Virus record (IMG/VR): IMGVR_UViG_3300045284_000107
Coordinates: 10,101-74,100 of that record
DNA length: 64,000 nt
DNA from: a virus
Taxonomy: Duplodnaviria; Caudoviricetes
Strand: one strand, 5' to 3'
In this document: piece after piece, positions 1-64,000 of the stretch
How the letters are laid out: each line of letters begins with the position of its first letter
How positions within the stretch are numbered: the first letter of the stretch is position 1
The notes under the pieces: generated by a model
The model's input: only the letters and a program-made list of their open reading frames with translations
Told to the model about the DNA's origin: nothing
Databases searched by the model: none
Made by a program: the position numbers and the translations under genes

Positions 1-13
1 GCGCGCCCCAACC

Positions 14-727
14 TTGAGCCACTTACCAGGCGGACTTAAAATCCCTACCGCCCAATCCAAATCCCATCCCGACCTGCATATGGTAGACCCAGAATATGTC
101 ATAGCCGGCGATCTAGAATTTGACCACGAAACCCAGGAATTTGTTGCAGCTCCCTGGTTCATAAACCGCGGAGCTGTAATCGTAGACCCTTTCTGGAACT
201 CCTGGCGCGGCATAAACCTCAGCAAAAAGATCCTAGCATCCGAGATAATAGAAAACGCCGGAGCAATACGATGGCTAGTAACCTTTTTGGGCGCACTAAA
301 CGCCCTCCCAAAAGACCTGCGCCAAGCCCAAACCCAAACAAAAAAGCGCCAAGTCGGCGCCCACATCCTCCCCTATTTCCAACACAGAACAATTACAATA
401 AACCTGCCCAGAGATGACAGAATTGTATGGGCAAACAAACACCTCCAATCCTCACTTAAAAATATGCCGCGCCCCTGGCACCAAGTCCTAGGCCACTGGC
501 GAATAATAGAACGCGGCAAAAAACAACATCTGTGCAGACATATGCCCACAATGATCGAAGACGACATTGCAATGTGCCAAAAATGCCAACTGATGATCCG
601 ATGGATTAAATCCCACAATCGCGGCGATCCTGCCGTAGGCATCGTAACCCACACCTACAAAACCAAAGCCCCAAAACAAAAAACTCCCTCACCCTTTAAA
701 CCCAACTTCGAACTCTTGGACCCATAA
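14..727 (+). CDS. Hypothetical phage protein (may be 5'-truncated)
   Basis: 237-aa ORF with TTG start at the window edge; PRPWHQVLGHWR and HNRGDP motifs; closely followed by the next ORF. Confidence 0.6.
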   Translation: MSHLPGGLKIPTAQSKSHPDLHMVDPEYVIAGDLEFDHETQEFVAAPWFINRGAVIVDPFWNSWRGINLSKKILASEIIENAGAIRWLVTFLGALNALPKDLRQAQTQTKKRQVGAHILPYFQHRTITINLPRDDRIVWANKHLQSSLKNMPRPWHQVLGHWRIIERGKKQHLCRHMPTMIEDDIAMCQKCQLMIRWIKSHNRGDPAVGIVTHTYKTKAPKQKTPSPFKPNFELLDP

Positions 728-728
728 A

Positions 729-1304
729 ATGACCCCCGAACAAATCGAAGAAATCAAATCGCGCAAATGCGGCACCTGCTATTCCTGCTGCGTAAACCTG
801 GGCATAGACGAACTAAAAAAATACCCCGCCCAAAATTGCAAACATTTAGACGGCGGAATTGGTCCCGAAACTAGATGTAGCATTTATAAAGACCGGCCAA
901 CTGCCTGCCACACATACAGATGCGCTTGGCTCCAAGGCCTTGGCACCCCTGACATGCGCCCAGACAAGTCCGGCCTCCTAGTCACAACCTACAATCCCCA
1001 TTTCGAAAACTCCGGCACTATGTCCGCCACAATCTGCATCACCAACCCCAAGATTGGCGACCCCAAAGATTTGCAAATCCTAAACCAGGAACCCCTCCAT
1101 CAAGTCCTAACCAGTTTATTGGAAATTCACTGCAAAGACATCCGCATCGTCGCCTACCACACCCTAGACATAATCCACATCCTAGACGGCCAAATCTTCC
1201 GCGGCGTGCGACAAAAAAATTCCAAAGGTAAATACGAAGAATTAGTAATTGCAACCTTTAATCCACCCGCCGGCGTATATCGCATAGAGGAACGAACCAC
1301 ATGA
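729..1304 (+). CDS. YkgJ-like CxxCxxCC cysteine-cluster protein
   Basis: CGTCYSCC...C...CSIYKDRPTACHTYRCAWL pattern. Confidence 0.75.
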   Translation: MTPEQIEEIKSRKCGTCYSCCVNLGIDELKKYPAQNCKHLDGGIGPETRCSIYKDRPTACHTYRCAWLQGLGTPDMRPDKSGLLVTTYNPHFENSGTMSATICITNPKIGDPKDLQILNQEPLHQVLTSLLEIHCKDIRIVAYHTLDIIHILDGQIFRGVRQKNSKGKYEELVIATFNPPAGVYRIEERTT

Positions 1305-1624
1305 TCTGGTACATGAAACATCCCCGAGCCACCCACGAAATGCTTGGATTTATCCCTGGTTATCTAGACGACAATGATCCTCGTCCCGCGCGAGAACAAT
1401 TAGATGAAAACTACCGCGAGGGTGGCGGCTGGCACCCCGTAATGGGATTTACAGTCACCCCAAACGGTGAACTCAACTACCCTGGAGATCCACCAATGCC
1501 CCTCTTGGCCGAGACCATTCTCCACCCCGAAACTACCCACCCCGAAGTAATCCGCCTCTACCTCCACTCGTGGGTATCTATCATTCAAATGGACGGCTCA
1601 TTTGAAATAGCCCGGATGGACTAA
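1301..1624 (+). CDS. Hypothetical protein
   Basis: 107-aa ORF, ATGA overlap with the upstream gene. Confidence 0.7.
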   Translation: MIWYMKHPRATHEMLGFIPGYLDDNDPRPAREQLDENYREGGGWHPVMGFTVTPNGELNYPGDPPMPLLAETILHPETTHPEVIRLYLHSWVSIIQMDGSFEIARMD

Positions 1625-1625
1625 A

Positions 1626-1805
1626 ATGTCCCAGGATGAAATCCCCGAAATCGAAACATCCATCTGCTCTGCATGTGGCAAACCAGTCCAATCCTATTGG
1701 ACCTCAAAAGGTTGCCTGTCCCGCCCCCTAGAATATGTCCTAATCGCAGATTGGATATTCCACACCCCCTGTTGGGACAAAATGGTAAAGGATCATCCGC
1801 CATGA
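1626..1805 (+). CDS. Small CxxC...HxxC zinc-finger protein (59 aa, not in ORF track)
   Basis: MSQDEIPEIETSICSACGKP...WIFHTPCWDKMVKDHPP; fills the gap exactly, ATGA overlap with the next ORF. Confidence 0.55.
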   Translation: MSQDEIPEIETSICSACGKPVQSYWTSKGCLSRPLEYVLIADWIFHTPCWDKMVKDHPP

Positions 1806-1987
1806 AAACCAAACCCCCGCCCGAAAATCCCACACCTGAGATGATACAACGAGGCCTAAAAGTCTATGAAACCAACCCCTCCGGCCCATTGGACATTCTC
1901 ATACACGACATCTGGCAAGCCATGTACGACGAATGGAAATATCAAAACCGACCAGGCGTAATCGTGGACCTGAATAATCTAAAATGA
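1802..1987 (+). CDS. Hypothetical protein
   Basis: MKTKPPPENPTPEMIQRG..., 3' part of track ORF 1673-1987. Confidence 0.5.
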   Translation: MKTKPPPENPTPEMIQRGLKVYETNPSGPLDILIHDIWQAMYDEWKYQNRPGVIVDLNNLK

Positions 1988-2109
1988 GTACCTGTCATGG
2001 GCCGCTTTCACGGGTGCGACACAATGCCGCAGGGCGGCCCAGGCCGAACCGTGCTAATATACTAAACCACCCTATCCTCTACTTTCCAATCCACCAATTG
2101 GAGATTGAG

Positions 2110-2280
2110 ATGTACGACACCAAATGCTACGACCTTGCAGAGGAATTTCTAAGTGACACCCCAGAACATGCAACCATAAAAAACACCAACGCCCTCGCCC
2201 AAATGATCCAAGATACAATCGAGGACTTCCTCCACGACCTAGAAAATCCAGAACCTGAAGATGAGGAAGAAACCAAATGA
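2110..2280 (+). CDS. Small acidic hypothetical protein
   Basis: MYDTKCYDLAEEFL...; GGAG upstream; ATGA overlap downstream. Confidence 0.55.
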   Translation: MYDTKCYDLAEEFLSDTPEHATIKNTNALAQMIQDTIEDFLHDLENPEPEDEEETK

Positions 2281-2630
2281 TTTATCCAATCGTAGGCGCG
2301 CACTTTCACCGGCCCGCTAAAGCCATACTTGCAGTCCTCCCAATAGGCACCCTGTTGGACGTGATCCCTGAGCCTGACAACGAATATGACCCAAACGCAA
2401 TTGCCATCTGGGTCAAATCCGACCAAATCCCCCGCGAAGCGGCGGGCGAACTGGACAATTTATCCAAAGGTTATGGCTTCAACGCAGAAGAAATTCTCCA
2501 ACCCGGCGATATGTGGATGTTGGGCTACATCCCCCGCGAAATCGCCGCCAAGTTACAGCCCTTTGAAATGAAAACTGGTAAGTTTTCTGTGGGTGCTAAT
2601 GGTGGCCCCAGAGTAGAGATCGAGATCTGA
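2277..2630 (+). CDS. HIRAN-domain protein
   Basis: IVGAHF...LIPEPDNEYDPNAIAIW-type motif and LGYIPRE. Confidence 0.8.
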   Translation: MIYPIVGAHFHRPAKAILAVLPIGTLLDVIPEPDNEYDPNAIAIWVKSDQIPREAAGELDNLSKGYGFNAEEILQPGDMWMLGYIPREIAAKLQPFEMKTGKFSVGANGGPRVEIEI

Positions 2631-2632
2631 CC

Positions 2633-2854
2633 ATGCAATGGGACTTCGACATCATCAAATCCCTCATCGAAGATGCCGAACTAAACGGCGAAAGTGAGGT
2701 AGAACTATCTTCCCCTCGCGAGGCAGAACTGTTTAGGGCGGCCATAAACAACAATCGTAGACTTAAAAACCTAGGACAAAACCTAACCACAAGAGTACAG
2801 GACCGCTCCGTCATCATTACTCGCCGCCCCGAAATCAGACTTAAGAGCGCCTAA
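2633..2854 (+). CDS. Hypothetical protein
   Basis: 73-aa ORF in a tightly packed operon. Confidence 0.55.
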   Translation: MQWDFDIIKSLIEDAELNGESEVELSSPREAELFRAAINNNRRLKNLGQNLTTRVQDRSVIITRRPEIRLKSA

Positions 2855-2859
2855 GTCCC

Positions 2860-3219
2860 ATGAAATTATATGACCCCCAACGGCCAAAAGTCTACCACAA
2901 ACCGGCATTCTTGCCGGGCCATCACCCAATCCAGCGCCTCCAAATTTGGCCTCTGGAAGACGGTACACTTGAGGTAGCACTTATGCTCCCGTTGGGGGAC
3001 AACCGTTTTAGCGGCATGTTCTTCAACACCTATTGCTCCCTGGACGAAATCCAGGGAGTAATTAGTCAATTTACAGATGACCCCGAACACTTTGTCGAAA
3101 AATACTTCTCCAAAAATCCCGCCGGATTTATACCCGGAGTGGGCAGTAACGCCCCCAAAGTGAGGCCTACGGCCTCGCCACAACCCACATCCCAAACCCT
3201 AAACTTACTGGACGAGTAA
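2860..3219 (+). CDS. Hypothetical protein
   Basis: 119-aa ORF in operon. Confidence 0.55.
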   Translation: MKLYDPQRPKVYHKPAFLPGHHPIQRLQIWPLEDGTLEVALMLPLGDNRFSGMFFNTYCSLDEIQGVISQFTDDPEHFVEKYFSKNPAGFIPGVGSNAPKVRPTASPQPTSQTLNLLDE

Positions 3220-3222
3220 AAA

Positions 3223-3465
3223 ATGTCCATCTTGTCAAATCAGGCCGAGAATGTCCTGCGGACAGCACTAGAAAGTCCCTATGGCATCCAAATCCTGATC
3301 TATGAAGATCCTCCCGGCCAAGTAGTAACCCCAACCCTCCGCGCCAGACAAATCCTCTACAGATTTAGGCAGGAGATAGGGGACAAAGACATGGATCAGA
3401 TACAGATCAGGCTTTGCCCCACCGACCCTGACCACCGCTTATGGCTCGTAAAAAACCCTGGATAA
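3223..3465 (+). CDS. Hypothetical protein
   Basis: 80-aa ORF in operon. Confidence 0.55.
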   Translation: MSILSNQAENVLRTALESPYGIQILIYEDPPGQVVTPTLRARQILYRFRQEIGDKDMDQIQIRLCPTDPDHRLWLVKNPG

Positions 3466-3470
3466 TCCAA

Positions 3471-3905
3471 ATGACCAAAGAAGAATATGACGCTACAGTC
3501 CTACAATACGAAGCCCTGTTGATCGAAAAGGAGAACAACCTTGCCATATTGGCATCTTGTAGGGGCCAAATCGACTCCGCAAAAGCCAAAGCCGTCGAAG
3601 ACAAAAATTTTGCAAGTGCAAAATGGTTTGCCTCCGTCAATACCCGCGCCCGCTATGCCGGCCAACGTGACCAAGAACTCGCGCGCCAAATCTCAGAACT
3701 AAAACTCAAAATCCGAAAATACAATCACGAAAACCGCCTCCTAAACCCCATAAATTCCGAACCCGAAATTCTCCAAACATTAGTTTCCGCCATACATCTT
3801 CTGCAAAACGCCGTAGACCTATTAAGAATGGAAAATCTAAATGCCACGGGTAGCAGATGTACCACTTCACCGGATACACATCCGCCTGGAAACGGAGGAC
3901 TATGA
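3471..3905 (+). CDS. Coiled-coil hypothetical protein
   Basis: Heptad-rich helical sequence; start chosen just after the upstream stop. Confidence 0.5.
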   Translation: MTKEEYDATVLQYEALLIEKENNLAILASCRGQIDSAKAKAVEDKNFASAKWFASVNTRARYAGQRDQELARQISELKLKIRKYNHENRLLNPINSEPEILQTLVSAIHLLQNAVDLLRMENLNATGSRCTTSPDTHPPGNGGL

Positions 3906-4050
3906 ATGGCTCAAGCGCGAACTCGGCGATGAAAAACTCATCTCCGAAACCATCCGCAAACTAATAAAAAATTTGCGGGAACGCCGCGAAAAACTCGACG
4001 GTCACTTCCCGCCAATAGAACAACTACTAGACACAGGACCAGACAAATGA
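3841..4050 (+). CDS. Ribbon-helix-helix (CopG/Arc-like) DNA-binding protein
   Basis: HRIHIRLETEDYEWLK...ISETIRKLI strand-helix-helix pattern. Confidence 0.6.
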   Translation: MPRVADVPLHRIHIRLETEDYEWLKRELGDEKLISETIRKLIKNLRERREKLDGHFPPIEQLLDTGPDK

Positions 4051-4415
4051 TCGAAAAGCCCATCCCACTAAATTTCGGACCCGGCCCCGAAATCAAGAAC
4101 CCAAAAGACGCTCTGAAATTGATGTTAGAGAGCAGTCTCAGACACGAAGATGGCCTATCCACACCATTGGACGAAATAGATCCAATGGCCCTCGATGAAC
4201 TAATCAACCGTATTGATAGTGGCGCTTTGGCACTCAACCAAGTGCCAGACCCCAAAGACATCGGCGAATTAGTCCAATACTACTGGAACCTCCGTACCAA
4301 GCACAACTTGGAAGTCCAACTTGGCATCGCCAACAAGCCCAAGGGCAGAACCCCAAAGGCGGCCAAACCCCTAGTCTCAATCAATGACCTCTTAAACCTG
4401 GACGACGAAGAATAG
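4047..4415 (+). CDS. Hypothetical protein
   Basis: 122-aa ORF, ATGA overlap. Confidence 0.6.
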   Translation: MIEKPIPLNFGPGPEIKNPKDALKLMLESSLRHEDGLSTPLDEIDPMALDELINRIDSGALALNQVPDPKDIGELVQYYWNLRTKHNLEVQLGIANKPKGRTPKAAKPLVSINDLLNLDDEE

Positions 4416-4462
4416 GGGCGCAAAAGCGCCCCGCCTAAAATGCTACAACACAGGACAATACA

Positions 4463-5494
4463 ATGCCAAGCGATCAAGAAGACTTTACAGACATAGATCC
4501 CGATCCCGAGATCGGCCGGAACCTATCCTTCAGTCAGGAACAACCAAACCTACAATTGTCCTGGGACCAAACCTCCCTGGGCGAACTGAAAATCTGCCCC
4601 CAAAAATACAAATATAGTATCATTGATGGCTATGAACCCCGAGACACAAACGTCCACTTCATCTTTGGTGGCATATACCATCACGCATTTGAGTTCTTCG
4701 ACCACCGCATAGCGGAAGGCCAGGACTACAAGTCGGCAGTTCAGGAAACCGTCACGGAAGTGTTGCTCAAGACTTGGCGTCCTGATTTGGGGCGGCCCTG
4801 GCCATCGGACAACCCAACCAAAAACCGCGGAACCCTCATAAGAAGTGTCATCTGGTACTTAGACCAATTTAAAGATGATCCCCTAGAGACAATCATCTTA
4901 CACGACGGCAAACCTGCCGTAGAACACTCATTTAGAATTGAACTCGGCTGCCAATCCTCCCTAACGGGCGAGGCATTTCTATTGTGTGGCCACATAGACA
5001 AACTAGTCCTATTCGAAGGCCGCCCCGCAATAGTAGACAAAAAAACTACCAAAAACGCCATAGGTGGAGCCTTTTTCTTGAGGTTCAGTCCCGACAACCA
5101 AGTAAGTGCCTATATGTTGGCCGGGGGCTTCATCTTGGATGAACCCGTCACAACCATGATTATAGATGCCGCCCAAATCCTAGTTAACAGCACCCGCTTT
5201 CAACGCGGCATAATCCACCGTACCCCAGACCAATTGCACGAATGGCTCAAAGACACCTGGATTTGGATCGCCCAAGCCGAGCAATACGCCAAAATGGACT
5301 ACTGGCCCAAGAACGACAAAGCCTGCGGCCAACCCACCGTAGACCCCAAAACCGGCGAAGTCCGATACGGATGTCCTTTTAGAGAAGTCTGTGCATCCGA
5401 TCAATCCATGAGACAAATGCTCCTAGATGCCAACTTCAATCGCCGTACTTGGGATCCAATCCAACCGCGCGAACTAAAGAGGTCCACGCCATGA
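4463..5494 (+). CDS. Cas4/RecB-like PD-(D/E)XK exonuclease
   Basis: CP near the N-terminus, GHIDKL and IVDKKTT catalytic motifs, C-terminal C...CPFREVC completing a four-Cys set. Confidence 0.85.
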   Translation: MPSDQEDFTDIDPDPEIGRNLSFSQEQPNLQLSWDQTSLGELKICPQKYKYSIIDGYEPRDTNVHFIFGGIYHHAFEFFDHRIAEGQDYKSAVQETVTEVLLKTWRPDLGRPWPSDNPTKNRGTLIRSVIWYLDQFKDDPLETIILHDGKPAVEHSFRIELGCQSSLTGEAFLLCGHIDKLVLFEGRPAIVDKKTTKNAIGGAFFLRFSPDNQVSAYMLAGGFILDEPVTTMIIDAAQILVNSTRFQRGIIHRTPDQLHEWLKDTWIWIAQAEQYAKMDYWPKNDKACGQPTVDPKTGEVRYGCPFREVCASDQSMRQMLLDANFNRRTWDPIQPRELKRSTP

Positions 5495-5859
5495 AGTTAT
5501 TGGTATGTGGTGGCCGAGACTTCAAAAACTGGACCTACCTCAAAGAATACCTAGATGGGTTCCACTTCAAACAACCCATATCCGAAATCATACATGGCGC
5601 GGCCCCTGGCGCGGACAGTCTAGCGGGTAATTGGGCCTTACTAAACCACATCCCCGTGCGCCGCTTTGCGGCTCAATGGGACCGATTTGGCAAACACGCA
5701 GGTCCAATCCGCAACCAACAAATGCTTAATGAGGCCCAACCCGATGTTGTAATCGCATTTCCGGGCGGCCCAGGAACCGCAAACATGAAATTCCTCGCCC
5801 GCAAATCCAACATCCTGGTCATAGACGTGGAAATGGAGTCCATCACATGCCCGCGTTAA
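5491..5859 (+). CDS. DUF2493 / YspA-like SLOG-family protein
   Basis: MKLLVCGGRDF, IIHGAAPGADSLA, AGPIRNQQM, AFPGGPGT. Confidence 0.85.
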   Translation: MKLLVCGGRDFKNWTYLKEYLDGFHFKQPISEIIHGAAPGADSLAGNWALLNHIPVRRFAAQWDRFGKHAGPIRNQQMLNEAQPDVVIAFPGGPGTANMKFLARKSNILVIDVEMESITCPR

Positions 5860-6887
5860 ATGACCAAACCCAACGGCCCGTAAAACTCATCTACCTAGGC
5901 CGCCAAGGCGCAGGAAAAACTGGTAGCTTTGCTAGTCTAGCCGCTGCGGGCTACAAACTGCGCCTATTGGACGCTGATAAAGGGGTGGACACCCTCCAGA
6001 ACCTATTATTGGATCGGGACCACTTCCCCTACCGTAACTTTATGGACAAGCACAACATCGACTTGGGCCTGTCCTCATTCATCCCTGTAGACCAAGAAAT
6101 GAACATAAGTACCGTCGATAGAGCTTATAAAGACCCTACGGGAAAAGTAATAAAAACCACAAAAGAACGTGTTTTGGCCCCCTCAAATGCCCAAGCGTGG
6201 CACAAAGTAACCGACCTACTCCAAGACTGGAACGACGGCGGCCAAAAACTTGGCAACGTCCATTCCTGGGGTCCAGACACAATCTGCATTTTAGACACGT
6301 ATTCAACGATGGCCCGCTATGCCTACTATTACCACCAGGGAATAAATGGCCGACTTGGAGCCATAGAAGACGGCTTTGACCATCAAAGAGATATTGGTGG
6401 CGCACAGGCATGGCTCAGACGCTTATTAGAGGTTCTGTTTTCCTCAGCCGTAAAGTGCAACATAATAGTTGCCTGCCACATCACATGGGTAGACGAAAGC
6501 CGCGGATTTGCACAATCCCCAGGCGAAATAAACCGCGCCGGACGTTCATCTGATCCTGATGGCCTCCCAGATGCCATAGGCCAAGCCCTATCCCCGCGAA
6601 TGGGAAAATACTTCAACAACGTATTCGCGGTACGGTCAAGTGCCACGGGTGATAGTAGAAAAATCTGGACCAAACCCATTGATAGGGTGATCTGCAAAAG
6701 AAGTGCATGGTTAGAAGACTCATATGACATCACAACCGGACTTGCCGAAATCTTCTCCCAACTCAATGGCCAGCCCCTACCCAAAGATTTCATCCAAGAC
6801 CTAAAAAATGTCCGACCCAACGGACAGGACACACCGCCCATTCCTACAAGTTCAGGAGTAGGCCGCCCCCAACCCTTAAAACTCTAA
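5847..6887 (+). CDS. Phage P-loop ATPase (AAA_24 / Sak4-like recombinase)
   Basis: Walker A GRQGAGKT, Walker B ILDT; lies between an exonuclease and an SSB-like gene. Confidence 0.75.
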   Translation: MPALNDQTQRPVKLIYLGRQGAGKTGSFASLAAAGYKLRLLDADKGVDTLQNLLLDRDHFPYRNFMDKHNIDLGLSSFIPVDQEMNISTVDRAYKDPTGKVIKTTKERVLAPSNAQAWHKVTDLLQDWNDGGQKLGNVHSWGPDTICILDTYSTMARYAYYYHQGINGRLGAIEDGFDHQRDIGGAQAWLRRLLEVLFSSAVKCNIIVACHITWVDESRGFAQSPGEINRAGRSSDPDGLPDAIGQALSPRMGKYFNNVFAVRSSATGDSRKIWTKPIDRVICKRSAWLEDSYDITTGLAEIFSQLNGQPLPKDFIQDLKNVRPNGQDTPPIPTSSGVGRPQPLKL

Positions 6888-6938
6888 GAAAGGAGCCGCG
6901 AAAACCCTCTAACTACAAAATCACAACTGGAGATACAG

Positions 6939-7223
6939 ATGCCTGATAGAGCAAAATTCGCTGAAATGGTCGAGCGCCGTATGGCCCAATACGACGAAAC
7001 ACTTCGCCGTATGGAACCCCTCGCGCGCAACTACGACCACAACTCCCAAGACGTACAAGAAATGATCCGCTACATGCGGACGGGGATCGACAAACTGGAG
7101 TCCCTGTTCACCAGTGGCGGCAAGATTGGAGGGTTTAGGTTGAAGCCCCTGATCCAAGAAGAAGAAACTCCCCCTACCGACACGTCCAATACCCCCGTGA
7201 AACTATCCTCAAGGAAGGCGTAA
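6939..7223 (+). CDS. Hypothetical protein
   Basis: 94-aa ORF with GGAG RBS. Confidence 0.6.
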   Translation: MPDRAKFAEMVERRMAQYDETLRRMEPLARNYDHNSQDVQEMIRYMRTGIDKLESLFTSGGKIGGFRLKPLIQEEETPPTDTSNTPVKLSSRKA

Positions 7224-7227
7224 CAAA

Positions 7228-7722
7228 ATGAGTGATACCTCTAGCACTGTAGACTTCCGCGATCTCCTGCGGAAGCCCATTGGAGATTGGGAAAGCCGTG
7301 GCCCACTTCCTGTCGGCCACTATTTCGGCAAGGTGGTAGACGTTGAGGAAGGCAATTCCTCCAAGAAGGGCACCAAATACTTCGCGTTCTTCGTTCAGAT
7401 CGCCACGGCCGGTCCTGACGTTGACCAGGCCCAGTTGGGAAGCGTGGATCTCACCGCCTACGAGTTCCCCAACAGGCGGTATCCCAACGGCCCATCTGTG
7501 GTGTGGATCACCCCAGGTGCAATGCCCATGAACCGGGTCTTTTTCGAAAACATGGGCTTCCCGCCGACTAAGCCGATGGACGAGTGCATCAACGAAATGC
7601 GCGGCAAAAACGTCATGATCGGTATCGGCGTCGAAGAAAGCGAAAGCAATACCAACGCTGACGGTTCCAAGCGCAAATACAACCAGTTGGTCAGCATCAC
7701 GGGTGATCCCCGCGAAAAGTAG
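7228..7722 (+). CDS. DUF669-like single-stranded DNA-binding protein
   Basis: PLPVGHYFGKVVDVEEGNSSKKGT motif; follows the Sak4-like ATPase. Confidence 0.7.
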   Translation: MSDTSSTVDFRDLLRKPIGDWESRGPLPVGHYFGKVVDVEEGNSSKKGTKYFAFFVQIATAGPDVDQAQLGSVDLTAYEFPNRRYPNGPSVVWITPGAMPMNRVFFENMGFPPTKPMDECINEMRGKNVMIGIGVEESESNTNADGSKRKYNQLVSITGDPREK

Positions 7723-7740
7723 AAACTACCAACTGCCAAG

Positions 7741-7780
7741 TTTTAGCCCCGAAGGGATTAAACCCCTTTCGGGGCTAGAA
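7741..7780. promoter_or_regulatory. Long intergenic hairpin (terminator or RNA processing site)
   Basis: TTTTAGCCCCGAAGGG-attaaac-CCCTTTCGGGGCTAGAA; no canonical downstream U-tract. Confidence 0.55.
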
Positions 7781-7829
7781 CCCGTAGAAACCCAAAAAAC
7801 TCCCCACCTACAGACATGAGAACACACCA

Positions 7830-8102
7830 ATGGCCTGGAAATCCGAGTCCCGAACCATAGTTCTAATCCACCGGCGCTATCTAAAGCTCAATCCCCACCA
7901 CACCCAAAGAATGACCGCGCGCGAACTAGGACTTACAGAAAAGCAAGTCCACATGGCTTTGCGAGTGCGCGAAAACCTAAAAGATCCCGAAATCGCTGGC
8001 GCCCACAGCCTCGATAAAGCCTTCAAAATCCTACTAGAAAAGAACAAAGCCCGCAAAAAAGTCCTCGTCAAATTCCTTGTCCGAGATGGGCTATTCCAAT
8101 GA
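7830..8102 (+). CDS. HTH protein resembling the C-terminal half of phage ParB-like proteins
   Basis: TQRMTARELGLTEKQVHMAL helix-turn-helix; no ParB-N domain upstream. Confidence 0.5.
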   Translation: MAWKSESRTIVLIHRRYLKLNPHHTQRMTARELGLTEKQVHMALRVRENLKDPEIAGAHSLDKAFKILLEKNKARKKVLVKFLVRDGLFQ

Positions 8103-8128
8103 AAATCCTATTGGTAGGCGAGGCCTAA
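8099..8128 (+). pseudogene. Orphaned 5' end (MKILLVGEA-stop) of the UDG-exonuclease gene
   Basis: Matches the MKILLCGEAW start at 8576; ATGA-coupled to the upstream ORF. Confidence 0.75.
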
Positions 8129-8129
8129 A

Positions 8130-8579
8130 ATGAAAGAAATACCTCTCACACAGGGCCACGTCTCTCTAATAGATGACGAGGACTATGAATTAGTCTCTCG
8201 TTATCCGTGGTATGCCGATGTTGGAAAGTGGACAACTTATGCCAAATCAGACAACGTATTCTGGTATGGCATTATACGAATGCACGCCTTTATTATGAAG
8301 CCCCCTGCGGGCTTCATAGTTCACCACATTGATGAAAATGGATTAAACAACCAAAAATACAATCTCGAAAATATCACTCAAATGGAACACGCAACAAAAT
8401 CTAAACTACGATACAACAAATCAGGAAGCCTTTATCGAGGGGTTTACCTCCATAAAAGCGGATGGTATTCCGCCGAAATCTGGCGCAACTATAAAAAAAC
8501 TTACCTCGGCCTGTTCCAAACACAAAAAGCAGCAGCCGAGGCTTATCTACAGGCAGCTGAGAGGATGGACAAAAAGTGA
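8130..8579 (+). CDS. Free-standing HNH-AP2 homing endonuclease
   Basis: MKEIPLTQG...VHHIDENGLNNQKYNL (HNH); YRGVY...WYSAEI...YLGLF...AAEAY (AP2). Confidence 0.9.
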   Translation: MKEIPLTQGHVSLIDDEDYELVSRYPWYADVGKWTTYAKSDNVFWYGIIRMHAFIMKPPAGFIVHHIDENGLNNQKYNLENITQMEHATKSKLRYNKSGSLYRGVYLHKSGWYSAEIWRNYKKTYLGLFQTQKAAAEAYLQAAERMDKK

Positions 8580-9781
8580 AAATACTTCTATGCGGAGAGG
8601 CGTGGGGCCGAAACGAAAACGACTACAAACACGCATTTGTAGGTACAAGCGGCCAAGAACTGGCCCGCATGTGTGGGGAGGCTGGGATATGCCCTCCCCT
8701 GTCCCGCGAATGCCGCCACTGTAAGTCTCAGGTCCAATTCGGGCGCTGCGATCAATGCGGCACCTGGAACGGCGTCTCCTTTCTGGAAATGGTCCATTTC
8801 TGGGCCAAAACCAGAAACTCTGGCGTGGCCCTAAGTAACACCTTCAATGCCCACCCCGAAAAGGACAACATAGAACTGTTTTTCGACAACAAACTCGGCG
8901 ATGTATGCCTAGATTATCCGCCCTACAAGCGAGGCGCCAAAAATCTGTATGTTTTAAATCAATACTCCCACCACATAAAGCGTCTCCATGACGAAATAGA
9001 GGAAATGCGCCCAAACATCATAATCCCCCTCGGGAACACCGCCTGTTGGGCAATCCTGTCCCAGACTAAAATCTCAGATTTGCGCGGAACAGTACACCAG
9101 ACCAAATGGGACATAAAAGCCTTACCTACCTATCACCCCGCCGCACTTAGAGATTGGGCCTTGCGCCCCCTGATCGTATCCGATCTAAAAAAGGCAAATG
9201 AAGAAAGTCACAAACCCGGCATAACCCGAAACAAAGTCTGGATCAAGAAAAACCCCAATTTGGACGAAATCGAGGAATGGTTCTCCGTGCCTACGGCACG
9301 GTATTCCTGCGATATTGAAAGTGGGTTCGTCCTATACTCAAAGGCCGAATTGGGCCGCATGAAACAATACGCCCCAAAAGCGCGAAACATCCTCGCCCAA
9401 CTTATCTCTATGGTGGGTTTTGCCAGGGATGGAGAGCAGGGACTTGTAATCCCCTTCATGACCCGAAACCAAGACAATGGCCAACTAGAAAACTACTGGC
9501 CCAGCCCCTCACATGAAGTCCTAGCATGGAAATGGGTCCAACACGGACTTAGCAGCGGGGCAGAATTAGTCTTCCAAAACGGCCTCTATGATGTGAATAG
9601 ATTATTATGCAGCGGGATGCGCCCCAAAAACATGGCCCACGACACAATGCTCCTACACCACGCCCTTTTCCCCGAAATGCTCAAAGGCCTGGGTTTTCTA
9701 AATTCCATCTATGGCGACATGGGCGACTTTGGCTGGAAATCCATGTATGGAAAAGGCGAGTCACTAAAGAGGGATGACTAA
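8576..9781 (+). CDS. Family-4-like uracil-DNA glycosylase domain fused to the N-terminal part of the PolA 3'-5' exonuclease
   Basis: GEAWG..E...FVGTSG, IIPLGNTA, TYHPAA; then CDIESG (ExoI), FQNGLYD (ExoII), HDTMLLHH. Confidence 0.85.
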   Translation: MKILLCGEAWGRNENDYKHAFVGTSGQELARMCGEAGICPPLSRECRHCKSQVQFGRCDQCGTWNGVSFLEMVHFWAKTRNSGVALSNTFNAHPEKDNIELFFDNKLGDVCLDYPPYKRGAKNLYVLNQYSHHIKRLHDEIEEMRPNIIIPLGNTACWAILSQTKISDLRGTVHQTKWDIKALPTYHPAALRDWALRPLIVSDLKKANEESHKPGITRNKVWIKKNPNLDEIEEWFSVPTARYSCDIESGFVLYSKAELGRMKQYAPKARNILAQLISMVGFARDGEQGLVIPFMTRNQDNGQLENYWPSPSHEVLAWKWVQHGLSSGAELVFQNGLYDVNRLLCSGMRPKNMAHDTMLLHHALFPEMLKGLGFLNSIYGDMGDFGWKSMYGKGESLKRDD

Positions 9782-9783
9782 AA

Positions 9784-10122
9784 ATGTACAAAGTAACAAA
9801 TGAACTAACAGTAGCCCCATTGGGCACAGCACTCTTAAATATCCCAAATACCATCCTCTATCTAGGTTCTATGAGCCGGGCCAAATTCTATGCCGACATA
9901 CTGCCTCACCTAGAAACAATAAAAATAGGAAAACGAACTATGATTGTAAAAGAATCCATAGACAAGTTTATCAATGCACACCGGGTCGATCATATAGAAC
10001 CAAAAGCCAAATACATTGGCTGGACCTGCATGAACTGTGCAAAACCAGTCGCCGGCCCATATGCCAAATGCACCCATTGTGGCCACAAACCTCCAAGATC
10101 TTCACATGAAGGCCCACACTAA
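9784..10122 (+). CDS. Excisionase-like HTH protein with C-terminal zinc ribbon
   Basis: SMSRAKFY...IKIGKRTMIVKESIDKFI; CMNC...CTHCGH. Confidence 0.6.
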   Translation: MYKVTNELTVAPLGTALLNIPNTILYLGSMSRAKFYADILPHLETIKIGKRTMIVKESIDKFINAHRVDHIEPKAKYIGWTCMNCAKPVAGPYAKCTHCGHKPPRSSHEGPH

Positions 10123-10156
10123 AACCTACAATTTCCCGGCTCCAAGGACACACCCC

Positions 10157-10342
10157 ATGAAAAAAGGTAATTCCGACCTCGTAGACATATCGGGCGAAGT
10201 CCGCCACGAAACAGAAAAAGCCTATCTGTTTTACGATGGCAAGGACCAAGCCTGGATGCCCAAATCCCTATGCCAATGGGACGATCTAAACAAAATCATG
10301 ACCTGTCCAGAATGGATAGCCCTAGAAAAAGGCCTAATCTAA
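10157..10342 (+). CDS. Small hypothetical protein
   Basis: MKKGNSDLVDI...WMPKS...PEWIALEKGLI; AAGGA RBS; TAATG overlap with polA. Confidence 0.65.
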   Translation: MKKGNSDLVDISGEVRHETEKAYLFYDGKDQAWMPKSLCQWDDLNKIMTCPEWIALEKGLI

Positions 10343-11805
10343 TGCTCATTGCAGCCCACGAACAAAACCTAGATGATGGCGATCCCCAAATCTACAACGG
10401 ATTTGATTGTGTAAGAACCCACAAAATCCTAACGAAACTGCTGGACCTCCCCCAGTACGGACCCATTTACAATTTGGAACGGGGAATGCAAGGCCCCGTA
10501 ATGGAAATGATGTTGAGGGGATTTCTGATTGACCCGATGGAACGGGAGAACGCCGTTCAAGACATTAAAGCCAGACTTGAAGGCATCAGTAAGGTATTGG
10601 ACCTGTTGTCGTTCACCTTGTCGGATAACCCCCTGAACTACAACTCCCACAAGCAAATCAAAGAACTATTTTATGACTTGTTAAAGATACCCCCAATCGA
10701 GAAATCATTTAAGGGCGAAAAGAAAACCCCAATGAATGAAGAAACCCTAGAAAAATTGCGCCTAAAACACCCCTCAATTCGTCCTTTATGTGCGGCCATC
10801 CTATCCTGCCGCGACCTAAAAAAACAATTAGAAAAACTTCAGATGGAGGTCGATGATGACTGGCGCATACGAACCTCAATCAACATCGCCGGTACAAACG
10901 AAGGACGGTTCTCTAGTTCCAAGTCCTTTACCGGAACCGGCGGAAATATGCAAAATGTTACAGAAAGTGTCAGAAGAATGTTTATTTCGGACCCCGGATG
11001 GCGGCTATTTGGTATTGATAAAGAACAAGCCGAAAGCCGATGGGTCGGCCTATACTGCGGCATCCTATTTGACGATTGGTCCTATCTGGATGCGCTTCAG
11101 TCCGGAGATGGACATACGGCAGTTGCAAGAATGGTATGGGAAAAAGACCTCCCCTGGACCGGAAACCTCAAACAAGACCGCGAAATCGCAGACCGCCCCT
11201 TCGCAAAAGAAACCTATCGTCAATCGTGTAAGATCCTGGCTCACGCAACCAACATCCTGGGGCGGCCACCCACAATATCCATCCATACTGGCATACCTGT
11301 CAAATTGGTCAAAGACTTCCAAGACAAATACTTTTCGGCATTCCCCTGCATCCCAAAATACCACACCTGGCTCGCCCAACAACTCCAAACCAAACAATAC
11401 CTAACCAACATCTTTGGCAGACAGAGAGATTTCTTTGATCGGCCCGAAGCAGATGAAACCATAAGACAGGCGGCTGCATTTATGCAGGCCTCAAGTAACG
11501 CCGATGATATTAACTTGGGCTTGTGGCGCGTCTGGAAAAAGATGGGCCTTAGAGTACAACTCCTAACCCAAGAACACGACGCCATATATGGCCAATTTAA
11601 AAGCGACGATGACGAAAGAAACTTCATCGACACCGTACAAGAGCACCTAAAGGTAGAGATAGACTTGGGAACTCGCAAGTTCTCCGTCCCAACAGACGCA
11701 AAGACAGGCCGCAACAAAGGCTTACGGTGGAAAAATGGACAAGAAATCAACCCCTTTGGCCTCGACAAACCCTGCGCCCCGCGACCCAACTCCTACTACA
11801 CATAA
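10342..11805 (+). CDS. polA: Family A DNA polymerase (ExoIII motif plus polymerase domain)
   Basis: YNGFDC (ExoIII), TNEGRFSSS, GIDKEQAESR (motif A), RQSCKILAHATNILG (motif B), QEHDA (motif C). Confidence 0.92.
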   Translation: MLIAAHEQNLDDGDPQIYNGFDCVRTHKILTKLLDLPQYGPIYNLERGMQGPVMEMMLRGFLIDPMERENAVQDIKARLEGISKVLDLLSFTLSDNPLNYNSHKQIKELFYDLLKIPPIEKSFKGEKKTPMNEETLEKLRLKHPSIRPLCAAILSCRDLKKQLEKLQMEVDDDWRIRTSINIAGTNEGRFSSSKSFTGTGGNMQNVTESVRRMFISDPGWRLFGIDKEQAESRWVGLYCGILFDDWSYLDALQSGDGHTAVARMVWEKDLPWTGNLKQDREIADRPFAKETYRQSCKILAHATNILGRPPTISIHTGIPVKLVKDFQDKYFSAFPCIPKYHTWLAQQLQTKQYLTNIFGRQRDFFDRPEADETIRQAAAFMQASSNADDINLGLWRVWKKMGLRVQLLTQEHDAIYGQFKSDDDERNFIDTVQEHLKVEIDLGTRKFSVPTDAKTGRNKGLRWKNGQEINPFGLDKPCAPRPNSYYT

Positions 11806-11908
11806 GCCCAAAACACCCCGCTCACTACTAAAATATTGCTTCTACTGTGACGATAATACTTGTACGGGCGGACCATGCCCAAAATGTGGCCATCCAACAA
11901 GAGGCTAA
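11735..11908 (+). CDS. Small Cys-rich protein (57 aa, not in ORF track)
   Basis: MDKKST...KYCFYCDDNTCTGGPCPKCGHPTRG; overlaps the polA end and stops 5 nt before the next gene. Confidence 0.4.
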   Translation: MDKKSTPLASTNPAPRDPTPTTHKPKTPRSLLKYCFYCDDNTCTGGPCPKCGHPTRG

Positions 11909-11913
11909 CCCCT

Positions 11914-12165
11914 ATGTTAAAAATATCCTTCACCGGAAAGAAAGCTGGCAAACCCCTAAAAGGAATAGTTTTTGGCCTGTCCTACACAAACCTCGAACGA
12001 CTAAAAGATGGCCAACCCATCGTCATAAACGGTGACGAAGTAAGACTGCCGGGTTATGAGATCCTAATCTTTTCGGGGCCAACAGAACAATCTATGGCCC
12101 GCGAAATCCACGAACTTATAGGCCCCAATACCCAGGTCCATATAGACCCGCGCCTAAAGGACTAG
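11914..12165 (+). CDS. Hypothetical protein
   Basis: MLKISF...IVFGLSYTNLERLKDGQPI. Confidence 0.65.
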   Translation: MLKISFTGKKAGKPLKGIVFGLSYTNLERLKDGQPIVINGDEVRLPGYEILIFSGPTEQSMAREIHELIGPNTQVHIDPRLKD

Positions 12166-12167
12166 AA

Positions 12168-12629
12168 ATGATCTTACCAGCCCAAGAAATAAGACGTTTG
12201 AAAATTCTTGACCCATGCCTTGAACGGACCCAATTCAACGGTGTAAGTCATGGACTTGGCCCTGCTGGATATGACCTACGTATCGCCTCTGATATTCATC
12301 TTTGGCCTAGTTCTAGCGTTCGTGTCGATGCGATAGAAAAGTTTTCGATGCCCAACGACGTAATGGGATTTATCTTTTCCAAATCAACCTGGGCCAGACT
12401 TCACATTGAACATGCCACTACAGTTATAGAACCCGGTTGGCGCGGAACCCTAAGATTAGAAATCAACATGCACTTTGGCCCCGAACCTGTGAAGATCGCC
12501 GCAGGGACGGGCATCGCCCAAGTAGTATTCTTTCGCTTAGAAAGCCCTACAGATAACCCCTATGAGGGGAAATACCAGGACCAACTCGCCAATACAGACG
12601 CCCTATTCCTCAAAAACAACGGCCAATAA
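12168..12629 (+). CDS. dcd: dCTP deaminase / trimeric dUTPase family
   Basis: AGYDLRI, SKSTWAR, VIEPGWRGTLRLE, IAQVVF, YEGKYQDQ. Confidence 0.88.
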   Translation: MILPAQEIRRLKILDPCLERTQFNGVSHGLGPAGYDLRIASDIHLWPSSSVRVDAIEKFSMPNDVMGFIFSKSTWARLHIEHATTVIEPGWRGTLRLEINMHFGPEPVKIAAGTGIAQVVFFRLESPTDNPYEGKYQDQLANTDALFLKNNGQ

Positions 12630-12644
12630 AAAGGTCCATGTCCA

Positions 12645-13844
12645 GTGCCAGATTGGATCGACACCTTTGTAAGAGACACCGAGGGAATACAATCCCCTGA
12701 AAGTTTCAGACTTTGGACCGGCATAACTACCGTTGCCGGTGCCCTGGAACGCCGAGTGTGGACCGAGACGGACAAGGGACCACTATATCCAAATATGTTC
12801 ACCCTCTTATCAGGGGTTCCTGCCTCGGGCAAATCCCTGATGGTGGCCCAAGCCCGCAAATTCTGGATAGAAACCCGCGAAACCACCACCGAATACTTAC
12901 ACGTTGGTCCTGACAACCCCACAAAGAAATCATTCCTTGATGAACTGGAAAAATCCCAAAGAAATTCCCACGACGGCGCGGGAAAACCTACAATCTTCTG
13001 CGCCATGTCTATGGCCTGTAGTGAATTTTCCGTCCTCTTTTCCAAAGCAGAGAGTCAATTCTTCGGAGACATGACCTCCCTGTACGACAACCTCGACAAA
13101 TACACAGCGCCGAGGTCCACCACAAAATCCATAGATATTGACCGCCCAACAGTAAACATCCTTGCGGGTGTCACACCTGATTTCTTGGCCGACCTCCTAC
13201 CCGAGAGTGCGTGGGGCCAAGGCTTTACCTCCAGACTTTTATTTATATATGGCGCGAAAGTTGAAAACCCCAACCGTAATGTCTTCCAAAAGCGCCCCAA
13301 AGACAACCACGACATGCTCCAAATCGAACTCAATCGCATATTCAGAATTGCCGGCGAATTTCTATGGGAAGACGAGGCCCAAGAAGCCCTAAACCAATGG
13401 TTTGCAGAGGGACTTCCCCCCAAACCAGACTATGGCCGTTTATTACACTATGCTGGAAGACGTGAAGCCCATGTCCTAAAATTAGCCATGATAAGTGCAA
13501 TCTCATATCACCAAAGTCTTACCGTGACACTGGCGGATTTCCTGCGCGCAAAGAAATGGCTCTTAGACGCCGAAAAGACCATGCCAGATGTTTTCAAGGC
13601 CATGCGCCAACGCTCAGACTCACAACTCCTACAAGACCTCTACCAACACGTCTATGCCCTATGGTCCTCCGTTGTACATGAAAAGCGGCAACCCCTACCA
13701 GAAGAAGTCCTATGGGAATTTCTCACGGAACGCGCCCCTACGGATAGAATATCCCGCTTGATCGAGAGTGCCTACCGATCAGGCATCATCCGGCCCGGCA
13801 CAAAGCCCGGCACCTTTATCCCGCGCCCAAGAACTGAAACTTAG
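12645..13844 (+). CDS. DUF3987-family P-loop protein (probable replicative helicase)
   Basis: PESFRLW...LYPNMFTLLSGVPASGKS, SEFS, GQGFTSRLLFIY. Confidence 0.8.
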   Translation: MPDWIDTFVRDTEGIQSPESFRLWTGITTVAGALERRVWTETDKGPLYPNMFTLLSGVPASGKSLMVAQARKFWIETRETTTEYLHVGPDNPTKKSFLDELEKSQRNSHDGAGKPTIFCAMSMACSEFSVLFSKAESQFFGDMTSLYDNLDKYTAPRSTTKSIDIDRPTVNILAGVTPDFLADLLPESAWGQGFTSRLLFIYGAKVENPNRNVFQKRPKDNHDMLQIELNRIFRIAGEFLWEDEAQEALNQWFAEGLPPKPDYGRLLHYAGRREAHVLKLAMISAISYHQSLTVTLADFLRAKKWLLDAEKTMPDVFKAMRQRSDSQLLQDLYQHVYALWSSVVHEKRQPLPEEVLWEFLTERAPTDRISRLIESAYRSGIIRPGTKPGTFIPRPRTET

Positions 13845-13856
13845 GAAACCACAACA

Positions 13857-14417
13857 ATGATCTTAGGATTGTGCGGCCCCAAAGGCGTAGGCAAATCTAC
13901 CTTCGCCCGCGAACTGACCAAGGATTATGACTTTCGGCGCATCAGTTTTGCAGACCCCTTACGAGACATGCTGAGATCATTGCTGTATGCCCAAGAATGC
14001 CCCGAAGATGACACCGACCGAATACTTTACGGCGATCTAAAAGAAACCCCCAACTTTGACTATTTTATGGGCCGAACCCCCCGCTACATGCTCCAAACCC
14101 TAGGCACAGAATGGGGCCGCCTCTTGGTCGATGAATATTTCTGGGTCAACGTCCTAGTAACCACCGTTAAAAACCTCCAAACCCAAGCCAAGATCCAAAA
14201 CTTCGTAGTGGACGACATGCGGTTCAAATCGGAGGCCAAAGAACTAAAAGTAATAGGCGCCAAACTTATCCTAATAGAACGCGACGGCTATCTACCAGGC
14301 GAACACCTATCCGAACAAGAATACCTAGAAATCAAACCCGACTTTAAAATCAAAAACTCCAAAGATCCCTCCTATATGATCGAACAACTAAAAGCCGCCA
14401 ACTTCCCCAACTTATAA
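13857..14417 (+). CDS. Deoxynucleoside monophosphate kinase
   Basis: GLCGPKGVGKST, SFADPLR, TPRYMLQTLGTEWGR, VVDDMRF. Confidence 0.9.
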   Translation: MILGLCGPKGVGKSTFARELTKDYDFRRISFADPLRDMLRSLLYAQECPEDDTDRILYGDLKETPNFDYFMGRTPRYMLQTLGTEWGRLLVDEYFWVNVLVTTVKNLQTQAKIQNFVVDDMRFKSEAKELKVIGAKLILIERDGYLPGEHLSEQEYLEIKPDFKIKNSKDPSYMIEQLKAANFPNL

Positions 14418-14419
14418 AA

Positions 14420-14827
14420 ATGAACTTACGAGAAGCCCTAATGTACGATGTCTTATGCACCCTTTTGCATAGATTATCGGGCACCTTAGCCGAGGAGTGG
14501 GTCGCCCCAAATCCTCGCGCCTCAGAACAAGCCGCCATGTCCCAATACGAGGGCGGCCTCTGCGATCTAATCTTCTGCACCCTGCAACTTGTTGATAAGG
14601 ACTTAGAAAATGGGACCACAGACCCCCAGCGCCGACCGCCTCCACGCAATGAAATACCGCTCACCGGGCGAAGACTTCCGCGAAAGTATGAACCGGGTAG
14701 CATTTGGCTTAAAAGATTCGGACAACCACTACCACAAAACACGAGAAATTTTACTGGATCAACGGTTCCTTCCCGGTGGGCGCATCCAGTCGGCCATAGG
14801 ATCTTCCAAACACGTTACAAGCCATAA
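14420..14827 (+). CDS. Hypothetical protein (3' part overlaps nrdJ)
   Basis: Fills the 190-nt gap but overlaps the RNR gene by about 220 nt. Confidence 0.3.
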   Translation: MNLREALMYDVLCTLLHRLSGTLAEEWVAPNPRASEQAAMSQYEGGLCDLIFCTLQLVDKDLENGTTDPQRRPPPRNEIPLTGRRLPRKYEPGSIWLKRFGQPLPQNTRNFTGSTVPSRWAHPVGHRIFQTRYKP

Positions 14828-16346
14828 CTGCTACGTCTCGGGCACCATTTCGGACTCATTTGTGGAGGGTCCAGGCTCCATAATGGACCGCGCAAAAGAA
14901 GCTGCCGCAACTATGCGTATGGGTGGAGGAATAGGCTATGACTTCTCAACTCTACGTCCGCGCGGAGAATTGGTGGCTAAACTACAAAGTCAATCCTCAG
15001 GACCAGTATCTTTCATGCATATCTTCGACGCTGTATGTCTTGCCACCGCGTCATCAGGGCACAGGCGAGGTGCTCAGATGGGCATCCTACGTATCGACCA
15101 TCCAGACATCGAGGAATTTATCCACGCTAAAAACAACCGGGATAAGCTCATTGGATTTAACATCAGCGTGGCCGTAACCGACGCCTTCATGGAGGCCATG
15201 AACAAAGGGGAAGAATTTCCCCTACAATGGAACGGCAAAAACTACCGCTATGTAGACGCGCGCGAATTGTGGGAAAACTTAATGCGCTCTACTTGGGACT
15301 GGGCCGAACCCGGAGTGGTGTTTATCGACACCATTAACAAAATGAACAATCTGTACTATTGTGAGACAATTGCAAGTACAAACCCCTGTTCTGAACAGCC
15401 CCTCCCGCCCTACGGTGCATGTCTATTGGGCAGTTTCAACCTTGTAAAGTATCTTTCGCGCGGTCCCGTCCCGGTAGGTCAAAGTCCCTGGACCTTTGAC
15501 ACTGAACTTCTCATCCACGACATTGCCCCAATCGTGCGCGCCCTAGACAATGTAATTGACAAAACCAGATACCCCCTAGCAGAACAACGCGCCGAAGCCA
15601 TGACAAAAAGAAGAATGGGAATTGGCATCACTGGTCTGGCAAACACCGCCGAAGCAATGGGTTACGTCTATGGCTCCCCCGAGTTCTGCACATTTGAATT
15701 GGGAATCCTCAATACCATAAATCGCGGGGCCTATCTCGCAAGTGCAGAATTGGCCGAGGAAAAAGGCCCGTTCCCACTATTCGACAGTGACAGGTACTTG
15801 GCAGGGGAATACGTCAAGGGCCTCGACGAGGAGGTGCGCCGAAAAATAAAAACTTGTGGAATGCGTAACTCCCACCTAACAAGTATAGCCCCGACCGGCA
15901 CAATCTCGTTGTGTGCCGACAATGTATCGTCCAGTATTGAACCCGTATTTGCCTACCGGCAAGAGCGGCCAATCAATACGCCTACGGGTCAGGCGATTGA
16001 AACCCTGGAGGACTACGGCTCCAAGTTCTTAAACATCAAAGGCAAACTTGCCAGTGATGTTACCGCTCAGGAACATTTGAACGTCTTGTTGACAGCTCAG
16101 AAGTACCTGGACTCGGCGGCATCCAAAACCATCAACATGGATGGCCGCAAAATGCCCTGGGAAGACTTCAAAAAAATCTACCAGACCGTATGGGAAAAAG
16201 GCGGTAAGGGCTGTAGTACATTCAACATTGCAGGAAAGCGCGGCGCGTTGTTATCAGAGGCTGAACCCGATGACATAGAAGTTGTCATAGACGAATACGA
16301 CATGTGCGAAATAGATCCTCTTACGGGGCGGCGTAACTGTGAATAA
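14610..16346 (+). CDS. nrdJ: Class II (adenosylcobalamin-dependent) ribonucleotide reductase
   Basis: FLPGGR, NCYV, TNPCSEQPL, IAPTGTISL, SKTIN, C-terminal CEIDP...CE; no NrdB gene present. Confidence 0.9.
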   Translation: MGPQTPSADRLHAMKYRSPGEDFRESMNRVAFGLKDSDNHYHKTREILLDQRFLPGGRIQSAIGSSKHVTSHNCYVSGTISDSFVEGPGSIMDRAKEAAATMRMGGGIGYDFSTLRPRGELVAKLQSQSSGPVSFMHIFDAVCLATASSGHRRGAQMGILRIDHPDIEEFIHAKNNRDKLIGFNISVAVTDAFMEAMNKGEEFPLQWNGKNYRYVDARELWENLMRSTWDWAEPGVVFIDTINKMNNLYYCETIASTNPCSEQPLPPYGACLLGSFNLVKYLSRGPVPVGQSPWTFDTELLIHDIAPIVRALDNVIDKTRYPLAEQRAEAMTKRRMGIGITGLANTAEAMGYVYGSPEFCTFELGILNTINRGAYLASAELAEEKGPFPLFDSDRYLAGEYVKGLDEEVRRKIKTCGMRNSHLTSIAPTGTISLCADNVSSSIEPVFAYRQERPINTPTGQAIETLEDYGSKFLNIKGKLASDVTAQEHLNVLLTAQKYLDSAASKTINMDGRKMPWEDFKKIYQTVWEKGGKGCSTFNIAGKRGALLSEAEPDDIEVVIDEYDMCEIDPLTGRRNCE

Positions 16347-16536
16347 AAAAGACGAACCCCTCTACCGTCGCACGGCCCGCCTAAAAAGGCGTAAGTGCCA
16401 CAAAGGACATTCCCGCCACAATGCCTTCGTTGAAATAGACCACCGAACGGGGGGCATAAGATTACGGTGCCGCACTTGCCACCGCGAACGCCTAAAAAAA
16501 TACCACTCGGAAGGAAAACTCTACCGCTATGTCTAA
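16339..16536 (+). CDS. Small basic Cys/His protein
   Basis: KCHKGH...RCRTCHRE, like the small C-terminal domain of phage NUMOD4-HNH proteins. Confidence 0.5.
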   Translation: MNKKDEPLYRRTARLKRRKCHKGHSRHNAFVEIDHRTGGIRLRCRTCHRERLKKYHSEGKLYRYV

Positions 16537-16654
16537 ATGGAGGACTTCCCATGACCTGTGCCCAACTACGATGTCAAAGTATCGTCTACTGGGCCTGGCA
16601 CAACGGCCGTATTGATTATTATCCCCACACCCTCAACCGTATGGGACACAAAAA

Positions 16655-16858
16655 ATGTTGGAAAAGGTTGTCTCCGCCCTCGAAAATGACCTCAACACTT
16701 CCCTCGCGATTACCCACCTCAACTCCCTTGCCAAGCAAATTATGGTCGAGACTGACCCGCAAAAACTATGGGAATTAAAGGTACAACTTTTGGCGGGCAT
16801 GAAATTGTTAGGACTGGAACCAAAATCCATTGGCGGGAATGGGAAGTCTCGTCCGTAA
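16655..16858 (+). CDS. Stand-alone DALR-like domain of cysteinyl-tRNA synthetase type
   Basis: ALENDLNTSLAITHLNSLAK...LLAGMKLLGL resembles the CysRS A(M/L)DDDLNT..A...L..LA...LLGL pattern. Confidence 0.6.
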   Translation: MLEKVVSALENDLNTSLAITHLNSLAKQIMVETDPQKLWELKVQLLAGMKLLGLEPKSIGGNGKSRP

Positions 16859-16944
16859 TGGCCAGCGATCGAGTGGTAAATCCCACCCGCAGCCACACTT
16901 CCTCACTCTAACCCTACGGGCGGCGCAATGGACTGGCCCCCCAT

Positions 16945-17056
16945 TACACATAAGTCCAAATTATGTGTAGGCTGAGAGCTTACAGCTTGTAAGTCCTGAG
17001 TTTCGGCGGCTTGGTATCCCTGGGAACCCCAAACTCTCAGGGAGATACCAATTTTT
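16945..17056. terminator. Hairpin cluster where the two transcription blocks converge
   Basis: TACACATAA/TTATGTGTA (16945-16969); TTGGTATCCCTG...CAGGGAGATACCAA followed by TTTTT (17011-17056). Confidence 0.5.
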
Positions 17057-17696
17057 AGGCACTACTTACGGCAAAATATGGTCTAAGTCCCAACCCTCCA
17101 ACACTAACAATTGGATGATTTAGGACCACATATGCATTTATTTTACTTAGGGTTTCTTCTGGTGGGGGTCCAAGGACTGCATACCCCTCGACCTTTGATA
17201 AATCTTCACTCGGCGGCGGTTTAAGGACCGCATACCCCTCAAACTTTGAAACGTCAACACTTAACCGAACATTTATAACCACATAGGTGATTAATTTGCT
17301 TAGGTCAAAATCTAAACTTGTTAGAACGGCATATGAATTTGTTTTTGCAAGTTCAATATCATTTGTTTCTAAAACAACATAGGAATTTAATTTTGAGGTA
17401 AGGGTTGGCGGTAAACTACTTCCACTTACCCCCGACTTACCATGAATATTCGCACTAAGTTGTATTTCTTTATATAAATCGCCACTTATACTACTTTGAG
17501 TATAGCTTCCAGTGTCCAGATCTACAGTTAAGAGGGTCGCCGTGGAAGTAATACTAGCCGCGGATTGTGTCTCTATTGTAGTAGTAAGACCAATCCCTGC
17601 AACCAGGGCTTCGCGTACTATACCACTGAGGTTTACCTGTCCAGCATCAGCTACTAAGGCTTCACGCCTTAACCCGCCAAGGCGTGCGTCGGTCAT
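17055..17696 (-). CDS. Virion / tail-fibre-associated protein with six SKxxxYxVL repeats
   Basis: Last gene of the tail operon; 15-17-aa repeats. Confidence 0.55.
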   Translation of the reverse strand: MTDARLGGLRREALVADAGQVNLSGIVREALVAGIGLTTTIETQSAASITSTATLLTVDLDTGSYTQSSISGDLYKEIQLSANIHGKSGVSGSSLPPTLTSKLNSYVVLETNDIELAKTNSYAVLTSLDFDLSKLITYVVINVRLSVDVSKFEGYAVLKPPPSEDLSKVEGYAVLGPPPEETLSKINAYVVLNHPIVSVGGLGLRPYFAVSSA

Positions 17697-17713
17697 TTGA
17701 TAAGACCTAAGTC

Positions 17714-19198
17714 CTACGAGTCAACTTTGAGGCCACTTTGGGCAGCGTTGAGAGTTATTCCGGTCCAGGGTGCCCCAGCCGACGGTTCAGTAATAAACAA
17801 CGACGTTAACCATCCAAAACTTGTCGCGGGAACAATCCCCGTCACCGAACCTCCACTATCCGTTCCAGATGATAATATTCTTAAACTTACAGATTTTGCA
17901 CCTGAGTCTGAGCGTTGAATATAGGCCTTTACTGCTACCCCATATACGACTGCGGGCAAAGCACTTAACGGGCCAAAATTATACAAGTCCTCATGCCCCA
18001 CAGTAGCATCAAAAACATAACTAGGCAGACCTGCGGGCGGCGATAAACTTACCTCATACCAATTATTCCCTGTAACTCCGGTCAGATTACCCCACAACAA
18101 CCATGAGCCAAATCCAGCCGTCATCGCCGGAGCTGTACCTGGCGCGCCCGAACTGAAAGTTGCATTCGCTCTATATCCAAGGGCATTATTATCACTTGCA
18201 GCCATATTAAACGCCGTGTCAGTCATAAAACCAAGCCAATACTGTGTCCCTGCACTTAAACTTTGTGGCGTGGTTAAATTCAAAGTCAAAGGTACACCTG
18301 AGCTAATACCTGTAACTGTAGACCCCGCGGACATTAGTGTTCCGGCCGCCCCAGAACTATCCGAATAAATAACAGGCCTAAAGTTCGCCGTGGCACTTGA
18401 AGCATTTGAAGAGATTGAAATTGAATTAATTGTTCCCGCTACAACAGGGGTGAAACGTCTCAGTCCCATACAATTCGCCACTGTCGCGACACTACCTTGG
18501 GTCCGTTGCCCCGCAGATCCCAATATCGCCGCTCCAAATCCAAACTGTACCGTTCCATCACTTGTAGGAAATGTAGTCTCAACCCTAGGGCTTGTCAAAA
18601 GCACCGCGTTATTGGTTGATCCGGTCGGGTCAAAAATGTACAAATCGTCAAATTGGCAAGCTCCGGCGGCACTCGGCTGGGTCAATTGAAACCCATTAGC
18701 AAACGCATTGGCCGAGGCTGTCGTATCCCCCGTCCCAGACATTACACTCACACCATCCATCCAAATCTGATACGATGCGGAATTTCCAAACGTAATGTCC
18801 CATTCATAATAATGAATACTGTTGGCCGTAATAGAGGTAGGGCTAGTTGCTATAACGGTCCCGCCTACAGTCCCATTTCTAAACGTAACAGTCGAAGCAA
18901 TTGAAATACAACACTGAACCGTGCCACCATCTAAAAAATATACCCCACATGTTCCTGTAAAAGCAGACGAAATTCTTATGCCGCCAATTAGCCGATTATA
19001 ATTAGTCGGAAGTACCTTGGTTAATGTACCCGTTCCGCCCGGTTGCATCGCAAATCCAGGACTACTTAGTCCCGCCACGATTGTACAAAGATTACCAGAG
19101 GAGTTCCATTCACCCGCCGTCATAAGCAAGGAGGCATATCCAGCATTAGAATTAAGCCCACCGTATTTATCAAACCCGTCCATAAAAATAAGTGCCAT
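17714..19198 (-). CDS. Minor tail / fibre protein (beta-rich)
   Basis: MALIFMDGFDKY start, G/S/T-rich, C-terminal PSAGAPWT; located downstream of the tail tip. Confidence 0.6.
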   Translation of the reverse strand: MALIFMDGFDKYGGLNSNAGYASLLMTAGEWNSSGNLCTIVAGLSSPGFAMQPGGTGTLTKVLPTNYNRLIGGIRISSAFTGTCGVYFLDGGTVQCCISIASTVTFRNGTVGGTVIATSPTSITANSIHYYEWDITFGNSASYQIWMDGVSVMSGTGDTTASANAFANGFQLTQPSAAGACQFDDLYIFDPTGSTNNAVLLTSPRVETTFPTSDGTVQFGFGAAILGSAGQRTQGSVATVANCMGLRRFTPVVAGTINSISISSNASSATANFRPVIYSDSSGAAGTLMSAGSTVTGISSGVPLTLNLTTPQSLSAGTQYWLGFMTDTAFNMAASDNNALGYRANATFSSGAPGTAPAMTAGFGSWLLWGNLTGVTGNNWYEVSLSPPAGLPSYVFDATVGHEDLYNFGPLSALPAVVYGVAVKAYIQRSDSGAKSVSLRILSSGTDSGGSVTGIVPATSFGWLTSLFITEPSAGAPWTGITLNAAQSGLKVDS

Positions 19199-19199
19199 G

Positions 19200-19862
19200 T
19201 TACGATGACCTTATGTTCAAGGAGCCTGCGGGGAAACTTACCAATACCCCGGCCGATATAATTTGTGGCACGACCTTTCGTACCATTCCATTCCCCGGCG
19301 CGGAAGTATTAACTCCCACTCCGCCATTTGTAACCGTAAATGAATTAGTCAAAGGTGATCCGCCAACAATCAACGGCCCCGTAAAGCTCCCAACCGCAAA
19401 CGTAGGATTAGTACCCCCATATTCAATCGTCCATTGTACCGTGTCACCCGCCAAATATCCATGTGCAGGAGAGGTAATAATAGCAGGTGTACCACTGCTT
19501 ACAGTGGCGGGGAACCACAAATAATTCCCCAGAAAGTCCCAAGCCAAAAGATTTCCCGTGGTCAAGGCGTCAAAGATGCCCATTCCAATCGCAGTTCCCC
19601 AAGCGGCAGTAGGAATAGGAAATGCTATAGGATTAGCATTTACGATTGAGGATGGCCCCGACCCTGTGGCGGCATTCCAATCTGCCGCCGCAGTTGCCAC
19701 CCGCGCATACCCGGTCCCCGAGACTTCTGTAAATCCTGTCCCTGCATCTATCCCTACCCCAGTGAACAGGCCTACATGGGCGGTAGGTATAGAAAACAAG
19801 GCAGACTTGCCAGTGACATGGTTCAGAATGCCTTGAGACACTCTATCTGTAAAGCCAGTCAT
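19200..19862 (-). CDS. Minor tail protein
   Basis: HVGLFT...EVSGTGYARV...NANPIAFP...WGT...GIFDALTTGNLLAW, a common siphophage minor-tail pattern. Confidence 0.65.
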   Translation of the reverse strand: MTGFTDRVSQGILNHVTGKSALFSIPTAHVGLFTGVGIDAGTGFTEVSGTGYARVATAAADWNAATGSGPSSIVNANPIAFPIPTAAWGTAIGMGIFDALTTGNLLAWDFLGNYLWFPATVSSGTPAIITSPAHGYLAGDTVQWTIEYGGTNPTFAVGSFTGPLIVGGSPLTNSFTVTNGGVGVNTSAPGNGMVRKVVPQIISAGVLVSFPAGSLNIRSS

Positions 19863-19877
19863 TACCGTCCCTTTCTT

Positions 19878-20897
19878 TTAGGCCAACGCCTTAACGCCAT
19901 AGTTAAACCCCGCAGCTGTAAAATCCGCAATGAGCCACGGAGCGGAGGTATTGGGATTTAAGGCCCATTGACGAGAATAATTATTAAACGACGTAGACAA
20001 GGCAATGGACAACCCGGCCAAATAATCCGTCCCCGAAGTTCTAAGTGACCAATCCATATGTTGGGGGCCGGTGGCCCCAACCTGAGCGCGCGCCTCTTGG
20101 AAAAATCCTAGAACATTCCAAGTCCCTGCGGGGGCTACCGCGCCAGAGGGAGACCATTGTGAAAGATCATTATTCACCGTTGTGCTTACGAACGTGCCGT
20201 CTGAATTGTTGATTTCGTTTATGTTTCCAACAGTGTTAGGGAGCCATGATTGGGTGTTGCCCGACGCGGTAGCCGGTAAGGTCCACAGGGCCATTCCCCT
20301 CGTATCCTGATCGGCCACAATAATTTCCGAATAAAGTGTTTGGCCATTTGTGCCCCAATTAGATAATTCAACCTGATTTAACTGTGTCGCCGAGTCCGTG
20401 CGGGGATCTCCCGCAAAATTCACAACCATAGTCCCATTGAGCCAAACCTGTATCCCACCGGACACACTATAATCAATCTTTACATCTAAGGAATACAGTG
20501 TTGAGCTTGTGTGGGACGAGGAAAACGTGGCCAAATCAGTCAAAGTTCCCGCCGCATTCCTACTTGAAACTTTCGGCGTACCATACAACGATGCCGATGT
20601 TCTAATTACAATCCTTGACACCCCATCAGGACTACGAAAAAGTACATTCTGGCAATTTAAGACCGATCCTGTGTCTGTATCAAAAAACACACAATGAAAC
20701 CACACAACAGAACTGGATGTGAACGTGGGTAACTGTATTCGGTTGGCGGGCGGATCTGCCGTGGAGTTGCCACTATTTGCCCCCACCGCACACCGGCCAT
20801 ATCCAGCCCGAAACCGCCCGGTACTCGTACTTATCTGAGGAATTTGCGGGAATCCAGTAAATCCAATATCTTCCCCGGTCGCTTGCAAGATGGCCAT
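19878..20897 (-). CDS. Minor tail / fibre protein
   Basis: Beta-rich; C-terminal NPNTSAPW resembles the end of 17714-19198. Confidence 0.55.
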   Translation of the reverse strand: MAILQATGEDIGFTGFPQIPQISTSTGRFRAGYGRCAVGANSGNSTADPPANRIQLPTFTSSSVVWFHCVFFDTDTGSVLNCQNVLFRSPDGVSRIVIRTSASLYGTPKVSSRNAAGTLTDLATFSSSHTSSTLYSLDVKIDYSVSGGIQVWLNGTMVVNFAGDPRTDSATQLNQVELSNWGTNGQTLYSEIIVADQDTRGMALWTLPATASGNTQSWLPNTVGNINEINNSDGTFVSTTVNNDLSQWSPSGAVAPAGTWNVLGFFQEARAQVGATGPQHMDWSLRTSGTDYLAGLSIALSTSFNNYSRQWALNPNTSAPWLIADFTAAGFNYGVKALA

Positions 20898-20899
20898 TT

Positions 20900-21985
20900 C
20901 TAGTTCCTCGCTCCAACGATTGTCCCATAAAGGCCGGCGATTGTACCATCAAACCCTGAATGTGCATACATTCGTAATCTCTGTCCCTGTGTGACATTGA
21001 ACGAGCCACAAGTCCAAGATCCCGAAGTCGAACCAGCGTGAATAGTCATACTTCCTACAGGCGTTCCCACCCCTGCCACATCAATCAATTGCAAATTAAA
21101 TACCGCGTCCAATAATGGCGCGATCTGACATCCCGGCAACGGACTTTTAGCCAGGTTTGCGTCAAAATTAACTGTCCACGGAAATTCTGCATCAAAAATC
21201 TGATAATTACTATCCCACGGATCCAGGACCAAATCTGTAATAAGTCCTCCGACCGAAAACGGCGTAACCCACAATCCGCGCGCCAACCCCGAACCAGTCA
21301 AAGTATAATTATATACCGGCAACATAGATATATCTTCTAGATTGCCCCCAACCGAATTGAAGGATGGAAATTTAAAACTTACCATGGTCCCGATCATAAT
21401 GGACGGATAAGTATGGGAGAATATCTGTCCTCCGACAAGTCCAAACTGGCCACCTATTGGATGGGCCGAGATTGCCGTGTCGAACATTCCCCGCCTCAAA
21501 TATGTGTCCAAATCGTACATACTTGGCGCGGTCAATACAACATTAGAATATCCTACAAGTTCCCCATCTACATAGGCTAGGGTAATCCCAACATCCGCAT
21601 CGCCGGCACTTGCTGCATCTATGACCCCATCACACATTCCCGTGTCCACAGATAACACATTTGTAGTGTCGGGGTCCGAACCGGCCAGGAAATTGGCCGA
21701 CAACATCCCTTGGACGCCACCCGTCATCATAGTGCCCAATTGGCCATATGAAGTGCCGCCATCTACCGAAGCCCAAATCTGGCACCCGCCCCAATCCTCT
21801 GTCGGACCCGTAACAATTATCCACAGCGATAATTGGCCCGCCGAAAGGCTCGGGTTGGGTTCAAAAATAATCGGCTCATTAACACTTGGCGGAAACGTGT
21901 CAATAATATCCGTGTAGCCGCCCGATCCTGAAACTTGTGAGTCATAAAGATAAGCCGTTCCAACGCCTGACGGGGAGAGTGCCAC
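20900..21985 (-). CDS. C-terminal half of a GTA-type tail-tip (megatron-like) protein, as a separate gene
   Basis: PIIFEP...WGGCQIWASVDGG.SY...GELVGY...YLRRGMFDT..SAH...KFPSFN. Confidence 0.7.
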   Translation of the reverse strand: MALSPSGVGTAYLYDSQVSGSGGYTDIIDTFPPSVNEPIIFEPNPSLSAGQLSLWIIVTGPTEDWGGCQIWASVDGGTSYGQLGTMMTGGVQGMLSANFLAGSDPDTTNVLSVDTGMCDGVIDAASAGDADVGITLAYVDGELVGYSNVVLTAPSMYDLDTYLRRGMFDTAISAHPIGGQFGLVGGQIFSHTYPSIMIGTMVSFKFPSFNSVGGNLEDISMLPVYNYTLTGSGLARGLWVTPFSVGGLITDLVLDPWDSNYQIFDAEFPWTVNFDANLAKSPLPGCQIAPLLDAVFNLQLIDVAGVGTPVGSMTIHAGSTSGSWTCGSFNVTQGQRLRMYAHSGFDGTIAGLYGTIVGARN

Positions 21986-22003
21986 GATGATTGTCCTTTC
22001 GTT

Positions 22004-24064
22004 TTAGTACAAGACCTTGGTAGTCTGTAAGGGTTCGGGGCCGTCCAAGATCAATTCTGGCCCTGAACTTAGAAGTTTCCCTTTAGGAAATCTCAGATCT
22101 AGGTCGGCCAAATGTCTAAAAGCACTTTCGTTTGGATCTCTAGGAATGGAATTTGTATTCCTAAATATTGATGGGCTGTTTATGGCCCGTTTTGTGGTCC
22201 ACCAAAAATTACTTGTATCCCCCCTAAATCCACTATAAAACACAACGTCTTTGACTAACGAAAACTTTAACATTGGCGGCAAGACAAGGCCCGAACCCAT
22301 AACACTATCCACATCGTGGCCATCCACCCACAATATAATCCTCTGAAACCCATCCAACGTCCATGTCAATAACAAATGTTGCCAAGTGCTATTTGTCAAA
22401 ATTATGTCTTGATCGGTCTGAAAATAAAACTCTCCATCTAAGATTACACTAAGAGACAGGTTTTCATCTATAAAGACCTTTAATTGTATGTGGCCATTAC
22501 TGTCTATGGCGGTGATTAGATCACAGGTCTCGCCCTTGGGTATTTCCTGATCCATATTGACCCACAGGGATAGGGTGCCTTGAGAACTGTCTTGTAATTG
22601 GGGATCTTGCCAAATATAAGCACTTTGACCCGTAAATGTCAGGGCAGCTAATGGTGGAGGTGTACTTACAGGCGCAGCGCCGCCCATTTGTGGATCTTCA
22701 CATGTAAAAATCAAATCCCCGTTGTCATTTTCTTCAATGGTCAAGATACGGACTGGATAATGGTCCAGGTATGTGTCCCCAGCATGGCCGGTCAACGTGA
22801 CCATATCCATTGGCTCTAACAAACAATATTGCCATCCCAACTGAAACTTTATCTGATTGTTGCGGATATACATCCGCCGTTGCATAAGTAATTGAATGGA
22901 GATTTGGGCCGAATACTGATTACAAAAGGCCCGCCCTGGTAATGAGTCCCCAATCCGTAACCCATACGTATCAATTGCGCCTTGGTCATAAGCAGTTATG
23001 ATTGTAGAGTTGTAAAAGTTTTTGCGGTCCATATATTCCATTGAGATCCAATTATCTGCATCCGCCGGGTTGGACCTCATCAACATGATTGGGTCATCAT
23101 CTCCAGGAGTTGGTATCCCTCCCTCTTGGTGTGGGTTCCAGGGCAGAAAATCATCATCCGTCAAATCATATTGATAGGTAAATGTAAACGGATACCAATA
23201 TGCACCGTTGTTGTTGAGTTCTAGATCCCCATAAGGGACGACCTTTAACAAACGTCCTGACCAAACCATTGTCGAATTAGTCAAAATTATCAAACCATTT
23301 AACCATTCAATTGCCTTTTGGTGCCCGTCTAGACTGGAACTTACCAGCAAGGACGCCGCCTGACAGTAATCCCCATATGTATTTAGGATCACCCCATCTG
23401 GGTCATGAGTTAGGCGATCCAAGCATTCTGGTGGAAAGCCCGCCCCGTACCTAACATTAGTCAAAAAATCTGTTATTATGTCTCCTGGATTTGCATCGGC
23501 GGTATATGCCCCCACATTTACGCCGGTCATCATTCCCGTAATTTCTATCCCTACGTTTGGTAAGACCGGAGATTGTCCAAGGTCCATTGGCGTCCCAGTA
23601 ACATGCACGGTCCCACTATAACCCAAACTATTAAAACTTGGGTCGGGGGTCTGCCCATCATATCCCAGATAGGCATGTAATCCCGTAGATCCAAACGATG
23701 CAACCCCGGCCGAGGAAAAAACTAAATTAGCAGTTGTACCCCCGACAGGGCCTTGACACAAGGCAAAATCTACAAACACGCTATAGTGGCCATTCTTTTT
23801 GCCGCCCTTACCCTTACTGCTACCCCCGCCTTTTCCTGATTGGGAGGTGCCACTTAGGGGCAACGATCCCGTCTTGCCTTTTTTACCTTTTGGTCCCTTA
23901 TAATTCTTAAGATCTATAAGATTGACCTGTTGCCGACACGTCCCATAGATCAATGGGATTACAGATCCTTGTTGTGACGTATTATAATGCAAAGCATTTT
24001 TGGCCTGGTGCTGCCAAGCCGTGTTCTGCAAAAACGACTGTTGGGGCCGAAAAATCGAACTCAT
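22004..24064 (-). CDS. Tail-tip hub protein, paralog B, with C-terminal LamG-like domain
   Basis: IPLIYGT, LCQGP, DANPGDIITDFLTNVRYGAG, EENDNG; then LSLWVN...WQHLLLTW. Confidence 0.8.
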   Translation of the reverse strand: MSSIFRPQQSFLQNTAWQHQAKNALHYNTSQQGSVIPLIYGTCRQQVNLIDLKNYKGPKGKKGKTGSLPLSGTSQSGKGGGSSKGKGGKKNGHYSVFVDFALCQGPVGGTTANLVFSSAGVASFGSTGLHAYLGYDGQTPDPSFNSLGYSGTVHVTGTPMDLGQSPVLPNVGIEITGMMTGVNVGAYTADANPGDIITDFLTNVRYGAGFPPECLDRLTHDPDGVILNTYGDYCQAASLLVSSSLDGHQKAIEWLNGLIILTNSTMVWSGRLLKVVPYGDLELNNNGAYWYPFTFTYQYDLTDDDFLPWNPHQEGGIPTPGDDDPIMLMRSNPADADNWISMEYMDRKNFYNSTIITAYDQGAIDTYGLRIGDSLPGRAFCNQYSAQISIQLLMQRRMYIRNNQIKFQLGWQYCLLEPMDMVTLTGHAGDTYLDHYPVRILTIEENDNGDLIFTCEDPQMGGAAPVSTPPPLAALTFTGQSAYIWQDPQLQDSSQGTLSLWVNMDQEIPKGETCDLITAIDSNGHIQLKVFIDENLSLSVILDGEFYFQTDQDIILTNSTWQHLLLTWTLDGFQRIILWVDGHDVDSVMGSGLVLPPMLKFSLVKDVVFYSGFRGDTSNFWWTTKRAINSPSIFRNTNSIPRDPNESAFRHLADLDLRFPKGKLLSSGPELILDGPEPLQTTKVLY

Positions 24065-24076
24065 TTATGTGGCCCC

Positions 24077-26383
24077 CTAGAGATACGGATCATCATTACA
24101 GATCGTCAACGAGGCCCCCACAAGACCCAGATTAGGATATGCCAAGTCTCCGCCCCCGCCACTACCACTTACTCCATAAAAATTCTCCCAATACAAATGA
24201 TCGTCAGGTTTAAACCCCGCCCGGTTATACGCATAATACGATTGGTCAAGTCCGGGCTGGTTAGGATTTAAATTACCTACGGCTGGATAATGCAAGAATA
24301 CATGAGGAGATTTACCAAACGGATACTCGCCGCGAGGTCCAAGATCCTTAGCACTTCCGTCAGGGTTCCTAAACGAACTCGGGCTTGAATGTTGCGCCGA
24401 ACCATCAAACCACAAGTCCTGGGTGCAACCTCTCAGTGTCCCGCCAATCACGCCAAAGTTCGCGCCCGAATAAAATATAATAGTCCGCTCATTTGAATAC
24501 TTTACGTCATACCAGGGTATAAGAATAGACGATAAAGCAAAATCATAAGCCCGTTCGCCGTCTACCCAAGCATTTACTTTGGGGCTGGCCCAACTAAACA
24601 GCACATGATGCCATTGCCCATCAAACTTTAAAACTTCTGGATTAGACAAGAGAGAAATTTTATTAGCCGTATAGCTGCCTGCCACCCAGCCAAACAACCT
24701 CCCACGCCAATCTACCCCCAATCCCAACTCCATCCTCACATCACTTGGATCAGGTGGTTGGGTATGAACAAAGAAAAACCTACTATCAAACGCGCCGTCG
24801 GGGCCGGTCGGAGCCTCATCTTCGGTAATTTTAACCCATACGCTTAATGAGCCGTGGCGACTATCCGGCGGATGTGTATGCTCCCAATTAAAATTAGGAA
24901 ATGTAGCATAGCCGGGGGTGGTAGATGGCCATATACAACCCGAAACGGTCATATGTACGGCCTTTTGATGATCCCTAAATGTCTCGCCGGTCATTGGCGC
25001 CGCGGTTCCAGGCTGCGGATCTTCCCCTGTAATTATCAAATCCCCATTATCATTTTCTTCAATAGCTGTAATTCGGACCGGATACTTGTCTAGATATTTG
25101 TCCCCATGAAGGCCCGTGACAGAGACAAAATCCATAGGTTCCAACAAGGCATACCGCCATCCAACCTGGAACTTCACCCCTGTGTTTCGAACATAAAGTT
25201 TGCGCTGAAGAAGAATTTGGAGCGAGATGGAGGCCGATCCAAGGTCCGCAAACGCCCTCCCCGCGATTGAGTCCCCAATCCTGAGACCATAAGTATCTAT
25301 GGCACCTTGGTCAAACGCGGTCAAAATGGTCGAAGCATAAAAGTTTTTTCTATCTGTATATTCAATACTGTGCCAGTTATCAGCATCGGCGGGATTTGAA
25401 CGAGTGATAATTATGGGATCGTCATCTCCAGGATTGACTGGCGCGCCATCCTGATGTGGAGCAAAGGGCAGAAAATCATCATCATCCAAATCATATTTAG
25501 GTACAAAGTCCGGTATCCAATGAGCACCATTGCGGTTTAATTCTGCATCACCGTAAGGGATGATTTTTAATTGTTTGCCGGACCAAACCATTGCGGAGTT
25601 GGTCAATTGACAAATCCCCTGCATCCATTCAATTGCCTTCATATGTCCATCTAAGGCCACACTAATCAACAAGTAATTGGACTGACAATAATCGCCGTAA
25701 GTATTGACCCGGCCGGGCAAACGGGTCAGGGGGGCGACACATTCGGGCGGGAACCCCGCCCCATATCTAGGATTAGTCAAAAAATCCGTAATACACTCGG
25801 CGGGGTTTGCGTCTTTTGGATTGGACGGCCCAGTGTTAATGCCAGTCATAAACCCATTGATTTCAAACCCAATATTCGGCACAACAGGAGACTGTCCTAG
25901 ATCTATTGGCGTCCCTGTGACATGGCATGTTCCACTATAATTTACCTTATTAAAATGTGGGTCTAAGGCCTGTCCATCTTGGCCCTCATAAAAATGCAAT
26001 ATAGACGATCCAAACTGCTCGACCCCAGACGACGAATAAATAGTATTGTGTGGGTCGAAATGTACGGGGCCTTGGCATATCGCAACGTCTATATTGACAG
26101 AATAATGTTTGTTCTTTTTCGCGCCTTTGCCCTTACTTCCACCTGATCCCTTACCAGTCTGGGAAGTCCCAGACAATGGAATAGATCCTACTTTGCCTTT
26201 TTTGCCTTTCGGCCCCCTGTAATCATTCAAATCAATAAGGTTCATTTGCACGCGCACGGTGCCATATATCAATGGCAAAACCGATCCCTGCTGAGACGTA
26301 TTGTAATGTAAAGCATTTATAGCACTATGTTGCCAAGCGGTATTTTGCAGGAACGATCTCTTGGGTCGAAACAACGAACTCAT
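24077..26383 (-). CDS. Tail-tip hub protein, paralog A, with C-terminal LamG-like domain
   Basis: Collinear with paralog B over about 450 aa; then LSVWVK...WHHVLFSW. Confidence 0.8.
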   Translation of the reverse strand: MSSLFRPKRSFLQNTAWQHSAINALHYNTSQQGSVLPLIYGTVRVQMNLIDLNDYRGPKGKKGKVGSIPLSGTSQTGKGSGGSKGKGAKKNKHYSVNIDVAICQGPVHFDPHNTIYSSSGVEQFGSSILHFYEGQDGQALDPHFNKVNYSGTCHVTGTPIDLGQSPVVPNIGFEINGFMTGINTGPSNPKDANPAECITDFLTNPRYGAGFPPECVAPLTRLPGRVNTYGDYCQSNYLLISVALDGHMKAIEWMQGICQLTNSAMVWSGKQLKIIPYGDAELNRNGAHWIPDFVPKYDLDDDDFLPFAPHQDGAPVNPGDDDPIIITRSNPADADNWHSIEYTDRKNFYASTILTAFDQGAIDTYGLRIGDSIAGRAFADLGSASISLQILLQRKLYVRNTGVKFQVGWRYALLEPMDFVSVTGLHGDKYLDKYPVRITAIEENDNGDLIITGEDPQPGTAAPMTGETFRDHQKAVHMTVSGCIWPSTTPGYATFPNFNWEHTHPPDSRHGSLSVWVKITEDEAPTGPDGAFDSRFFFVHTQPPDPSDVRMELGLGVDWRGRLFGWVAGSYTANKISLLSNPEVLKFDGQWHHVLFSWASPKVNAWVDGERAYDFALSSILIPWYDVKYSNERTIIFYSGANFGVIGGTLRGCTQDLWFDGSAQHSSPSSFRNPDGSAKDLGPRGEYPFGKSPHVFLHYPAVGNLNPNQPGLDQSYYAYNRAGFKPDDHLYWENFYGVSGSGGGGDLAYPNLGLVGASLTICNDDPYL

Positions 26384-26853
26384 TGTGCGGCGACCTCTGA
26401 TATTTTATCCGACATTTCATCTTCTAACATCAAGGGCCTATAAAAGACCCTAGCTTTGGACATTAAATGTCCTTGTGTCCCATCCGCATATATGACCCCG
26501 CGCGTCACATACGAATGAATGATACGGGGCCATTCAACTATAATTCCCCCATGCGAAAAGACCCGCCCCACACGATACAAGACTAGATCCGCCGGTAAGG
26601 CCTCTGCCATTGTAATTGGCCGCGAAAATCTCTCTACGATAGATTTGTACCATTCCTCTGAACGATGTAGGTGAAAATCTCGTGGATAATATGCCGTCTT
26701 GACGTGGGGTATAAATCCACACTCCTCAAACACCCCAAGTAAAAACTGGCCACAATCCACCCCTGCACCCTTGCACCGTTGTAGGTGATGGAATGGTGTC
26801 CCTACCCATTCCCCGGCCACCTGCAAAACCTTCTGTCTTCTTTCATTTAACAT
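26380..26853 (-). CDS. NlpC/P60 tail-associated peptidase (GTA-type)
   Basis: WVGTPFHH...GVDCGQF...SHGGI. Confidence 0.88.
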   Translation of the reverse strand: MLNERRQKVLQVAGEWVGTPFHHLQRCKGAGVDCGQFLLGVFEECGFIPHVKTAYYPRDFHLHRSEEWYKSIVERFSRPITMAEALPADLVLYRVGRVFSHGGIIVEWPRIIHSYVTRGVIYADGTQGHLMSKARVFYRPLMLEDEMSDKISEVAAQ

Positions 26854-26854
26854 T

Positions 26855-26959
26855 TTAGTCTCCTACTGCATTTATGGCCCACATAAGACCCTCCACAATC
26901 AACAGCCACAAAACTATGCCCAAAATGACAAACCCCACCCGCCATAAAAATTTCTTCAA
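26855..26959 (-). CDS. Small single-pass membrane protein (34 aa, not in ORF track)
   Basis: MKKFLWRVGFVILGIVLWLLIVEGLMWAINAVGD; TTGA overlap; fills the gap exactly. Confidence 0.4.
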   Translation of the reverse strand: MKKFLWRVGFVILGIVLWLLIVEGLMWAINAVGD

Positions 26960-27912
26960 ATGGCGGTCTCAGGGGGTGGAATATACGGAAACCCGCCATA
27001 CCGCGCCCGATTTTGAAACGTATTGGTACAGGTGTTTAGCGTGTGGTCACATCCTGGGAAGACGTGAAAATAATCCGAACTTTCCACAACTGGGAAGATC
27101 CACGGTTTAAGAAAATACACCGTATTCCAGGGAGAGCCGGGAATAATTTTACCAATCGTTCGCGTAAACCCAGCGTTTAGACCCGTAAAGCCCTGAATTG
27201 TACCATTATCATACGACGTTGCAATCGCGGGGGTGAAAGTTGTCTTTATCGAATTTTGGTCCGATCCAACACCGCAGATAAATTCTGCCAGACCAATCCC
27301 GGTCGCAGTCCCTAACGCATTTAAACCATTTACCCGATCATATCCGCACATTCCAAATCCAGGCTCCCCAAACACATGGTTACATGCAGATTGGAACAGT
27401 CTTCGGGGCATTTGCACTGTTAGGAGGTCCAACAATGATTTGACCCGTATTGCAGTTTTTGTACGTCCTATATCTACATCTCCGACCCGACCATAAAACC
27501 AAGTAATTGTTCCCACCACATGTGGGGGAGAACCTGTCAAGAATGCGCGCAAAAGTTCACAATATGCCCCATCGAACAATCCGACAAAAAAGGCATTCTG
27601 CCAAGTGATTGTGCCCCCAGAATTGACGGCCAAGATATCCTCATCCCCGGCATACAGGTCAATGGATAATTCATCGACTTGGGGGCCGACCTCGACCTTG
27701 GATTTGGTCCGCGCAAACCTCGGCCCCAAAACAAACTCATAAGTCGGCGCGGTAGTATTGGGCAGGGGAGCTACCAATGGTGTTTGGAAACCTGAATAAT
27801 AAAACGTTTCGCCGGTTATGAGAGTGAATATGTATAGGTCAGCAATCATGACCCGTTGGGAGGTGGGCCAATTATCCAGAAAAGTCTTCAGCGCGGTTGA
27901 AGCCAAACGCAT
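26956..27912 (-). CDS. DUF2163 / BR0599-type tail hub protein
   Basis: GLFDGA, MPRRLFQSACNHVFG...C, PGCDHT...C...F.N...YGGFPYIP. Confidence 0.85.
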   Translation of the reverse strand: MRLASTALKTFLDNWPTSQRVMIADLYIFTLITGETFYYSGFQTPLVAPLPNTTAPTYEFVLGPRFARTKSKVEVGPQVDELSIDLYAGDEDILAVNSGGTITWQNAFFVGLFDGAYCELLRAFLTGSPPHVVGTITWFYGRVGDVDIGRTKTAIRVKSLLDLLTVQMPRRLFQSACNHVFGEPGFGMCGYDRVNGLNALGTATGIGLAEFICGVGSDQNSIKTTFTPAIATSYDNGTIQGFTGLNAGFTRTIGKIIPGSPWNTVYFLKPWIFPVVESSDYFHVFPGCDHTLNTCTNTFQNRARYGGFPYIPPPETAI

Positions 27913-27923
27913 CTTAGATCTCC

Positions 27924-28559
27924 CTAGTACAACACAGATGTAAGTTTTAGTTGCTTCATGGACCACAGTTGATACATGAAGTTTTCGGCCTCTAGATTGT
28001 CCGTGGCGAAGCGGACCTTGTAGCGGTAGGTTCCATCAAAAGTAATTGGTGTGCCACTACCGGGGGCGGTCCCATAAGTAATGACCCCCGTATCAAAGTT
28101 CGGCACCGACCCAGTAGGGGAAAATGTATAATCTATAGGAATAATTGGGGCGCGAATTGCACTACAAAGTTGGAAACTCTTTGTTGTACCGTCACCTACG
28201 GCGACAGTTATGGCCTGCGCCACAGCCGGATCGGCCCGCGTAGTATTATCCGTAGGATCATAAAACTGAAACGGAATACTTGCTCCACATTGTTGATTGA
28301 AGAAGTTCCAAATCTGTCGCAATTCATCCCTGGGGGTAGTCACGTCCGCATAGGCATGGCCGCGCAATGGGCCATCTCGTATATCCCACCGATCTCTTAA
28401 AACCTCATACGTTAATGTAAAGGTATAAATAGGTAATATATAATCATTTACGCGCAGTTCGCGGCCACTTACGGCCCTCTGCATTCGGGTGGCCCAGTTG
28501 GGGCTTTTCATTACGGACCATCCCAACGTGATAGTATTAGGAAAGACATTTAGTGCCAT
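27924..28559 (-). CDS. DUF2460 distal tail protein (GTA-type)
   Basis: W.T.MQRAVSGRELR, FQFYDPTD, GDGTTKSFQL, YKVRFATD. Confidence 0.85.
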   Translation of the reverse strand: MALNVFPNTITLGWSVMKSPNWATRMQRAVSGRELRVNDYILPIYTFTLTYEVLRDRWDIRDGPLRGHAYADVTTPRDELRQIWNFFNQQCGASIPFQFYDPTDNTTRADPAVAQAITVAVGDGTTKSFQLCSAIRAPIIPIDYTFSPTGSVPNFDTGVITYGTAPGSGTPITFDGTYRYKVRFATDNLEAENFMYQLWSMKQLKLTSVLY

Positions 28560-28564
28560 CGCCC

Positions 28565-31500
28565 TTATCCTGGCAAATTGGGGTTGAAGTTACGATAAGC
28601 GTTCCGGTACAGGCCCGCGATAGTATCCCTGTGGTTCATTAGAAATTGGGCACCAGATCGTTGATCTATGGCATTTATGTGGAAGTTGATTGGGGGCGGC
28701 GGCATCCCGGCAGGGCCACCACCATTAGCCCCATCTTGTACCGCCTCCGACAAATGCTTTGGAAGAACCATTTCCCCAGGGTGCAAGATTGACAATGTAC
28801 CCCCTCTTGACAGGTTTGCTCCGCCGCCCATAATCATTCCCCCCTCTGCCGAGGGAATTATCCCACCCTGTTCCAACATAAAGATTGGAAGTATTTTTCC
28901 TATGGTGCCAAAAATGCTACCGGCCGTATCTAAAAGTCCTCCACCACCACCCCCACCGCTATCACTTTTATTATCCCCAAACATACTAAAGATAGATTTC
29001 AATCCACCAAAAGCCCCACTAATCGTAGACATTGAGGTGGATAGTTTGGCAACTCCATTTTCAGATGATCCAGTGGTACGGGCCATTGACCCCAACGCAC
29101 CCGTAACCTTTGTTACGTCTGTAGCCAGATCACCCATTTTGGTACTAACATTACTGACATTTTCGGTCAGTTGGCGTACTGCTGTGTTTGTACCTATTGC
29201 ACCGCCGGCAACCGGACTATAAGTCGGAGAACCTGGAGTAATTTCTGAGACCACTCCGCCTTCTGCATATCCTCTCGGTAGAACAACTTCTCCACCTTGC
29301 AAAAATGCAGCCATATCATGTGGAACCTGTCCACCTCCATGGAACTTAGGTAGGATCTTTTCCCACCACGACTTGGACGGCTCATCCTTATCGCCAATTG
29401 TTTTGCCTGTGTATGGATTTATATTTGCCGCTTTGTCCTTGTATTTGTCCAATTGTTCTTGGGTCAGCGGAGTAGTAATTTGGGTTACATCTTCGGCCCC
29501 AAAATCTTTAGTATCTAATAGTTTTTTGGCCAAGGCCTTGTCTTTGTCTTTTTCGCCAAACAGGGATGCAATTCCTCCCGCTACAGCCAAACCTCCCAAT
29601 AAGGCAAGCCAGAACCATCCCTTTCCCAGACCCGGATTGGTCTGTACCAAATGATACGGGGCAAAGCCGCGACTTTCATTTGTAAGAGATGTGAGGCCTG
29701 GATGGGACGCTACAATGCCTCCATCGGCAAACTTAGGCATTGATCCAGATGGAAACAACTGGGCCATTGGATCAAGGTCTCGGAATTTTAATGCTTCACG
29801 AAGGGTAAGCCCTTCATGATGCTGCATTCCATTTCGACCCATAGATACAACATCAAACTTCTCACCTCTAAGTACACTTTCCCGCGCTATACTTGCCTCT
29901 GCGGGCTTTCCTGCAAATTCCCGCCCTCCACTTACCCTAAACCCATATAAATCTGTAGTTTCCCCCGTCATCTGAAACATACGTCTGAATGTATCACGGA
30001 TAAATTGGCCACCAAGTGCTCCGCGGCCATACCCTGCCGCAAATGTTTGACCTGGAAGTTCTGGATTGACCGAGGGCAAGGGCGAACTTGCCAATCCAAT
30101 ATGTATACCTCTAAATTTCTCGCTTGATTTGCGATATAAATCGCCTTCCATTACGGGCTTTCTTTCGCCCTCGGCAAAGGCCCCAAATTCCATATGCCGA
30201 TATTCTATACCACGAACAGTCTGGCTTTCTGGATTTATAAACTTTAGTTTTTGGAATTTCAGGGCACCACTTTCATCTGCCAACATAGATGGAACGGCGG
30301 CGGCCATTTCCCGAGCAATTGGCACTCCCGCTCGTATCGCCCCAATACCCGCCCGCGCAACAGGAAATAAAGTAGAGACGCCAGTTGCAGCTCCGACTAC
30401 GCCCTGACCAAACGCCTGTAGATATTCCCCCCTACGGGCGGCCAATATTGATTGCTCAATATCTGTATAGCCAATTAGAGATTTGCCAATATCTTTCAAT
30501 GACGGAACAGGTTCGGGTTTGTATTTTAAAAATTCCCCTTCCAAATTTTGCTTATAAATTTCCTCAACAAGTCCGCCATCGGCAAATCTTTGACCCCGTT
30601 CTGCCAAAATCCTCCTATAACGCTTCATTTCGTTAAGTTCGGCTTCTGTACCTCCCATACTGTAATGACCAGCATCAGGGGTACCAAACGTGCTACCAAT
30701 GGCTATAGACTGGCCGGGATAATACCTATCGCGGGCCTTAAGCATTTCTTCGTCTAGTTTACGATATAAAGGACCGCCTCTCCCCATCATTCCAGGAACA
30801 AGGTTTCCCTTCGCGTCAAAAATCCCAACATCAAATGCCCGGCCCATACCATGTTCGGAAGGTTCACCAGTTCCTTTAACGGTAGACCCAGGTCTATTAG
30901 CCGAGGTTATTTTAGTTGAAAACCCTCTGGGCAGATTTTCATTAGCACTATCCATCAAGAAGTGAAGTTTTAGAAGTTCGGGGGTATCATATGTCATACC
31001 TCCTATTGTAAGATTTTCGCCCCCTGCAATTCCGCCCTCTTGATGGCGTTCAATCCCTGACGGGAACATACGATCGTATTTGGCCCGCTGATTGCGGGTC
31101 AGAACCCGTTCCCCTGGAGTAAGCCACGCCAATACAGTATCTGTACCTACAGGACCGCCAAGTGCATATGCAGGTGTAGGCACACTTGTAGGAGCAGGCG
31201 GACTTGCCGTAGGTCCGGCTCCAGGAGCCTTAATCGCCGCCAAAGCACTTGCAGCTGTGGATGCGGCACTTCCAAGTCTTCTTAGTTCATTTTGGGCGGC
31301 TTCAGCACCACCTATACTATAATGTCCCGCATCCGGCTTATCACTAAATGTACTTCCTACTGCCAATGGCTGGCCGGGATATAACTTGTCCCTGGCCTTT
31401 ATCATTTCTTCGTCCAGTTTACGATACATGGGACCACCACGACCCATGTACCCTGGAACTCGTTTCCCTTCTGGATCTAGAACTTCAACGTCCGCGGCCC

Positions 31501-34500
31501 GCGCGAAACCATGTTCAGAGGGTGTACCTTTCCAAGTAGTAGCCCCAGGTCTTACATCATTAGTTATCCGTGCCGTGTATCCGGCTGGCAAATTTTTATT
31601 TGCCTCGGCCAACATGGCATTAAGTTTTTGCAATTCAGGAGTATTGGTCGGGACACTTGATGTAGGACCGCCCGGCACAGTGGTACTTGGAACTGCCCCA
31701 CCTTTTAATTTGTCGGCGGCCTCCTTTAATCTGTCTCCTGCCTCTTTTAATCCATCAGCTGCGGGCTTTATAAGTTTCGTGGCCTCGTTTTGGGCGTCGG
31801 CGGCTTTTTGTATTTTTTCGGCCGCCCCCTGCATTGCGTCCTTGGGGGTATCCTTGGTCAGACCAAGCATATTCCCAAGTGCCCGACTTAGAACCGTTCC
31901 AAGTCCGGTATCTGCCAATCCCTCAGTCTTGACCCCCAACATTGGGGCCAATTTACTGCCTAGATACTGTGACCCTAAACTAAAGGTCTCTTTTACCAAC
32001 GCTCCAGTAATTGATTTGCGGAGATCCTGTAATGTATTGGTTCCGGCCTCGCCAGTCAAAAGGCCCGTTAGGGACTTCTCAAGTCCTGACCCCACTTCAT
32101 CAAACGCACCTTTTAATAATTTGGCGCGCTTTTCATTTTCTTTTTCTATAGCCTCGCTTACGCGGGCCTGGGCGGCGATTTGTAGTTCCGCATCCTTCTC
32201 ATACAATTCGGCCAAATGCGAGAACAGTTTCTCTTTTTGTTGATCTGTGAGTCCACTAATTCTGGTCTGGGCTTCAATTCGTTTTTCTTCCTCCTCCATT
32301 ACTTTAGATGAGAACGCGGCCTCTTTAGTGGCCATCGTCTCCTTGGACATACTATGGTCCGCAACCTGAGCCTGAAGTCTATACTTCTCCTGTTGCATCC
32401 TGATCCGGTCAAGACGCTCTTGGGACGAATTAAACCTATCTAATTCACTAAACCTTCTATTTTGTTCTTCAGATAAGGCATTTACAATATCTGTTTGGGC
32501 ATTGATTTTTTGGGCGGGGGTGGCGTATTTGTCCCCAGCCGTAATTTGGGCTTCTTGAATACGTAAACGTACTATTTCCTCTAAATCGCCACGACTTTTG
32601 GCAATTGCTTCACTTAGTTTTAGTTGGGCAATTTGAGTATTTTTGGTGTCCTCTACGATACGTTTTTGGGCCTCTGCGATTTGAGCATCATAGCCAGCAC
32701 TTTGCCGCTGGTACTCAACCCCAACCCGCCATAGATCCCACCAAATCTTAGTCTTTACTGTAATGTCTGCATTTGTCTTATCAGCATCTTGCATTGCCTT
32801 GTTGAAGGCTTCGGCTTCGGCCCTCAATTGCATCATTGCAAGGGCGCGTTCTTGTTCTATAGCCGCAGGGGCCGCCGCAAGCCCCGCATGACCCATATCT
32901 CTAAGTTTGGCCTTGTTTTGCAGTTCAAAGGCCGAAAGAATATCCCTATTGGCCTGTTTTAAATCATTTGCCGACGATACTGCCGCTTCGACTACAGTTC
33001 TGTATGCTAGGATTCCCGCGCGCTCTATGTCCTCCATTGCGCGGAGGAAATCTACACTCCCCGCCTTGAAATGGGCGGCGGCATTCGCGCGCCATTCTGC
33101 AATGATCGCAGTTATAGCATCATAAGAACCCTTGCCGGTTCTGATTTGGTTTTCATAACCTTTTGCAGCTTCGGCGTATTCTTCTCGATTTGCTTCTCGG
33201 GCAAACGCAGTCTGGGCACGTTTAGCCGTTTCAACCTGTACCTGTGTCGCCTGACCTTTTTTAAGTTGTTGCTCAGTCAATGAGACTATTTCGGCCTGTA
33301 GGGCAATCTTTTCTTTTGAACCATGCGCCTCGGCGGCAATCCGTTCCTGTATCCCTGCAATGGTAATTGCGGTTTCCTCGTTTTGGATCCGCCGCATTAC
33401 CTCTTTTATTTCATTGTTGGCTTTTATTGCAGCCTCAGACTCTTGTGCCATTTCGGCGGCACGTTCGGGGTCCATACCTCCCCCGACCAACCTTTGAGTC
33501 TCTGTTCTTTGTTGTTCGCGTGCAACATTTATTGCAGCCGCTAATTGGGCCTGTAAATCTACATGTCTTGCTTGGGCTTCGGCATGGATATGTCCTAGAG
33601 CAAGTCTATGCCGCCTTTCCTCGGCAGGATCTTGTGGCATTGACCGGACTTCAGCTTCAAGAGTTCCAGCCGCGCTACGCGCCCGTTCTTCTGCGGGAGT
33701 ACCCTTTAATCTTTCCGCCGCCGATTGGGCGGCAGTCATCATGTTTACAAGTACAATCCGCTTATTTAAGGCATCATTGCCTGCGACTATAGCAAGGCCT
33801 TGGGCCTTTATGTCCTCTGTTAATCTCTGTGTAGCTTCACTATCCCCTTTTAAGGGGTCCATATATTTTTCGAATGTTTTTGCCAGTTCCTCCGCAAGAG
33901 GATTAAAGGTAGAAAATTCACTACCCGCGGCTCCAGCCCCAAATGCGAGCCAGAACATATCATTACCGGCAGTTCGCCCCGCCGTTCCCAACTCTTTTAA
34001 TTTGGGGTCAATAAGATAGGGGGCAAGAAGTCTAAACGCTTCCTCGTCGGTCTTTGCGATCTTTGCTAGTTCTACAAGGGACCGTCCAGAACTATCCACC
34101 ACCCCTTCGAGGCCGCGGAATTTAGTTATAAATTCGGCTAGTGAAACTGCGCCACCTTTGGCAGCGTTTACAAATGGCTCAATAGCCTTTGTAGGTTCAA
34201 CCCGTTGTAGGCCTGCATATCCCTTAGCCGCCTCGTCAAAACTCTGTCGTATTGCATGAGCCGCCGGAGGAAGTTTATCTAATTCAGATAATAACTCCTT
34301 TGTTGTTCCAGCGTACTCATTAGTTGATCTTTTGCTACGGTCAAATTCTGCCTCAGCCCCTGCACGTTGTTGAGGTCCAAATCCAAACCCCTGTATTGCT
34401 CCTGTTGTTTCTGTTTCACGAACCGATTTAAACCGCTGATATGCCTGTTCGAGAGCATAAACGACCACTGCAATTGCGGCCACTGCCGCTGCGGCATAAA

Positions 34501-35716
34501 CCCCCCACACCCCAGTCAATTTAGTCAGTGTATTTTCTAATATACCACTGTCGCGGGCCAGAGCGGTAAATGAGGCCACAACTTGGCCGCGCTGACCGCG
34601 CATCAGACCATCAAAGATGGCAGTCGTGTGCTGAAGACTACGACCCAGATTAAAGGACGCCCCAGTAGCGGCGTCCAATTCTTCCGTCATCCCGTGTCCA
34701 GTTACAGGATGAACTTTTAATTGACCAGCGTCATCTCGGACAAATTTAACCTGTGTCCGCGCCGCCATTTGTTCTTGGAATTTAAACTGCTCCTTGGCAA
34801 GTTTATCTTGCTCCGCGCCATACCGTTTTAAGTCGGCGACCATTTGGTCTGTGGCACGTTTCCGGGCAGCAGCCTCTGCCTCTATTTGGCGCTGTCTATC
34901 TGCAAGATTGACCTGGGCGGCCATCTGCTGTTGAAACTTAAATTGCTCTGCATTGAGTTTTTCTTGTTCGGTTTTGGCGCGCTGAATTTCTTGTATGTGC
35001 TGGGCGAGATTAGACTTGGGGGCGATCTGCGAGGCAAATTTGGCCTGTTCGCGATTTAGGCGTTCTTGTTCTTGGGTCGCCCGGCGAACATTTTCTACAT
35101 GTTCGGCTATGTTGGACTGAGGAGCCAACAATTGAATGAATTTGCTTTGTTCTTCATTAAGTCTTTGCTGGGCAACTATAGCATTGCGGACATCATCTGC
35201 ATGTTGTTTGACGTTAGATTGGGGAGAGATTTGGGAGGCAAACTTTTGGCGGGCCTGTCCCGCTTTTTCTTCTTCTTGGCCCAACCGGCGCATTTCATCA
35301 GATTGGGCCTTTAAAACGGCCAATCGTGTTGACAGTTGGGCGCTAGACTCTGATCCGTACTGACTTGCTGTACTTCCCAATTGGCGCATTATATCCAATT
35401 GGTTTTGTAATTCTGCCCCTGCCGCTTTAAGGGTCGATGAATTTACATTATTATAAAATACCTTCGCCTGTTCGGCTAAAGTCTCAAATGCAGAAGCGGT
35501 GGCGGCGACTTGGGCCTTTAATTCCTGTAAACTCTGCGTAGCGGCGTCAATGTCGGTCTGAATAACGCGCGTGGCTTGTTGGATCGCCCCAAGTCCAAGA
35601 CCACTTTGCCCAACCTGTTGTAATTGTTTTTGTAGTTCTTTTAGGCGAGTTTCAATGGCAGTGATCTGGGCACTGGCATCATCGTTAGCGCGGATATTAA
35701 ATGAAAAGTCGGCCAT
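28565..35716 (-). CDS. Tape measure protein with two M15-like peptidase modules
   Basis: 2383 aa, helical and Ala-rich, directly upstream of the distal tail gene; repeated FAxGG motifs; C-terminal NFHINAID. Confidence 0.9.
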   Translation of the reverse strand: MADFSFNIRANDDASAQITAIETRLKELQKQLQQVGQSGLGLGAIQQATRVIQTDIDAATQSLQELKAQVAATASAFETLAEQAKVFYNNVNSSTLKAAGAELQNQLDIMRQLGSTASQYGSESSAQLSTRLAVLKAQSDEMRRLGQEEEKAGQARQKFASQISPQSNVKQHADDVRNAIVAQQRLNEEQSKFIQLLAPQSNIAEHVENVRRATQEQERLNREQAKFASQIAPKSNLAQHIQEIQRAKTEQEKLNAEQFKFQQQMAAQVNLADRQRQIEAEAAARKRATDQMVADLKRYGAEQDKLAKEQFKFQEQMAARTQVKFVRDDAGQLKVHPVTGHGMTEELDAATGASFNLGRSLQHTTAIFDGLMRGQRGQVVASFTALARDSGILENTLTKLTGVWGVYAAAAVAAIAVVVYALEQAYQRFKSVRETETTGAIQGFGFGPQQRAGAEAEFDRSKRSTNEYAGTTKELLSELDKLPPAAHAIRQSFDEAAKGYAGLQRVEPTKAIEPFVNAAKGGAVSLAEFITKFRGLEGVVDSSGRSLVELAKIAKTDEEAFRLLAPYLIDPKLKELGTAGRTAGNDMFWLAFGAGAAGSEFSTFNPLAEELAKTFEKYMDPLKGDSEATQRLTEDIKAQGLAIVAGNDALNKRIVLVNMMTAAQSAAERLKGTPAEERARSAAGTLEAEVRSMPQDPAEERRHRLALGHIHAEAQARHVDLQAQLAAAINVAREQQRTETQRLVGGGMDPERAAEMAQESEAAIKANNEIKEVMRRIQNEETAITIAGIQERIAAEAHGSKEKIALQAEIVSLTEQQLKKGQATQVQVETAKRAQTAFAREANREEYAEAAKGYENQIRTGKGSYDAITAIIAEWRANAAAHFKAGSVDFLRAMEDIERAGILAYRTVVEAAVSSANDLKQANRDILSAFELQNKAKLRDMGHAGLAAAPAAIEQERALAMMQLRAEAEAFNKAMQDADKTNADITVKTKIWWDLWRVGVEYQRQSAGYDAQIAEAQKRIVEDTKNTQIAQLKLSEAIAKSRGDLEEIVRLRIQEAQITAGDKYATPAQKINAQTDIVNALSEEQNRRFSELDRFNSSQERLDRIRMQQEKYRLQAQVADHSMSKETMATKEAAFSSKVMEEEEKRIEAQTRISGLTDQQKEKLFSHLAELYEKDAELQIAAQARVSEAIEKENEKRAKLLKGAFDEVGSGLEKSLTGLLTGEAGTNTLQDLRKSITGALVKETFSLGSQYLGSKLAPMLGVKTEGLADTGLGTVLSRALGNMLGLTKDTPKDAMQGAAEKIQKAADAQNEATKLIKPAADGLKEAGDRLKEAADKLKGGAVPSTTVPGGPTSSVPTNTPELQKLNAMLAEANKNLPAGYTARITNDVRPGATTWKGTPSEHGFARAADVEVLDPEGKRVPGYMGRGGPMYRKLDEEMIKARDKLYPGQPLAVGSTFSDKPDAGHYSIGGAEAAQNELRRLGSAASTAASALAAIKAPGAGPTASPPAPTSVPTPAYALGGPVGTDTVLAWLTPGERVLTRNQRAKYDRMFPSGIERHQEGGIAGGENLTIGGMTYDTPELLKLHFLMDSANENLPRGFSTKITSANRPGSTVKGTGEPSEHGMGRAFDVGIFDAKGNLVPGMMGRGGPLYRKLDEEMLKARDRYYPGQSIAIGSTFGTPDAGHYSMGGTEAELNEMKRYRRILAERGQRFADGGLVEEIYKQNLEGEFLKYKPEPVPSLKDIGKSLIGYTDIEQSILAARRGEYLQAFGQGVVGAATGVSTLFPVARAGIGAIRAGVPIAREMAAAVPSMLADESGALKFQKLKFINPESQTVRGIEYRHMEFGAFAEGERKPVMEGDLYRKSSEKFRGIHIGLASSPLPSVNPELPGQTFAAGYGRGALGGQFIRDTFRRMFQMTGETTDLYGFRVSGGREFAGKPAEASIARESVLRGEKFDVVSMGRNGMQHHEGLTLREALKFRDLDPMAQLFPSGSMPKFADGGIVASHPGLTSLTNESRGFAPYHLVQTNPGLGKGWFWLALLGGLAVAGGIASLFGEKDKDKALAKKLLDTKDFGAEDVTQITTPLTQEQLDKYKDKAANINPYTGKTIGDKDEPSKSWWEKILPKFHGGGQVPHDMAAFLQGGEVVLPRGYAEGGVVSEITPGSPTYSPVAGGAIGTNTAVRQLTENVSNVSTKMGDLATDVTKVTGALGSMARTTGSSENGVAKLSTSMSTISGAFGGLKSIFSMFGDNKSDSGGGGGGGLLDTAGSIFGTIGKILPIFMLEQGGIIPSAEGGMIMGGGANLSRGGTLSILHPGEMVLPKHLSEAVQDGANGGGPAGMPPPPINFHINAIDQRSGAQFLMNHRDTIAGLYRNAYRNFNPNLPG
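30620..31600 (-). repeat. Duplicated ~105-aa peptidase-like module inside the TMP
   Basis: SEHGFARAADV...DAGHYSIGG (about 31280-31600) and SEHGMGRAFDV...DAGHYSMGG (about 30620-30940). Confidence 0.85.
34760..35270 (-). repeat. About four 33-aa repeats in the TMP N-terminus
   Basis: KFASQISPQSNVKQH / KFIQLLAPQSNIAEH / KFASQIAPKSNLAQH / KFQQQMAAQVNLADR. Confidence 0.75.
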
Positions 35717-35731
35717 CGAACTGACCTCTAC

Positions 35732-36160
35732 TTACAGGGTCTCGATTAGGGCGTCGTAGAGTTGGTCTTCAATCCAGGGCTTTAACTGGGCCATTCGTTG
35801 GGCCAAGATGTCAGAACCTTTGAGATACGGATGTCGCACATACCGTGTCCGCACTAGATCACCTGATTTGGCAACAAACCTCAACATTCTGGCCTTTACA
35901 GGTACGATTGGATAAAATCCGGTCTTGTCCTGGGATTCTATATATCCAATTAATGTAGTCCCTTGTTGCGTGACCCCCGAATGAATAGTGCCCGGATCAA
36001 GATATTTCGCCGGTAATGTGTGAAACAAATCCTCATGAATAGTAGTAACAATGTTGTATAATTTATTGGTTAGGGCATCCTGTATCTTTTTGGGCAGGCC
36101 CTTAAGTGCCACCAGTACCTCATCGCCCTGTACTGTGATGTCAATTAAGGAGCCTGCCAT
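35732..36160 (-). CDS. HK97 gp10-like neck / tail-completion protein
   Basis: IDITVQGDE...; YPIVPVKARMLRF...VRHP motif. Confidence 0.55.
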   Translation of the reverse strand: MAGSLIDITVQGDEVLVALKGLPKKIQDALTNKLYNIVTTIHEDLFHTLPAKYLDPGTIHSGVTQQGTTLIGYIESQDKTGFYPIVPVKARMLRFVAKSGDLVRTRYVRHPYLKGSDILAQRMAQLKPWIEDQLYDALIETL

Positions 36161-36442
36161 TTAATTTCCCCTCACAACCAAATCCACATTGCCGAATTGG
36201 TTTATAGTTTCAAGCATACGTCGGGTGTTGTTGATGTTTTCTTGGTGTTTGGTTTCGTGGGTTTGATAGCCTAAATACGCGGCTACTAACCAACCGACTG
36301 GAGGATTTTTAGCCCAAGCCCTTTGTAATAACTTACACCACTTTAAGGTGTACGTTCGTCCAATGGCTATGGGATCTCCGCCGCAGACTCCGTTGGCTGC
36401 GAGTTCGGCGATGAGTCCGCAGATGTCCCAGTCCCATTTTCC
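36161..36442 (-). CDS. -1 frame extension of the tail assembly chaperone (gpGT-like)
   Basis: Open -1 frame without its own start: GKWDWDICGLIAELAANG...TLKWCKLLQRAWAKNPPVGWLVAAYLGY; stop abuts the next gene. Confidence 0.75.
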   Translation of the reverse strand, partial: GKWDWDICGLIAELAANGVCGGDPIAIGRTYTLKWCKLLQRAWAKNPPVGWLVAAYLGYQTHETKHQENINNTRRMLETINQFGNVDLVVRGN

Positions 36443-36831
36443 GGGTTCTCCGCCGTTTCGCTCACCGCCTCCACTTCCGGGTTTGTATTGCCCTCAAACC
36501 CCGAAATATCCAGCAGTTCGTTCATTCGGCCCGGCAATTCCCGCATTTCCTTTAGGGAACATGCCTTCAAGAACTCATCTTCTGTGACGGTCATCTCAGG
36601 ATGGGAGTCCTTCAATGCTATGTACATGATGTGGATCACATTCACGGCATAGGAAATCCAATCCAAGTCAGGCCCAAGAGTAAGCAACTGACTTTTTACC
36701 TTGTCCATTACAAAGAGGTTGAGGGCCGGAACTTCTATGTCCTGGCCCCCAATAACAAATTTGGTAGTTTCGTGGGAGGTGGTCAGGCGCGGACCCAACC
36801 ACTGTGCCCCATTTCCATTTGACATGGCCAT
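36367..36831 (-). CDS. Tail assembly chaperone (gpG-like)
   Basis: Immediately downstream of the tail tube gene; acidic tail; candidate slip sites GGAAAAT (36436-36442) and AAACCCG (36478-36484). Confidence 0.75.
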   Translation of the reverse strand: MAMSNGNGAQWLGPRLTTSHETTKFVIGGQDIEVPALNLFVMDKVKSQLLTLGPDLDWISYAVNVIHIMYIALKDSHPEMTVTEDEFLKACSLKEMRELPGRMNELLDISGFEGNTNPEVEAVSETAENPENGTGTSADSSPNSQPTESAAEIP

Positions 36832-36847
36832 GATAGAACGTCCTATT

Positions 36848-37594
36848 TTAGTTGGTGGAGTTCCAACTCCCCACCGAGCCAGAGGCGTCGGCGAAAGCGG
36901 AGAAGTCAAGATCCTCGATCACATAATCATCAATACGGGTTGGGAACGTCAGGCGGTTACTGACACAAGCGTTCAAGACCAACACGACTTGGTTGTTCTC
37001 GAACTCTTGGAAGAACGTAGCCTTGAACCTGGGAGTGTTGCCCATCAGGGGGTTGCCAAGTGCAATGCTATTTCCCCCCGTAACGGTGTACGAATAGTTG
37101 ACAAGTACACCAGTTCCGGCCGGGAGCGTCCCAAACGTATACGCGCCAGTCGAAGCATTAAAAACATACTGACCGGCAGTTGGGGCGCTACTTACCGCAA
37201 TCAACTGATTGCCATTGGAACCCAAAAAGACACCCTGGTCGAGCAGAGGTGTGGAACCAGCGTTTGCCACCGTGTAACTTGCAGCGCCGGTGCCGCCCAA
37301 TGCAGAACTTTCATTCCAAGAGTATTTCAGGGATGTGGTGGTGGACAGGATCTGACCAAAAAAGAGGTCATTAAACATGCGGGCCTTGATCTCGGCAACC
37401 TTCGCTTTGCCGGTGATCTTTGTTTTGCCACGGGCAGTATCAATTGGATACTGATTGGTGGCAAACAATTCCTTCGTGTCGCCCGAGAACTCGATGTCTA
37501 CGTTTTGAAGGGCGCCAAAACGAATAGGAGTGAGGGTTCCCCCACTATCAGTTCTGATGCCTGTCAAAACGCCGGAGCCAAAACCAAATTCCAT
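36848..37594 (-). CDS. Major tail (tube) protein
   Basis: FGSGVLTG...FGALQNVDIEFSG..KEL...YP...ARGK.KITGKAK; DFSAFADASG. Confidence 0.8.
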   Translation of the reverse strand: MEFGFGSGVLTGIRTDSGGTLTPIRFGALQNVDIEFSGDTKELFATNQYPIDTARGKTKITGKAKVAEIKARMFNDLFFGQILSTTTSLKYSWNESSALGGTGAASYTVANAGSTPLLDQGVFLGSNGNQLIAVSSAPTAGQYVFNASTGAYTFGTLPAGTGVLVNYSYTVTGGNSIALGNPLMGNTPRFKATFFQEFENNQVVLVLNACVSNRLTFPTRIDDYVIEDLDFSAFADASGSVGSWNSTN

Positions 37595-37623
37595 GGAACC
37601 ATTCCTTCAATTAGAGGGTAGGA

Positions 37624-37887
37624 CTACTCGCGCTTGAGTGGCCCTTTGGTGAGGTATTCCCGCAAGTGTGAGAGAGAATTGTTCAGGTGGTTCCACGCTT
37701 CGGTATTAGCCGAGATTGGGCTGTTCCTAACGTAGTCATCAATCCACGCAGAAGATGCCGCCTGCCAAGTCTCATCTGAGATTTCTGACCCAGCAAATGG
37801 CACCTTTGGATCTGCGCCTTGATCCGCTGTAACCGTAGCCGCCGTTTCTTGTTCTTGTTGTTCCTGTTGTTCTTTATCGTCCGACAT
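37624..37887 (-). CDS. Hypothetical protein
   Basis: MSDDKEQQEQ...; AGGA RBS. Confidence 0.55.
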   Translation of the reverse strand: MSDDKEQQEQQEQETAATVTADQGADPKVPFAGSEISDETWQAASSAWIDDYVRNSPISANTEAWNHLNNSLSHLREYLTKGPLKRE

Positions 37888-37900
37888 TGGTTTTCCTTTC

Positions 37901-38392
37901 CTAAGGCAAAAGGATACGAATGGGGAGAACCAATAAGGCTTGCCCATCTATGTCTCCCGGATCACGGATGAGCATTGAGTCTTCGCGAATAATCCGCGCC
38001 CAATGTACAAGTCCCCCAAGTGTGAGTTCATTTCGGCCGGGATCATCGGGAAGTAAAACACTTTCTAAAGCCGTTTCCATAATGTCAAGTAAATCGTCCC
38101 CAATTATAGACTCGTCCCCGGTCGGGGCATAACACCAAAAACCCATATCCAAATAACGCCGAATGAGATTACCACTACCGCTTGAATTGCGGTTTTCCCG
38201 GTGCTGCACTAGAAACATGGCGGGTTGCATAGACGTGTCCACATTGATCCAGAGTTTTAATCTTCTGGAGGTGGTGGCCCAGGTCGTGTACCCATTTATA
38301 GGGGTATCAAAGGTGGCGCTTTTGGCCAAATCAAATAAACGATCCTTAATTATCTTTCTATCTCTTGGGGTGGCGGGGCCAAAATCAAACAT
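37901..38392 (-). CDS. Tail terminator-like protein
   Basis: SRRLKLW...QPAMFL...TLGGLVHWARI...GDIDGQA...PIRILLP; upstream of the tail tube gene. Confidence 0.7.
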   Translation of the reverse strand: MFDFGPATPRDRKIIKDRLFDLAKSATFDTPINGYTTWATTSRRLKLWINVDTSMQPAMFLVQHRENRNSSGSGNLIRRYLDMGFWCYAPTGDESIIGDDLLDIMETALESVLLPDDPGRNELTLGGLVHWARIIREDSMLIRDPGDIDGQALLVLPIRILLP

Positions 38393-38846
38393 TGGACGTA
38401 ACCTTTACTTTTCGCCCACCCTCAACCCCATACTCGATCCGTATATCGTCCCCCAAAATAACCTCCAATTGTCCACCCCTTTCAATTATTCCATCTAGGA
38501 CATTTTTAATTTCGGGGGCTTGCCATGAGCGAGGGTATTGGGGATCTACCTGTACATAGGCCAATTTATCATCATGACGATCAACGGGGCCAATAACCAC
38601 ATGAGAAATATCAGGACGGAGATATCTAGGCAATCTCTTAGTCTCGTCTTCATGGCTTTGACTTTCTAGCCACAAACATTTAAATTGGGCACAGGCCAGA
38701 AGTTGGGGGTCCGAGGATTTCTCCATATGACGTTCACAACCGCCGTGTACCCCCGTCCACCAACAGAGCATACGCGCAGGTTTGTTTATGTCCGGAACCC
38801 CCAACAACTTGCAGCACAAGTTACATGCGCCACAACCCAAAGTCAT
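38385..38846 (-). CDS. Second YkgJ-like CxxCxxCC protein
   Basis: CGACNLCC...C...C...ACAQFKCLWL...RPD; paralog of 729-1304. Confidence 0.7.
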   Translation of the reverse strand: MTLGCGACNLCCKLLGVPDINKPARMLCWWTGVHGGCERHMEKSSDPQLLACAQFKCLWLESQSHEDETKRLPRYLRPDISHVVIGPVDRHDDKLAYVQVDPQYPRSWQAPEIKNVLDGIIERGGQLEVILGDDIRIEYGVEGGRKVKVTSNV

Positions 38847-38997
38847 AAGTAATTATTCCTTTGGGGGATCAGTTTGGACAGGAAGATTGTCTGACGGCGG
38901 ATCTTTTTGCTCCTTTTCAGGTTCGCCATTTTCGTCAGACATATAGAATGGAAACGCCAACTGTTCTGGTTCCATCTTGTGTCCGTCCTTTCGACAA

Positions 38998-39023
38998 TAA
39001 AAAAGGCCCCGCGAGGGGGCCTT
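38998..39023 (-). terminator. Rho-independent terminator after the PEP-CTERM genes
   Basis: AAGGCCCC-GCGAG-GGGGCCTT with a T-run downstream on the - strand. Confidence 0.75.
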
Positions 39024-39050
39024 AAGTTTTGAGGGAGATCTGGAAGGTGC

Positions 39051-39830
39051 TTAGGCAAATGCCTCTTGGGACGGGGCCGGAGATTGTTCCAGTTTCTTAA
39101 ATCTTCTTCGGATAAACCCCATCGCCACGAGTCCAGTCCCCAAAAGGGCCATACTTCCCGGCTCTGGTACGTCAATGGCCGATGCGACAGGTACGATGTA
39201 GAAACTCTCGCCCCCATCAACCGCGCCATGCCATGTGGCCTGAAAGATCAGGTTATCACCCGGCTGTATAGCACAGTCGGCCAGTACGAATTGGCCACTG
39301 TCCCGACAGCCTTGTGACAAATTGAACCCTGAGATCAGGTAATCTGCCGAGCCATTACCATTTCGGATATCTGGCAACGCCACCGAGCCGGCCAAGTCAA
39401 ACACTATCTGACCAGTCGTAAGATCAATCAGGCGGAACTGATCTAGGACTTCCGACGCAGCGTGGGTCGAGTTCACGTCAATGGCGACCCCGAACGTAAA
39501 CAAGGGATCTGTGCCTTGGGCGTTTAGGAAGTTCTCCAGTTGGGTTCCGGTATAGGCCGTGCCTTGTACACCGTTCCCAAACGCATTGGTCAGATTTGAT
39601 GAGAACAGGTTGAAACTGTCATCATTACCTGTGCTGTTGAAATTATTGTACCCAAATCCTACCGGATTGTGGGCCTGTGTCGTTGCACAGATAATGCACG
39701 GATCGGAGGCCGACTGTGGTACGACTTGTGCATCGGCAAGTGGCGTCACAGTAAGTGTAGTAGCATTTGCGGGACTTAAACCCGCCACCAATGCCATTAC
39801 AGATACTGCACCTAACAAGTTCTTAATCAT
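39051..39830 (-). CDS. PEP-CTERM exported protein 2
   Basis: Signal peptide ending ANA; C-terminal VPEPGSMALLGTGLVAMGFIRRR. Confidence 0.9.
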   Translation of the reverse strand: MIKNLLGAVSVMALVAGLSPANATTLTVTPLADAQVVPQSASDPCIICATTQAHNPVGFGYNNFNSTGNDDSFNLFSSNLTNAFGNGVQGTAYTGTQLENFLNAQGTDPLFTFGVAIDVNSTHAASEVLDQFRLIDLTTGQIVFDLAGSVALPDIRNGNGSADYLISGFNLSQGCRDSGQFVLADCAIQPGDNLIFQATWHGAVDGGESFYIVPVASAIDVPEPGSMALLGTGLVAMGFIRRRFKKLEQSPAPSQEAFA

Positions 39831-39850
39831 GTTTGTAGCCTTTGATTAGG

Positions 39851-39875
39851 GGTTGGGACCAGGACGGTCCCAACC
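39851..39875. promoter_or_regulatory. Perfect 10-bp hairpin between the PEP-CTERM genes
   Basis: GGTTGGGACC-AGGAC-GGTCCCAACC. Confidence 0.55.
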
Positions 39876-39885
39876 ATTGTTAAAG

Positions 39886-40653
39886 TTAGGCAGCGAGGAG
39901 ATCTTGTTGACCAAAATCTTCCTGTTTCTTTTGGCGGCGGCGAACAAACCACCCCATACCAACAAGACCCGCACCCATAATCGCTAGGGATGACGGCTCG
40001 TTTACTGGCGTTACGTCGGAGGTGATGTCTTGGGAACGACCAGCCAAAGTGGCCTGCGCCCCAGAAATCAAATCACCCTGCGCCCACATAGTCCACGAGT
40101 ATGGACCTGTAGTAACAAACGGCACAGTTACCTGACCCGTATCGAATGAGTCAGCACCACCAACAGCCGTGAAGTTGGCAGTAGACAACTGTGTCCCAGG
40201 GAGATCAGTAACGTTTTCGGCTCCCTGCTGGTTGGTAGTGTCACCATACCATGCCAGACTTATCGTGCTGGCAGGTGCGTTGAGCCAAGTTCCACTACCC
40301 GCCAACGTAGCGGTGTTAGTCGGCGCCGCAAAGTCAGTACCACCAACCACAAACGTAATGGTCTGGGTAGTACCTGTCGTATTGGTGATCTGCGTGCTGT
40401 TAGTCAGCAGAGAGTTTGTTGGAGGTCCGATAAACTGTAACTGCGACGACCCCTCAAAAGTCACACCCCCAATGTTAGTAGAACCAAGAGTGAGGGTGCC
40501 GATGGCGTTGTTGGTATCGCAACCTGACTGATTGTCGAAGCAAGAAAACGAACTTGCCCCAACCGTAGCCGCAATCATCAGAGTGGCATTGCCGGGATTG
40601 GCCAATCCCAACAAAAGCACCCCCGCACTTACTGTACTCAAAAGATACTTCAT
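39886..40653 (-). CDS. PEP-CTERM exported protein 1
   Basis: Signal peptide ending GNA; Thr/Gly/Ser-rich; C-terminal VNEPSSLAIMGAGLVGMGWFVRRR. Confidence 0.88.
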   Translation of the reverse strand: MKYLLSTVSAGVLLLGLANPGNATLMIAATVGASSFSCFDNQSGCDTNNAIGTLTLGSTNIGGVTFEGSSQLQFIGPPTNSLLTNSTQITNTTGTTQTITFVVGGTDFAAPTNTATLAGSGTWLNAPASTISLAWYGDTTNQQGAENVTDLPGTQLSTANFTAVGGADSFDTGQVTVPFVTTGPYSWTMWAQGDLISGAQATLAGRSQDITSDVTPVNEPSSLAIMGAGLVGMGWFVRRRQKKQEDFGQQDLLAA

Positions 40654-40713
40654 TGTTACACCCAAGGGTTAGTGGTGGACGCTAGTAATTGCCATGTGTA
40701 CAGCACAGCAACC

Positions 40714-40737
40714 ATAGGCCCCGATTTAGGGGCCTAT
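40714..40737. promoter_or_regulatory. 9-bp hairpin upstream of the PEP-CTERM pair
   Basis: ATAGGCCCC-GATTTA-GGGGCCTAT. Confidence 0.45.
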
Positions 40738-41055
40738 TCCGGGGAGAAGCAAACCGCCAGGAGTTGTAAACCTGGCCTCGACATGCTTCCTAACCATTAC
40801 TGAAAAGGACGAAACCAAATCCTTAATTAGAGCCTCTCGGGCCTGGGGAGGTTCAATCATGGCACAAACCGATGCCAAATGATTTAACAATAAATTTATC
40901 ATGTCATGGGCCGGGACACCCATTTTCAAGGCCTGCCGCTCTGCCGCCGCAAGTCCGTGGTTCAATGGTTCAAGAAGTAATACCCCCAAATTTGGGGGCA
41001 AGTTAGATACTGGACCTAGATTTGCTTGGTGGGTAGTTTCAGTCTCGGTAGTCAT
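40726..41055 (-). CDS. Hypothetical protein
   Basis: TAATG coupling to the adaptor gene. Confidence 0.55.
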   Translation of the reverse strand: MTTETETTHQANLGPVSNLPPNLGVLLLEPLNHGLAAAERQALKMGVPAHDMINLLLNHLASVCAMIEPPQAREALIKDLVSSFSVMVRKHVEARFTTPGGLLLPGIGP

Positions 41056-41945
41056 TAGATAAATGCTCCCATTGCCGGTGGTAGCGGGGAACAATACGGA
41101 CCTAGTATTCCTTTTACAAAGTCCGACAAACCATCACTCATGGAGTAAGTTATACTTTCTTGGGCGGCCAACGATTGAGATCTTACACCCCCCGCGCGTC
41201 TTCGATAGGATACTCTATCCTGTATAGTTTCAAGACACGCTTGTTCCAAATCAGAAGGTATGTACCCATAACTGATAAGAACGTTTTGGCCCGCATCGGA
41301 GGCCGAGAATGTATATTTATTCCTGGCCGGAGTGGCATTTGGATCTGGGGGAATGTACTGCCCCACCTGCAATGTAGCTGTATCGGCGGGCATTGCCACG
41401 AGTAAACCTCTGCCGGTAGCATACACCACACCTTCGTCCGTTGCCCAAATACCAAAAGTAGAAAGCGGCACAATCTCAAAAGGTGTCAATAACGGAACCA
41501 TATATGGCTCATCCACAACGCCATACCCGGCCTTGTACTTGACCACTACGCCCTGGGTACTCCAAATGTAAAAGGCCCCGCCTGTAAGTCCAATAACCGC
41601 GGCCACTCCCGGCGGAATGCCATTCCAGGGCTGAAACCTATAACCATAAGGATTTGCCCCAGTATCTATTTGGTTTGCTTGGGGCGCAAATTTCATAGGC
41701 TGCCCAGAAATATGCAAAGATTGCAATTCCAATAATGGATAATTAGGCAGAACTAACTGTTGTGTCCCACTTCCATTAAATTGTTCTGTATAGACGCGGG
41801 GTGTCATTACGCCCCGGTTGAGATATGAGGATATGCTTCGAGACACTCTGGTAATCATACCTCCTAGGACGGCAGCACTGGGCGGAGAGTCCAGATATTG
41901 CCGGGCCGTTTCCATAGTGGTCAGATCACCACTTGTCAAGGACAT
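41055..41945 (-). CDS. Head-tail adaptor (connector) protein with an insertion
   Basis: DLTT...ARQYL...I.RVSR.I.SYLNR; Y.AGY; IPSDLEQACLE. Confidence 0.75.
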   Translation of the reverse strand: MSLTSGDLTTMETARQYLDSPPSAAVLGGMITRVSRSISSYLNRGVMTPRVYTEQFNGSGTQQLVLPNYPLLELQSLHISGQPMKFAPQANQIDTGANPYGYRFQPWNGIPPGVAAVIGLTGGAFYIWSTQGVVVKYKAGYGVVDEPYMVPLLTPFEIVPLSTFGIWATDEGVVYATGRGLLVAMPADTATLQVGQYIPPDPNATPARNKYTFSASDAGQNVLISYGYIPSDLEQACLETIQDRVSYRRRAGGVRSQSLAAQESITYSMSDGLSDFVKGILGPYCSPLPPAMGAFI

Positions 41946-42328
41946 TACTTCTTTCCTTTTTCCTCAGCCTGATCTGCCTGCAAATTCTTAAATTCGGCCT
42001 CAAGATTAAAGAACTTTAATTTCCATTCATCAATTTCCATCTTGGTCGCCGCCATAGCGCCCTTTAGGGCCTCGTTCTCGACCTTTAGTCCCTCGACCTG
42101 ACCCGCCAATTGTGACAGGGCCGTATCTTTTATGAGATCATCTTTGGGCAGGTCTTTGGGATTACCAATTGGCTTTCCTTGTCCAAATCCTGGTAAGTCC
42201 AGAATTATGGGGGCAAAGTGATCTGGTGCCCTGAAACAATCCCGGCCATCCTCATCCTTGGCCTCAGGAAAGAAATTCTGCAACTGTACACTTATTTCGC
42301 GGGTTCCTTCGGGAAATCTAAACCACAT
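41945..42328 (-). CDS. Hypothetical head-associated protein with C-terminal coiled coil
   Basis: Position after the capsid gene; heptad C-terminus. Confidence 0.55.
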   Translation of the reverse strand: MWFRFPEGTREISVQLQNFFPEAKDEDGRDCFRAPDHFAPIILDLPGFGQGKPIGNPKDLPKDDLIKDTALSQLAGQVEGLKVENEALKGAMAATKMEIDEWKLKFFNLEAEFKNLQADQAEEKGKK

Positions 42329-42934
42329 CTAAACGGCCCTCTCATACTGCAAGGTCGGGGACTTAAAGGGCGAAATCAATGCAAACCCACTATCATTTAA
42401 AATTATCTTTACAGAATGTTTCTGGCAAAATGGATAAAGAAAACTCAAACCGCGCCGATGTGGCATAAGTTCAGGCTCAACCTTACCTTGACCCCAAGGT
42501 AGATCCGCCCAGAACCTCAAATCATCAATTAAAACACAGTAACTCCCATCTGGTCGGGCGGCTCTAATGGCGTCTAATTCTTTTCTAATTGGCATTCGTT
42601 CTATCTCAGACCGTTCGGTACTGGACTGGCCATATAAATCAGGACAGTGAGCATCGAGCCAGAAAAACACCGGATCACTAAACCGTAATTCTTCTAACAA
42701 GCGGGGCAACTCCTCTGCACTGTTGCCTTGAATAATTCTAACCCGTGGATCATGTGAAAAGTCACTTTTGGCCTTTTGAACTACCTCGGGCCATATCTCT
42801 ATTGAAAACAACCAAGAGAACTTTTTCCCGGCCGCGATCCTGAGACTATCTCCATTGCCATATCCAGTTTCCACAAAGATTGGAAACCGACTAATAAATT
42901 TGTCAGATAGAGGAAAATTAAGTAGGCTTCCCAT
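42329..42934 (-). CDS. Class I SAM-dependent methyltransferase-like protein
   Basis: FVETGYGNGDS, SIE, IIQGNS, FWLDAH, LIDD. Confidence 0.75.
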   Translation of the reverse strand: MGSLLNFPLSDKFISRFPIFVETGYGNGDSLRIAAGKKFSWLFSIEIWPEVVQKAKSDFSHDPRVRIIQGNSAEELPRLLEELRFSDPVFFWLDAHCPDLYGQSSTERSEIERMPIRKELDAIRAARPDGSYCVLIDDLRFWADLPWGQGKVEPELMPHRRGLSFLYPFCQKHSVKIILNDSGFALISPFKSPTLQYERAV

Positions 42935-43027
42935 TAGGAGTTTCTAAGTTCAGATTAACGTGGTAGTATAATAGGGCGGGTGGGCCGTGTCAATAGTGAG
43001 AAAGCGACCCACCCAACCCCGCCCCAA

Positions 43028-44683
43028 CTAGAATACCATAGATCCCGAGCCGGGGTTCTTGTTAGTAATCGCCGCGAATGCAGGTGAGAAGTACATCGCG
43101 AAAACTTCATCGACGTACACACCATACTCATACCGCCGGGCACGCCAGGGCCACTGTATCTGATAGTAGTCTTGCCGTACACGGGCCTCCAACAAGTTTG
43201 CCACCCCCGAGAGTTCGTATGGGGAAGTATCAGACCAGAAGATAATTGTCCCGGCGGGCAAATACGGATGAACTTCAACATCAAGGGTGTTGTTGAAGAA
43301 CTTATTCATGTAGGACGTAACCTTTCGGCCTGCAACTATACGTCCCGTCGCTTCGTCGGCGTCAAAGAGGATACGGTAAATGTTCGAGGCCGCACTCTGG
43401 TTCAACATGGCCCCAAACGTATCCAGCATATCCTGTCCGGACATCAAGATGCGCGAGAAACCGATCTTATATTGGTCATACGCAGCCTGGAGCAAAAGAT
43501 CGAACTCTACGATATTGGAACCACTAATCGTGAGTCCGGTATTGCCCGTTGGCAAGGCATAGATGAGACTGCCACCCGCCGACGTACTAATGGCAGAGTT
43601 CAGAACCGGATTGGTAGACATTGCCCGGCCGGGGTCCATACCCATAACCGCGCCAAAAATCTGCGGAATAATCCCATCCGGTACAAGGATGTTGGTGGAA
43701 TTATCCGCAGGAGCGGCGGCCACATAGATGGCATTTAGGGGCTGGTTAGTTGCAGCGGGAAGTCCCCTGAGAATGGCCTGATTGCTGGGAGTGATACCGG
43801 CCAAATACATGGTGCCAGGACTTGCAGCCGTGGAACCGGCGTACCAGGCATATGCCATCGCGCCAGGAACCCGCGCAACAGTAGCAGTTACGACTTGGGT
43901 GCCCGTGGGCGTGACGGTGGCAATAGCGGAGGGTTGGGCACTACCACCACCATAAGTATCAGATGTACCATCCGCATTGATCTTGGTGACTTGGCCGGGG
44001 ACACCACCAATAGCATTTGCCGACTGATAGGTGGTATATCCAGTAACGCCCATCCCCGACAGTGCAACCGCCGCCACATAAATGGCGCCGCCGAAAGTCC
44101 CAACTGCGGAGGATGTACCCGCGAGGGTGGGAGTTGGCGTAGTGCCAAGTGGCATCGAGGCATTGCCATTAATGAGGATCTTTTCCTCATCAATCATCAA
44201 CGAACGCAGAGCCGACTGTACACTAATGCCCAAGGCTTCTGGGTTCAAGTTCCTGGCACCAAGTCGGGCCTCGAACGTGACCGAGCTTTCCAGACCCAAG
44301 GTCTTAAATGCCGCCGTCAAGTCCTGTTCCGCGATTGCAATTCGCGCGCCACGATTACCCTCGGACACCCCAGAGGAAATACCGTTGACGTTAATTGCAG
44401 TAACACGCTTCCAGTGATAGGCATTACCACCGTCCGCACTCACCCGTGGAAGTCTTGAGATCCTGGGGATCAACTCCCGGTAGGGATAGAGCATTTGAAC
44501 GACAGGCTTCAGGTCGTACCACAAAAGATTTGTGGCTTGGGAAATGGTATCTGCCTTTGACAGAATACCCTCTGCGTTCTTTTCGAGGCCTTTTACAAAC
44601 CCTTCATTTGCAAGGAGGGCCTGTACAAATTCGTTGCCAATTCCGTTACTGCCCACGAAGGGCACATTGTATCCAGTAGTCAT
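43028..44683 (-). CDS. Major capsid protein
   Basis: 551 aa directly after protease/scaffold; YDL.P, W..VT.I, GVSEG.R, EVHPYLPAGTI, YEYGVY.DE. Confidence 0.8.
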   Translation of the reverse strand: MTTGYNVPFVGSNGIGNEFVQALLANEGFVKGLEKNAEGILSKADTISQATNLLWYDLKPVVQMLYPYRELIPRISRLPRVSADGGNAYHWKRVTAINVNGISSGVSEGNRGARIAIAEQDLTAAFKTLGLESSVTFEARLGARNLNPEALGISVQSALRSLMIDEEKILINGNASMPLGTTPTPTLAGTSSAVGTFGGAIYVAAVALSGMGVTGYTTYQSANAIGGVPGQVTKINADGTSDTYGGGSAQPSAIATVTPTGTQVVTATVARVPGAMAYAWYAGSTAASPGTMYLAGITPSNQAILRGLPAATNQPLNAIYVAAAPADNSTNILVPDGIIPQIFGAVMGMDPGRAMSTNPVLNSAISTSAGGSLIYALPTGNTGLTISGSNIVEFDLLLQAAYDQYKIGFSRILMSGQDMLDTFGAMLNQSAASNIYRILFDADEATGRIVAGRKVTSYMNKFFNNTLDVEVHPYLPAGTIIFWSDTSPYELSGVANLLEARVRQDYYQIQWPWRARRYEYGVYVDEVFAMYFSPAFAAITNKNPGSGSMVF

Positions 44684-44714
44684 TTCAAAATCCTCTCAAT
44701 CTTGGGTCTGGGGC

Positions 44715-46781
44715 TTAGGCTTTGGCACCCGCCGTGCCATGAAAGCTGGGATCAAAGACTTGGCGGCCATGACCATTCACGATCATATTGCCAATGACCT
44801 TACCAACGGCACTTTTGCGGATACTTTCATCATCCGAAACCAGGGCGTGTTCACTCACCCCCTCAAACAAGGAGGTGGAGTCCCTGGCGCTATTGCCCAA
44901 TCCCAACTTTGTGGTATCGAACAAATGTGGTTTGCGACCGGAACTAGGCATTGCGGGCATCTTTTCCAGAAGGTCCACCTTGGCCTCTGCCGCCGCCGCC
45001 CGCGTTAGGGCTTGAACTTCAGCCTGGGACCAATATGTCTTGGCCATTTTCTTTGGGCCAGTCTCAAGACCCCAATCAATAGGATCAGAACCGCCTCCCT
45101 TACTGCCCGGTCCCGCATGTACCAGTTCGCTCTCGCTGAGAGCGTCTACACCGGCTGGGACTCGATAAAACTCATTGCCCGTTGTAGGACTTTGTTCAGT
45201 TTGACCCGTCCTACCTGCCGCCTTTTTGATTTGCATATCGGCAGCCTTAACGAACGTCTTGAGTGTACTGAGATCGCCGTAGGCCTTTTGCAAGTATTTC
45301 ATTGCCGTTTCGTGATCGAAGTCACCACTCTCGGGTTTGGCCTTTTTAGCCATCTTGGACATATAGGCTTCTTTGTGCATAGAATGCGCGGCCTTAATCG
45401 CAGCCGAGCACTCTTTCATGGTGGACTTGGCCTTTTTCATGTTGCCACGGGCCATATCCATACGGGCCACTCTTGACGGCGGACGACCTGCCTTCGCCAA
45501 GTGCTCCTCCAACAACTTCGACAGTTCATCTTTGTCAATCTGTACAGTCATCTCGCCGCTCCTCTGGGTTGGGACATATGATTTCCTAAGTTCAAGTTCG
45601 GGGCCATCCCTTAAAGGCTGGGAACGTCTCAATTCCAACCCAGGAGGAAGCTCATGGCCAGACTTCTCCATTTGACCCTCGACGGGTCCGCGCCCATCAT
45701 CGGCACCGAGGGTTAAAAAGGACGGCTGTGCCGAATTTAAACTTACGGATGCGGACACGGCCTTTTCGGCCTTTTCTTCGGCCTGTCTTATAAGTTTTTT
45801 AGCCAGTTTCCGTTTAAAGTTCGGGGGAAGTTTAATTCCCAATTGGGCGGCACGATTTTTCAGCAGGGTTTTGGACTTGCCCGCCTTTTCGGACTTTTTG
45901 GCACAGATGGGACAATTTGCTGTGTCATGGGCGGCACATTTCATATCGTCCGTTTTTGCTATGGGTGGCCCCGTATCACAATCAATCTCGTGGACATGGG
46001 TGTCATCTTCGGATTTTTTGGTTGGGGGAAAATGAAACCCATCATTGGCCTGTCCGGGTTCACTTTTGGCCATTATTTCTACAGCTTGGGCCATTTTAGT
46101 TAGGGCGCGGGAGGCCGGGTTCCGTCCTGACATGACTTTGACAAGATAGCCTCCATTTTCAGCCGATCGTTCCTTATATCTTTTAGCAACTTCAATTCTG
46201 CATTCAGGATTTGCCGGGCGATCCACGACAGACACTTCGATAAGCTCAATCTCAGTGATAGTATTGCCAGTCTTCGCGAGCTTTTTCCCGCCAATCGAAA
46301 AACCCTTATAAACTTGGTCAAGGCACTTCTGGGCCGCCGTAGGATCGGTGATACGAGCAGTAAGAAAGAGACCTCTATCATCTACATGGGACTCCGTACC
46401 TGTGCCTACGGCAGAGGGCTGGTGCATTTCGCGAATATTTCGCCATTCCCAATATCCCGGAAGGGCTTTTCGTACTGCATCTAAAGATACAATTTCATTG
46501 TCTAGGTCCAACGCTGGGGTCGAGGCATACCCGGCGACAGTTACCGATCCGTCCTTTTGCCGTTCGACCTTTGACAATGGCAAGAACAGATTGAAATTAT
46601 CAGTCATGGTCGGGGCCTTTCCTAATTTGTTAACGGTGGCCCACGCCTCAGCGAAGGCTCTACTCTCATCCTTGTGTCTAGCATACGATGAGGTCCATAC
46701 ATGCCGCCACTGTCGGCGCTTTGAACCTTTTAATTTTGCCCGTACTGTTGGGGGCAGGGATCTGTTGGTAGGATATGGCAA
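44715..46781 (-). CDS. Prohead protease-scaffold fusion with N-terminal ChaB-like domain
   Basis: MPYPTNRSLPPTVR...AFAEAWA (ChaB-like); GYAST, IREMH, GFSIGG, EVSVVDRPANP (protease). Confidence 0.85.
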   Translation of the reverse strand: MPYPTNRSLPPTVRAKLKGSKRRQWRHVWTSSYARHKDESRAFAEAWATVNKLGKAPTMTDNFNLFLPLSKVERQKDGSVTVAGYASTPALDLDNEIVSLDAVRKALPGYWEWRNIREMHQPSAVGTGTESHVDDRGLFLTARITDPTAAQKCLDQVYKGFSIGGKKLAKTGNTITEIELIEVSVVDRPANPECRIEVAKRYKERSAENGGYLVKVMSGRNPASRALTKMAQAVEIMAKSEPGQANDGFHFPPTKKSEDDTHVHEIDCDTGPPIAKTDDMKCAAHDTANCPICAKKSEKAGKSKTLLKNRAAQLGIKLPPNFKRKLAKKLIRQAEEKAEKAVSASVSLNSAQPSFLTLGADDGRGPVEGQMEKSGHELPPGLELRRSQPLRDGPELELRKSYVPTQRSGEMTVQIDKDELSKLLEEHLAKAGRPPSRVARMDMARGNMKKAKSTMKECSAAIKAAHSMHKEAYMSKMAKKAKPESGDFDHETAMKYLQKAYGDLSTLKTFVKAADMQIKKAAGRTGQTEQSPTTGNEFYRVPAGVDALSESELVHAGPGSKGGGSDPIDWGLETGPKKMAKTYWSQAEVQALTRAAAAEAKVDLLEKMPAMPSSGRKPHLFDTTKLGLGNSARDSTSLFEGVSEHALVSDDESIRKSAVGKVIGNMIVNGHGRQVFDPSFHGTAGAKA

Positions 46782-48014
46782 TTATTGGATCCGTCTTGCA
46801 GATATATAACCCACCGCGGTACAAGTCCCCGTAAAGGTGCCCTGCACTACCAGATACACATTTGTATTGGCACTTACATTCACTCGGGTAGGGCCGGTCT
46901 GCATTGTTTGGACCTGGCCATTTGCAAACGTAAGCCTGTATTGGGTCATTGCACCCGTACCGGCGGCAAGTTGGGCCGGGGTGGGTAGGGTCGCAGATGT
47001 TGTAGAAATACCCGCACCCAATGCACTTGGCGCGCCAGATGGTGTAAAAACCACAACCCCCGCAACAGTCCAATCTCCAGGTGTCAAAGGCAACGTACCC
47101 AAATTTAAAGTCACAGTGGTTGTTAGCGGGGTAGCGGTTGGGACACTTAGAGATAATTGTTCGCCGCGAAAACCTGCGGGAGTATTGCCAGCATTAGTTA
47201 TGCCTCGCAAAACTATCGTGTCAGGAACGAGGGTTAGATTGTCCGTTCCTAACCGGGCGAGGTTTCCGGCATTTGCACTTATAGCTGTAGGACCAGCCGG
47301 ACCTGCGGGACCAACACTTCCGTTTGTACCATTGGTGCCGGGGGTTCCGGTATCACCTTTGGGTCCGGCAGGACCAATTGGGCCTTGTGATCCCGTAAGT
47401 CCTATAGGGCCTTGTACGCCTGGATCTCCAGTATCACCTTTTGGGCCTATTGGACCCTGAACTCCGGGGATACCTTGTGGACCCGGCACTCCTTGTTCAC
47501 CTTGGGGGCCTTGTACGGCCCCCATCCTAATCCAACCATCCGGCGACAGAACTGTACCAACCCACAAATAAATATCATCCGTAGGAATATGGACAAGGCC
47601 TTGCCCATTTTCCATCTGAAAACTTATGGGTGGTTTGTTTGGAGCATCCCAATCCTTGTCAAAGTATCCACTGGGAGGCAGGGCACTTGGTGGTTTAGTA
47701 CCAAAACTCCCAATTACGGCTACGGTTTCGCCAGCGGGGCCTTGTGGACCTTCAGGTCCAGGTACACCTTGCGGGCCTGGTGGTCCCTGCGGTCCTACTG
47801 TACCAGTTCCCCCCTCGGGGGTGCCAGTGTCAGACCACATACTACACCAATCACCCTCATCCACTCTGGGCCATATAGTCCCAGATGCAAAACCTGAAGG
47901 TGAAGGCGCGCTATAATGGCATTCGTTACCAATGCCAAAATAGCAAGTCTTACAGGTAGCCCCTGTTGGGGGCGCTACAAGTCGTGGCTGAATTTCGGAT
48001 CTGGAGGTTTGCAC
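46782..48014 (-). CDS. Collagen-like fibre protein A
   Basis: Two Gly-X-Y blocks; N-terminal CxxC..C..WP...WC motif. Confidence 0.75.
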
Positions 48015-48027
48015 TTAATTGGTCCCC

Positions 48028-48777
48028 CTACCTGACCCGACGGGCACAAATGTACCCCTTAGAAAGTACAGTAGATGCCCCTGACGCAAAAGCGGTTTGG
48101 GCCACTAAGTACAGATCCAAAGGGGCCGCCGAATTTGACCTGCACTGGCCGGTCATTAGGACTTGGCGTTGCCCACTCGTAAGTGCCGTTGTGGTAAACA
48201 TATTTAGAATGCCCACCCCAGTCATTAGATCGTCTTGATTGGGCAATTCATTTGGGTGGACACTCACACTTGCGGCGATCATATTAGGACTTACATTGGA
48301 CGGGGGCAAGAAATCTACCGATCCCCAAATCTCCCAGTCCCCAGGTGTAAGGTGGATAGAACAAATCTGGGTGGGGGTATCCGCGGCCATCTGGACCCCG
48401 ACCACATTACTTGTGACCTTGTATTCTCCAATTGTTCCGGGCGCACCCTCGGAACCATCTACTACACCCATAAACACAGACGTTTGGGGAACCAACAACA
48501 ATTGGTCCGTGCCTAATTTGGCTACGTTGCCTGCATCTGTACTTACAGCCGTAGGTCCGGGCGGTCCTTCTGGTCCTGCTGGTCCCACTTCTCCACCCCC
48601 ACTTCCACTTGACCACTTACTGCACCAATCTGTACGTTTTATTCGGGGCCACGCAGCGGTAGATTGGAAACCTGCGGGTACTGGCGCGCCATAATGGCAC
48701 TGACCGTCAATCTCGAAGAAACAATTCCCACATCTTGGGGTGGGATCTACGGCTACGGCCCGGGATTGCATTACCAA
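48028..48777 (-). CDS. Short collagen-like fibre protein B (paralog of A)
   Basis: Same N-terminal Cys motif; shared GPTA.S..AGN.A.LGTD linker and C-terminal domain. Confidence 0.7.
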   Translation of the reverse strand: MVMQSRAVAVDPTPRCGNCFFEIDGQCHYGAPVPAGFQSTAAWPRIKRTDWCSKWSSGSGGGEVGPAGPEGPPGPTAVSTDAGNVAKLGTDQLLLVPQTSVFMGVVDGSEGAPGTIGEYKVTSNVVGVQMAADTPTQICSIHLTPGDWEIWGSVDFLPPSNVSPNMIAASVSVHPNELPNQDDLMTGVGILNMFTTTALTSGQRQVLMTGQCRSNSAAPLDLYLVAQTAFASGASTVLSKGYICARRVR

Positions 48778-48924
48778 TCCGCCAAGTCGTGAGGAATAAA
48801 TGGCGCCTGACCCTTTTGTGTCAATGCACGCAAAGGGAATGGTGGCGGGGACTTTGGTTCTACAGTTTTGGGCGCCAATGGTACATGACCAATTGCATTG
48901 TCCAACTGTTGCAGCACTTCCCGA

Positions 48925-49311
48925 TCACTCAAGGGCTTCGGTGTCGCGACTTTCGACAACGTAGAATTGATCTCCGTCATTAACTTTTCGCCCCTGCCCA
49001 TTCCTGAACCTAATGGTCCGTTGCTGGACAGGGTGTCGCAGCCATTGGTCCCACACAACAAGTCCCTCAGAAACCTCTCGGATAAAGATCGCTGCGTGCG
49101 ATCGTCCATCTGTGTGGTTTCCATACGTACCATTCTGATCAAATGTAGCAATTGCCGTTCCCGGTTCGACATTCGATCCTCGTACTTTGTCGCCGGGTTG
49201 CCACTGGGAAGTATGAGGACATCCCGTACATTCTTGGACATATCGGACGCATTGTCCATTGTGAACCACCTGACCCTGGTAAGTCTCGGGATCGTCAGAA
49301 ATATATGGCAT
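48925..49311 (-). CDS. Tae2/Dae2 (BPSL0067)-type peptidoglycan amidase; probable endolysin
   Basis: GQCVRYV (catalytic Cys), W..G..V, GTAIATF, SHAAIF (His), VWDQW. Confidence 0.8.
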   Translation of the reverse strand: MPYISDDPETYQGQVVHNGQCVRYVQECTGCPHTSQWQPGDKVRGSNVEPGTAIATFDQNGTYGNHTDGRSHAAIFIREVSEGLVVWDQWLRHPVQQRTIRFRNGQGRKVNDGDQFYVVESRDTEALE

Positions 49312-49937
49312 CAGTGTGTTGCCAACTTTTTTGCGATTTCGCGCGCAGCACCCACAGCCACATTCTCATTAGAATTATCTGTAGGAGCAGCCCACGCCAA
49401 GTAAATGACTCCAACAAACGACTCTGGATTTGGGGGGATGGGAATGGCGCATCCACGTTTCATACCCCTCTCTGCAAGACGCCGCGCTACAGGTGTACCG
49501 TCGGAATTTAGATTTACACAAACCGGAAACCCCTCAAGAATACCCACGAGGTTTCGTATATCAGATGCGTGATCCATTATGGGTAATCGGCGCGGGGTGG
49601 GAATGACGGGTCTTTCACCATCATGCCGCCGGGCTGCAAGGAACCACTGAGAGTTAGAGGGAAGATCAACGGCCCAGATTTGAACAAGGTCGGCGTCCGT
49701 TTCCGTAGCAAGTTTCTCCAATGCACTTGGAATTTCTTGTGTTTTAAGTTCAGGGCTAGACGGGGTAAGCCAGGCCTCGAACAGTTCGTTTCGTTTGTCA
49801 TAAATTATGTACCCAATACCCAAGAATAAAACCAATAAAATAACAACAAAGGCTTTCCACGGCCGATCCATATAGGAAAGGAATTTGGAAATTAAATCCC
49901 CAATCCACGACTTAGACCCTTGATCTGGAGTGGACAT
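49311..49937 (-). CDS. Probable holin of T4 gpT type (one TMD plus GAF-like domain)
   Basis: Single N-proximal TMD; C-terminal GCAIPIP...FVGVIYLAW...AAREIA; TGATG coupling to the amidase. Confidence 0.55.
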   Translation of the reverse strand: MSTPDQGSKSWIGDLISKFLSYMDRPWKAFVVILLVLFLGIGYIIYDKRNELFEAWLTPSSPELKTQEIPSALEKLATETDADLVQIWAVDLPSNSQWFLAARRHDGERPVIPTPRRLPIMDHASDIRNLVGILEGFPVCVNLNSDGTPVARRLAERGMKRGCAIPIPPNPESFVGVIYLAWAAPTDNSNENVAVGAAREIAKKLATH

Positions 49938-49943
49938 TGGCCA

Positions 49944-51638
49944 TTACGGTACGAGACCAGTGGACAATTGAAGCATTAACTGGACCAACGGCATCGTAGA
50001 TTGTTGTTGTACAGACTCACCCCCAAAAGTAACCATGTTGCCCAAGACAGGATCCACATCTACAGCCACCGCCACGGACGTGTTGGACATATCTGTCAAT
50101 ACATATGTCATGCCGGTAGGGGTCGTGATCTTTGTAATGCCAACAGGTAAATCTAAGTTTTGGACCAGGATCGGCGGATGGCCACTGGGACTATCGGAGG
50201 CATCTGTTAATTGACCTATCAATTGAAAGGGGCCGCCCGTTCCCTGATTTATCCAAAAATGGTCCTTATCACCCCAAAACTGAAAGGTTTGTGGACCCCA
50301 AAAATCCAATGCAATAGATGGATCTTGCGGGCCTAACCATGAACTAATAAACAAACGCCGCGAATTGACCGGAATAATTTGCTCTGGTGTGTTGTTTATA
50401 AGTGATAGGCCTGGAATAATCCATACATCGGCGCAATCCATTATAATTCCACTGGACGAACCGTCATTGCCGAACCAAAATGGCAAACCAATCGTCACAA
50501 TATTAAATGAATAAGTCCCGGTGTCTACAACTTGAGTGGGGGTAACTTTTACGTCGTCGATATATAAGGCAACTTTGCGACCCCCAGATCCGGCGCCCAC
50601 ATGTCCAGAATATAAAATGTGGTGCCACTGTCCCGGTGTGAAGGGGCCTGTACCTGGAGGATCAGATATATTTAATTCGGCGGTCTGACCAAAACCTTCA
50701 CCCTTGAGATTAAACGCATATCCTCCACTACCATGAAGATTAAAATTGGACCAATACCCCCCTTCGGGGTCTATCACTGCAAAGGCAGAATTAGGACTCG
50801 TCGGATACAATTTAAACCAACCGGAGATCGTGATCGCAATATCATCGCCGCCAGTGACAGAGGGATTTTTCATCCATGTCTGACCATCAAAATGTACCGC
50901 CTTTGCATGGTATGGGATGCTGGGACTAGAATCTGAGTCTATCAAAGCGCCCAGAACCGTAAACGAACCCCCTGACCCTTGATTTTGCCAGAAAGTACTT
51001 GCCCCACCACTAAACAACATCGCGGAGGGAGGAAAGCCCATTGGATCCTGAGGCAATCCCTCACTAGAGATAAAGATCCGCCGTGTCGCTTCGGGAATAT
51101 CCCCTCCTGTAAGTAAACTTACGCCGGGGGCAATCCATATGTCCGCAAAGTCCCCCACACTATAATCTGCAATGCCATCTCCCAAGACCCTAACCGGGCG
51201 TTGATCGTTGGCCATAATGAATGGATTATTATTGTCTTCAAAATTGGGATAAGTACCAGAAATGTCAATGTCGTCAATATACAGTTTGAAGATTTTTTGT
51301 CCTGCGGGCGCATTCGTGTCTACGGTCATCAAAACATGATGCCACGCCGACTCATATACAGGTTCCGGATCAGGATACTGTGTAATGACCGCATTATCGT
51401 AGGCCAGGTCAATGAACAAAAACATAGGATCGCAGGGCTTACCGCCCTGACCATTTATGATTGACCAATAAAAATTATCGGGATCTATGACTAGGAAACA
51501 TCCCGATTGGCCGGGCGCACCTAGCCAGTTTTTGGCCCAAAACGATACCGAATAGAAATTACTATTGGGCGCATTTATATTGGGACAATCAAGACAGGTC
51601 GCCCCATCTAGATGGACCGCTTTTGCTGTATATGGCAT
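49944..51638 (-). CDS. Tandem LamG/ConA-like domain virion protein
   Basis: Two repeats, each PY.AKAVH.DG...W(Q)H(H)(V/I)L...NQG.GG.F...SPS. Confidence 0.75.
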   Translation of the reverse strand: MPYTAKAVHLDGATCLDCPNINAPNSNFYSVSFWAKNWLGAPGQSGCFLVIDPDNFYWSIINGQGGKPCDPMFLFIDLAYDNAVITQYPDPEPVYESAWHHVLMTVDTNAPAGQKIFKLYIDDIDISGTYPNFEDNNNPFIMANDQRPVRVLGDGIADYSVGDFADIWIAPGVSLLTGGDIPEATRRIFISSEGLPQDPMGFPPSAMLFSGGASTFWQNQGSGGSFTVLGALIDSDSSPSIPYHAKAVHFDGQTWMKNPSVTGGDDIAITISGWFKLYPTSPNSAFAVIDPEGGYWSNFNLHGSGGYAFNLKGEGFGQTAELNISDPPGTGPFTPGQWHHILYSGHVGAGSGGRKVALYIDDVKVTPTQVVDTGTYSFNIVTIGLPFWFGNDGSSSGIIMDCADVWIIPGLSLINNTPEQIIPVNSRRLFISSWLGPQDPSIALDFWGPQTFQFWGDKDHFWINQGTGGPFQLIGQLTDASDSPSGHPPILVQNLDLPVGITKITTPTGMTYVLTDMSNTSVAVAVDVDPVLGNMVTFGGESVQQQSTMPLVQLMLQLSTGLVP

Positions 51639-51692
51639 GGGGAGACTGAGGCCCGCTAAGTTCGGGGTTGACTCGCGGGCCTCAACCCCTTC

Positions 51693-51917
51693 CTATGGCA
51701 CTAGGCCGGTGGAAGTCTGAAGCAGGAGTTGGGCCATCGTCTTCATCGCATCAGAACGGACCCCCGTACCTGTGAGAGTGGTTGTGTTGCCGGTGATTGG
51801 ATTATTTGTGACTGCGAGGGTGGCACTTGTACCCCTACTATCCGTAATAGTGTAGGTGGTCACGGCTCCAACTACCGCTTTGCTGGTATAATTGTTTGAG
51901 CCTTCATTTGCTGGCAT
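51693..51917 (-). CDS. 74-aa Thr-rich protein, paralog of the LamG protein's C-terminus
   Basis: Ends AQLLLQTSTGLVP versus VQLMLQLSTGLVP. Confidence 0.65.
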   Translation of the reverse strand: MPANEGSNNYTSKAVVGAVTTYTITDSRGTSATLAVTNNPITGNTTTLTGTGVRSDAMKTMAQLLLQTSTGLVP

Positions 51918-52686
51918 TTGACATCTCCTCTGGATAAGCCAGGACGTTGAGTTCGTTACTTTCGAAGTGGTACTTTAGCGGGGCCAAGAAATCCTTTATG
52001 TTGTCTAGGCCACACTTGATCCACTCGATATGAAGCACAGGACGGTGCTGTGAAATGGTCTTGGATGCCCCGCTCAGAACTTCCATCTCCATACCTTCAA
52101 CATCTATCTTTAAAAAGTCGGCGCGGTCCAACCCTAAGTCATCAATCGCAAACATCCTAATGTCCACGAGATCCTTGTCCTGATAGGACACTGACTGGCC
52201 GATATACTCGGTCAATTCATTACGCCGAAGTTCTAGACTGCCAAACGAACCTGGAAGTTGGTAATTGGGCAATGGCATTCTAAAGTGTCCAGTTTGGGCA
52301 CCTAGGGCTACGTTCATTGCGCTAACATTAAATAAATTATTAAGGCAAATGTTGCCGCATAGAGCGTAATAAAGACGTTCTTGGGCCTCGAAAGCATACA
52401 CACGGCCCCAGTCCGTAGTGTGTTTAGCCATTTCAAGGGTCATGACCCCAATGTTAGCGCCGCAATCCAAAATGACAAGGTGGCCACTACGATTTTGGTG
52501 AAGAAGGTCCAAAATGGACAACAATGTCTGAATTTCGCCTCGGTCATAAGCCCCATTTCCTAATATCTGCGCCCCAACACCATATATTCCACCATTTTCT
52601 AATTGATGATAATCTGTGCGGCATACAATCATTGGGCCGTGATCTGAAGCGGCCAAAACAAACGGAATGGGGTGCAATTTAATCAT
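51904..52686 (-). CDS. FkbM-family methyltransferase
   Basis: LDCGANIG, YAFEAQ, FLKIDVEGME..VL.GA. Confidence 0.88.
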   Translation of the reverse strand: MIKLHPIPFVLAASDHGPMIVCRTDYHQLENGGIYGVGAQILGNGAYDRGEIQTLLSILDLLHQNRSGHLVILDCGANIGVMTLEMAKHTTDWGRVYAFEAQERLYYALCGNICLNNLFNVSAMNVALGAQTGHFRMPLPNYQLPGSFGSLELRRNELTEYIGQSVSYQDKDLVDIRMFAIDDLGLDRADFLKIDVEGMEMEVLSGASKTISQHRPVLHIEWIKCGLDNIKDFLAPLKYHFESNELNVLAYPEEMSNASK

Positions 52687-52885
52687 GGTACAACTTTGCG
52701 CGTACCGCACAATCCTTTGCCTCTAAAAGTTTTCTCAAGGCTGTGGTACGTTCAGGGTTTCGGGGCAAAGTCTCAACAATCCACTCTGCAATGGAACAAA
52801 ACGGATTACTAACCGATTGTAGTGTGGCGGGCAGGTGGCTGTATTCAAAAAATTGTAGCATGGGTTCGCGGGTTTTATCGCTCAT
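52679..52885 (-). CDS. Small conserved helical phage protein
   Basis: FFEYSHLP..LQ.VS.PF...A......P..PER..ALRKLLEAKDCAVRA. Confidence 0.75.
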   Translation of the reverse strand: MSDKTREPMLQFFEYSHLPATLQSVSNPFCSIAEWIVETLPRNPERTTALRKLLEAKDCAVRAKLYHD

Positions 52886-54285
52886 GCTGCTAAGGCCTTG
52901 TCACGTTTTTTCATCATATGTTTGATTTCATTTGTGGCACTTATGAGTTGATCTTGCCAATTGCCCGGCTCGGTCTGAGGCATAATTTCCATTGTTTCAT
53001 ACCAAGGAAGTCCTGATCCTTCGTATAGGTTCCACCACCGCCAGCAATGTTGGAATTGTGCCAACATTATGGTAGGTTTGCCCATTCCTGCTGCCAAGTG
53101 AGCAATTGCAGTATCAATGGTCACAACTGCGTCTAATTTGGCCACAAACGCGGCAGTCTCGGCCCAATTGGACAATTTAGGTGTAATGTCACGGATTAGA
53201 GCCTGGGAAATATAATCATGAGGATCTTTGTCATCTTCGTCCTGGCGTTTGTATAAGGACCACAATTGCACGCCGGGGATCTCCGCCAAGCGGAACCATT
53301 CTTTTAGGGGTGTGAGACGTCGCCTCCAATCCATTTCATTTCCGCGCTTGCCCGAGGCCCAACAAATACCCACGTTGAAGTATTTTTTATCAACGGGCGG
53401 AACTACTATCTGTGGGGGTTTTAGGTAGGGCTTTGAAGATATTTTGTCTTGCGTGATTTGGAGGTGCCGCATTGCCGAATACAAGGGCGAATGATACTCA
53501 AACGCATCCATGTTGCTATCGGTCATGTCTTCGATCGCAAGTACAGATTTCACGAAGTCTTGAGCGAGGAAGAAATCGCAAAGTGATCGGGGGAGGCCCA
53601 AAGTAACCCGCGCTCCGCGCGCAAGTAAATCCTTAGTAAACCTCGCCGTCATTATAGTATCGCCATACCCTTGCTCATGATGCAAAAGTATCCGTTTTCC
53701 ATCTAGGTCTTGACCAGTCCATTCCTGAATGTGATAATCCCACGGCGGCAGATGGTTCATTCCCCACCAGCGGACCTCATACACCTCAAGTGCGGCACTG
53801 AGATCCCCATTTGCCAATAGCATGTGGGCTTCGTCATTTAAAAGCGAATTAGACGTATCGCCCATGTCCTTTACGCGCTGAATATACTCCAACGCGCGGT
53901 CATTATCATCCATACGATGGTGTAAAAGGGCCTTATTGTGCCACACAGACCTGTCGTCTGGGACATATGAACCTGCCAAGTCCAACGCTGCCTCTGCCTC
54001 ATCATAGCGTTGAAGGCGGGTCAAAAGATTTCCAGCATTGTTCCATTGGTTGCCATCCAAGGGATTGATGTTTAGGATTTTGCGCGTCAAGGACAATGCA
54101 GCTAACAGGTCGTTTTCTTGGGATAGGATTGGGATTAGATTGGCCAATGGGGGCAAGAACTCTGGATCAGCATGTAGGGCCAGTAAGTATTTCTTTTTGG
54201 CGCCTTCATAATCCCCCTGCACAAACAGGTCTATCCCCTGCCGATTGTACTTATCAGCAGGGGCCAAATCATCATAGAGTGCCAT
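52882..54285 (-). CDS. TPR-repeat + GT9-like glycosyltransferase
   Basis: N-terminal TPRs; HHEQGYGD, VGICWASG, LDAVVTIDTAIAHLAAGMGKP, CWRW. Confidence 0.88.
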   Translation of the reverse strand: MALYDDLAPADKYNRQGIDLFVQGDYEGAKKKYLLALHADPEFLPPLANLIPILSQENDLLAALSLTRKILNINPLDGNQWNNAGNLLTRLQRYDEAEAALDLAGSYVPDDRSVWHNKALLHHRMDDNDRALEYIQRVKDMGDTSNSLLNDEAHMLLANGDLSAALEVYEVRWWGMNHLPPWDYHIQEWTGQDLDGKRILLHHEQGYGDTIMTARFTKDLLARGARVTLGLPRSLCDFFLAQDFVKSVLAIEDMTDSNMDAFEYHSPLYSAMRHLQITQDKISSKPYLKPPQIVVPPVDKKYFNVGICWASGKRGNEMDWRRRLTPLKEWFRLAEIPGVQLWSLYKRQDEDDKDPHDYISQALIRDITPKLSNWAETAAFVAKLDAVVTIDTAIAHLAAGMGKPTIMLAQFQHCWRWWNLYEGSGLPWYETMEIMPQTEPGNWQDQLISATNEIKHMMKKRDKALAA

Positions 54286-54669
54286 TTAGGAACGGCCGGG
54301 TCCAGTATGGGTTGTGGTAGTTTGGCGCGTGGGACCAGATGGACCTGCACTTGCAACACTTGCAGTCCTTGTTGGCCGCTCATCATCATCCTCGCCGCCT
54401 TCGGCGACAATACCCTCCCGTTTGAGACGTTCCTCCTCAGACTTACGAATTACCTCTTGCCGATCCGCCTCTGCTTTGGCCCGTTCTTCAATTTTTTTGT
54501 TCATGTCGGCGACATTCAGGAGGGGAAACGCGACACCGGCGGCGACCAGAGATGGAATATCCTGCGAATCAACTGTGATTAGGCCATCTTCATCACAAAC
54601 CACAACGCCCGAATATTGGGTCTGTATTGTTCCACCGACCCGACTAGCATCCATAAGAACTTGGACCAT
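54286..54669 (-). CDS. Hypothetical head-region protein
   Basis: GGAGGT RBS, MVQVLMDAS...; charged tail. Confidence 0.6.
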   Translation of the reverse strand: MVQVLMDASRVGGTIQTQYSGVVVCDEDGLITVDSQDIPSLVAAGVAFPLLNVADMNKKIEERAKAEADRQEVIRKSEEERLKREGIVAEGGEDDDERPTRTASVASAGPSGPTRQTTTTHTGPGRS

Positions 54670-54683
54670 TTGGACCTCCATAG

Positions 54684-54709
54684 AAAAAAGGCCCCCGAAG
54701 GGGCCTTTT
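54684..54709 (-). terminator. Rho-independent terminator with a C(UUCG)G loop
   Basis: AAAAGGCCCC-TTCG-GGGGCCTTTTTT on the - strand. Confidence 0.85.
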
Positions 54710-54719
54710 AGATTGGGAC

Positions 54720-55361
54720 TTAGGATTTTGAAGGGGTTGGGACTGGCCCAGTGGGAATGCCAACTACGACCCATCCAGTTGTGGGGGTCCACCCCGTCTT
54801 CCACACGACCGGGACAGGTTCCCCACCACTACCCTGCGCGGGGGGAAGTGTATCTGGCAAGTCTGGAACCTGCGCCCAGGGCGGAGAATAGCCGGGATCT
54901 GTGGGCGGCGTGGGAGTTGCCCACGGGGGACTATAGCCAGGATCTACAGGGCCACCTGGAGGCAGAAAGATGGGAAATCCATATCCCGGGTCCTGGTTCA
55001 TACCCCACCAAGGCGGGCGTCCGGGACCAGCGATTGGATTTGTGGGCCTAGGATCATTCGGACCCCAGTATCCCGGCGGGGGAAGTGGAAACCCATATCC
55101 TGGATCGTTGGCCATTCCCCACCAGGGAGGCCGACCTGGACCCGCAATTGGGTTAGTCGGACGTGGATCATTTGGTCCCCAATATCCTGGAGGAATTGGG
55201 TGTCCATAGCCGGGGTCATTTGCCATTCCCCAACCGGGAGGGCGTCCCGGTCCAGCAATTGGGGGTGTAGGTCTGGGATCATTTGGTCCCCATATCCCAA
55301 GTGGCGGTTGGGGCGGGGCGGTTCCCCCATAGGGGGTAATTAGTGCCAGAAAGGGTTCCAT
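54720..55361 (-). CDS. Pro/Gly-rich repeat protein
   Basis: Three ~37-aa WGPNDPRPT.PIAGPGRPP.WGM..DPGYG repeats and two DPGYSPPWA repeats. Confidence 0.7.
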   Translation of the reverse strand: MEPFLALITPYGGTAPPQPPLGIWGPNDPRPTPPIAGPGRPPGWGMANDPGYGHPIPPGYWGPNDPRPTNPIAGPGRPPWWGMANDPGYGFPLPPPGYWGPNDPRPTNPIAGPGRPPWWGMNQDPGYGFPIFLPPGGPVDPGYSPPWATPTPPTDPGYSPPWAQVPDLPDTLPPAQGSGGEPVPVVWKTGWTPTTGWVVVGIPTGPVPTPSKS

Positions 55362-55382
55362 GTATTGGGGTTCCTAATTCCT

Positions 55383-55402
55383 AATTGTCGCATGTCGGGG
55401 AT
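55383..55402 (-). promoter_or_regulatory. Candidate late-promoter motif, copy 2
   Basis: AATTGTCGCATGTCGGGGAT, 18/20 identical to 60179-60198. Confidence 0.5.
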
Positions 55403-57825
55403 CAGGTCGAGGATGCACCAAGTGTCATCCATCTGGGTCCGCGCACAGGTTCACGCTTTTTGGGCTTTTTACGTTTTTTCTTACCATTCAGGAATGAATA
55501 GTAATTGAGGCCGGTCGAGGACGTAATTGTGTCTGCCGTTTTAGTTAGGACGCGCTTGGGGAAAAATTCACTAATGGGTTCATGGGTGTGACCCGAACGG
55601 AGCCACAGTTTAAATTCGTCCATGTCTAGGCTTACGACAGGGCCAAGTCTTTTGTGGCCATGTTCGTCATTGTTTGCCTTCATGTAGTCCTTTAGGGCAT
55701 GTTTTATTTCTTCGTAACCCAGTAATACTTTGTGTTCGTCAAAACCCTTAACTTTGCCATTCTTCGCCTTAATTTTATTCTGGTCCACGACCACAACCAG
55801 TTTACTCTCGGGTTCCTGTCCAATAAAAACGTCGATTTGGTCCCCATCCGCGCCAAGGGTTCCCCTGATATATCCATAATGGGTGGGCATCTTAGTTTGC
55901 CAAACCACCGTCCCATCAGGCCCTTTCTTGCCACGGACCGAACCTTTCGAGTTCTCAATCGAGATGTTTAAACCTTGAAAATAGAAATGTCCCTTTGGGT
56001 AATTGCCCGTCTCAAGTTTTACTTGGGAATGGTCCTGTAGGTTTCCCTGGGCTTCGTTGGCCCTTTCGTGCATTTCATCTTGGGAGATTTTCTTTGCTTC
56101 TGTGCGTTCTCCACTTGGGGCGCCAGAACTTTGAGGTGAGGCGCGGCCGGCTTGGGGTTGGCCCTGTGGTTGTGACGTTGGTTTGTTCGAGGCAGGACCG
56201 CCAGTGTTGGGGCGGGGTTTTGTAGTGGGCGTTGCTGGTTTACCATTGGGCGAGGCTGGACTTTCACCGGGCGCGCCTGGAGCTGCCACTTGGGGCATTG
56301 CAAGTCCAGAAGCGGCGTCTTCCAATGGAATAATGGCATTTCCGATATAAATTAAATGGGTATCACCACCGGGGATTGGTTCTAGCCCAATCTCATCGCG
56401 GGCTTCGTTTATTGACATTTCGCCGTTTTTAATTTTCATATCATGGATTTTGGCCTGCTTTTCACTGTCCGGTTCGGGTTTCGGTAGGAAGGTAAATTCA
56501 ATGTCGTCATAGCCGAACCGTTCCTGGATAATGTTATCCATAACGTCCGACTTCCAGAACGACATAAGGGGATATAGGCCTTCCTCCTCGGCCATTTGCT
56601 GGGCATTTTGTGCAACAGATCTATTAAGCATTTTAATGAAAGGAGAAGGACTAACACTATAAGCATAACAAGCAAGCCTAATGAGTGTTTCATCACGTTG
56701 AGACCAAAGGCTTTCACCTGATGAATTTTTGACATCGAATGGTTTCATCCCGCCGGGTAAAAACCGGACTTTGGATTTGAGTTTGAGATTGCCACTTAGC
56801 ATCGCGTCCATATGCGCTTGGTACATGGCAATTTGGCGCGGCGACCAAGTGTCGGGCACTGTAACTATAAGGTCGGGGATTGTTCCTTCGGCCCAGAAAT
56901 CCAACTGGTAAAAAGTTTTCCGAACTGCTTCGCTGGCTTCTACGAGGATTTGTTCTGTGGGGGGATAACCAAAAATCGGAAGATCAGGACGAGGTCTCAT
57001 GGGCAAATACATGAGTTCGCTTTCGTCCAGATCTACCATTGGTAGACCTTTTATTATTTGCTGGAAGGCAGGCTGCCGTCTCAGATATGTCATACCGTCA
57101 TCTGATAGTTCCACTACACTATCAGGTCTGCGTCCCGCGTCGTCAATTAGGGGGAAAATAGTTGCGCCGTCTAGGACTTCTGCCTGTAGGGGACGCCCCG
57201 CACGGTCGCGAGAAAAGTAAATGCACGGGGCATCCAAGATCAGCAAGTCGTCGGTGAATTTGCGGCACCACTGTGAGTATTTGAGTTTTCCATCCGGGCG
57301 GCGGAAGAACTCCTTCATTTCTTTTACGGCCGGGGTCTGTAGTCCGGGTTTATCTATTCGTTGAATGGTCCAGGGAATACGCAAGAGTTGGTCTTGGCGC
57401 GTGGCGATGATGGTGGCCAAAACGCCCCAAGTTCTAGCCATGCCCCTCAACATAGCCATCAACTGCATCCGTTGTGGAATATAATTAAGGTTATATCCCA
57501 CAGGGAAATCCCATTCCCTGGGTCTGTTAATGTGCGGGGGGCCAAACGGATGTACGGGTTCAAATGGTGAGAACCAGTTCTCCGCCATATCTACATCTGA
57601 GATGTATGGCGGGGGTTGGGTGCGCGCTTCGGAATTATATTTGGACTCAGGACTTCCAACTGGGGCGGGCAGTCCTGGAGCGTAACCGGGCGGGTTTGTG
57701 AAAAATCCGCGCTGATTGGGACTTACGGGCGTGGATACTCCACCTCTCGCGGGCGCCTTTTGTAGGCCCGCTCCGCGGGCCATTCTTTGTTCTTGTGCCC
57801 ATTCCTCATAAGTCATAAATTGCAA
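55402..57825 (-). CDS. Portal protein fused to an inorganic-pyrophosphatase-like domain
   Basis: Portal core (FYSRD-type CIYFSRD, EVLDGATI, EGTIP, MSINEARDEIGLEP), Pro-rich linker, then ISIEN.KGS.R...HYGYIRGT.GADGD.IDVF...DEHK. Confidence 0.85.
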   Translation of the reverse strand: MQFMTYEEWAQEQRMARGAGLQKAPARGGVSTPVSPNQRGFFTNPPGYAPGLPAPVGSPESKYNSEARTQPPPYISDVDMAENWFSPFEPVHPFGPPHINRPREWDFPVGYNLNYIPQRMQLMAMLRGMARTWGVLATIIATRQDQLLRIPWTIQRIDKPGLQTPAVKEMKEFFRRPDGKLKYSQWCRKFTDDLLILDAPCIYFSRDRAGRPLQAEVLDGATIFPLIDDAGRRPDSVVELSDDGMTYLRRQPAFQQIIKGLPMVDLDESELMYLPMRPRPDLPIFGYPPTEQILVEASEAVRKTFYQLDFWAEGTIPDLIVTVPDTWSPRQIAMYQAHMDAMLSGNLKLKSKVRFLPGGMKPFDVKNSSGESLWSQRDETLIRLACYAYSVSPSPFIKMLNRSVAQNAQQMAEEEGLYPLMSFWKSDVMDNIIQERFGYDDIEFTFLPKPEPDSEKQAKIHDMKIKNGEMSINEARDEIGLEPIPGGDTHLIYIGNAIIPLEDAASGLAMPQVAAPGAPGESPASPNGKPATPTTKPRPNTGGPASNKPTSQPQGQPQAGRASPQSSGAPSGERTEAKKISQDEMHERANEAQGNLQDHSQVKLETGNYPKGHFYFQGLNISIENSKGSVRGKKGPDGTVVWQTKMPTHYGYIRGTLGADGDQIDVFIGQEPESKLVVVVDQNKIKAKNGKVKGFDEHKVLLGYEEIKHALKDYMKANNDEHGHKRLGPVVSLDMDEFKLWLRSGHTHEPISEFFPKRVLTKTADTITSSTGLNYYSFLNGKKKRKKPKKREPVRGPRWMTLGASST

Positions 57826-57964
57826 AACCTCTCGTTACATTGTGACATTGGTGTAATTTCACCATTTTTAAAGTAACACCGGCCACACAACAATAATTCA
57901 CCTACAATAAAGGGTTGTGGATGTTCACATTCGTTAGGGCAATGGTAATGATCTCGCTCATTAT

Positions 57965-58252
57965 TCATGATTGTAGGACTTGCCCACCAGGGTTGTTGGG
58001 GTCGATGACCATTTCGGCCACTTTTTTAGTGTTTTCCAAGGCCTTATTGTGCCGTATCTCAAAGAGTTTTTTCAGTTTCTTTTCAATCTTTGGTGGCAGG
58101 TTTAGGATTTGGCATTCCGAAAGGGGAACAGCCTTTAGGGTGTACTGACCTTCTTTGTCCATCCAGGGGACTATGGCTTGGGGGCCGTTTTTGCCAGGGC
58201 CGTAACCTACGATTGCGGTTTCTACGTCGCCGACTTTGCATAAGATCATCAT
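57965..58252 (-). CDS. Hypothetical protein
   Basis: 95-aa ORF in operon. Confidence 0.55.
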   Translation of the reverse strand: MMILCKVGDVETAIVGYGPGKNGPQAIVPWMDKEGQYTLKAVPLSECQILNLPPKIEKKLKKLFEIRHNKALENTKKVAEMVIDPNNPGGQVLQS

Positions 58253-58258
58253 TGCCTT

Positions 58259-58411
58259 TTAGATCCTACCATGTCCAAACAGTAAATAAATAATTAATAT
58301 TAGGAGTAACAGGCCGCCAATGCCAAATCCACCCCCGTAACCCCAACGTGAGTATCCAAATCCACCCCCGAATAAAAGAACAATTACCAGAATGATAAGT
58401 ATCAGATCCAT
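58259..58411 (-). CDS. DUF3309-like small membrane protein (50 aa, not in ORF track)
   Basis: MDLILIILVIVLLFGGGFGYSRWGYGGGFGIGGLLLLILIIYLLFGHGRI. Confidence 0.7.
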   Translation of the reverse strand: MDLILIILVIVLLFGGGFGYSRWGYGGGFGIGGLLLLILIIYLLFGHGRI

Positions 58412-58573
58412 TTATGATCGTAGCCCCGGCATGAAGATAAAAATGCCCAGTAAAAGGACCGCAATGAAGGCGAGCCAGTTACCGGCCCATTGGAATTGTG
58501 TGATCTGTGGGACCGGCAACGAGGCCAAGAACCACAAAAACATACAAACCACAAACAGGATTTCTACGATCAT
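58412..58573 (-). CDS. Two-TMD small membrane protein (53 aa, not in ORF track)
   Basis: MIVEILFVVCMFLWFLASLP...WLAFIAVLLLGIFIFMPGLRS; abuts its neighbours. Confidence 0.6.
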   Translation of the reverse strand: MIVEILFVVCMFLWFLASLPVPQITQFQWAGNWLAFIAVLLLGIFIFMPGLRS

Positions 58574-58576
58574 TGT

Positions 58577-60139
58577 TTATGTTTCCTCGACGCTCAGTGC
58601 TGACGCAGCTTCGCGCATCGTGAGACTTGTGGTTTCGAATTTGGGGGCGCGAGGATTTTTAATGATGGTCTGGGGCCGCTTGACCCTATTCACGCCATTA
58701 GAATAGCACTGAATGTGCCATATCTCAAACCCATCCGATACTTTATTGAGATCGTTTATGGGAGTGTGACATCCGGCGCAGTAGTTCTCCACACGGCCAT
58801 ATCCGGCAAGTGTAGAGGTGTATAGGTCGGTTAGTTCGTTGTCGAAAATGTCTAAATCTTCAAGTTTTGTTTCGGGTTCGGGGGCCAGGAGTTGCATATC
58901 CTGGCGCGGGTCTTGCCGTTGGCGCTTTGCCTCATCTGAATAGTATTTTATAAGGGATGCGGCGGGGGAACTGACACTTAGTTGTTCCCTAGCAAGTGCC
59001 AATGCACACACGCAATCATCATAATAGCCCTCGGGTGCAGAATATCTGACTCCGTTGGGCATAGTTACATATTCGTAACTATCAAGTTCGGCGCGTATGG
59101 GTCCGTCAGGGAAGGAGATTTCTCGTCCTTGGATACTTACGGCTAGGCCTTCCATAAGTTTTTGTTTGCCCACGGATGAAAAATGATACCCTTTAAAGTT
59201 TCCATGTTCGTGTTGCAGTTCTTCAAGTACGGGGTCGCCCACTCCGGTACTGTCCACCAATGCAGGCGTGTCTTCGCCCACGATCCTATGTATGCGTTTG
59301 ATACTATCACGCCAGGGTACATCCCGCCAGCGGTGGAACTGGGAGACAGAACCATCAATATCAAGACCAATACAAACGAGATAATCTTGAGACTTGGCGA
59401 GGTCGATACCCCACGCCGAGACTGGGCGTCCTGATAGGGGGCCGATACAGGCCTCAATGTGTAAGAGGCCAAACGGATTTCCCGCGTCGTCGGAGGCCTC
59501 CGCCATATATAGTTCTCGGAAGACCATCTCAGGTAAGGTTCGTTTTGCATCCTCGATCTCAGCCGGGTCCAGTACACCGGCGGCAATTGCATCATCTGCC
59601 GTAATGCGGGCGTAGTGCCAATCTGGTAAGTCGCCCTTTTCGGCGCGTCTTGCTAAGTCCCAGAAGAAATTTTTGCGCCCCTTTACGTTGCCAATTAAAC
59701 GGCAGGCTCCGCGGGTGGCGGTAAGTGTAGATCTAAGAGCGTGCCAGGACTCTGCCTTGTTGCGACTTGCCTCGTCCATAACGGCATCGTAAACATCTTC
59801 GCCGTAGAGTGAGTCGGGGTTATCGGCCGATTTGATCCAGATAACGCCGCCGGTAAAGAGTTCAATTCGCGGCTGGGGTGAGGCATATGCGGTAAATGAG
59901 CCTGGGGTCAAAGATTGTTTAATACGCCGGTAGGCGATATCTGCTTGGGGATATACGGGCGCGATCCACCAGGCATTTTGGCCGGTCTTGTACTTGAAAG
60001 CCTTTTCTATGATCCACGCTATTGAGCCGACAGTTTTACCGCTCTTAGTTGAGGCTTCTATGGCGGAAAATCTTTCGGGACAAAAAATGGCTTGTTCTTG
60101 TTTAGGATATAAAAATGGTCGGGTATAGCCTATTGCCAC
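58577..60139 (-). CDS. Terminase large subunit
   Basis: ASTKSGKT (Walker A), VMDEA (Walker B), GIDLAKSQDY, DDCVCALALA. Confidence 0.92.
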   Translation of the reverse strand: MAIGYTRPFLYPKQEQAIFCPERFSAIEASTKSGKTVGSIAWIIEKAFKYKTGQNAWWIAPVYPQADIAYRRIKQSLTPGSFTAYASPQPRIELFTGGVIWIKSADNPDSLYGEDVYDAVMDEASRNKAESWHALRSTLTATRGACRLIGNVKGRKNFFWDLARRAEKGDLPDWHYARITADDAIAAGVLDPAEIEDAKRTLPEMVFRELYMAEASDDAGNPFGLLHIEACIGPLSGRPVSAWGIDLAKSQDYLVCIGLDIDGSVSQFHRWRDVPWRDSIKRIHRIVGEDTPALVDSTGVGDPVLEELQHEHGNFKGYHFSSVGKQKLMEGLAVSIQGREISFPDGPIRAELDSYEYVTMPNGVRYSAPEGYYDDCVCALALAREQLSVSSPAASLIKYYSDEAKRQRQDPRQDMQLLAPEPETKLEDLDIFDNELTDLYTSTLAGYGRVENYCAGCHTPINDLNKVSDGFEIWHIQCYSNGVNRVKRPQTIIKNPRAPKFETTSLTMREAASALSVEET

Positions 60140-60178
60140 TTAGAGTTTCCTAAGTCCGAAGTGTTGGGCGGGGTTCCG

Positions 60179-60247
60179 AATTGTCGCACGTCAGGGATTT
60201 AACGCTTGGCATATTCCGAACTGGGCGTGTAGCACGTCAGGGAATTT
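60179..60247 (-). promoter_or_regulatory. Candidate late-promoter motif, copies 1 and 1b
   Basis: AATTGTCGCACGTCAGGGAT (60179-60198) and GTAGCACGTCAGGGAATTT (60229-60247) upstream of terL. Confidence 0.5.
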
Positions 60248-60269
60248 AATTTGAGGGTTCTGGGCACGC

Positions 60270-60307
60270 AAAAAAGCCCGGAGAAGCAGGGGGTGCTAAC
60301 TCCGGGC
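60270..60307 (-). terminator. Rho-independent terminator
   Basis: GCCCGGAG...CTCCGGGC followed by TTTTTT on the - strand. Confidence 0.75.
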
Positions 60308-60443
60308 CTAGTTTGCTACAGACACAAGATAGAGGCTGAAAACTCGAAAACGTGTACTACGCGCGTAGAATACACGGAGAACCGGCCCCGACCTTGCATT
60401 AAAGATAGTGTGGGCCACCTGGAAGGTCAAGTAATTATTTGTT

Positions 60444-60956
60444 TTAGCATGGGAGATATTGGTTTACGCCGATGATGGCGCGAAAGCGGCCTACCCTCTC
60501 GTCCTCTACCCTAATGGCGATAAATTCTAGGCCCTTGCGATGTAGGGTTTTGATAGTCCTAGGATCACTTCTTAACAGGACGGAGATTTTGGACCAGGGA
60601 AATAAGTAGCGGCCATTTATGGGAGAAATTAACGCACGGGCGTTTAGTATTCTTCGCTGTTTCTCTATTGGGACCATCAATACCAGTTGTAGAATTTCAT
60701 CTACAAGGGGGATTTCGTCTTTGCTTGGCGCGGGTGGGCGCAACTTTGTGTTGCTGTACCCGTAGGCGGTATGTTTATCATCGGGATAATCTGGCCAGAA
60801 GGATCTGAAGTTTTGGGGGTATAGGTTTCGGGCGGGTAGGGCTAAAATTCTTTGGCCTGCCCATTCTAAAAAGTGTTTAATCTCTTGGGGTGTGGTGTGG
60901 TTGTGGGCCGCTAATACCACTTTGGACCCCCCTGGCCGCGATAGGACCGCGGCCAA
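60444..60956 (-). CDS. DUF6362-like putative late transcription regulator
   Basis: LP...P...S.WP...D...AYGY....RPPAPS...I...DE; C-terminal HTH (WSKI.......T...H.KGL..IA). Confidence 0.65.
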   Translation of the reverse strand: MAAVLSRPGGSKVVLAAHNHTTPQEIKHFLEWAGQRILALPARNLYPQNFRSFWPDYPDDKHTAYGYSNTKLRPPAPSKDEIPLVDEILQLVLMVPIEKQRRILNARALISPINGRYLFPWSKISVLLRSDPRTIKTLHRKGLEFIAIRVEDERVGRFRAIIGVNQYLPC

Positions 60957-61341
60957 TCCATTGGTAAATTGGAAGGGGCGATTTTAGCGCGTCATACAGG
61001 TCGAGGCAAGTGGTTAAACCTGAGTTAATTAACAAAGCATTTTTTATTATGACCAATGGGGCGGCTTTGCACTTTAAGGCTTTTTCAATCACAGGGCAAT
61101 AGACATTGAGAAGTTTTTCAAGGGCTTCGGGCGTGTAAGTGAGTTTGATTTCCGCGACGATTATTTCTTCATTGATGTGGATCAATGCGTCGGGTATGCA
61201 CCACGAACATACCCGATCTAGGGTTTCGTACTCAAACCAGGGGTTGTGCTCAATAATTAGGCCGTGGGCCTTTAGGGCCTTTATGACGTTTTTTTCATAT
61301 CGTATTCCCTGTTTTTGGGCGAGGGTTTGAGGCTTGGGCAT
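60877..61341 (-). CDS. PD-(D/E)XK nuclease-fold protein
   Basis: G..YE..V, CIPDALI, IVAEIKLT. Confidence 0.6.
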   Translation of the reverse strand: MPKPQTLAQKQGIRYEKNVIKALKAHGLIIEHNPWFEYETLDRVCSWCIPDALIHINEEIIVAEIKLTYTPEALEKLLNVYCPVIEKALKCKAAPLVIIKNALLINSGLTTCLDLYDALKSPLPIYQWIGRGPIAARGVQSGISGPQPHHTPRD

Positions 61342-61540
61342 TGGCCGCTTTAAGATTTGCGCGGCGCTGTAAATACTTTTCGCGAGAGTATTCCCCCCGC
61401 CTATCGCGGGGTTTTTGGCCGTTAATCCTTTTATATTCCCTATAATATGCATTATAGGCCTCTATAACGTCAGGGGAACGGTCGCCTAGTCTGTAGCGGG
61501 TGAGGAATGATTTTGGTTTACGAACCATTTTCTTCCTCAC
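61295..61540 (-). CDS. Small basic hypothetical protein
   Basis: Arg/Lys-rich 81-aa ORF between terS and the nuclease. Confidence 0.35.
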   Translation of the reverse strand: MRKKMVRKPKSFLTRYRLGDRSPDVIEAYNAYYREYKRINGQKPRDRRGEYSREKYLQRRANLKAANAQASNPRPKTGNTI

Positions 61541-62105
61541 CCTCTTGGTTTATGGTTTTGGGAGGTTTCAAGGTCGTGCCAAAATTCAGGGTAATGTTTT
61601 GGGGGATGTTGGAGTTTGGACTTGTGACTTTTGGCGGCGCCACTGTTCTGTCGGCGGCCATAGTTGCAAGTTGGCGAAGTTCAGACGTGGATATTCTTAT
61701 GTCGTCTTGTATCCCTTCTAGGCGGTCGCCAATTAGGTCTAGGGAAGTTTCTCCCACGGCGCGCATACGACCTTGAAATCTCTGCTCGTCGTCGATACTT
61801 TCTTCGTGGATCTGATCTTCATAGATAGCCATCAGTTCTTTGAAGGCGGGATCACGCTGGAGTTGATAAATTCTTTGGGGGGTGGTTCCTAGGGCTTCGG
61901 CCACAATTTGGGGGCTAAGTCCTCGGGCAAGCATTTGGGCTTGGCGTTTGTGTCGTGCAGATAGGAATTTTAATGGCGGCGGACCATTGCCCGGCAAAGT
62001 TTGCAGGGTTAGAAGGTCTTGCTCGGTAAGTTCTCTTTCGATCTCTAGGGAAAGGGTTCTTAATGCGCCGCGCTTAGGTACTAATTGGTTGGATTGGGGG
62101 GTCAT
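61518..62105 (-). CDS. Probable terminase small subunit
   Basis: HTH ARGLSPQIVAEALGTTPQRIYQL..DPAF, helical body, C-terminal ITLNF; GAGG RBS. Confidence 0.65.
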   Translation of the reverse strand: MTPQSNQLVPKRGALRTLSLEIERELTEQDLLTLQTLPGNGPPPLKFLSARHKRQAQMLARGLSPQIVAEALGTTPQRIYQLQRDPAFKELMAIYEDQIHEESIDDEQRFQGRMRAVGETSLDLIGDRLEGIQDDIRISTSELRQLATMAADRTVAPPKVTSPNSNIPQNITLNFGTTLKPPKTINQEGEEENGS

Positions 62106-62344
62106 GGCCGTTTCCTCGCGCTGTCATGGTATATTAACACATCTTAGCAGGGTTTAGTTGCTTATTTGTGTCTGCGCGGGTGTTTTTGTTGTTATTTGTC
62201 GCCGCCGGAGGCGGCTCATGCGGCCCACCTTAAATGTTGTGATTTTTCTCTGAGGTGTGGGAAGGGGGCTGTATACTTGCAACCCCTGATTGAGGCTCCA
62301 AGCCGGGGGGCCACAACCAGAGGTTGCAAGTTTGTAGTTTGTAG

Positions 62345-62533
62345 TTAGTAGTTGTACCCGCGGAGTTTCAACTTAGCACGCTGGGCAATGCGCGAGCGAG
62401 CACCATATTGTTGTTTGCAGTACTTGTAGTATGCGCGCTGCGGGTTAGGCTTGCGATGTACTAAAAGCACAATCGAAAGCGGAAGGGAAACAAGCGGTAA
62501 TACGATCAAGAGTACAAGTACAAATTCATTCAT
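62345..62533 (-). CDS. Small membrane protein
   Basis: N-terminal hydrophobic helix, basic tail. Confidence 0.5.
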   Translation of the reverse strand: MNEFVLVLLIVLPLVSLPLSIVLLVHRKPNPQRAYYKYCKQQYGARSRIAQRAKLKLRGYNY

Positions 62534-62802
62534 TTGTTTGTACCCCGCAACCGCTCTAGTACATTGCGCGCGTGCACTACATGGTAACTATCGTCTGATC
62601 TACCCTGGCGCTTGTACAAATCAAGCCATTGTAGTTGTGCTTTGATTTGTAGATCGCGGACTTGTTCGATTGGAGTTGTGTGTTGCCAGTCCCGTACATA
62701 ACCACTAATGCAATTGCACGAATAGTAGTTTGTACTTGCGGGTTCGCCTATCGTATGTAATAGGCCCGTGCACTTATGGCACAAGTAAACGCTCGTAAGC
62801 AT
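62530..62802 (-). CDS. Hypothetical Cys-containing protein
   Basis: CHKC...CNC; ATGA overlap. Confidence 0.5.
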   Translation of the reverse strand: MLTSVYLCHKCTGLLHTIGEPASTNYYSCNCISGYVRDWQHTTPIEQVRDLQIKAQLQWLDLYKRQGRSDDSYHVVHARNVLERLRGTNK

Positions 62803-62831
62803 GTGTTTGTAGCTTTCGTTTTGTAGTTGTT

Positions 62832-62868
62832 AAAAACAAGTAAGGCCGGGGTAGTTGTTACCCCGGCC
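62832..62868 (-). terminator. Rho-independent terminator
   Basis: GGCCGGGGTA-loop-TACCCCGGCC followed by TTACTTGTTTTT. Confidence 0.7.
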
Positions 62869-62894
62869 CGACTTGTAGTTAGTAGATGGCGCGA

Positions 62895-63476
62895 TTACTC
62901 TTCAGAGAAAAACGCGCCCATCTCCACCTTGGCAGTCTCCGTCGCCTTACCCTTTACCGCCTTGCGAGCTGCGATCAGAGCTGCAATCTCTGTCGCGATA
63001 GCATCCGCGACAGTCTGATCGACACCAGCGAGTTTCGTCGCAGGCTTGGCGGCCAGGAACTTAGCAACGTAAGTCTCGCGATCTACCCTGCGGCCAGTGT
63101 TGCCACCCTGGCGCTCAATCATGCGGATGACGATGTTGTCAACCGCGTCTTCCAGTAAAGAATACTGGGCAGGAATGTCGCGGATTGTGACGGCCGCAGC
63201 AGCGTCTACGCTGTCGTAATCGTCATTACCGAGACTGGCGCGGATAACCTGAGCCGAAAGGAACGCGGCCTGACCGGCGGTCATGGTGTCGCCTTCCTTA
63301 TAGGCGCGATCAAACGGCACGTTTGAAAACGTGCGATGACCAATCGCAACCGCATTGTGCGCCGCAGCGAACATGCCCGCGATGTCTGCGCCCTCAGTTG
63401 CGGCACTGTAAACCTGCGCCACATTGCGAAGCGTCACAGTCTCAACCGCACCATTACCGTTTTTACCCTTAGCCAT
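62895..63476 (-). CDS. Ala-rich hypothetical protein, first gene of the leftward block
   Basis: AAGGA RBS, own terminator, mostly C/G-ending codons. Confidence 0.7.
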   Translation of the reverse strand: MAKGKNGNGAVETVTLRNVAQVYSAATEGADIAGMFAAAHNAVAIGHRTFSNVPFDRAYKEGDTMTAGQAAFLSAQVIRASLGNDDYDSVDAAAAVTIRDIPAQYSLLEDAVDNIVIRMIERQGGNTGRRVDRETYVAKFLAAKPATKLAGVDQTVADAIATEIAALIAARKAVKGKATETAKVEMGAFFSEE

Positions 63477-63485
63477 AAGTACCAA

Positions 63486-64000
<515 letters not shown>

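What the first reader, a model, noticed from the sequence alone, without database searches (positions are those of the whole stretch)
20900..26383. Tail-tip hub duplicated and split at one junction, each copy capped by a different LamG domain
Seen: A (24077-26383) and B (22004-24064) are collinear for about 450 aa up to EENDNGDLI.T.EDPQ.G.AAP (near 25000 and 22680), then switch to different LamG-like tails. Gene C (20900-21985) begins SGVGTAYLYDSQ...PIIFEP. Known: GTA-type tail tips have one large hub protein. Inference: C is the sequence that normally follows that junction, so the ancestral gene was cut and its N-half duplicated. The result could be a heterotrimeric tip, two virion types with different receptors, or recombination-based switching.
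Basis: partly seen in the sequence, partly recalled or inferred. Interest (0 to 1): 0.72.

Follow-up and report, generated by a model that had tools for sequence, protein, structure and literature searches.

The report
Duplicated, split phage tail-tip hub
A soil phage carries two diverged tandem copies of the protein that plugs the tip of its tail, each ending in a different sugar-binding-type domain, plus one shared downstream piece; the split is common in this family, but a duplicated hub is rare and may give one phage two surface specificities.

Summary
A (768 aa) and B (686 aa) are tandem paralogues. They are 69% identical over about 465 residues, then drop to about 23% in LamG/pentraxin-like tails. 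C is the segment that follows this junction in single-gene homologues. Profile, sequence and fold evidence are all collinear, and the junction falls on the central/fibre-binding domain boundary of the RcGTA and R4C "megatron" hub proteins.

The evolutionary reading needs correction:
- **The split is not special to this phage.** 41 of 90 related loci are split at the same point, and 49 are fused.
- **C-terminal caps are also common.** Capped hub genes occur in many relatives; 14 of 58 caps are of this LamG type.
- **The duplicated unit was an already split, already capped hub gene.** The A and B caps are sister lineages, so they are diverged copies, not separate acquisitions.
- **The duplication is rare and old.** It occurs in one small clade (the window, L005, L012), with clean A/A and B/B orthology, saturated synonymous sites and strong purifying selection on both cores.

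It is not an assembly artefact. Switching by recombination is unlikely: the longest shared exact match is 19 nt.

Most likely both paralogues fill the same trimeric hub position and display two different glycan-binding caps above one shared C module. Whether the trimers are mixed or separate is untested. This scan has not reported the arrangement on other DNA.

The parts
28565..35716 (-). Tape measure protein (2383 aa), first gene of the tail-tip module
   Evidence: ORF. Its position is upstream of the DUF2460 gene. Homologous loci have TMPs of about 2000-2400 aa with lysozyme or peptidase domains.
27924..28559 (-). Distal tail protein (DUF2460; RcGTA g12 / lambda gpM position)
   Evidence: Pfam PF09343, E = 5e-30.
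26956..27966 (-). Hub protein (gp84_N attachment domain + BR0599; RcGTA g13 / lambda gpL position)
   Evidence: Pfam PF09931 at 1e-19 and PF09356 at 6.5e-13.
26380..26853 (-). Small NlpC/P60-like tail peptidase (RcGTA g14 / lambda gpK position)
   Evidence: Pfam PF00877 at 8e-4, below the cut-off; phrog_329 at 1.4e-9. Its position is conserved in relatives.
24989..26383 (-). Gene A, hub core (residues 1-465): N-terminal iris/penetration segment, Gly/Lys-rich loop, adhesin-like domain and central gp27-like domain
   Evidence: PF13550 at 3.7e-21. The model matches RcGTA megatron 6tba_8A residues 59-984 at Z 23.4, R4C 8gtc_M 60-1129 at Z 21.4, and T5 pb3 and lambda gpJ at Z 17-19.
24077..24988 (-). 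Gene A, C-terminal LamG/pentraxin-like cap (residues 466-768, stop codon included), with a poorly predicted last ~65 residues
   Evidence: PF13385 at 3.5e-5, below the cut-off. Fold matches to the PAPP-A LG domain at Z 12.4 and to pentraxins at Z 10-11.
22667..24064 (-). Gene B, hub core (residues 1-466), paralogue of the A core
   Evidence: 68.9% aa and 66% nt identity to the A core. PF13550 at 3e-16. It retains every family-invariant column.
22004..22666 (-). Gene B, shorter LamG cap (residues 467-686, stop codon included)
   Evidence: PF13385 at 4.7e-7, above the cut-off. 23% identical to the A cap at E = 6e-13. 33% identical to its orthologue in L005.
21281..21985 (-). Gene C, residues 1-235: linker motif plus the fibre-binding domain (two FN3-like modules, Rcc01698_C)
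   Evidence: PF23666 at 3.1e-8. phrog_1101 positions 474-675. Fold matches R4C megatron 1132-1381 at Z 17.6, JBD30 401-603 at Z 17.4 and Chi 417-626 at Z 15.4.
20900..21277 (-). Gene C, residues 237-361: C-terminal jelly-roll (C1q-like) knob
   Evidence: Fold matches the Agrobacterium phage 7-7-1 tail fibre 9rkv_O residues 477-582 at Z 13.3, rmsd 2.0, 24% identity, and C1q heads at Z ~7. The domain is variable among C homologues.
17714..20897 (-). Three downstream genes, probably fibre or accessory tip proteins: 339 aa (phrog_6368), 220 aa (Gp80 fibre I domain), 494 aa (phrog_2448)
   Evidence: Weak similarity between the 339-aa and 494-aa proteins. Their role is inferred from position only.

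Best explanation
Shown: this is the tail-tip module of an uncultured soil siphophage of the lambda-gpJ / GTA-megatron type. The central hub protein is in a split configuration. One gene encodes the hub core: the N-terminal channel-plugging segment, the adhesin-like domain and the central gp27-like domain. A separate gene, C, encodes the fibre-binding domain plus a distal jelly-roll knob. The break lies in the interdomain linker, directly after the conserved ...TAEE strand and before the P-x-G-V-x-T-A-x-x-Y-P-x-Q motif with which C begins. This split is old and widespread. The hub-core gene carries a fast-evolving LamG/pentraxin-like C-terminal cap. In one small clade this capped gene was tandemly duplicated, before the window phage and the L005 phage diverged. 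Both cores are under strong purifying selection and are nearly interchangeable, while the caps have diverged to about 23% identity. Inferred: both A and B are built into the single trimeric hub position below the distal tail ring. The shared C protein docks under either paralogue. The two LamG caps project from the hub periphery as two different cell-surface glycan-binding modules. This would widen or hedge the range of host surface types the phage can adsorb to. Because the cores show no paralogue-specific interface changes, mixed trimers are as plausible as separate A3 and B3 particles.
For: Module synteny and Pfam/PHROG assignments. Profile collinearity of A/B and then C on phrog_1101. C aligns right after the core in more than 100 fused homologues, and one fused chain was inspected directly. 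Pfam spacing between Phage-tail_3 and Rcc01698_C is the same in fused proteins. Fold matches are collinear: A 19-470 to RcGTA megatron 59-984 (Z 23.4) and C 26-237 to R4C megatron 1132-1381 (Z 17.6), with A and C matching consecutive parts of the JBD30 and Chi chains. Published domain boundaries put central/fibre-binding at 984/985 in RcGTA and 1130/1131 in R4C, with a 20-residue linker. Of 90 related loci, 49 are fused and 41 split. The junction motif is present in both forms. The duplication recurs in L005 and L012. The tree gives (A,A5) and (B,B5) 99% support each and their common clade 100%. Core identity is 73-81% between orthologues and 68.9% in every paralogue comparison. The NG86 estimate of dN/dS is at most 0.1 in the cores, with saturated dS, and cap dN is 0.7-0.9. 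The caps are sister lineages. Only 13 conservative paralogue-specific fixed differences exist, against 246 positions identical in all five cores. All family-invariant residues are kept in both. Each gene has a plausible Shine-Dalgarno sequence and a short spacer.
Against: No data on expression, virion composition or stoichiometry exist, because the phage is known only from metagenome contigs. Sugar binding by the caps is inferred from the fold class only. Pfam LamG is below the cut-off for A, and the A model is of moderate quality (pLDDT 70, low in parts of the cap). A trimeric position shared by two paralogues has no solved precedent among siphophage hubs that I could find. The N-terminal iris helix is poorly predicted (pLDDT below 50 for residues 1-33). 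The duplication is known from only three contigs, one of them cut 55 codons into the second copy.
Confidence: 0.6

Rival explanations
1. Two virion classes only. A and B each form homotrimers and never mix, so a burst contains A3 particles and B3 particles with different receptor specificities (bet-hedging).
For: Homotrimeric hubs are the rule in every solved structure matched here. Both genes are intact and conserved.
Against: The cores show only 13 conservative paralogue-specific differences and no diverged surface that could enforce self-sorting. The genes are co-transcribed and translationally close, so both subunits would be present at assembly.
Confidence: 0.25
2. Obligate heterotrimer. 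The tip needs both paralogues in a fixed ratio (A2B or AB2), giving a symmetry-broken hub, as reported for some VgrG spikes of type VI secretion systems.
For: Both copies have been retained through long divergence in at least two phages. VgrG, which shares the gp27-like core fold, forms heterotrimers of paralogues with different C-terminal extensions. In L012 the first 55 residues of the two copies are 91% identical although third codon positions have diverged, which could reflect co-adaptation.
Against: No complementary, paralogue-specific interface changes were found. The window and L005 pairs show no such N-terminal co-variation. All other relatives function with a single hub gene.
Confidence: 0.15
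3. One copy is not a virion hub subunit. It could be redundant and drifting, a non-structural decoy or assembly factor, or placed elsewhere on the tail.
For: There is no direct evidence that both are in particles. B has a shorter cap that lacks the last ~80 residues of A.
Against: Both cores have dN/dS of at most 0.1, keep every invariant family residue and are intact in independent genomes. B is in fact the more conserved copy, at 81% to its orthologue.
Confidence: 0.08
4. The tandem repeat is a substrate for recombination that switches or deletes caps (phase-variation-like host-range switching), or it is an assembly artefact.
For: The copies are direct repeats in tandem orientation. A, B and C are in one reading frame in all three genomes.
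Against: Core nt identity is 66%, third-position identity is 44% and the longest exact match is 19 nt. There are no joints, loose ends or variants in contigs of two samples. Orthology is clean, with no conversion tracts. The A|B spacer in the window holds a second in-frame stop, so read-through fusion is not supported. Independent assemblies and diverged orthologous loci exclude an artefact.
Confidence: 0.02

Closest known systems
Megatron protein of RcGTA (g15, Rcc01698; PDB 6TBA/6TEH) and of roseophage R4C (PDB 8GTC)
   Same: The gene order is the same: distal tail protein, hub, peptidase, then megatron. The core fold is the same: A against 6tba_8A at Z 23.4 and against 8gtc_M at Z 21.4. C matches the R4C fibre-binding domain at Z 17.6. 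Both Pfam domains, PF13550 and PF23666, are present.
   Different: Here the protein is split at the central/fibre-binding linker. It lacks the large peripheral domain, carries a LamG cap after the central domain, and the core gene is duplicated. Sequence similarity is remote (profile E = 3e-6).
Lambda gpJ, T5 pb3 (+ pb4), JBD30, Chi and T1 tail-tip hub proteins
   Same: The hub-domain fold is the same (Z 15-20). In JBD30 and Chi, A and C match consecutive segments of one chain. T5 (pb3 then pb4) and the mycobacteriophages Claus, Corndog and Mysterious (BHP plus a separate central fibre protein) show that a hub and a separate distal protein is a known arrangement.
   Different: None of these has two paralogous hub genes. 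Their decorating domains are FN3 or other folds, not a terminal LamG. The split point in T5 is not shown to be homologous to this one.
VgrG paralogues of type VI secretion ('evolved' VgrGs)
   Same: A gp27-like trimeric hub core is shared (Z ~10). Several paralogues differ mainly in their C-terminal extension and can form heterotrimers.
   Different: It is a different machine. The extensions are toxins or effector adaptors, not adhesion domains. The relation here is by analogy and distant fold only.
Tuc2009/TP901-1 Tal: two alternate forms in one virion population (Stockdale et al. 2013, cited in PMC7291167 as ref. 40), and 'evolved' Tal/Dit proteins with carbohydrate-binding modules
   Same: There is a precedent for a trimeric siphophage hub existing in two C-terminal forms for infection specialisation, and for carbohydrate-binding modules decorating hub proteins.
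   Different: By my recollection of that paper, there the two forms come from proteolysis of one gene product. Here they would come from two genes. The hosts are Gram-positive and the family is unrelated in sequence.

Membership tests
gpJ / megatron-type tail-tip hub (Pfam PF13550 Phage-tail_3) | PF13550 domain above the gathering score | tested here: met
   A scores 76.1 bits and B 60.2 bits against a cut-off of 23.
gpJ / megatron-type tail-tip hub (Pfam PF13550 Phage-tail_3) | Hub-core fold (adhesin-like domain plus central gp27-like domain) superposable on solved hubs | tested here: met
   The A model matches 6tba_8A at Z 23.4 (354 residues, rmsd 3.3), 8gtc_M at Z 21.4, and gpJ and pb3 at Z 17-19. 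B was not modelled but is 69% identical.
gpJ / megatron-type tail-tip hub (Pfam PF13550 Phage-tail_3) | Gene order: TMP, distal tail protein (DUF2460), gpL-like hub, NlpC/P60 peptidase, then the hub gene | tested here: met
   The same order is seen in L005, L009, L010 and L013.
Megatron protein in the strict sense (RcGTA g15 / R4C gp16) | One polypeptide containing the iris, adhesin-like, peripheral, central and fibre-binding domains | tested here: not met
   The fibre-binding domain is in the separate gene C. No peripheral domain is present: A residues 19-470 span chain residues 59-984 with only 354 aligned.
Megatron protein in the strict sense (RcGTA g15 / R4C gp16) | N-terminal helix forming the iris that closes the tail channel | tested here: inconclusive
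   The N-terminal 55 residues are the best conserved part at nucleotide level, but they are predicted with pLDDT below 50.
Rcc01698_C / fibre-binding domain (PF23666) | Domain above the gathering score, with a fold like the fibre-binding domain of a solved megatron | tested here: met
   C scores 34.3 bits against a cut-off of 27. C residues 26-237 match 8gtc_M 1132-1381 at Z 17.6, rmsd 2.4. Actual fibre binding was not tested.
Laminin_G_3 / concanavalin-like lectin fold (PF13385) | Pfam match above the gathering score | tested here: met
   This holds for B only, at 30.5 bits against a cut-off of 27.6. A scores 24.4 bits, below the cut-off.
Laminin_G_3 / concanavalin-like lectin fold (PF13385) | LG/pentraxin beta-sandwich fold | tested here: met
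   A residues 485-768 match the PAPP-A LG domain at Z 12.4 and PTX3, SAP and CRP at Z 10-11. The cap model has stretches of low confidence.
Laminin_G_3 / concanavalin-like lectin fold (PF13385) | Carbohydrate or other ligand binding | not testable with these tools
   This needs glycan arrays or binding assays with the purified caps.

The most novel reading that the evidence does not exclude
The tail tip of this phage clade is a genetically encoded mixed trimer. Two hub paralogues co-assemble around the three-fold axis, breaking its symmetry, and display two different LamG adhesins above one shared fibre-binding module. That would make it the first siphophage hub built like a heterotrimeric VgrG spike, and a natural example of dual specificity at the central tip rather than on side fibres.
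Probability: 0.25. Interest if true: 0.75.

Novelty: new variant of a known kind. Interest (0 to 1): 0.5.

Why it matters
The central hub of a siphophage tail is a unique trimeric position that both closes the DNA channel and starts tail assembly. Host-range variation is normally placed on side fibres, or arises by swapping the C-terminus of a single hub gene. Two conserved paralogues competing for that one position would be a different route to dual specificity. It would also raise a concrete assembly question, mixed versus sorted trimers, that co-expression and cryo-EM can answer. The survey also shows that the megatron/gpJ family exists about equally often as a fused and as a split gene, broken at one exact linker, with exchangeable caps on the upstream half. 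That is useful for annotating and engineering tail tips and gene transfer agents.

Tried and rejected
- **Similar DNA in known phages:** megablast of the region against 50,697 phage records found nothing. tblastn found only relatives at 30-37% identity in Acinetobacter, Brevundimonas and Pseudomonas phages.
- **Own genome:** no whole genome is held for the window.
- **IMG/VR search with A alone:** it found no locus. C did find loci.
- **Sequence searches of the PDB:** phmmer with A or C alone, and a profile of C, gave nothing meaningful. Only the A-family profile reached the megatrons.
- **Read-through fusion of A-B-C:** all three genes are in frame in three genomes, but the window A|B spacer has a second stop, and in-frame junctions are at chance level in other relatives (2 of 6 single-copy junctions printed). 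I rejected this as a working model.
- **Gene conversion between A and B:** sliding windows and third-position identity show none in the window or in L005.
- **Link between the A/B caps and the other LamG protein of the window (49944-51638):** BLASTP found no similarity at E < 0.01.
- **Other cap types in relatives:** caps such as those of P0008-P0026 have no Pfam match and no match to the LamG-cap profile. Their fold is unknown.
- **Literature:** searches for a duplicated Tal, gpJ or hub gene found no report. The library is incomplete, so this is weak evidence of novelty.
- **Run X3:** it held only three 151-nt pieces, too few to say anything.
Full report
**What is there.** The window is part of a ~74-kb phage genome known only from soil metagenomes. 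It encodes a portal, a prohead protease, PolA, a ribonucleotide reductase and other phage functions.

On the minus strand the tail module runs in this order:
- tape measure protein, 28565-35716
- DUF2460 distal tail protein, 27924-28559
- gp84_N + BR0599 hub protein, 26956-27966
- small NlpC/P60 peptidase, 26380-26853
- A, 24077-26383 (768 aa)
- B, 22004-24064 (686 aa)
- C, 20900-21985 (361 aa)
- three probable fibre or accessory genes

This is the gene order of RcGTA g12-g15 and of lambda M-L-K-(I)-J.

- A and B align end to end at 53% identity.
- The first ~460 residues are 68.9% identical at protein level and 66% at nucleotide level.
- After the motif EENDNGDLI.T.EDPQ.G.AAP, identity falls to ~23%.
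- Both proteins have PF13550 (Phage-tail_3) well above its cut-off.
- B has Laminin_G_3 above the cut-off and A just below it.
- C has PF23666, named "Rcc01698-like, C-terminal" after the RcGTA megatron itself.

**C is the continuation of the hub protein.** Four independent lines agree.
1. The 1405-position profile phrog_1101 matches A at 147-467, B at 150-473 and C at 474-675.
2. An exhaustive HMMER search with C gave 2430 hits. In most of the best 150 hits the protein is 650-1900 aa long, and C residues ~5-235 align at about positions 420-660, immediately after a hub core. One such protein, P0135 (784 aa), aligns with B over residues 12-445 and then runs through a short linker into the whole of C. 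In eight fused proteins, PF13550 is followed about 100 residues later by PF23666, with no LamG between them.
3. The AlphaFold model of A (pLDDT 70) matches the RcGTA megatron 6tba_8A over chain residues 59-984 (Z 23.4) and the R4C megatron over residues 60-1129 (Z 21.4). The model of C (pLDDT 88) matches R4C megatron residues 1132-1381 (Z 17.6). For JBD30, A covers chain residues 2-396 and C covers 401-603. For Chi, A covers 2-414 and C covers 417-626.
4. The published domain maps put the central/fibre-binding boundary at 984/985 in RcGTA, joined by a 20-residue linker, and at 1130/1131 in R4C (PMC7296036; PMC10276861).

The break therefore lies in a flexible interdomain linker. At sequence level, fused proteins read ...TAEE-x-P-x-G-V-x-T-A-x-x-Y-P-x-Q..., and C starts at that P-x-G-V-x-T-A motif.

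**The split is not special to this phage.** IMG/VR relatives L001-L003 have one uncapped ~450-aa hub gene that ends a few residues after the junction, followed at once by a 283-aa C homologue. The large protein search returned hundreds of such 445-460-aa proteins, mostly from alphaproteobacterial MAGs. Across 90 loci holding both parts, 49 are fused and 41 split. These numbers are biased towards relatives of my queries.

A closer clade, at 50-60% identity, has hub cores with C-terminal extensions of 190-500 residues. By an iterated profile, 14 of 58 such caps belong to the LamG type of A and B. These are scattered over the core tree, which points to cap exchange at the junction. A separate hub followed by a distal protein is also known from solved phages: T5 pb3/pb4, and the BHP plus central fibre protein of mycobacteriophages.

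**What is unusual is the duplication.** Of 93 fetched loci, only L005 has two hub cores: A5 (777 aa), B5 (690 aa) and then a 361-aa C. L012 has an A-type gene, followed after 12 nt by the start of a second core, which the contig end cuts off after 55 codons.
- **Orthology.** In the core tree, (A,A5) and (B,B5) each have 99% support and sit with P0005 in a clade of 100% support.
- **Identity.** Orthologous cores are 73% (A) and 81% (B) identical. All four paralogous comparisons give 68.9%.
- **Age.** The duplication therefore predates the split of these phages, and there has been no conversion since.
- **Selection.** Synonymous sites are saturated (pS 0.71-0.79). dN/dS in the cores is at most 0.1, while cap dN is 0.7-0.9, three to four times that of the cores.
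- **Caps.** In a tree of LamG caps, the A-type and B-type caps group together (93% SH-aLRT) against all others. What was duplicated was a whole capped hub gene, and the caps then diverged fast.

**Artefact and switching.** A 54-kb Logan contig from one run spans 19000-28600. A contig from a second sample bridges the A/B boundary (22414-26723). Neither shows any differences, joints or loose ends. Both runs may be sources of the assembly, but L005 and L012 are independent of them.

The longest exact match between A and B is 19 nt, and third-position identity is 44%. Homologous recombination between the copies should therefore be very rare.

A, B and C are all in one frame in the window, L005 and L012, with spacers of 9-18 nt. 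However, the window's A|B spacer contains a second stop, and other relatives are in frame only at chance level. I do not propose read-through.

**How it most likely works (inference).** In the solved relatives, three hub subunits close the channel with their N-termini and bind the distal tail ring through the central domain. The fibre-binding domain hangs below on a linker. A and B each contain the complete core and every invariant residue of the family. They differ by only 13 conservative paralogue-specific substitutions, spread along the chain, against 246 positions identical in all five cores.

Both should therefore fit the same position and bind the same partners, including C. The LamG caps start exactly where the chain would otherwise continue into C, so they should sit at the lower periphery of the hub. 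Their fold class, their fast evolution and the carbohydrate-binding modules seen on other hubs suggest binding to surface glycans.

Two caps would then give two specificities. Nothing in the cores enforces self-sorting, so mixed trimers are plausible. VgrG paralogues give a precedent for heterotrimers. By its title, the Tuc2009/TP901-1 paper (ref. 40 in PMC7291167) gives a precedent for two hub forms in one phage. Stoichiometry, presence in virions and ligand are all untested.

**Verdict.** This is a member of a known family in a known kind of split arrangement, with a rare, old and selectively maintained duplication of the hub gene. I rate it a new variant of a known kind, of moderate interest.

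Noticed in passing
window 20900-26383; L005 5658-11168; L012 781-3252: A, B and C lie in one reading frame in all three genomes, with spacers of 12 and 18 nt (window), 9 and 9 nt (L005) and 12 nt (L012). The window A|B spacer holds a second in-frame stop, so read-through is not supported. The pattern may be a relic of how the genes arose.
   Followed up: partly
L012 781-945 and 3088-3252: The first 55 residues of the two hub copies in L012 are 91% identical, more alike than either is to its orthologues, yet third codon positions are only 51% identical. This could be an old conversion or protein-level co-adaptation of the N-terminal plug segments. The window and L005 pairs do not show it.
   Followed up: partly
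window 20900-21277 (C residues 237-361): C ends in a jelly-roll knob resembling the tip of the Agrobacterium phage 7-7-1 tail fibre (Z 13.3, 24% identity) and C1q heads. It is shared with L005, L008 and some fused proteins but replaced in other C homologues, so C itself may carry a receptor-binding tip.
   Followed up: partly
window 24077-24090, 22004-22015, and cap ends in L008, L009, L010, L012: Caps of different relatives end in a similar aromatic C-terminus: ..DPYL, ..NPY, ..TPY in the A-type and others, and ..VLY in the B-type. This may be a docking motif. It is unexplained.
   Followed up: no
window 26108-26218 (A residues 56-92) and the same region of B: A Gly/Lys-rich, predicted-disordered loop of about 37 residues sits between the N-terminal segment and the adhesin-like domain. 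It has family-invariant G63, K78 and G79.
   Followed up: no
window 55402-57825 (-): The portal protein is fused to a C-terminal inorganic pyrophosphatase-like domain (PF18823 InPase, E = 3e-39).
   Followed up: no
window 39051-39830 and 39886-40665 (-): Two tandem 259-aa ORFs, each with a C-terminal PEP-CTERM sorting motif, lie inside the virion gene block. This is unusual for a phage and hints at a host that has an exosortase.
   Followed up: no
window 49944-51638 (-), 46782-48014 (-), 52882-54285 (-): Three further surface-type genes are present: a 564-aa protein with two Laminin_G_3 stretches (no BLAST similarity to the A/B caps), a collagen-repeat protein, and a TPR + glycosyltransferase family 9 protein.
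   Followed up: partly
window 17714-19198 and 19878-20897 (-): The 494-aa and 339-aa proteins downstream of C share weak similarity (23-25% identity, E = 5e-4), with the 339-aa segment matching two places in the longer protein. They may be paralogous fibre modules.
   Followed up: no
L022, L035, L049 (genome-contig loci): In these prophage-like loci the hub reading frame stops well inside the core. These may be decayed copies or sequencing errors. I did not examine them.
   Followed up: no

Follow-up and report, generated by a model that had tools for sequence, protein, structure and literature searches.

The window analysed here is a stretch of 64,000 nt (positions 10,101-74,100 of IMGVR_UViG_3300045284_000107) from an uncultured soil phage of the Caudoviricetes, and all coordinates given below are window positions. 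The locus of interest is a pair of genes, PEP2 and PEP1, whose coordinates are collected in Table 1 together with those of the surrounding features. A first-pass annotation of the same DNA had described two genes of about 255 codons each, placed among virion genes and bracketed by three hairpins, and our analysis bears out each of these points: both genes are present on the minus strand where they had been placed, the neighbouring genes locate the cassette within the virion module, and the last of the three hairpins is a canonical terminator. A TTG codon at 40665 provides an alternative start for PEP2, from which the product would have 259 aa. The small putative ORF that follows the terminator was recognised by sequence reading and translation, and it is missing from the g122/g153 junction of nine related phages. 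A 128-aa ORF in another frame (38843-39229), which overlaps the 3′ end of PEP1, was treated as spurious.

Table 1. Features of the PEP2-PEP1 cassette and neighbouring virion genes, in window positions.
Feature	Position	Strand	Description
Capsid	43028-44683		Virion gene
Head-tail adaptor	41055-41945		Virion gene
g122 (upstream flank)	40726..41094	-	Small conserved connector-region gene, downstream of head-tail adaptor
Whole inserted segment	38847..40725	-	1,879 bp, GC 0.515; hairpin 1, PEP2, hairpin 2, PEP1, terminator, small ORF
Hairpin 1	40714..40737	-	9-bp GC-rich stem across g122 stop codon; left edge of insertion
PEP2	39886..40653 (from ATG)	-	255 aa, secreted-type protein
Hairpin 2	39851..39875	-	Between PEP2 and PEP1; 10-bp stem, 5-nt loop
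PEP1	39051..39830	-	259 aa, secreted-type protein
Intrinsic terminator (hairpin 3)	38996..39023	-	Stem 39003-39023 and T run, just after PEP1
Small ORF, putative	38853..38975	-	40 codons, acidic, Pro-rich; between terminator and next virion gene
g153 (downstream flank)	38385..38846	-	Cys-rich conserved virion-module gene; phrog_9155, weak match
Tube-like	36848-37594		Virion gene
Tape measure	28565-35716		Virion gene

Both proteins carry the signal peptides initially ascribed to them. A basic start and a hydrophobic core lead to the tripeptide ANA in PEP1 or GNA in PEP2 and then to a conserved mature N-terminus, a call made by inspection and alignment. Neither protein has a lipobox, and both have conserved Cys pairs of the kind typical of exported proteins. 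In PEP1 the signal peptide is followed by a beta-sandwich body, the motif VPEP, a TM helix, the cluster RRR and 16 further residues, the last two of which are FA. PEP2 has a jelly-roll beta-sandwich at approximately residues 25-213, the motif VNEP rather than VPEP, and then a TM helix and RRR, after which 15 more residues, with LAA at the end, complete the protein. Family alignments of the PEP1 body reveal the invariant motifs PQSxSxPCxxC, NGNGxxDY and DGxESFY. The idea that PEP1 and PEP2 are duplicates of each other was rejected, since their bodies are unrelated and the tails alone align.

The first-pass annotation had read these tails as complete sorting signals, composed of VPEP or VNEP, a Gly/Leu-rich TM helix and RRR, and had proposed that they be checked against the TIGR02595 and PF07589 HMMs. 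Both tails exceed the curated cut-offs of both models, with PF07589 scores of 28.8 bits for PEP1 and 22.1 for PEP2 (cut-off 20.7) and TIGR02595 scores of 25.4 and 19.6, respectively (cut-off 16). The anatomy of the tag is thereby upheld, whereas its placement at the very C-terminus is not, because 13-16 further residues follow the Arg cluster in each tail. A run-on of this length is believed to be unusual for a PEP-CTERM signal, and in about 60% of the phage proteins the final residue is Ala. Within the PEP motif, residues E219 and P220 are invariant in 29 relatives of PEP2, down to 31% identity, and are among the most conserved columns of the alignment. The whole-protein NCBIfam models for named cargo families were not reached at their cut-offs by either protein (NF038129; floc_PepA, NF033554; THxN, NF038125; EDSAP-1, NF041538). 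PEP1 scored 30.2 against the cut-off of 65 for NF038129 and 17.4 against 80 for PepA, and PEP2 scored 25.6 against the latter cut-off; the best scores for the four families, not given here in family order, were 32.9/100, 30.2/65, 27.3/85 and 25.6/80, and the tail contributes most of each.

The three hairpins differ in character. The region around hairpin 1 (40690-40760) folds at -29.2 kcal/mol (z = -2.2); it is not a canonical terminator because no T run follows. Hairpin 2, which also lacks a T run, folds at -20.8 kcal/mol with z = -3.73, a stability equalled by 0 of 200 shuffled sequences, and might serve to stabilise the RNA or mark a site of its processing. Hairpin 3 closes the cassette with an 8-bp stem that includes 6 GC pairs and is followed by a T run, and the same kind of terminator stands after the PEP1 homologue in two other viral contigs (L094 and L102). 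Promoter scans covered the sigma-70 and sigma-54 consensus types. No sigma-70 promoter was found in the gaps of the cassette, and the sigma-54 element TGGCAC-N5-TTGC, with up to two mismatches allowed, was absent from both upstream gaps and occurred across the whole window at a count expected by chance. No RNA runs containing the stretch were listed.

Comparison with related phages indicates how the cassette came to lie where it does. The gap between g122 and g153 measures 8-43 bp in nine relatives (L001, L002, L004, L006, L011, L024, L026, L069 and L073), as compared with 1,879 bp here; the g122 homologues of the relatives are 54-59% identical, and a g153 homologue always follows directly. 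Neither PEP1 nor PEP2 was found in any of the 123 loci of the same capsid lineage that we compared (79 viral and 44 genomic). On this comparison the pair was inserted recently in this phage lineage, a point that had been missed earlier.

PEP-CTERM proteins are classically bacterial and the GC content of the insert is slightly above that of its flanks (0.48-0.495), so one reading of the locus, raised at the outset as the observation that would overturn a phage origin, is that the segment is host DNA fused to the phage contig through an assembly error. We regard this as hardly credible. The GC content of the insert falls inside the 5-95% range of the window, and phage genes on the same strand continue on both sides. 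Positions 36500-43000 are spanned with zero differences by Logan contigs of 14.3 kb and 54.3 kb from two soil runs, which may include the source sample; in each run a single contig crosses both junctions, which argues against misassembly. Furthermore, over 100 further phage contigs carry members of the two families, and the reference genomes searched have none.

The distribution behind this last statement was also missed by the first-pass annotation. PEP1 has 240 metagenome homologues, and none of the 120 that were listed has an NCBI or UniRef source. Its relatives occupy 73 IMG/VR loci, where genes for the large terminase, portal, capsid protease, endolysin and recombination lie next to them; for PEP2, about 38 IMG/VR loci have a full-length relative. 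Among 185,579 species genomes no PEP1 relative was confirmed and no PEP2 was found, the PEP2 scan having used a 16-sequence alignment of closer relatives. A profile of the PEP1 body matched 0 of 401 Pseudomonadota genomes and, as a positive control, 5 of 5 viral records. Neither protein matched anything in 50,697 GenBank phage records, and megablast of window positions 36000-46000 against GenBank phages likewise returned nothing. Among the closest homologues is P0001, at 84% identity; ten distant family members that were looked up by cluster had metagenome sources only, apart from one NCBI record. As judged from these searches, both proteins belong to families found here in phage DNA only. A few look-alike clusters in the ESM Atlas are labelled mostly as Bacteria (Pseudomonadota), so that the phage-only distribution may partly reflect sampling. 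The order PEP2-then-PEP1 recurs in six other contigs (L083, L094, L097, L100, L102 and L246). The flanking genes differ among the five viral contigs with the pair (the first five of these), and the flanks in L246 match no other gene of the window.

The PEP1 family is not uniform in its tails, of which there are at least three types. The same family body is joined to tails of the PEP type in 46 cases, of a VPGP type in 41 and of a VPLPA-like type in 31, and a tree built from the body alone requires at least 22 changes of tail type. When 66 members were scanned, TIGR02595 matched 26 and TIGR03370 matched 11, and about a third of the family carries a tail of the form VPGP...GAGLPGL...RRR. No other NCBIfam sorting-signal model matched more than four of the 66, and the VPGP tail therefore seems to be a third, unmodelled tail type of the family. 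By these alignments the PEP1-family tails are interchangeable, an aspect absent from the first-pass annotation. The exchange of the motif between tail classes as a complete unit argues for its being read by specific host machinery.

AlphaFold models of the two proteins have pLDDT values of 88 (PEP2) and 78 (PEP1), and the tail is modelled as one long helix. The closest folds to PEP2 were Bd1399 of Bdellovibrio (8okh, Z 9.3), SGBP-B of Bacteroides (7kwc, Z 8.5) and CBM61 (Z 8.0), and the best match of PEP1 was the CBM-like domain of 8pxt (Z 7.3), values that fall in the tool's own 'common arrangement' range and so speak to arrangement, not function. Foldseek returned nothing at E <= 0.001 for the PEP1 model against the PDB, a wide VIA search with the same model gave generic jelly-roll matches only, and no Pfam CBM family matched PEP1 or PEP2. 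With modest fold matches of this kind, both bodies are predicted to be beta-sandwiches, and the folds most like them are those of carbohydrate-binding modules and of surface proteins that bind glycans.

To our knowledge, exosortase is the only enzyme that reads the PEP-CTERM tag. In agreement with the earlier reading, none was found in the window, which covers 64 kb of the 74.1-kb contig and in which none of 63 ORFs has more than two hydrophobic segments. The exosortase model PF09721 also had no match in the five viral records carrying the pair. Since the phage lacks an exosortase, any processing must use the host enzyme.

We consider it probable that the pair is moron-like mobile phage cargo, namely lectin- or CBM-like beta-sandwiches addressed to the host envelope through the exosortase pathway of the host. 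This reading builds on how the genes are organised, on their insertion between conserved genes, on the finding of both families in phage DNA only, on the many exchanges of whole tails and on a beta-sandwich fold for the bodies. The combination of PEP-CTERM tags with phage-only families suggests that the probable destination of the two proteins is the infected cell's surface or its slime layer. We propose that the PEP genes would be transcribed together with the late virion operon and that Sec would export each precursor by means of its N-terminal signal peptide. The C-terminal helix and Arg cluster would then keep the precursor anchored to the inner membrane and its body in the periplasm until the host exosortase reads the PEP motif, removes the anchor and hands the body to the outer surface or the exopolysaccharide layer. 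There the beta-sandwich could bind glycan and alter the surface of the infected cell or of its debris. The first-pass annotation had already suggested that the phage borrows a host exosortase. That part of its proposal is favoured by the presence of complete exosortase-type signals on phage genes, the lack of a phage exosortase, the invariance of E219 and P220 and the exchange of whole tails, whereas the specific purposes that it offered (superinfection exclusion, aggregation of new hosts or sortase jamming) did not gain the same backing. The phage would most plausibly benefit by masking or coating a receptor or matrix made of polysaccharide, and so preventing the adsorption of progeny virions or later phages.

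It is unlikely, though worth serious consideration, that the tail is a membrane anchor only, in which case the proteins would be exported and stay attached to the inner membrane on its periplasmic side, with no exosortase processing. Such proteins might, with the same low likelihood, bind peptidoglycan or periplasmic glycans, block the DNA entry of other phages or modulate lysis, and membrane-tethered exclusion proteins encoded by phages are well known. The lack of an exosortase in the phage, the atypical residues beyond the Arg cluster and the single long helix of the AlphaFold tail are all compatible with a plain anchor. However, the PEP motif would be superfluous in a plain anchor, and still the E-P pair is invariant in the PEP2 family, and in the PEP1 family the tails have been replaced whole by other sorting-signal classes that match curated models.

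The cargo reading must also be set against two proposals in which the bodies or the location of the genes are given another meaning. If the proteins were decoys, their late over-production would saturate or block the host exosortase, shut down host surface or floc proteins, loosen the matrix and so help release. The position of the genes in a presumably highly expressed late operon and the presence of the same kind of tag on two different cargo proteins fit with this, as does the dependence of Zoogloea flocs on both PEP-CTERM proteins and exopolysaccharide (Gao et al. 2018, as cited in PMC12642866). A decoy would have no need for a well-conserved folded body of 190 residues, and in both proteins the body is maintained across hundreds of homologues and has many residues that never vary, which makes this proposal improbable. 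That the proteins are parts of the virion, either capsid decoration or tail-fibre adhesins, is more improbable still: the genes do lie between connector and tail genes, and the lists of similar folds include phage tail-fibre and decoration domains, but a cleavable signal peptide and a C-terminal anchor would remove the protein from the cytoplasm, the site of tailed-phage assembly. Moreover, none of the 123 relatives with the same virion module has the genes, whose place in other phages is in regions for replication, lysis or packaging.

The pair resembles several known systems in part. Sorting of bacterial PEP-CTERM proteins by exosortase (EpsH, XrtA) was described by Haft et al. 2006 (PMC1569441), is captured by the models TIGR02595 and PF07589, and involves proteins that in general bear a signal peptide at the N-terminus; in Proteobacteria a conserved sigma-54-type element was reported upstream of their genes (Haft et al. 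2006, PMC1569441). The signal peptide, the small and diverse body, a tail that passes curated models, the soil habitat and the occurrence of several tagged proteins together are all shared with this system, for which PepA (NF033554), a flocculation protein from Zoogloea resiniphila, serves as a cargo example. In contrast, the genes described here are in a phage that lacks an exosortase, their bodies come from families not found in reference bacterial genomes, their named-cargo scores are far below the cut-offs, no sigma-54 element precedes them and their tails run on past the Arg cluster. A parallel to the 11 PEP1-family members with TIGR03370-matching tails on the same conserved body is the VPLPA-CTERM class, unlike which PEP1 and PEP2 of the window themselves carry classical PEP-CTERM tails. 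The bodies share a jelly-roll beta-sandwich with Bd1399, SGBP-B, CBM61 and CBM16 at the level of fold, but the top-ranked PDB matches have only 5-11% sequence identity with the queries and common-arrangement Z scores.

Phages are known to carry morons and other surface-modifying cargo, such as Bor and Lom of lambda, the Cor lipoproteins and the T5 lipoprotein Llp, which blocks the phage's own receptor FhuA. The cassette is similar in being an extra unit with its own terminator between two genes that are neighbours in related phages; its products would, to judge by their tags, be addressed to the envelope rather than the virion, with altered adsorption to the infected cell or debris as a plausible role. 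It differs in using an exosortase tag rather than a lipobox or beta-barrel, in having no promoter of its own that the sigma-70 and sigma-54 scans could detect, and in its lectin-like heads. No description of phage-borne PEP-CTERM families was found in the full text of PubMed Central and bioRxiv.

Sorting by exosortase occurs widely among bacteria of soil, sediment and biofilms and is experimentally poorly understood, and we know of very few exosortase substrates with an established role. Two substrate-like families that are apparently phage-only, move between unrelated backbones and change their tag repeatedly suggest that phages exploit the pathway to reach the cell surface. They would supply exosortase biochemistry with a pair of compact and well-conserved proteins as test substrates, and possibly a new class of soil-phage factors for surface remodelling or exclusion, and the tail class might help to assign uncultured phages to hosts. 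A wider proposal, which we put forward tentatively and at slightly less than even confidence, is that soil phages share a mobile pool of lectin-like proteins with interchangeable exosortase tags (PEP-CTERM, VPLPA-like and VPGP...GAGLPGL), each tag being fitted to the sorting enzyme of the host, so that the host's own display machinery re-coats the infected cell or slime. In that case the envelope type of a host could be read from the tail class, and phages would be exploiting exosortase as a host factor.

As to the host of this phage, which would be expected to be exosortase-positive, exosortase (PF09721) is encoded in two of five genomes that contain prophages of the same capsid lineage, which share 61-65% capsid identity with the window, a weak and indirect hint. 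No tRNA genes were found in the window. The initial impression that lysogeny genes are lacking is consistent with our finding of no integrase or repressor among the 20 ORFs tested, and this, together with the phage's own polymerase-region genes and ribonucleotide reductase, fits a virulent lifestyle. The phage also carries other glycan-related genes, a TPR-GT9 glycosyltransferase and an FkbM methyltransferase.

The proteins PEP2 and PEP1, whose genes lie head to tail, had been described in the first-pass annotation as tandem exported proteins with complete sorting signals, bracketed by three hairpins, and all of these features were found (see table). Both N-termini have the form of a secretory signal peptide, in which a lysine-containing start and a hydrophobic core are followed by ANA or GNA and then by a conserved mature N-terminus; a lipobox is absent from both. 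Both C-termini consist of V-P/N-E-P, a Gly/Leu-rich hydrophobic stretch and RRR. The comparison with PEP-CTERM sorting-signal models proposed in the annotation was run, and both tails exceeded both curated cut-offs, PEP1 and PEP2 scoring 28.8 and 22.1 bits with PF07589 (cut-off 20.7) and 25.4 and 19.6 bits with TIGR02595 (cut-off 16). Only the tails of the two proteins align with each other by BLASTP, the bodies being unrelated, and the weak matches of both to named PEP-CTERM cargo families arise mainly through the tail and lie far under the cut-offs. The conserved Cys pairs present in both bodies would fit an exported, oxidised protein.

Features of the PEP2-PEP1 insert and of the surrounding phage genes
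Feature	Position	Strand	Description
Inserted segment	38847-40725	minus	1,879 bp: hairpin 1, PEP2, hairpin 2, PEP1, terminator, 40-codon ORF
Hairpin 1	40714-40737	minus	9-bp stem, covers stop codon of upstream gene
PEP2	39886-40653	minus	ORF from ATG, 255 aa; TTG at 40665 is an alternative start (+4 residues)
Hairpin 2	39851-39875	minus	10-bp stem, z = -3.7
PEP1	39051-39830	minus	ORF, 259 aa
Hairpin 3	39003-39023	minus	stem, then T run; canonical intrinsic terminator
Small ORF	38853-38975	minus	40 codons, acidic, Pro-rich; in insert just after cassette terminator; plausible ribosome-binding site
Tape measure	28565-35716	minus	2,383 aa
Tube-like protein	36848-37594	minus
Head-tail adaptor	41055-41945	minus	phrog_442
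Capsid	43028-44683	minus	phrog_13692
Scaffold-like protein	44715-46781	minus	protease-containing
FkbM-type methyltransferase	51904-52710	minus	PF05050, 72.9 bits
Glycosyltransferase-like protein	52882-54285	minus	TPR plus GT9

Comparison with related phages indicates that the pair is an insertion between g122, a conserved gene of the connector region that lies upstream of PEP2, and g153, a Cys-rich gene of the virion module that lies downstream of PEP1. The gap between these two genes is 8-43 bp in nine of the closest relatives, as against 1,879 bp in the window. Relatives of PEP1 or PEP2 were found by tblastn (1e-5) in none of 79 IMG/VR loci collected by capsid similarity (identity ≤77%); the 44 genomic loci of the same capsid lineage encode none either, and the 40-codon ORF has no counterpart at the g122/g153 junction in relatives. 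The GC content of the insert, 0.515, is inside the 5-95% range of the window for segments of the same length (0.464-0.528), so the insert is unlike raw host DNA. In each of two soil runs, which belong to two coded studies and possibly include the source sample, the region 36500-43000 is covered by one Logan contig with no differences. Mis-assembly of the pair into the window is very unlikely because these contigs, produced by another assembler, cross both junctions.

A 201-aa ORF (42329-42934, minus strand) separates the capsid gene from the conserved gene that follows. None of the 79 capsid-lineage relatives has this ORF, and it has no Pfam match; it has relatives in L097 and L100, two loci that also carry the PEP pair, and has the appearance of a further cargo slot within this module. 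Gaps of 0.4-4.6 kb occur at neighbouring junctions in the capsid lineage (L019, 11647-16274; L011 and L012, between the adaptor and g122 homologues), and therefore several cargo slots seem to exist in the virion operon.

The placement of the pair inside the virion operon, as first annotated, is borne out by the surrounding genes, which form a minus-strand module of siphovirus type that also encodes tail-tip proteins. The left part of the window carries nuclease, primase-like and ribonucleotide reductase genes on the plus strand. The 64-kb window contains no tRNA, and no integrase or repressor was found among 20 further ORFs tested, in agreement with the earlier remark that lysogeny genes are not visible. 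The window likewise encodes no exosortase, the bacterial enzyme that acts on such tags, as had been noted, since none of its ORFs exceeds two hydrophobic segments. The window is part of a 74.1-kb contig. By capsid, the closest phages in culture are those of Brevundimonas (36% identity), and prophage-like capsid relatives (≤65% identity) are found in MAGs of Acetobacteraceae and other proteobacteria and in one Paraburkholderia isolate.

PEP1 and PEP2 belong, as judged from their homologues and neighbouring genes, to phage-borne families. A collection of 5.8 billion proteins contained 240 homologues of PEP1 (E ≤ 0.001), and all 120 of those listed originate from metagenomes (JGI, ENA or Logan), none having an NCBI or UniRef source; PEP2 has 29 homologues. 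In IMG/VR a PEP1 motif query found 73 loci, and full-length PEP2 is present in about 38. A motif scan of 185,579 species (one genome each) yielded no confirmed relative of PEP1, none of PEP2 was confirmed in species genomes, and neither protein matched anything in 50,697 GenBank phage records. A profile of the PEP1 body alone gave 293 clusters among 1.84 billion representative proteins, nearly all shorter than about 270 residues. This tail-less profile matched none of 401 sampled Pseudomonadota genomes; five viral records served as a positive control, and it matched all of them. PEP1 homologues are flanked by phage genes from a wide variety of backbones, including large terminases of three kinds, portal, capsid-protease fusion, amidase endolysin, RecE- and NinB-type recombination genes and collagen-like fibres. 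Most look-alike clusters in the ESM Atlas carry the label Uroviricota; the label of a minority is Pseudomonadota, which hints at copies in bacterial bins or prophages and at the host phylum. A tandem pair of tagged ORFs occurs in 13 of 111 loci, the majority having only one gene. PEP2 also precedes PEP1 in L083, L094, L097, L100 and L102, where the two reading frames share 4 or 13 nt, suggesting that their translation is coupled, and in L246, where the spacer is about 90 nt.

The motif E and P are invariant in the 29 PEP2-family sequences at identities down to 31%. The PEP1-family body, with its invariant motifs PQSxSxPCxxC, NGNGxxDY and DGxESFY, bears three complete kinds of tail: the classical VPEP...RRR, VPIPA/VPLPA...RRKK and VPGP..GAGLPGL...RRR. 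TIGR02595 matches 26 of 66 members, and TIGR03370 (VPLPA-CTERM) matches 11. The VPGP class appears unmodelled because every other sorting-signal model matched at most four members; this tail is found in about a third of the family (P0016, P0040, P0052 and others) and may be a distinct, uncatalogued sorting-signal class. On a maximum-likelihood tree of the body only (121 rows), the three tail labels require at least 22 changes, with classes assigned by crude regular expressions and VPGP and VPLPA-like tails possibly intergrading. The contrast of PEP with non-PEP tails is robust: the PEP label alone requires 12 changes, at least four of them forced by strongly supported branches. The window's clade comprises four sequences, all with PEP tails, and its sister is a 15-row clade of 14 VPLPA-like tails and one unclassified. 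On this evidence the address tag is both conserved and swapped as a whole, a pattern that may reflect a fit of each tag to a particular sorting enzyme among those of the hosts.

The AlphaFold models built from the family alignments, with a mean pLDDT of 78 (PEP1) and 88 (PEP2), are confident, and both predict a beta-sandwich followed by one long C-terminal helix. Structurally, the PEP2 model comes closest to Bdellovibrio Bd1399 (Z 9.3), Bacteroides surface glycan-binding protein B (Z 8.5) and CBM61 (Z 8.0), with several carbohydrate-binding domains of phage fibres ranking next. The PEP1 model had no Foldseek match in the PDB at E ≤ 0.001, and its best match in a wide search was a CBM-like domain (Z 7.3). 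Such Z values point to a predicted jelly-roll or CBM-like arrangement and no more, and glycan binding is a reasonable guess. The FkbM-type methyltransferase and TPR-GT9 genes sit among the head and packaging genes, so that the phage seems to invest more widely in glycan chemistry; alongside the two lectin-like PEP-CTERM proteins, these genes hint at an accessory set directed at glycans.

We consider it reasonably probable that the phage carries the pair as cargo destined for the exosortase pathway of its host. The proteins would be exported by Sec and anchored in the inner membrane by the tail, the host exosortase would recognise and cleave the PEP motif, and the glycan-binding head would be delivered to the surface or to exopolysaccharide, where it could alter the matrix, or adsorption to the infected cell or debris. 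The first-pass proposal that the phage uses the host exosortase is supported in part, by the phage-borne genes, the exosortase-type tags and the lack of an exosortase in the window; weighing on it are the tails, which extend 13-16 residues beyond the basic cluster, and the presence of an exosortase in only two of five genomes carrying distantly related prophages. That PEP1 and PEP2 are periplasmic proteins that are merely anchored is unlikely, as a simple membrane anchor would hardly account for selection on a complete motif specific to each class. A role as decoys that jam the exosortase is distinctly improbable, and we give very little credence to the proteins being parts of the virion. The concern raised at first annotation, that the segment is host DNA mis-assembled into the contig, is scarcely credible in view of its GC content and the two contigs across its junctions.

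The PEP-CTERM tag and its architecture were defined in bacteria by Haft et al. 2006 (PMC1569441). Bacterial PEP-CTERM proteins share the tag and general architecture of PEP1 and PEP2; in contrast, the genes described here are phage-borne with no exosortase alongside, their bodies are of families not found in reference genomes, and they lack the sigma-54 upstream element. Like a phage moron, the pair is inserted between conserved neighbours and has its own terminator; no promoter was detected, neither sigma-70 nor sigma-54 consensus being found in the gaps before PEP2 or PEP1. The simplest reading would be that the pair is transcribed as part of the late operon, with its own terminator closing it; no RNA run was listed as containing the stretch. 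Upstream of the PEP2-like gene of L083 (about 9215-9232) lies TGGCACG-N4-GAGCA, in which GG and GC are spaced exactly as in sigma-54 promoters; no such site precedes the window's PEP genes, and the sigma-54 control known for bacterial PEP-CTERM genes may persist in some phage cassettes. Among exported phage proteins that change the surface of the host, the nearest functional analogues may be T5 Llp and lambda Bor, Lom and Cor. A search of the full-text literature found no paper describing phage-encoded PEP-CTERM families; one preprint of 2026 refers to a Dehalococcoides mobile element with a PEP-CTERM domain. The new aspect is exosortase-type cargo carried and exchanged by phages, the type of tag itself being already known from bacteria.

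Past the Arg cluster, the C-termini of PEP1 (39051-39100) and PEP2 (39886-39935) end in small non-polar residues, and this end should face the cytoplasm. The last residue is Ala in 74 of the 120 PEP1-family proteins among the matches listed and in 18 of 30 PEP2-family proteins, Ala making up only 11-14% of residues overall, and the commonest final pair is AA (P0001-P0150). The ssrA-type degrons end in LAA, which these Ala-rich ends recall by analogy.
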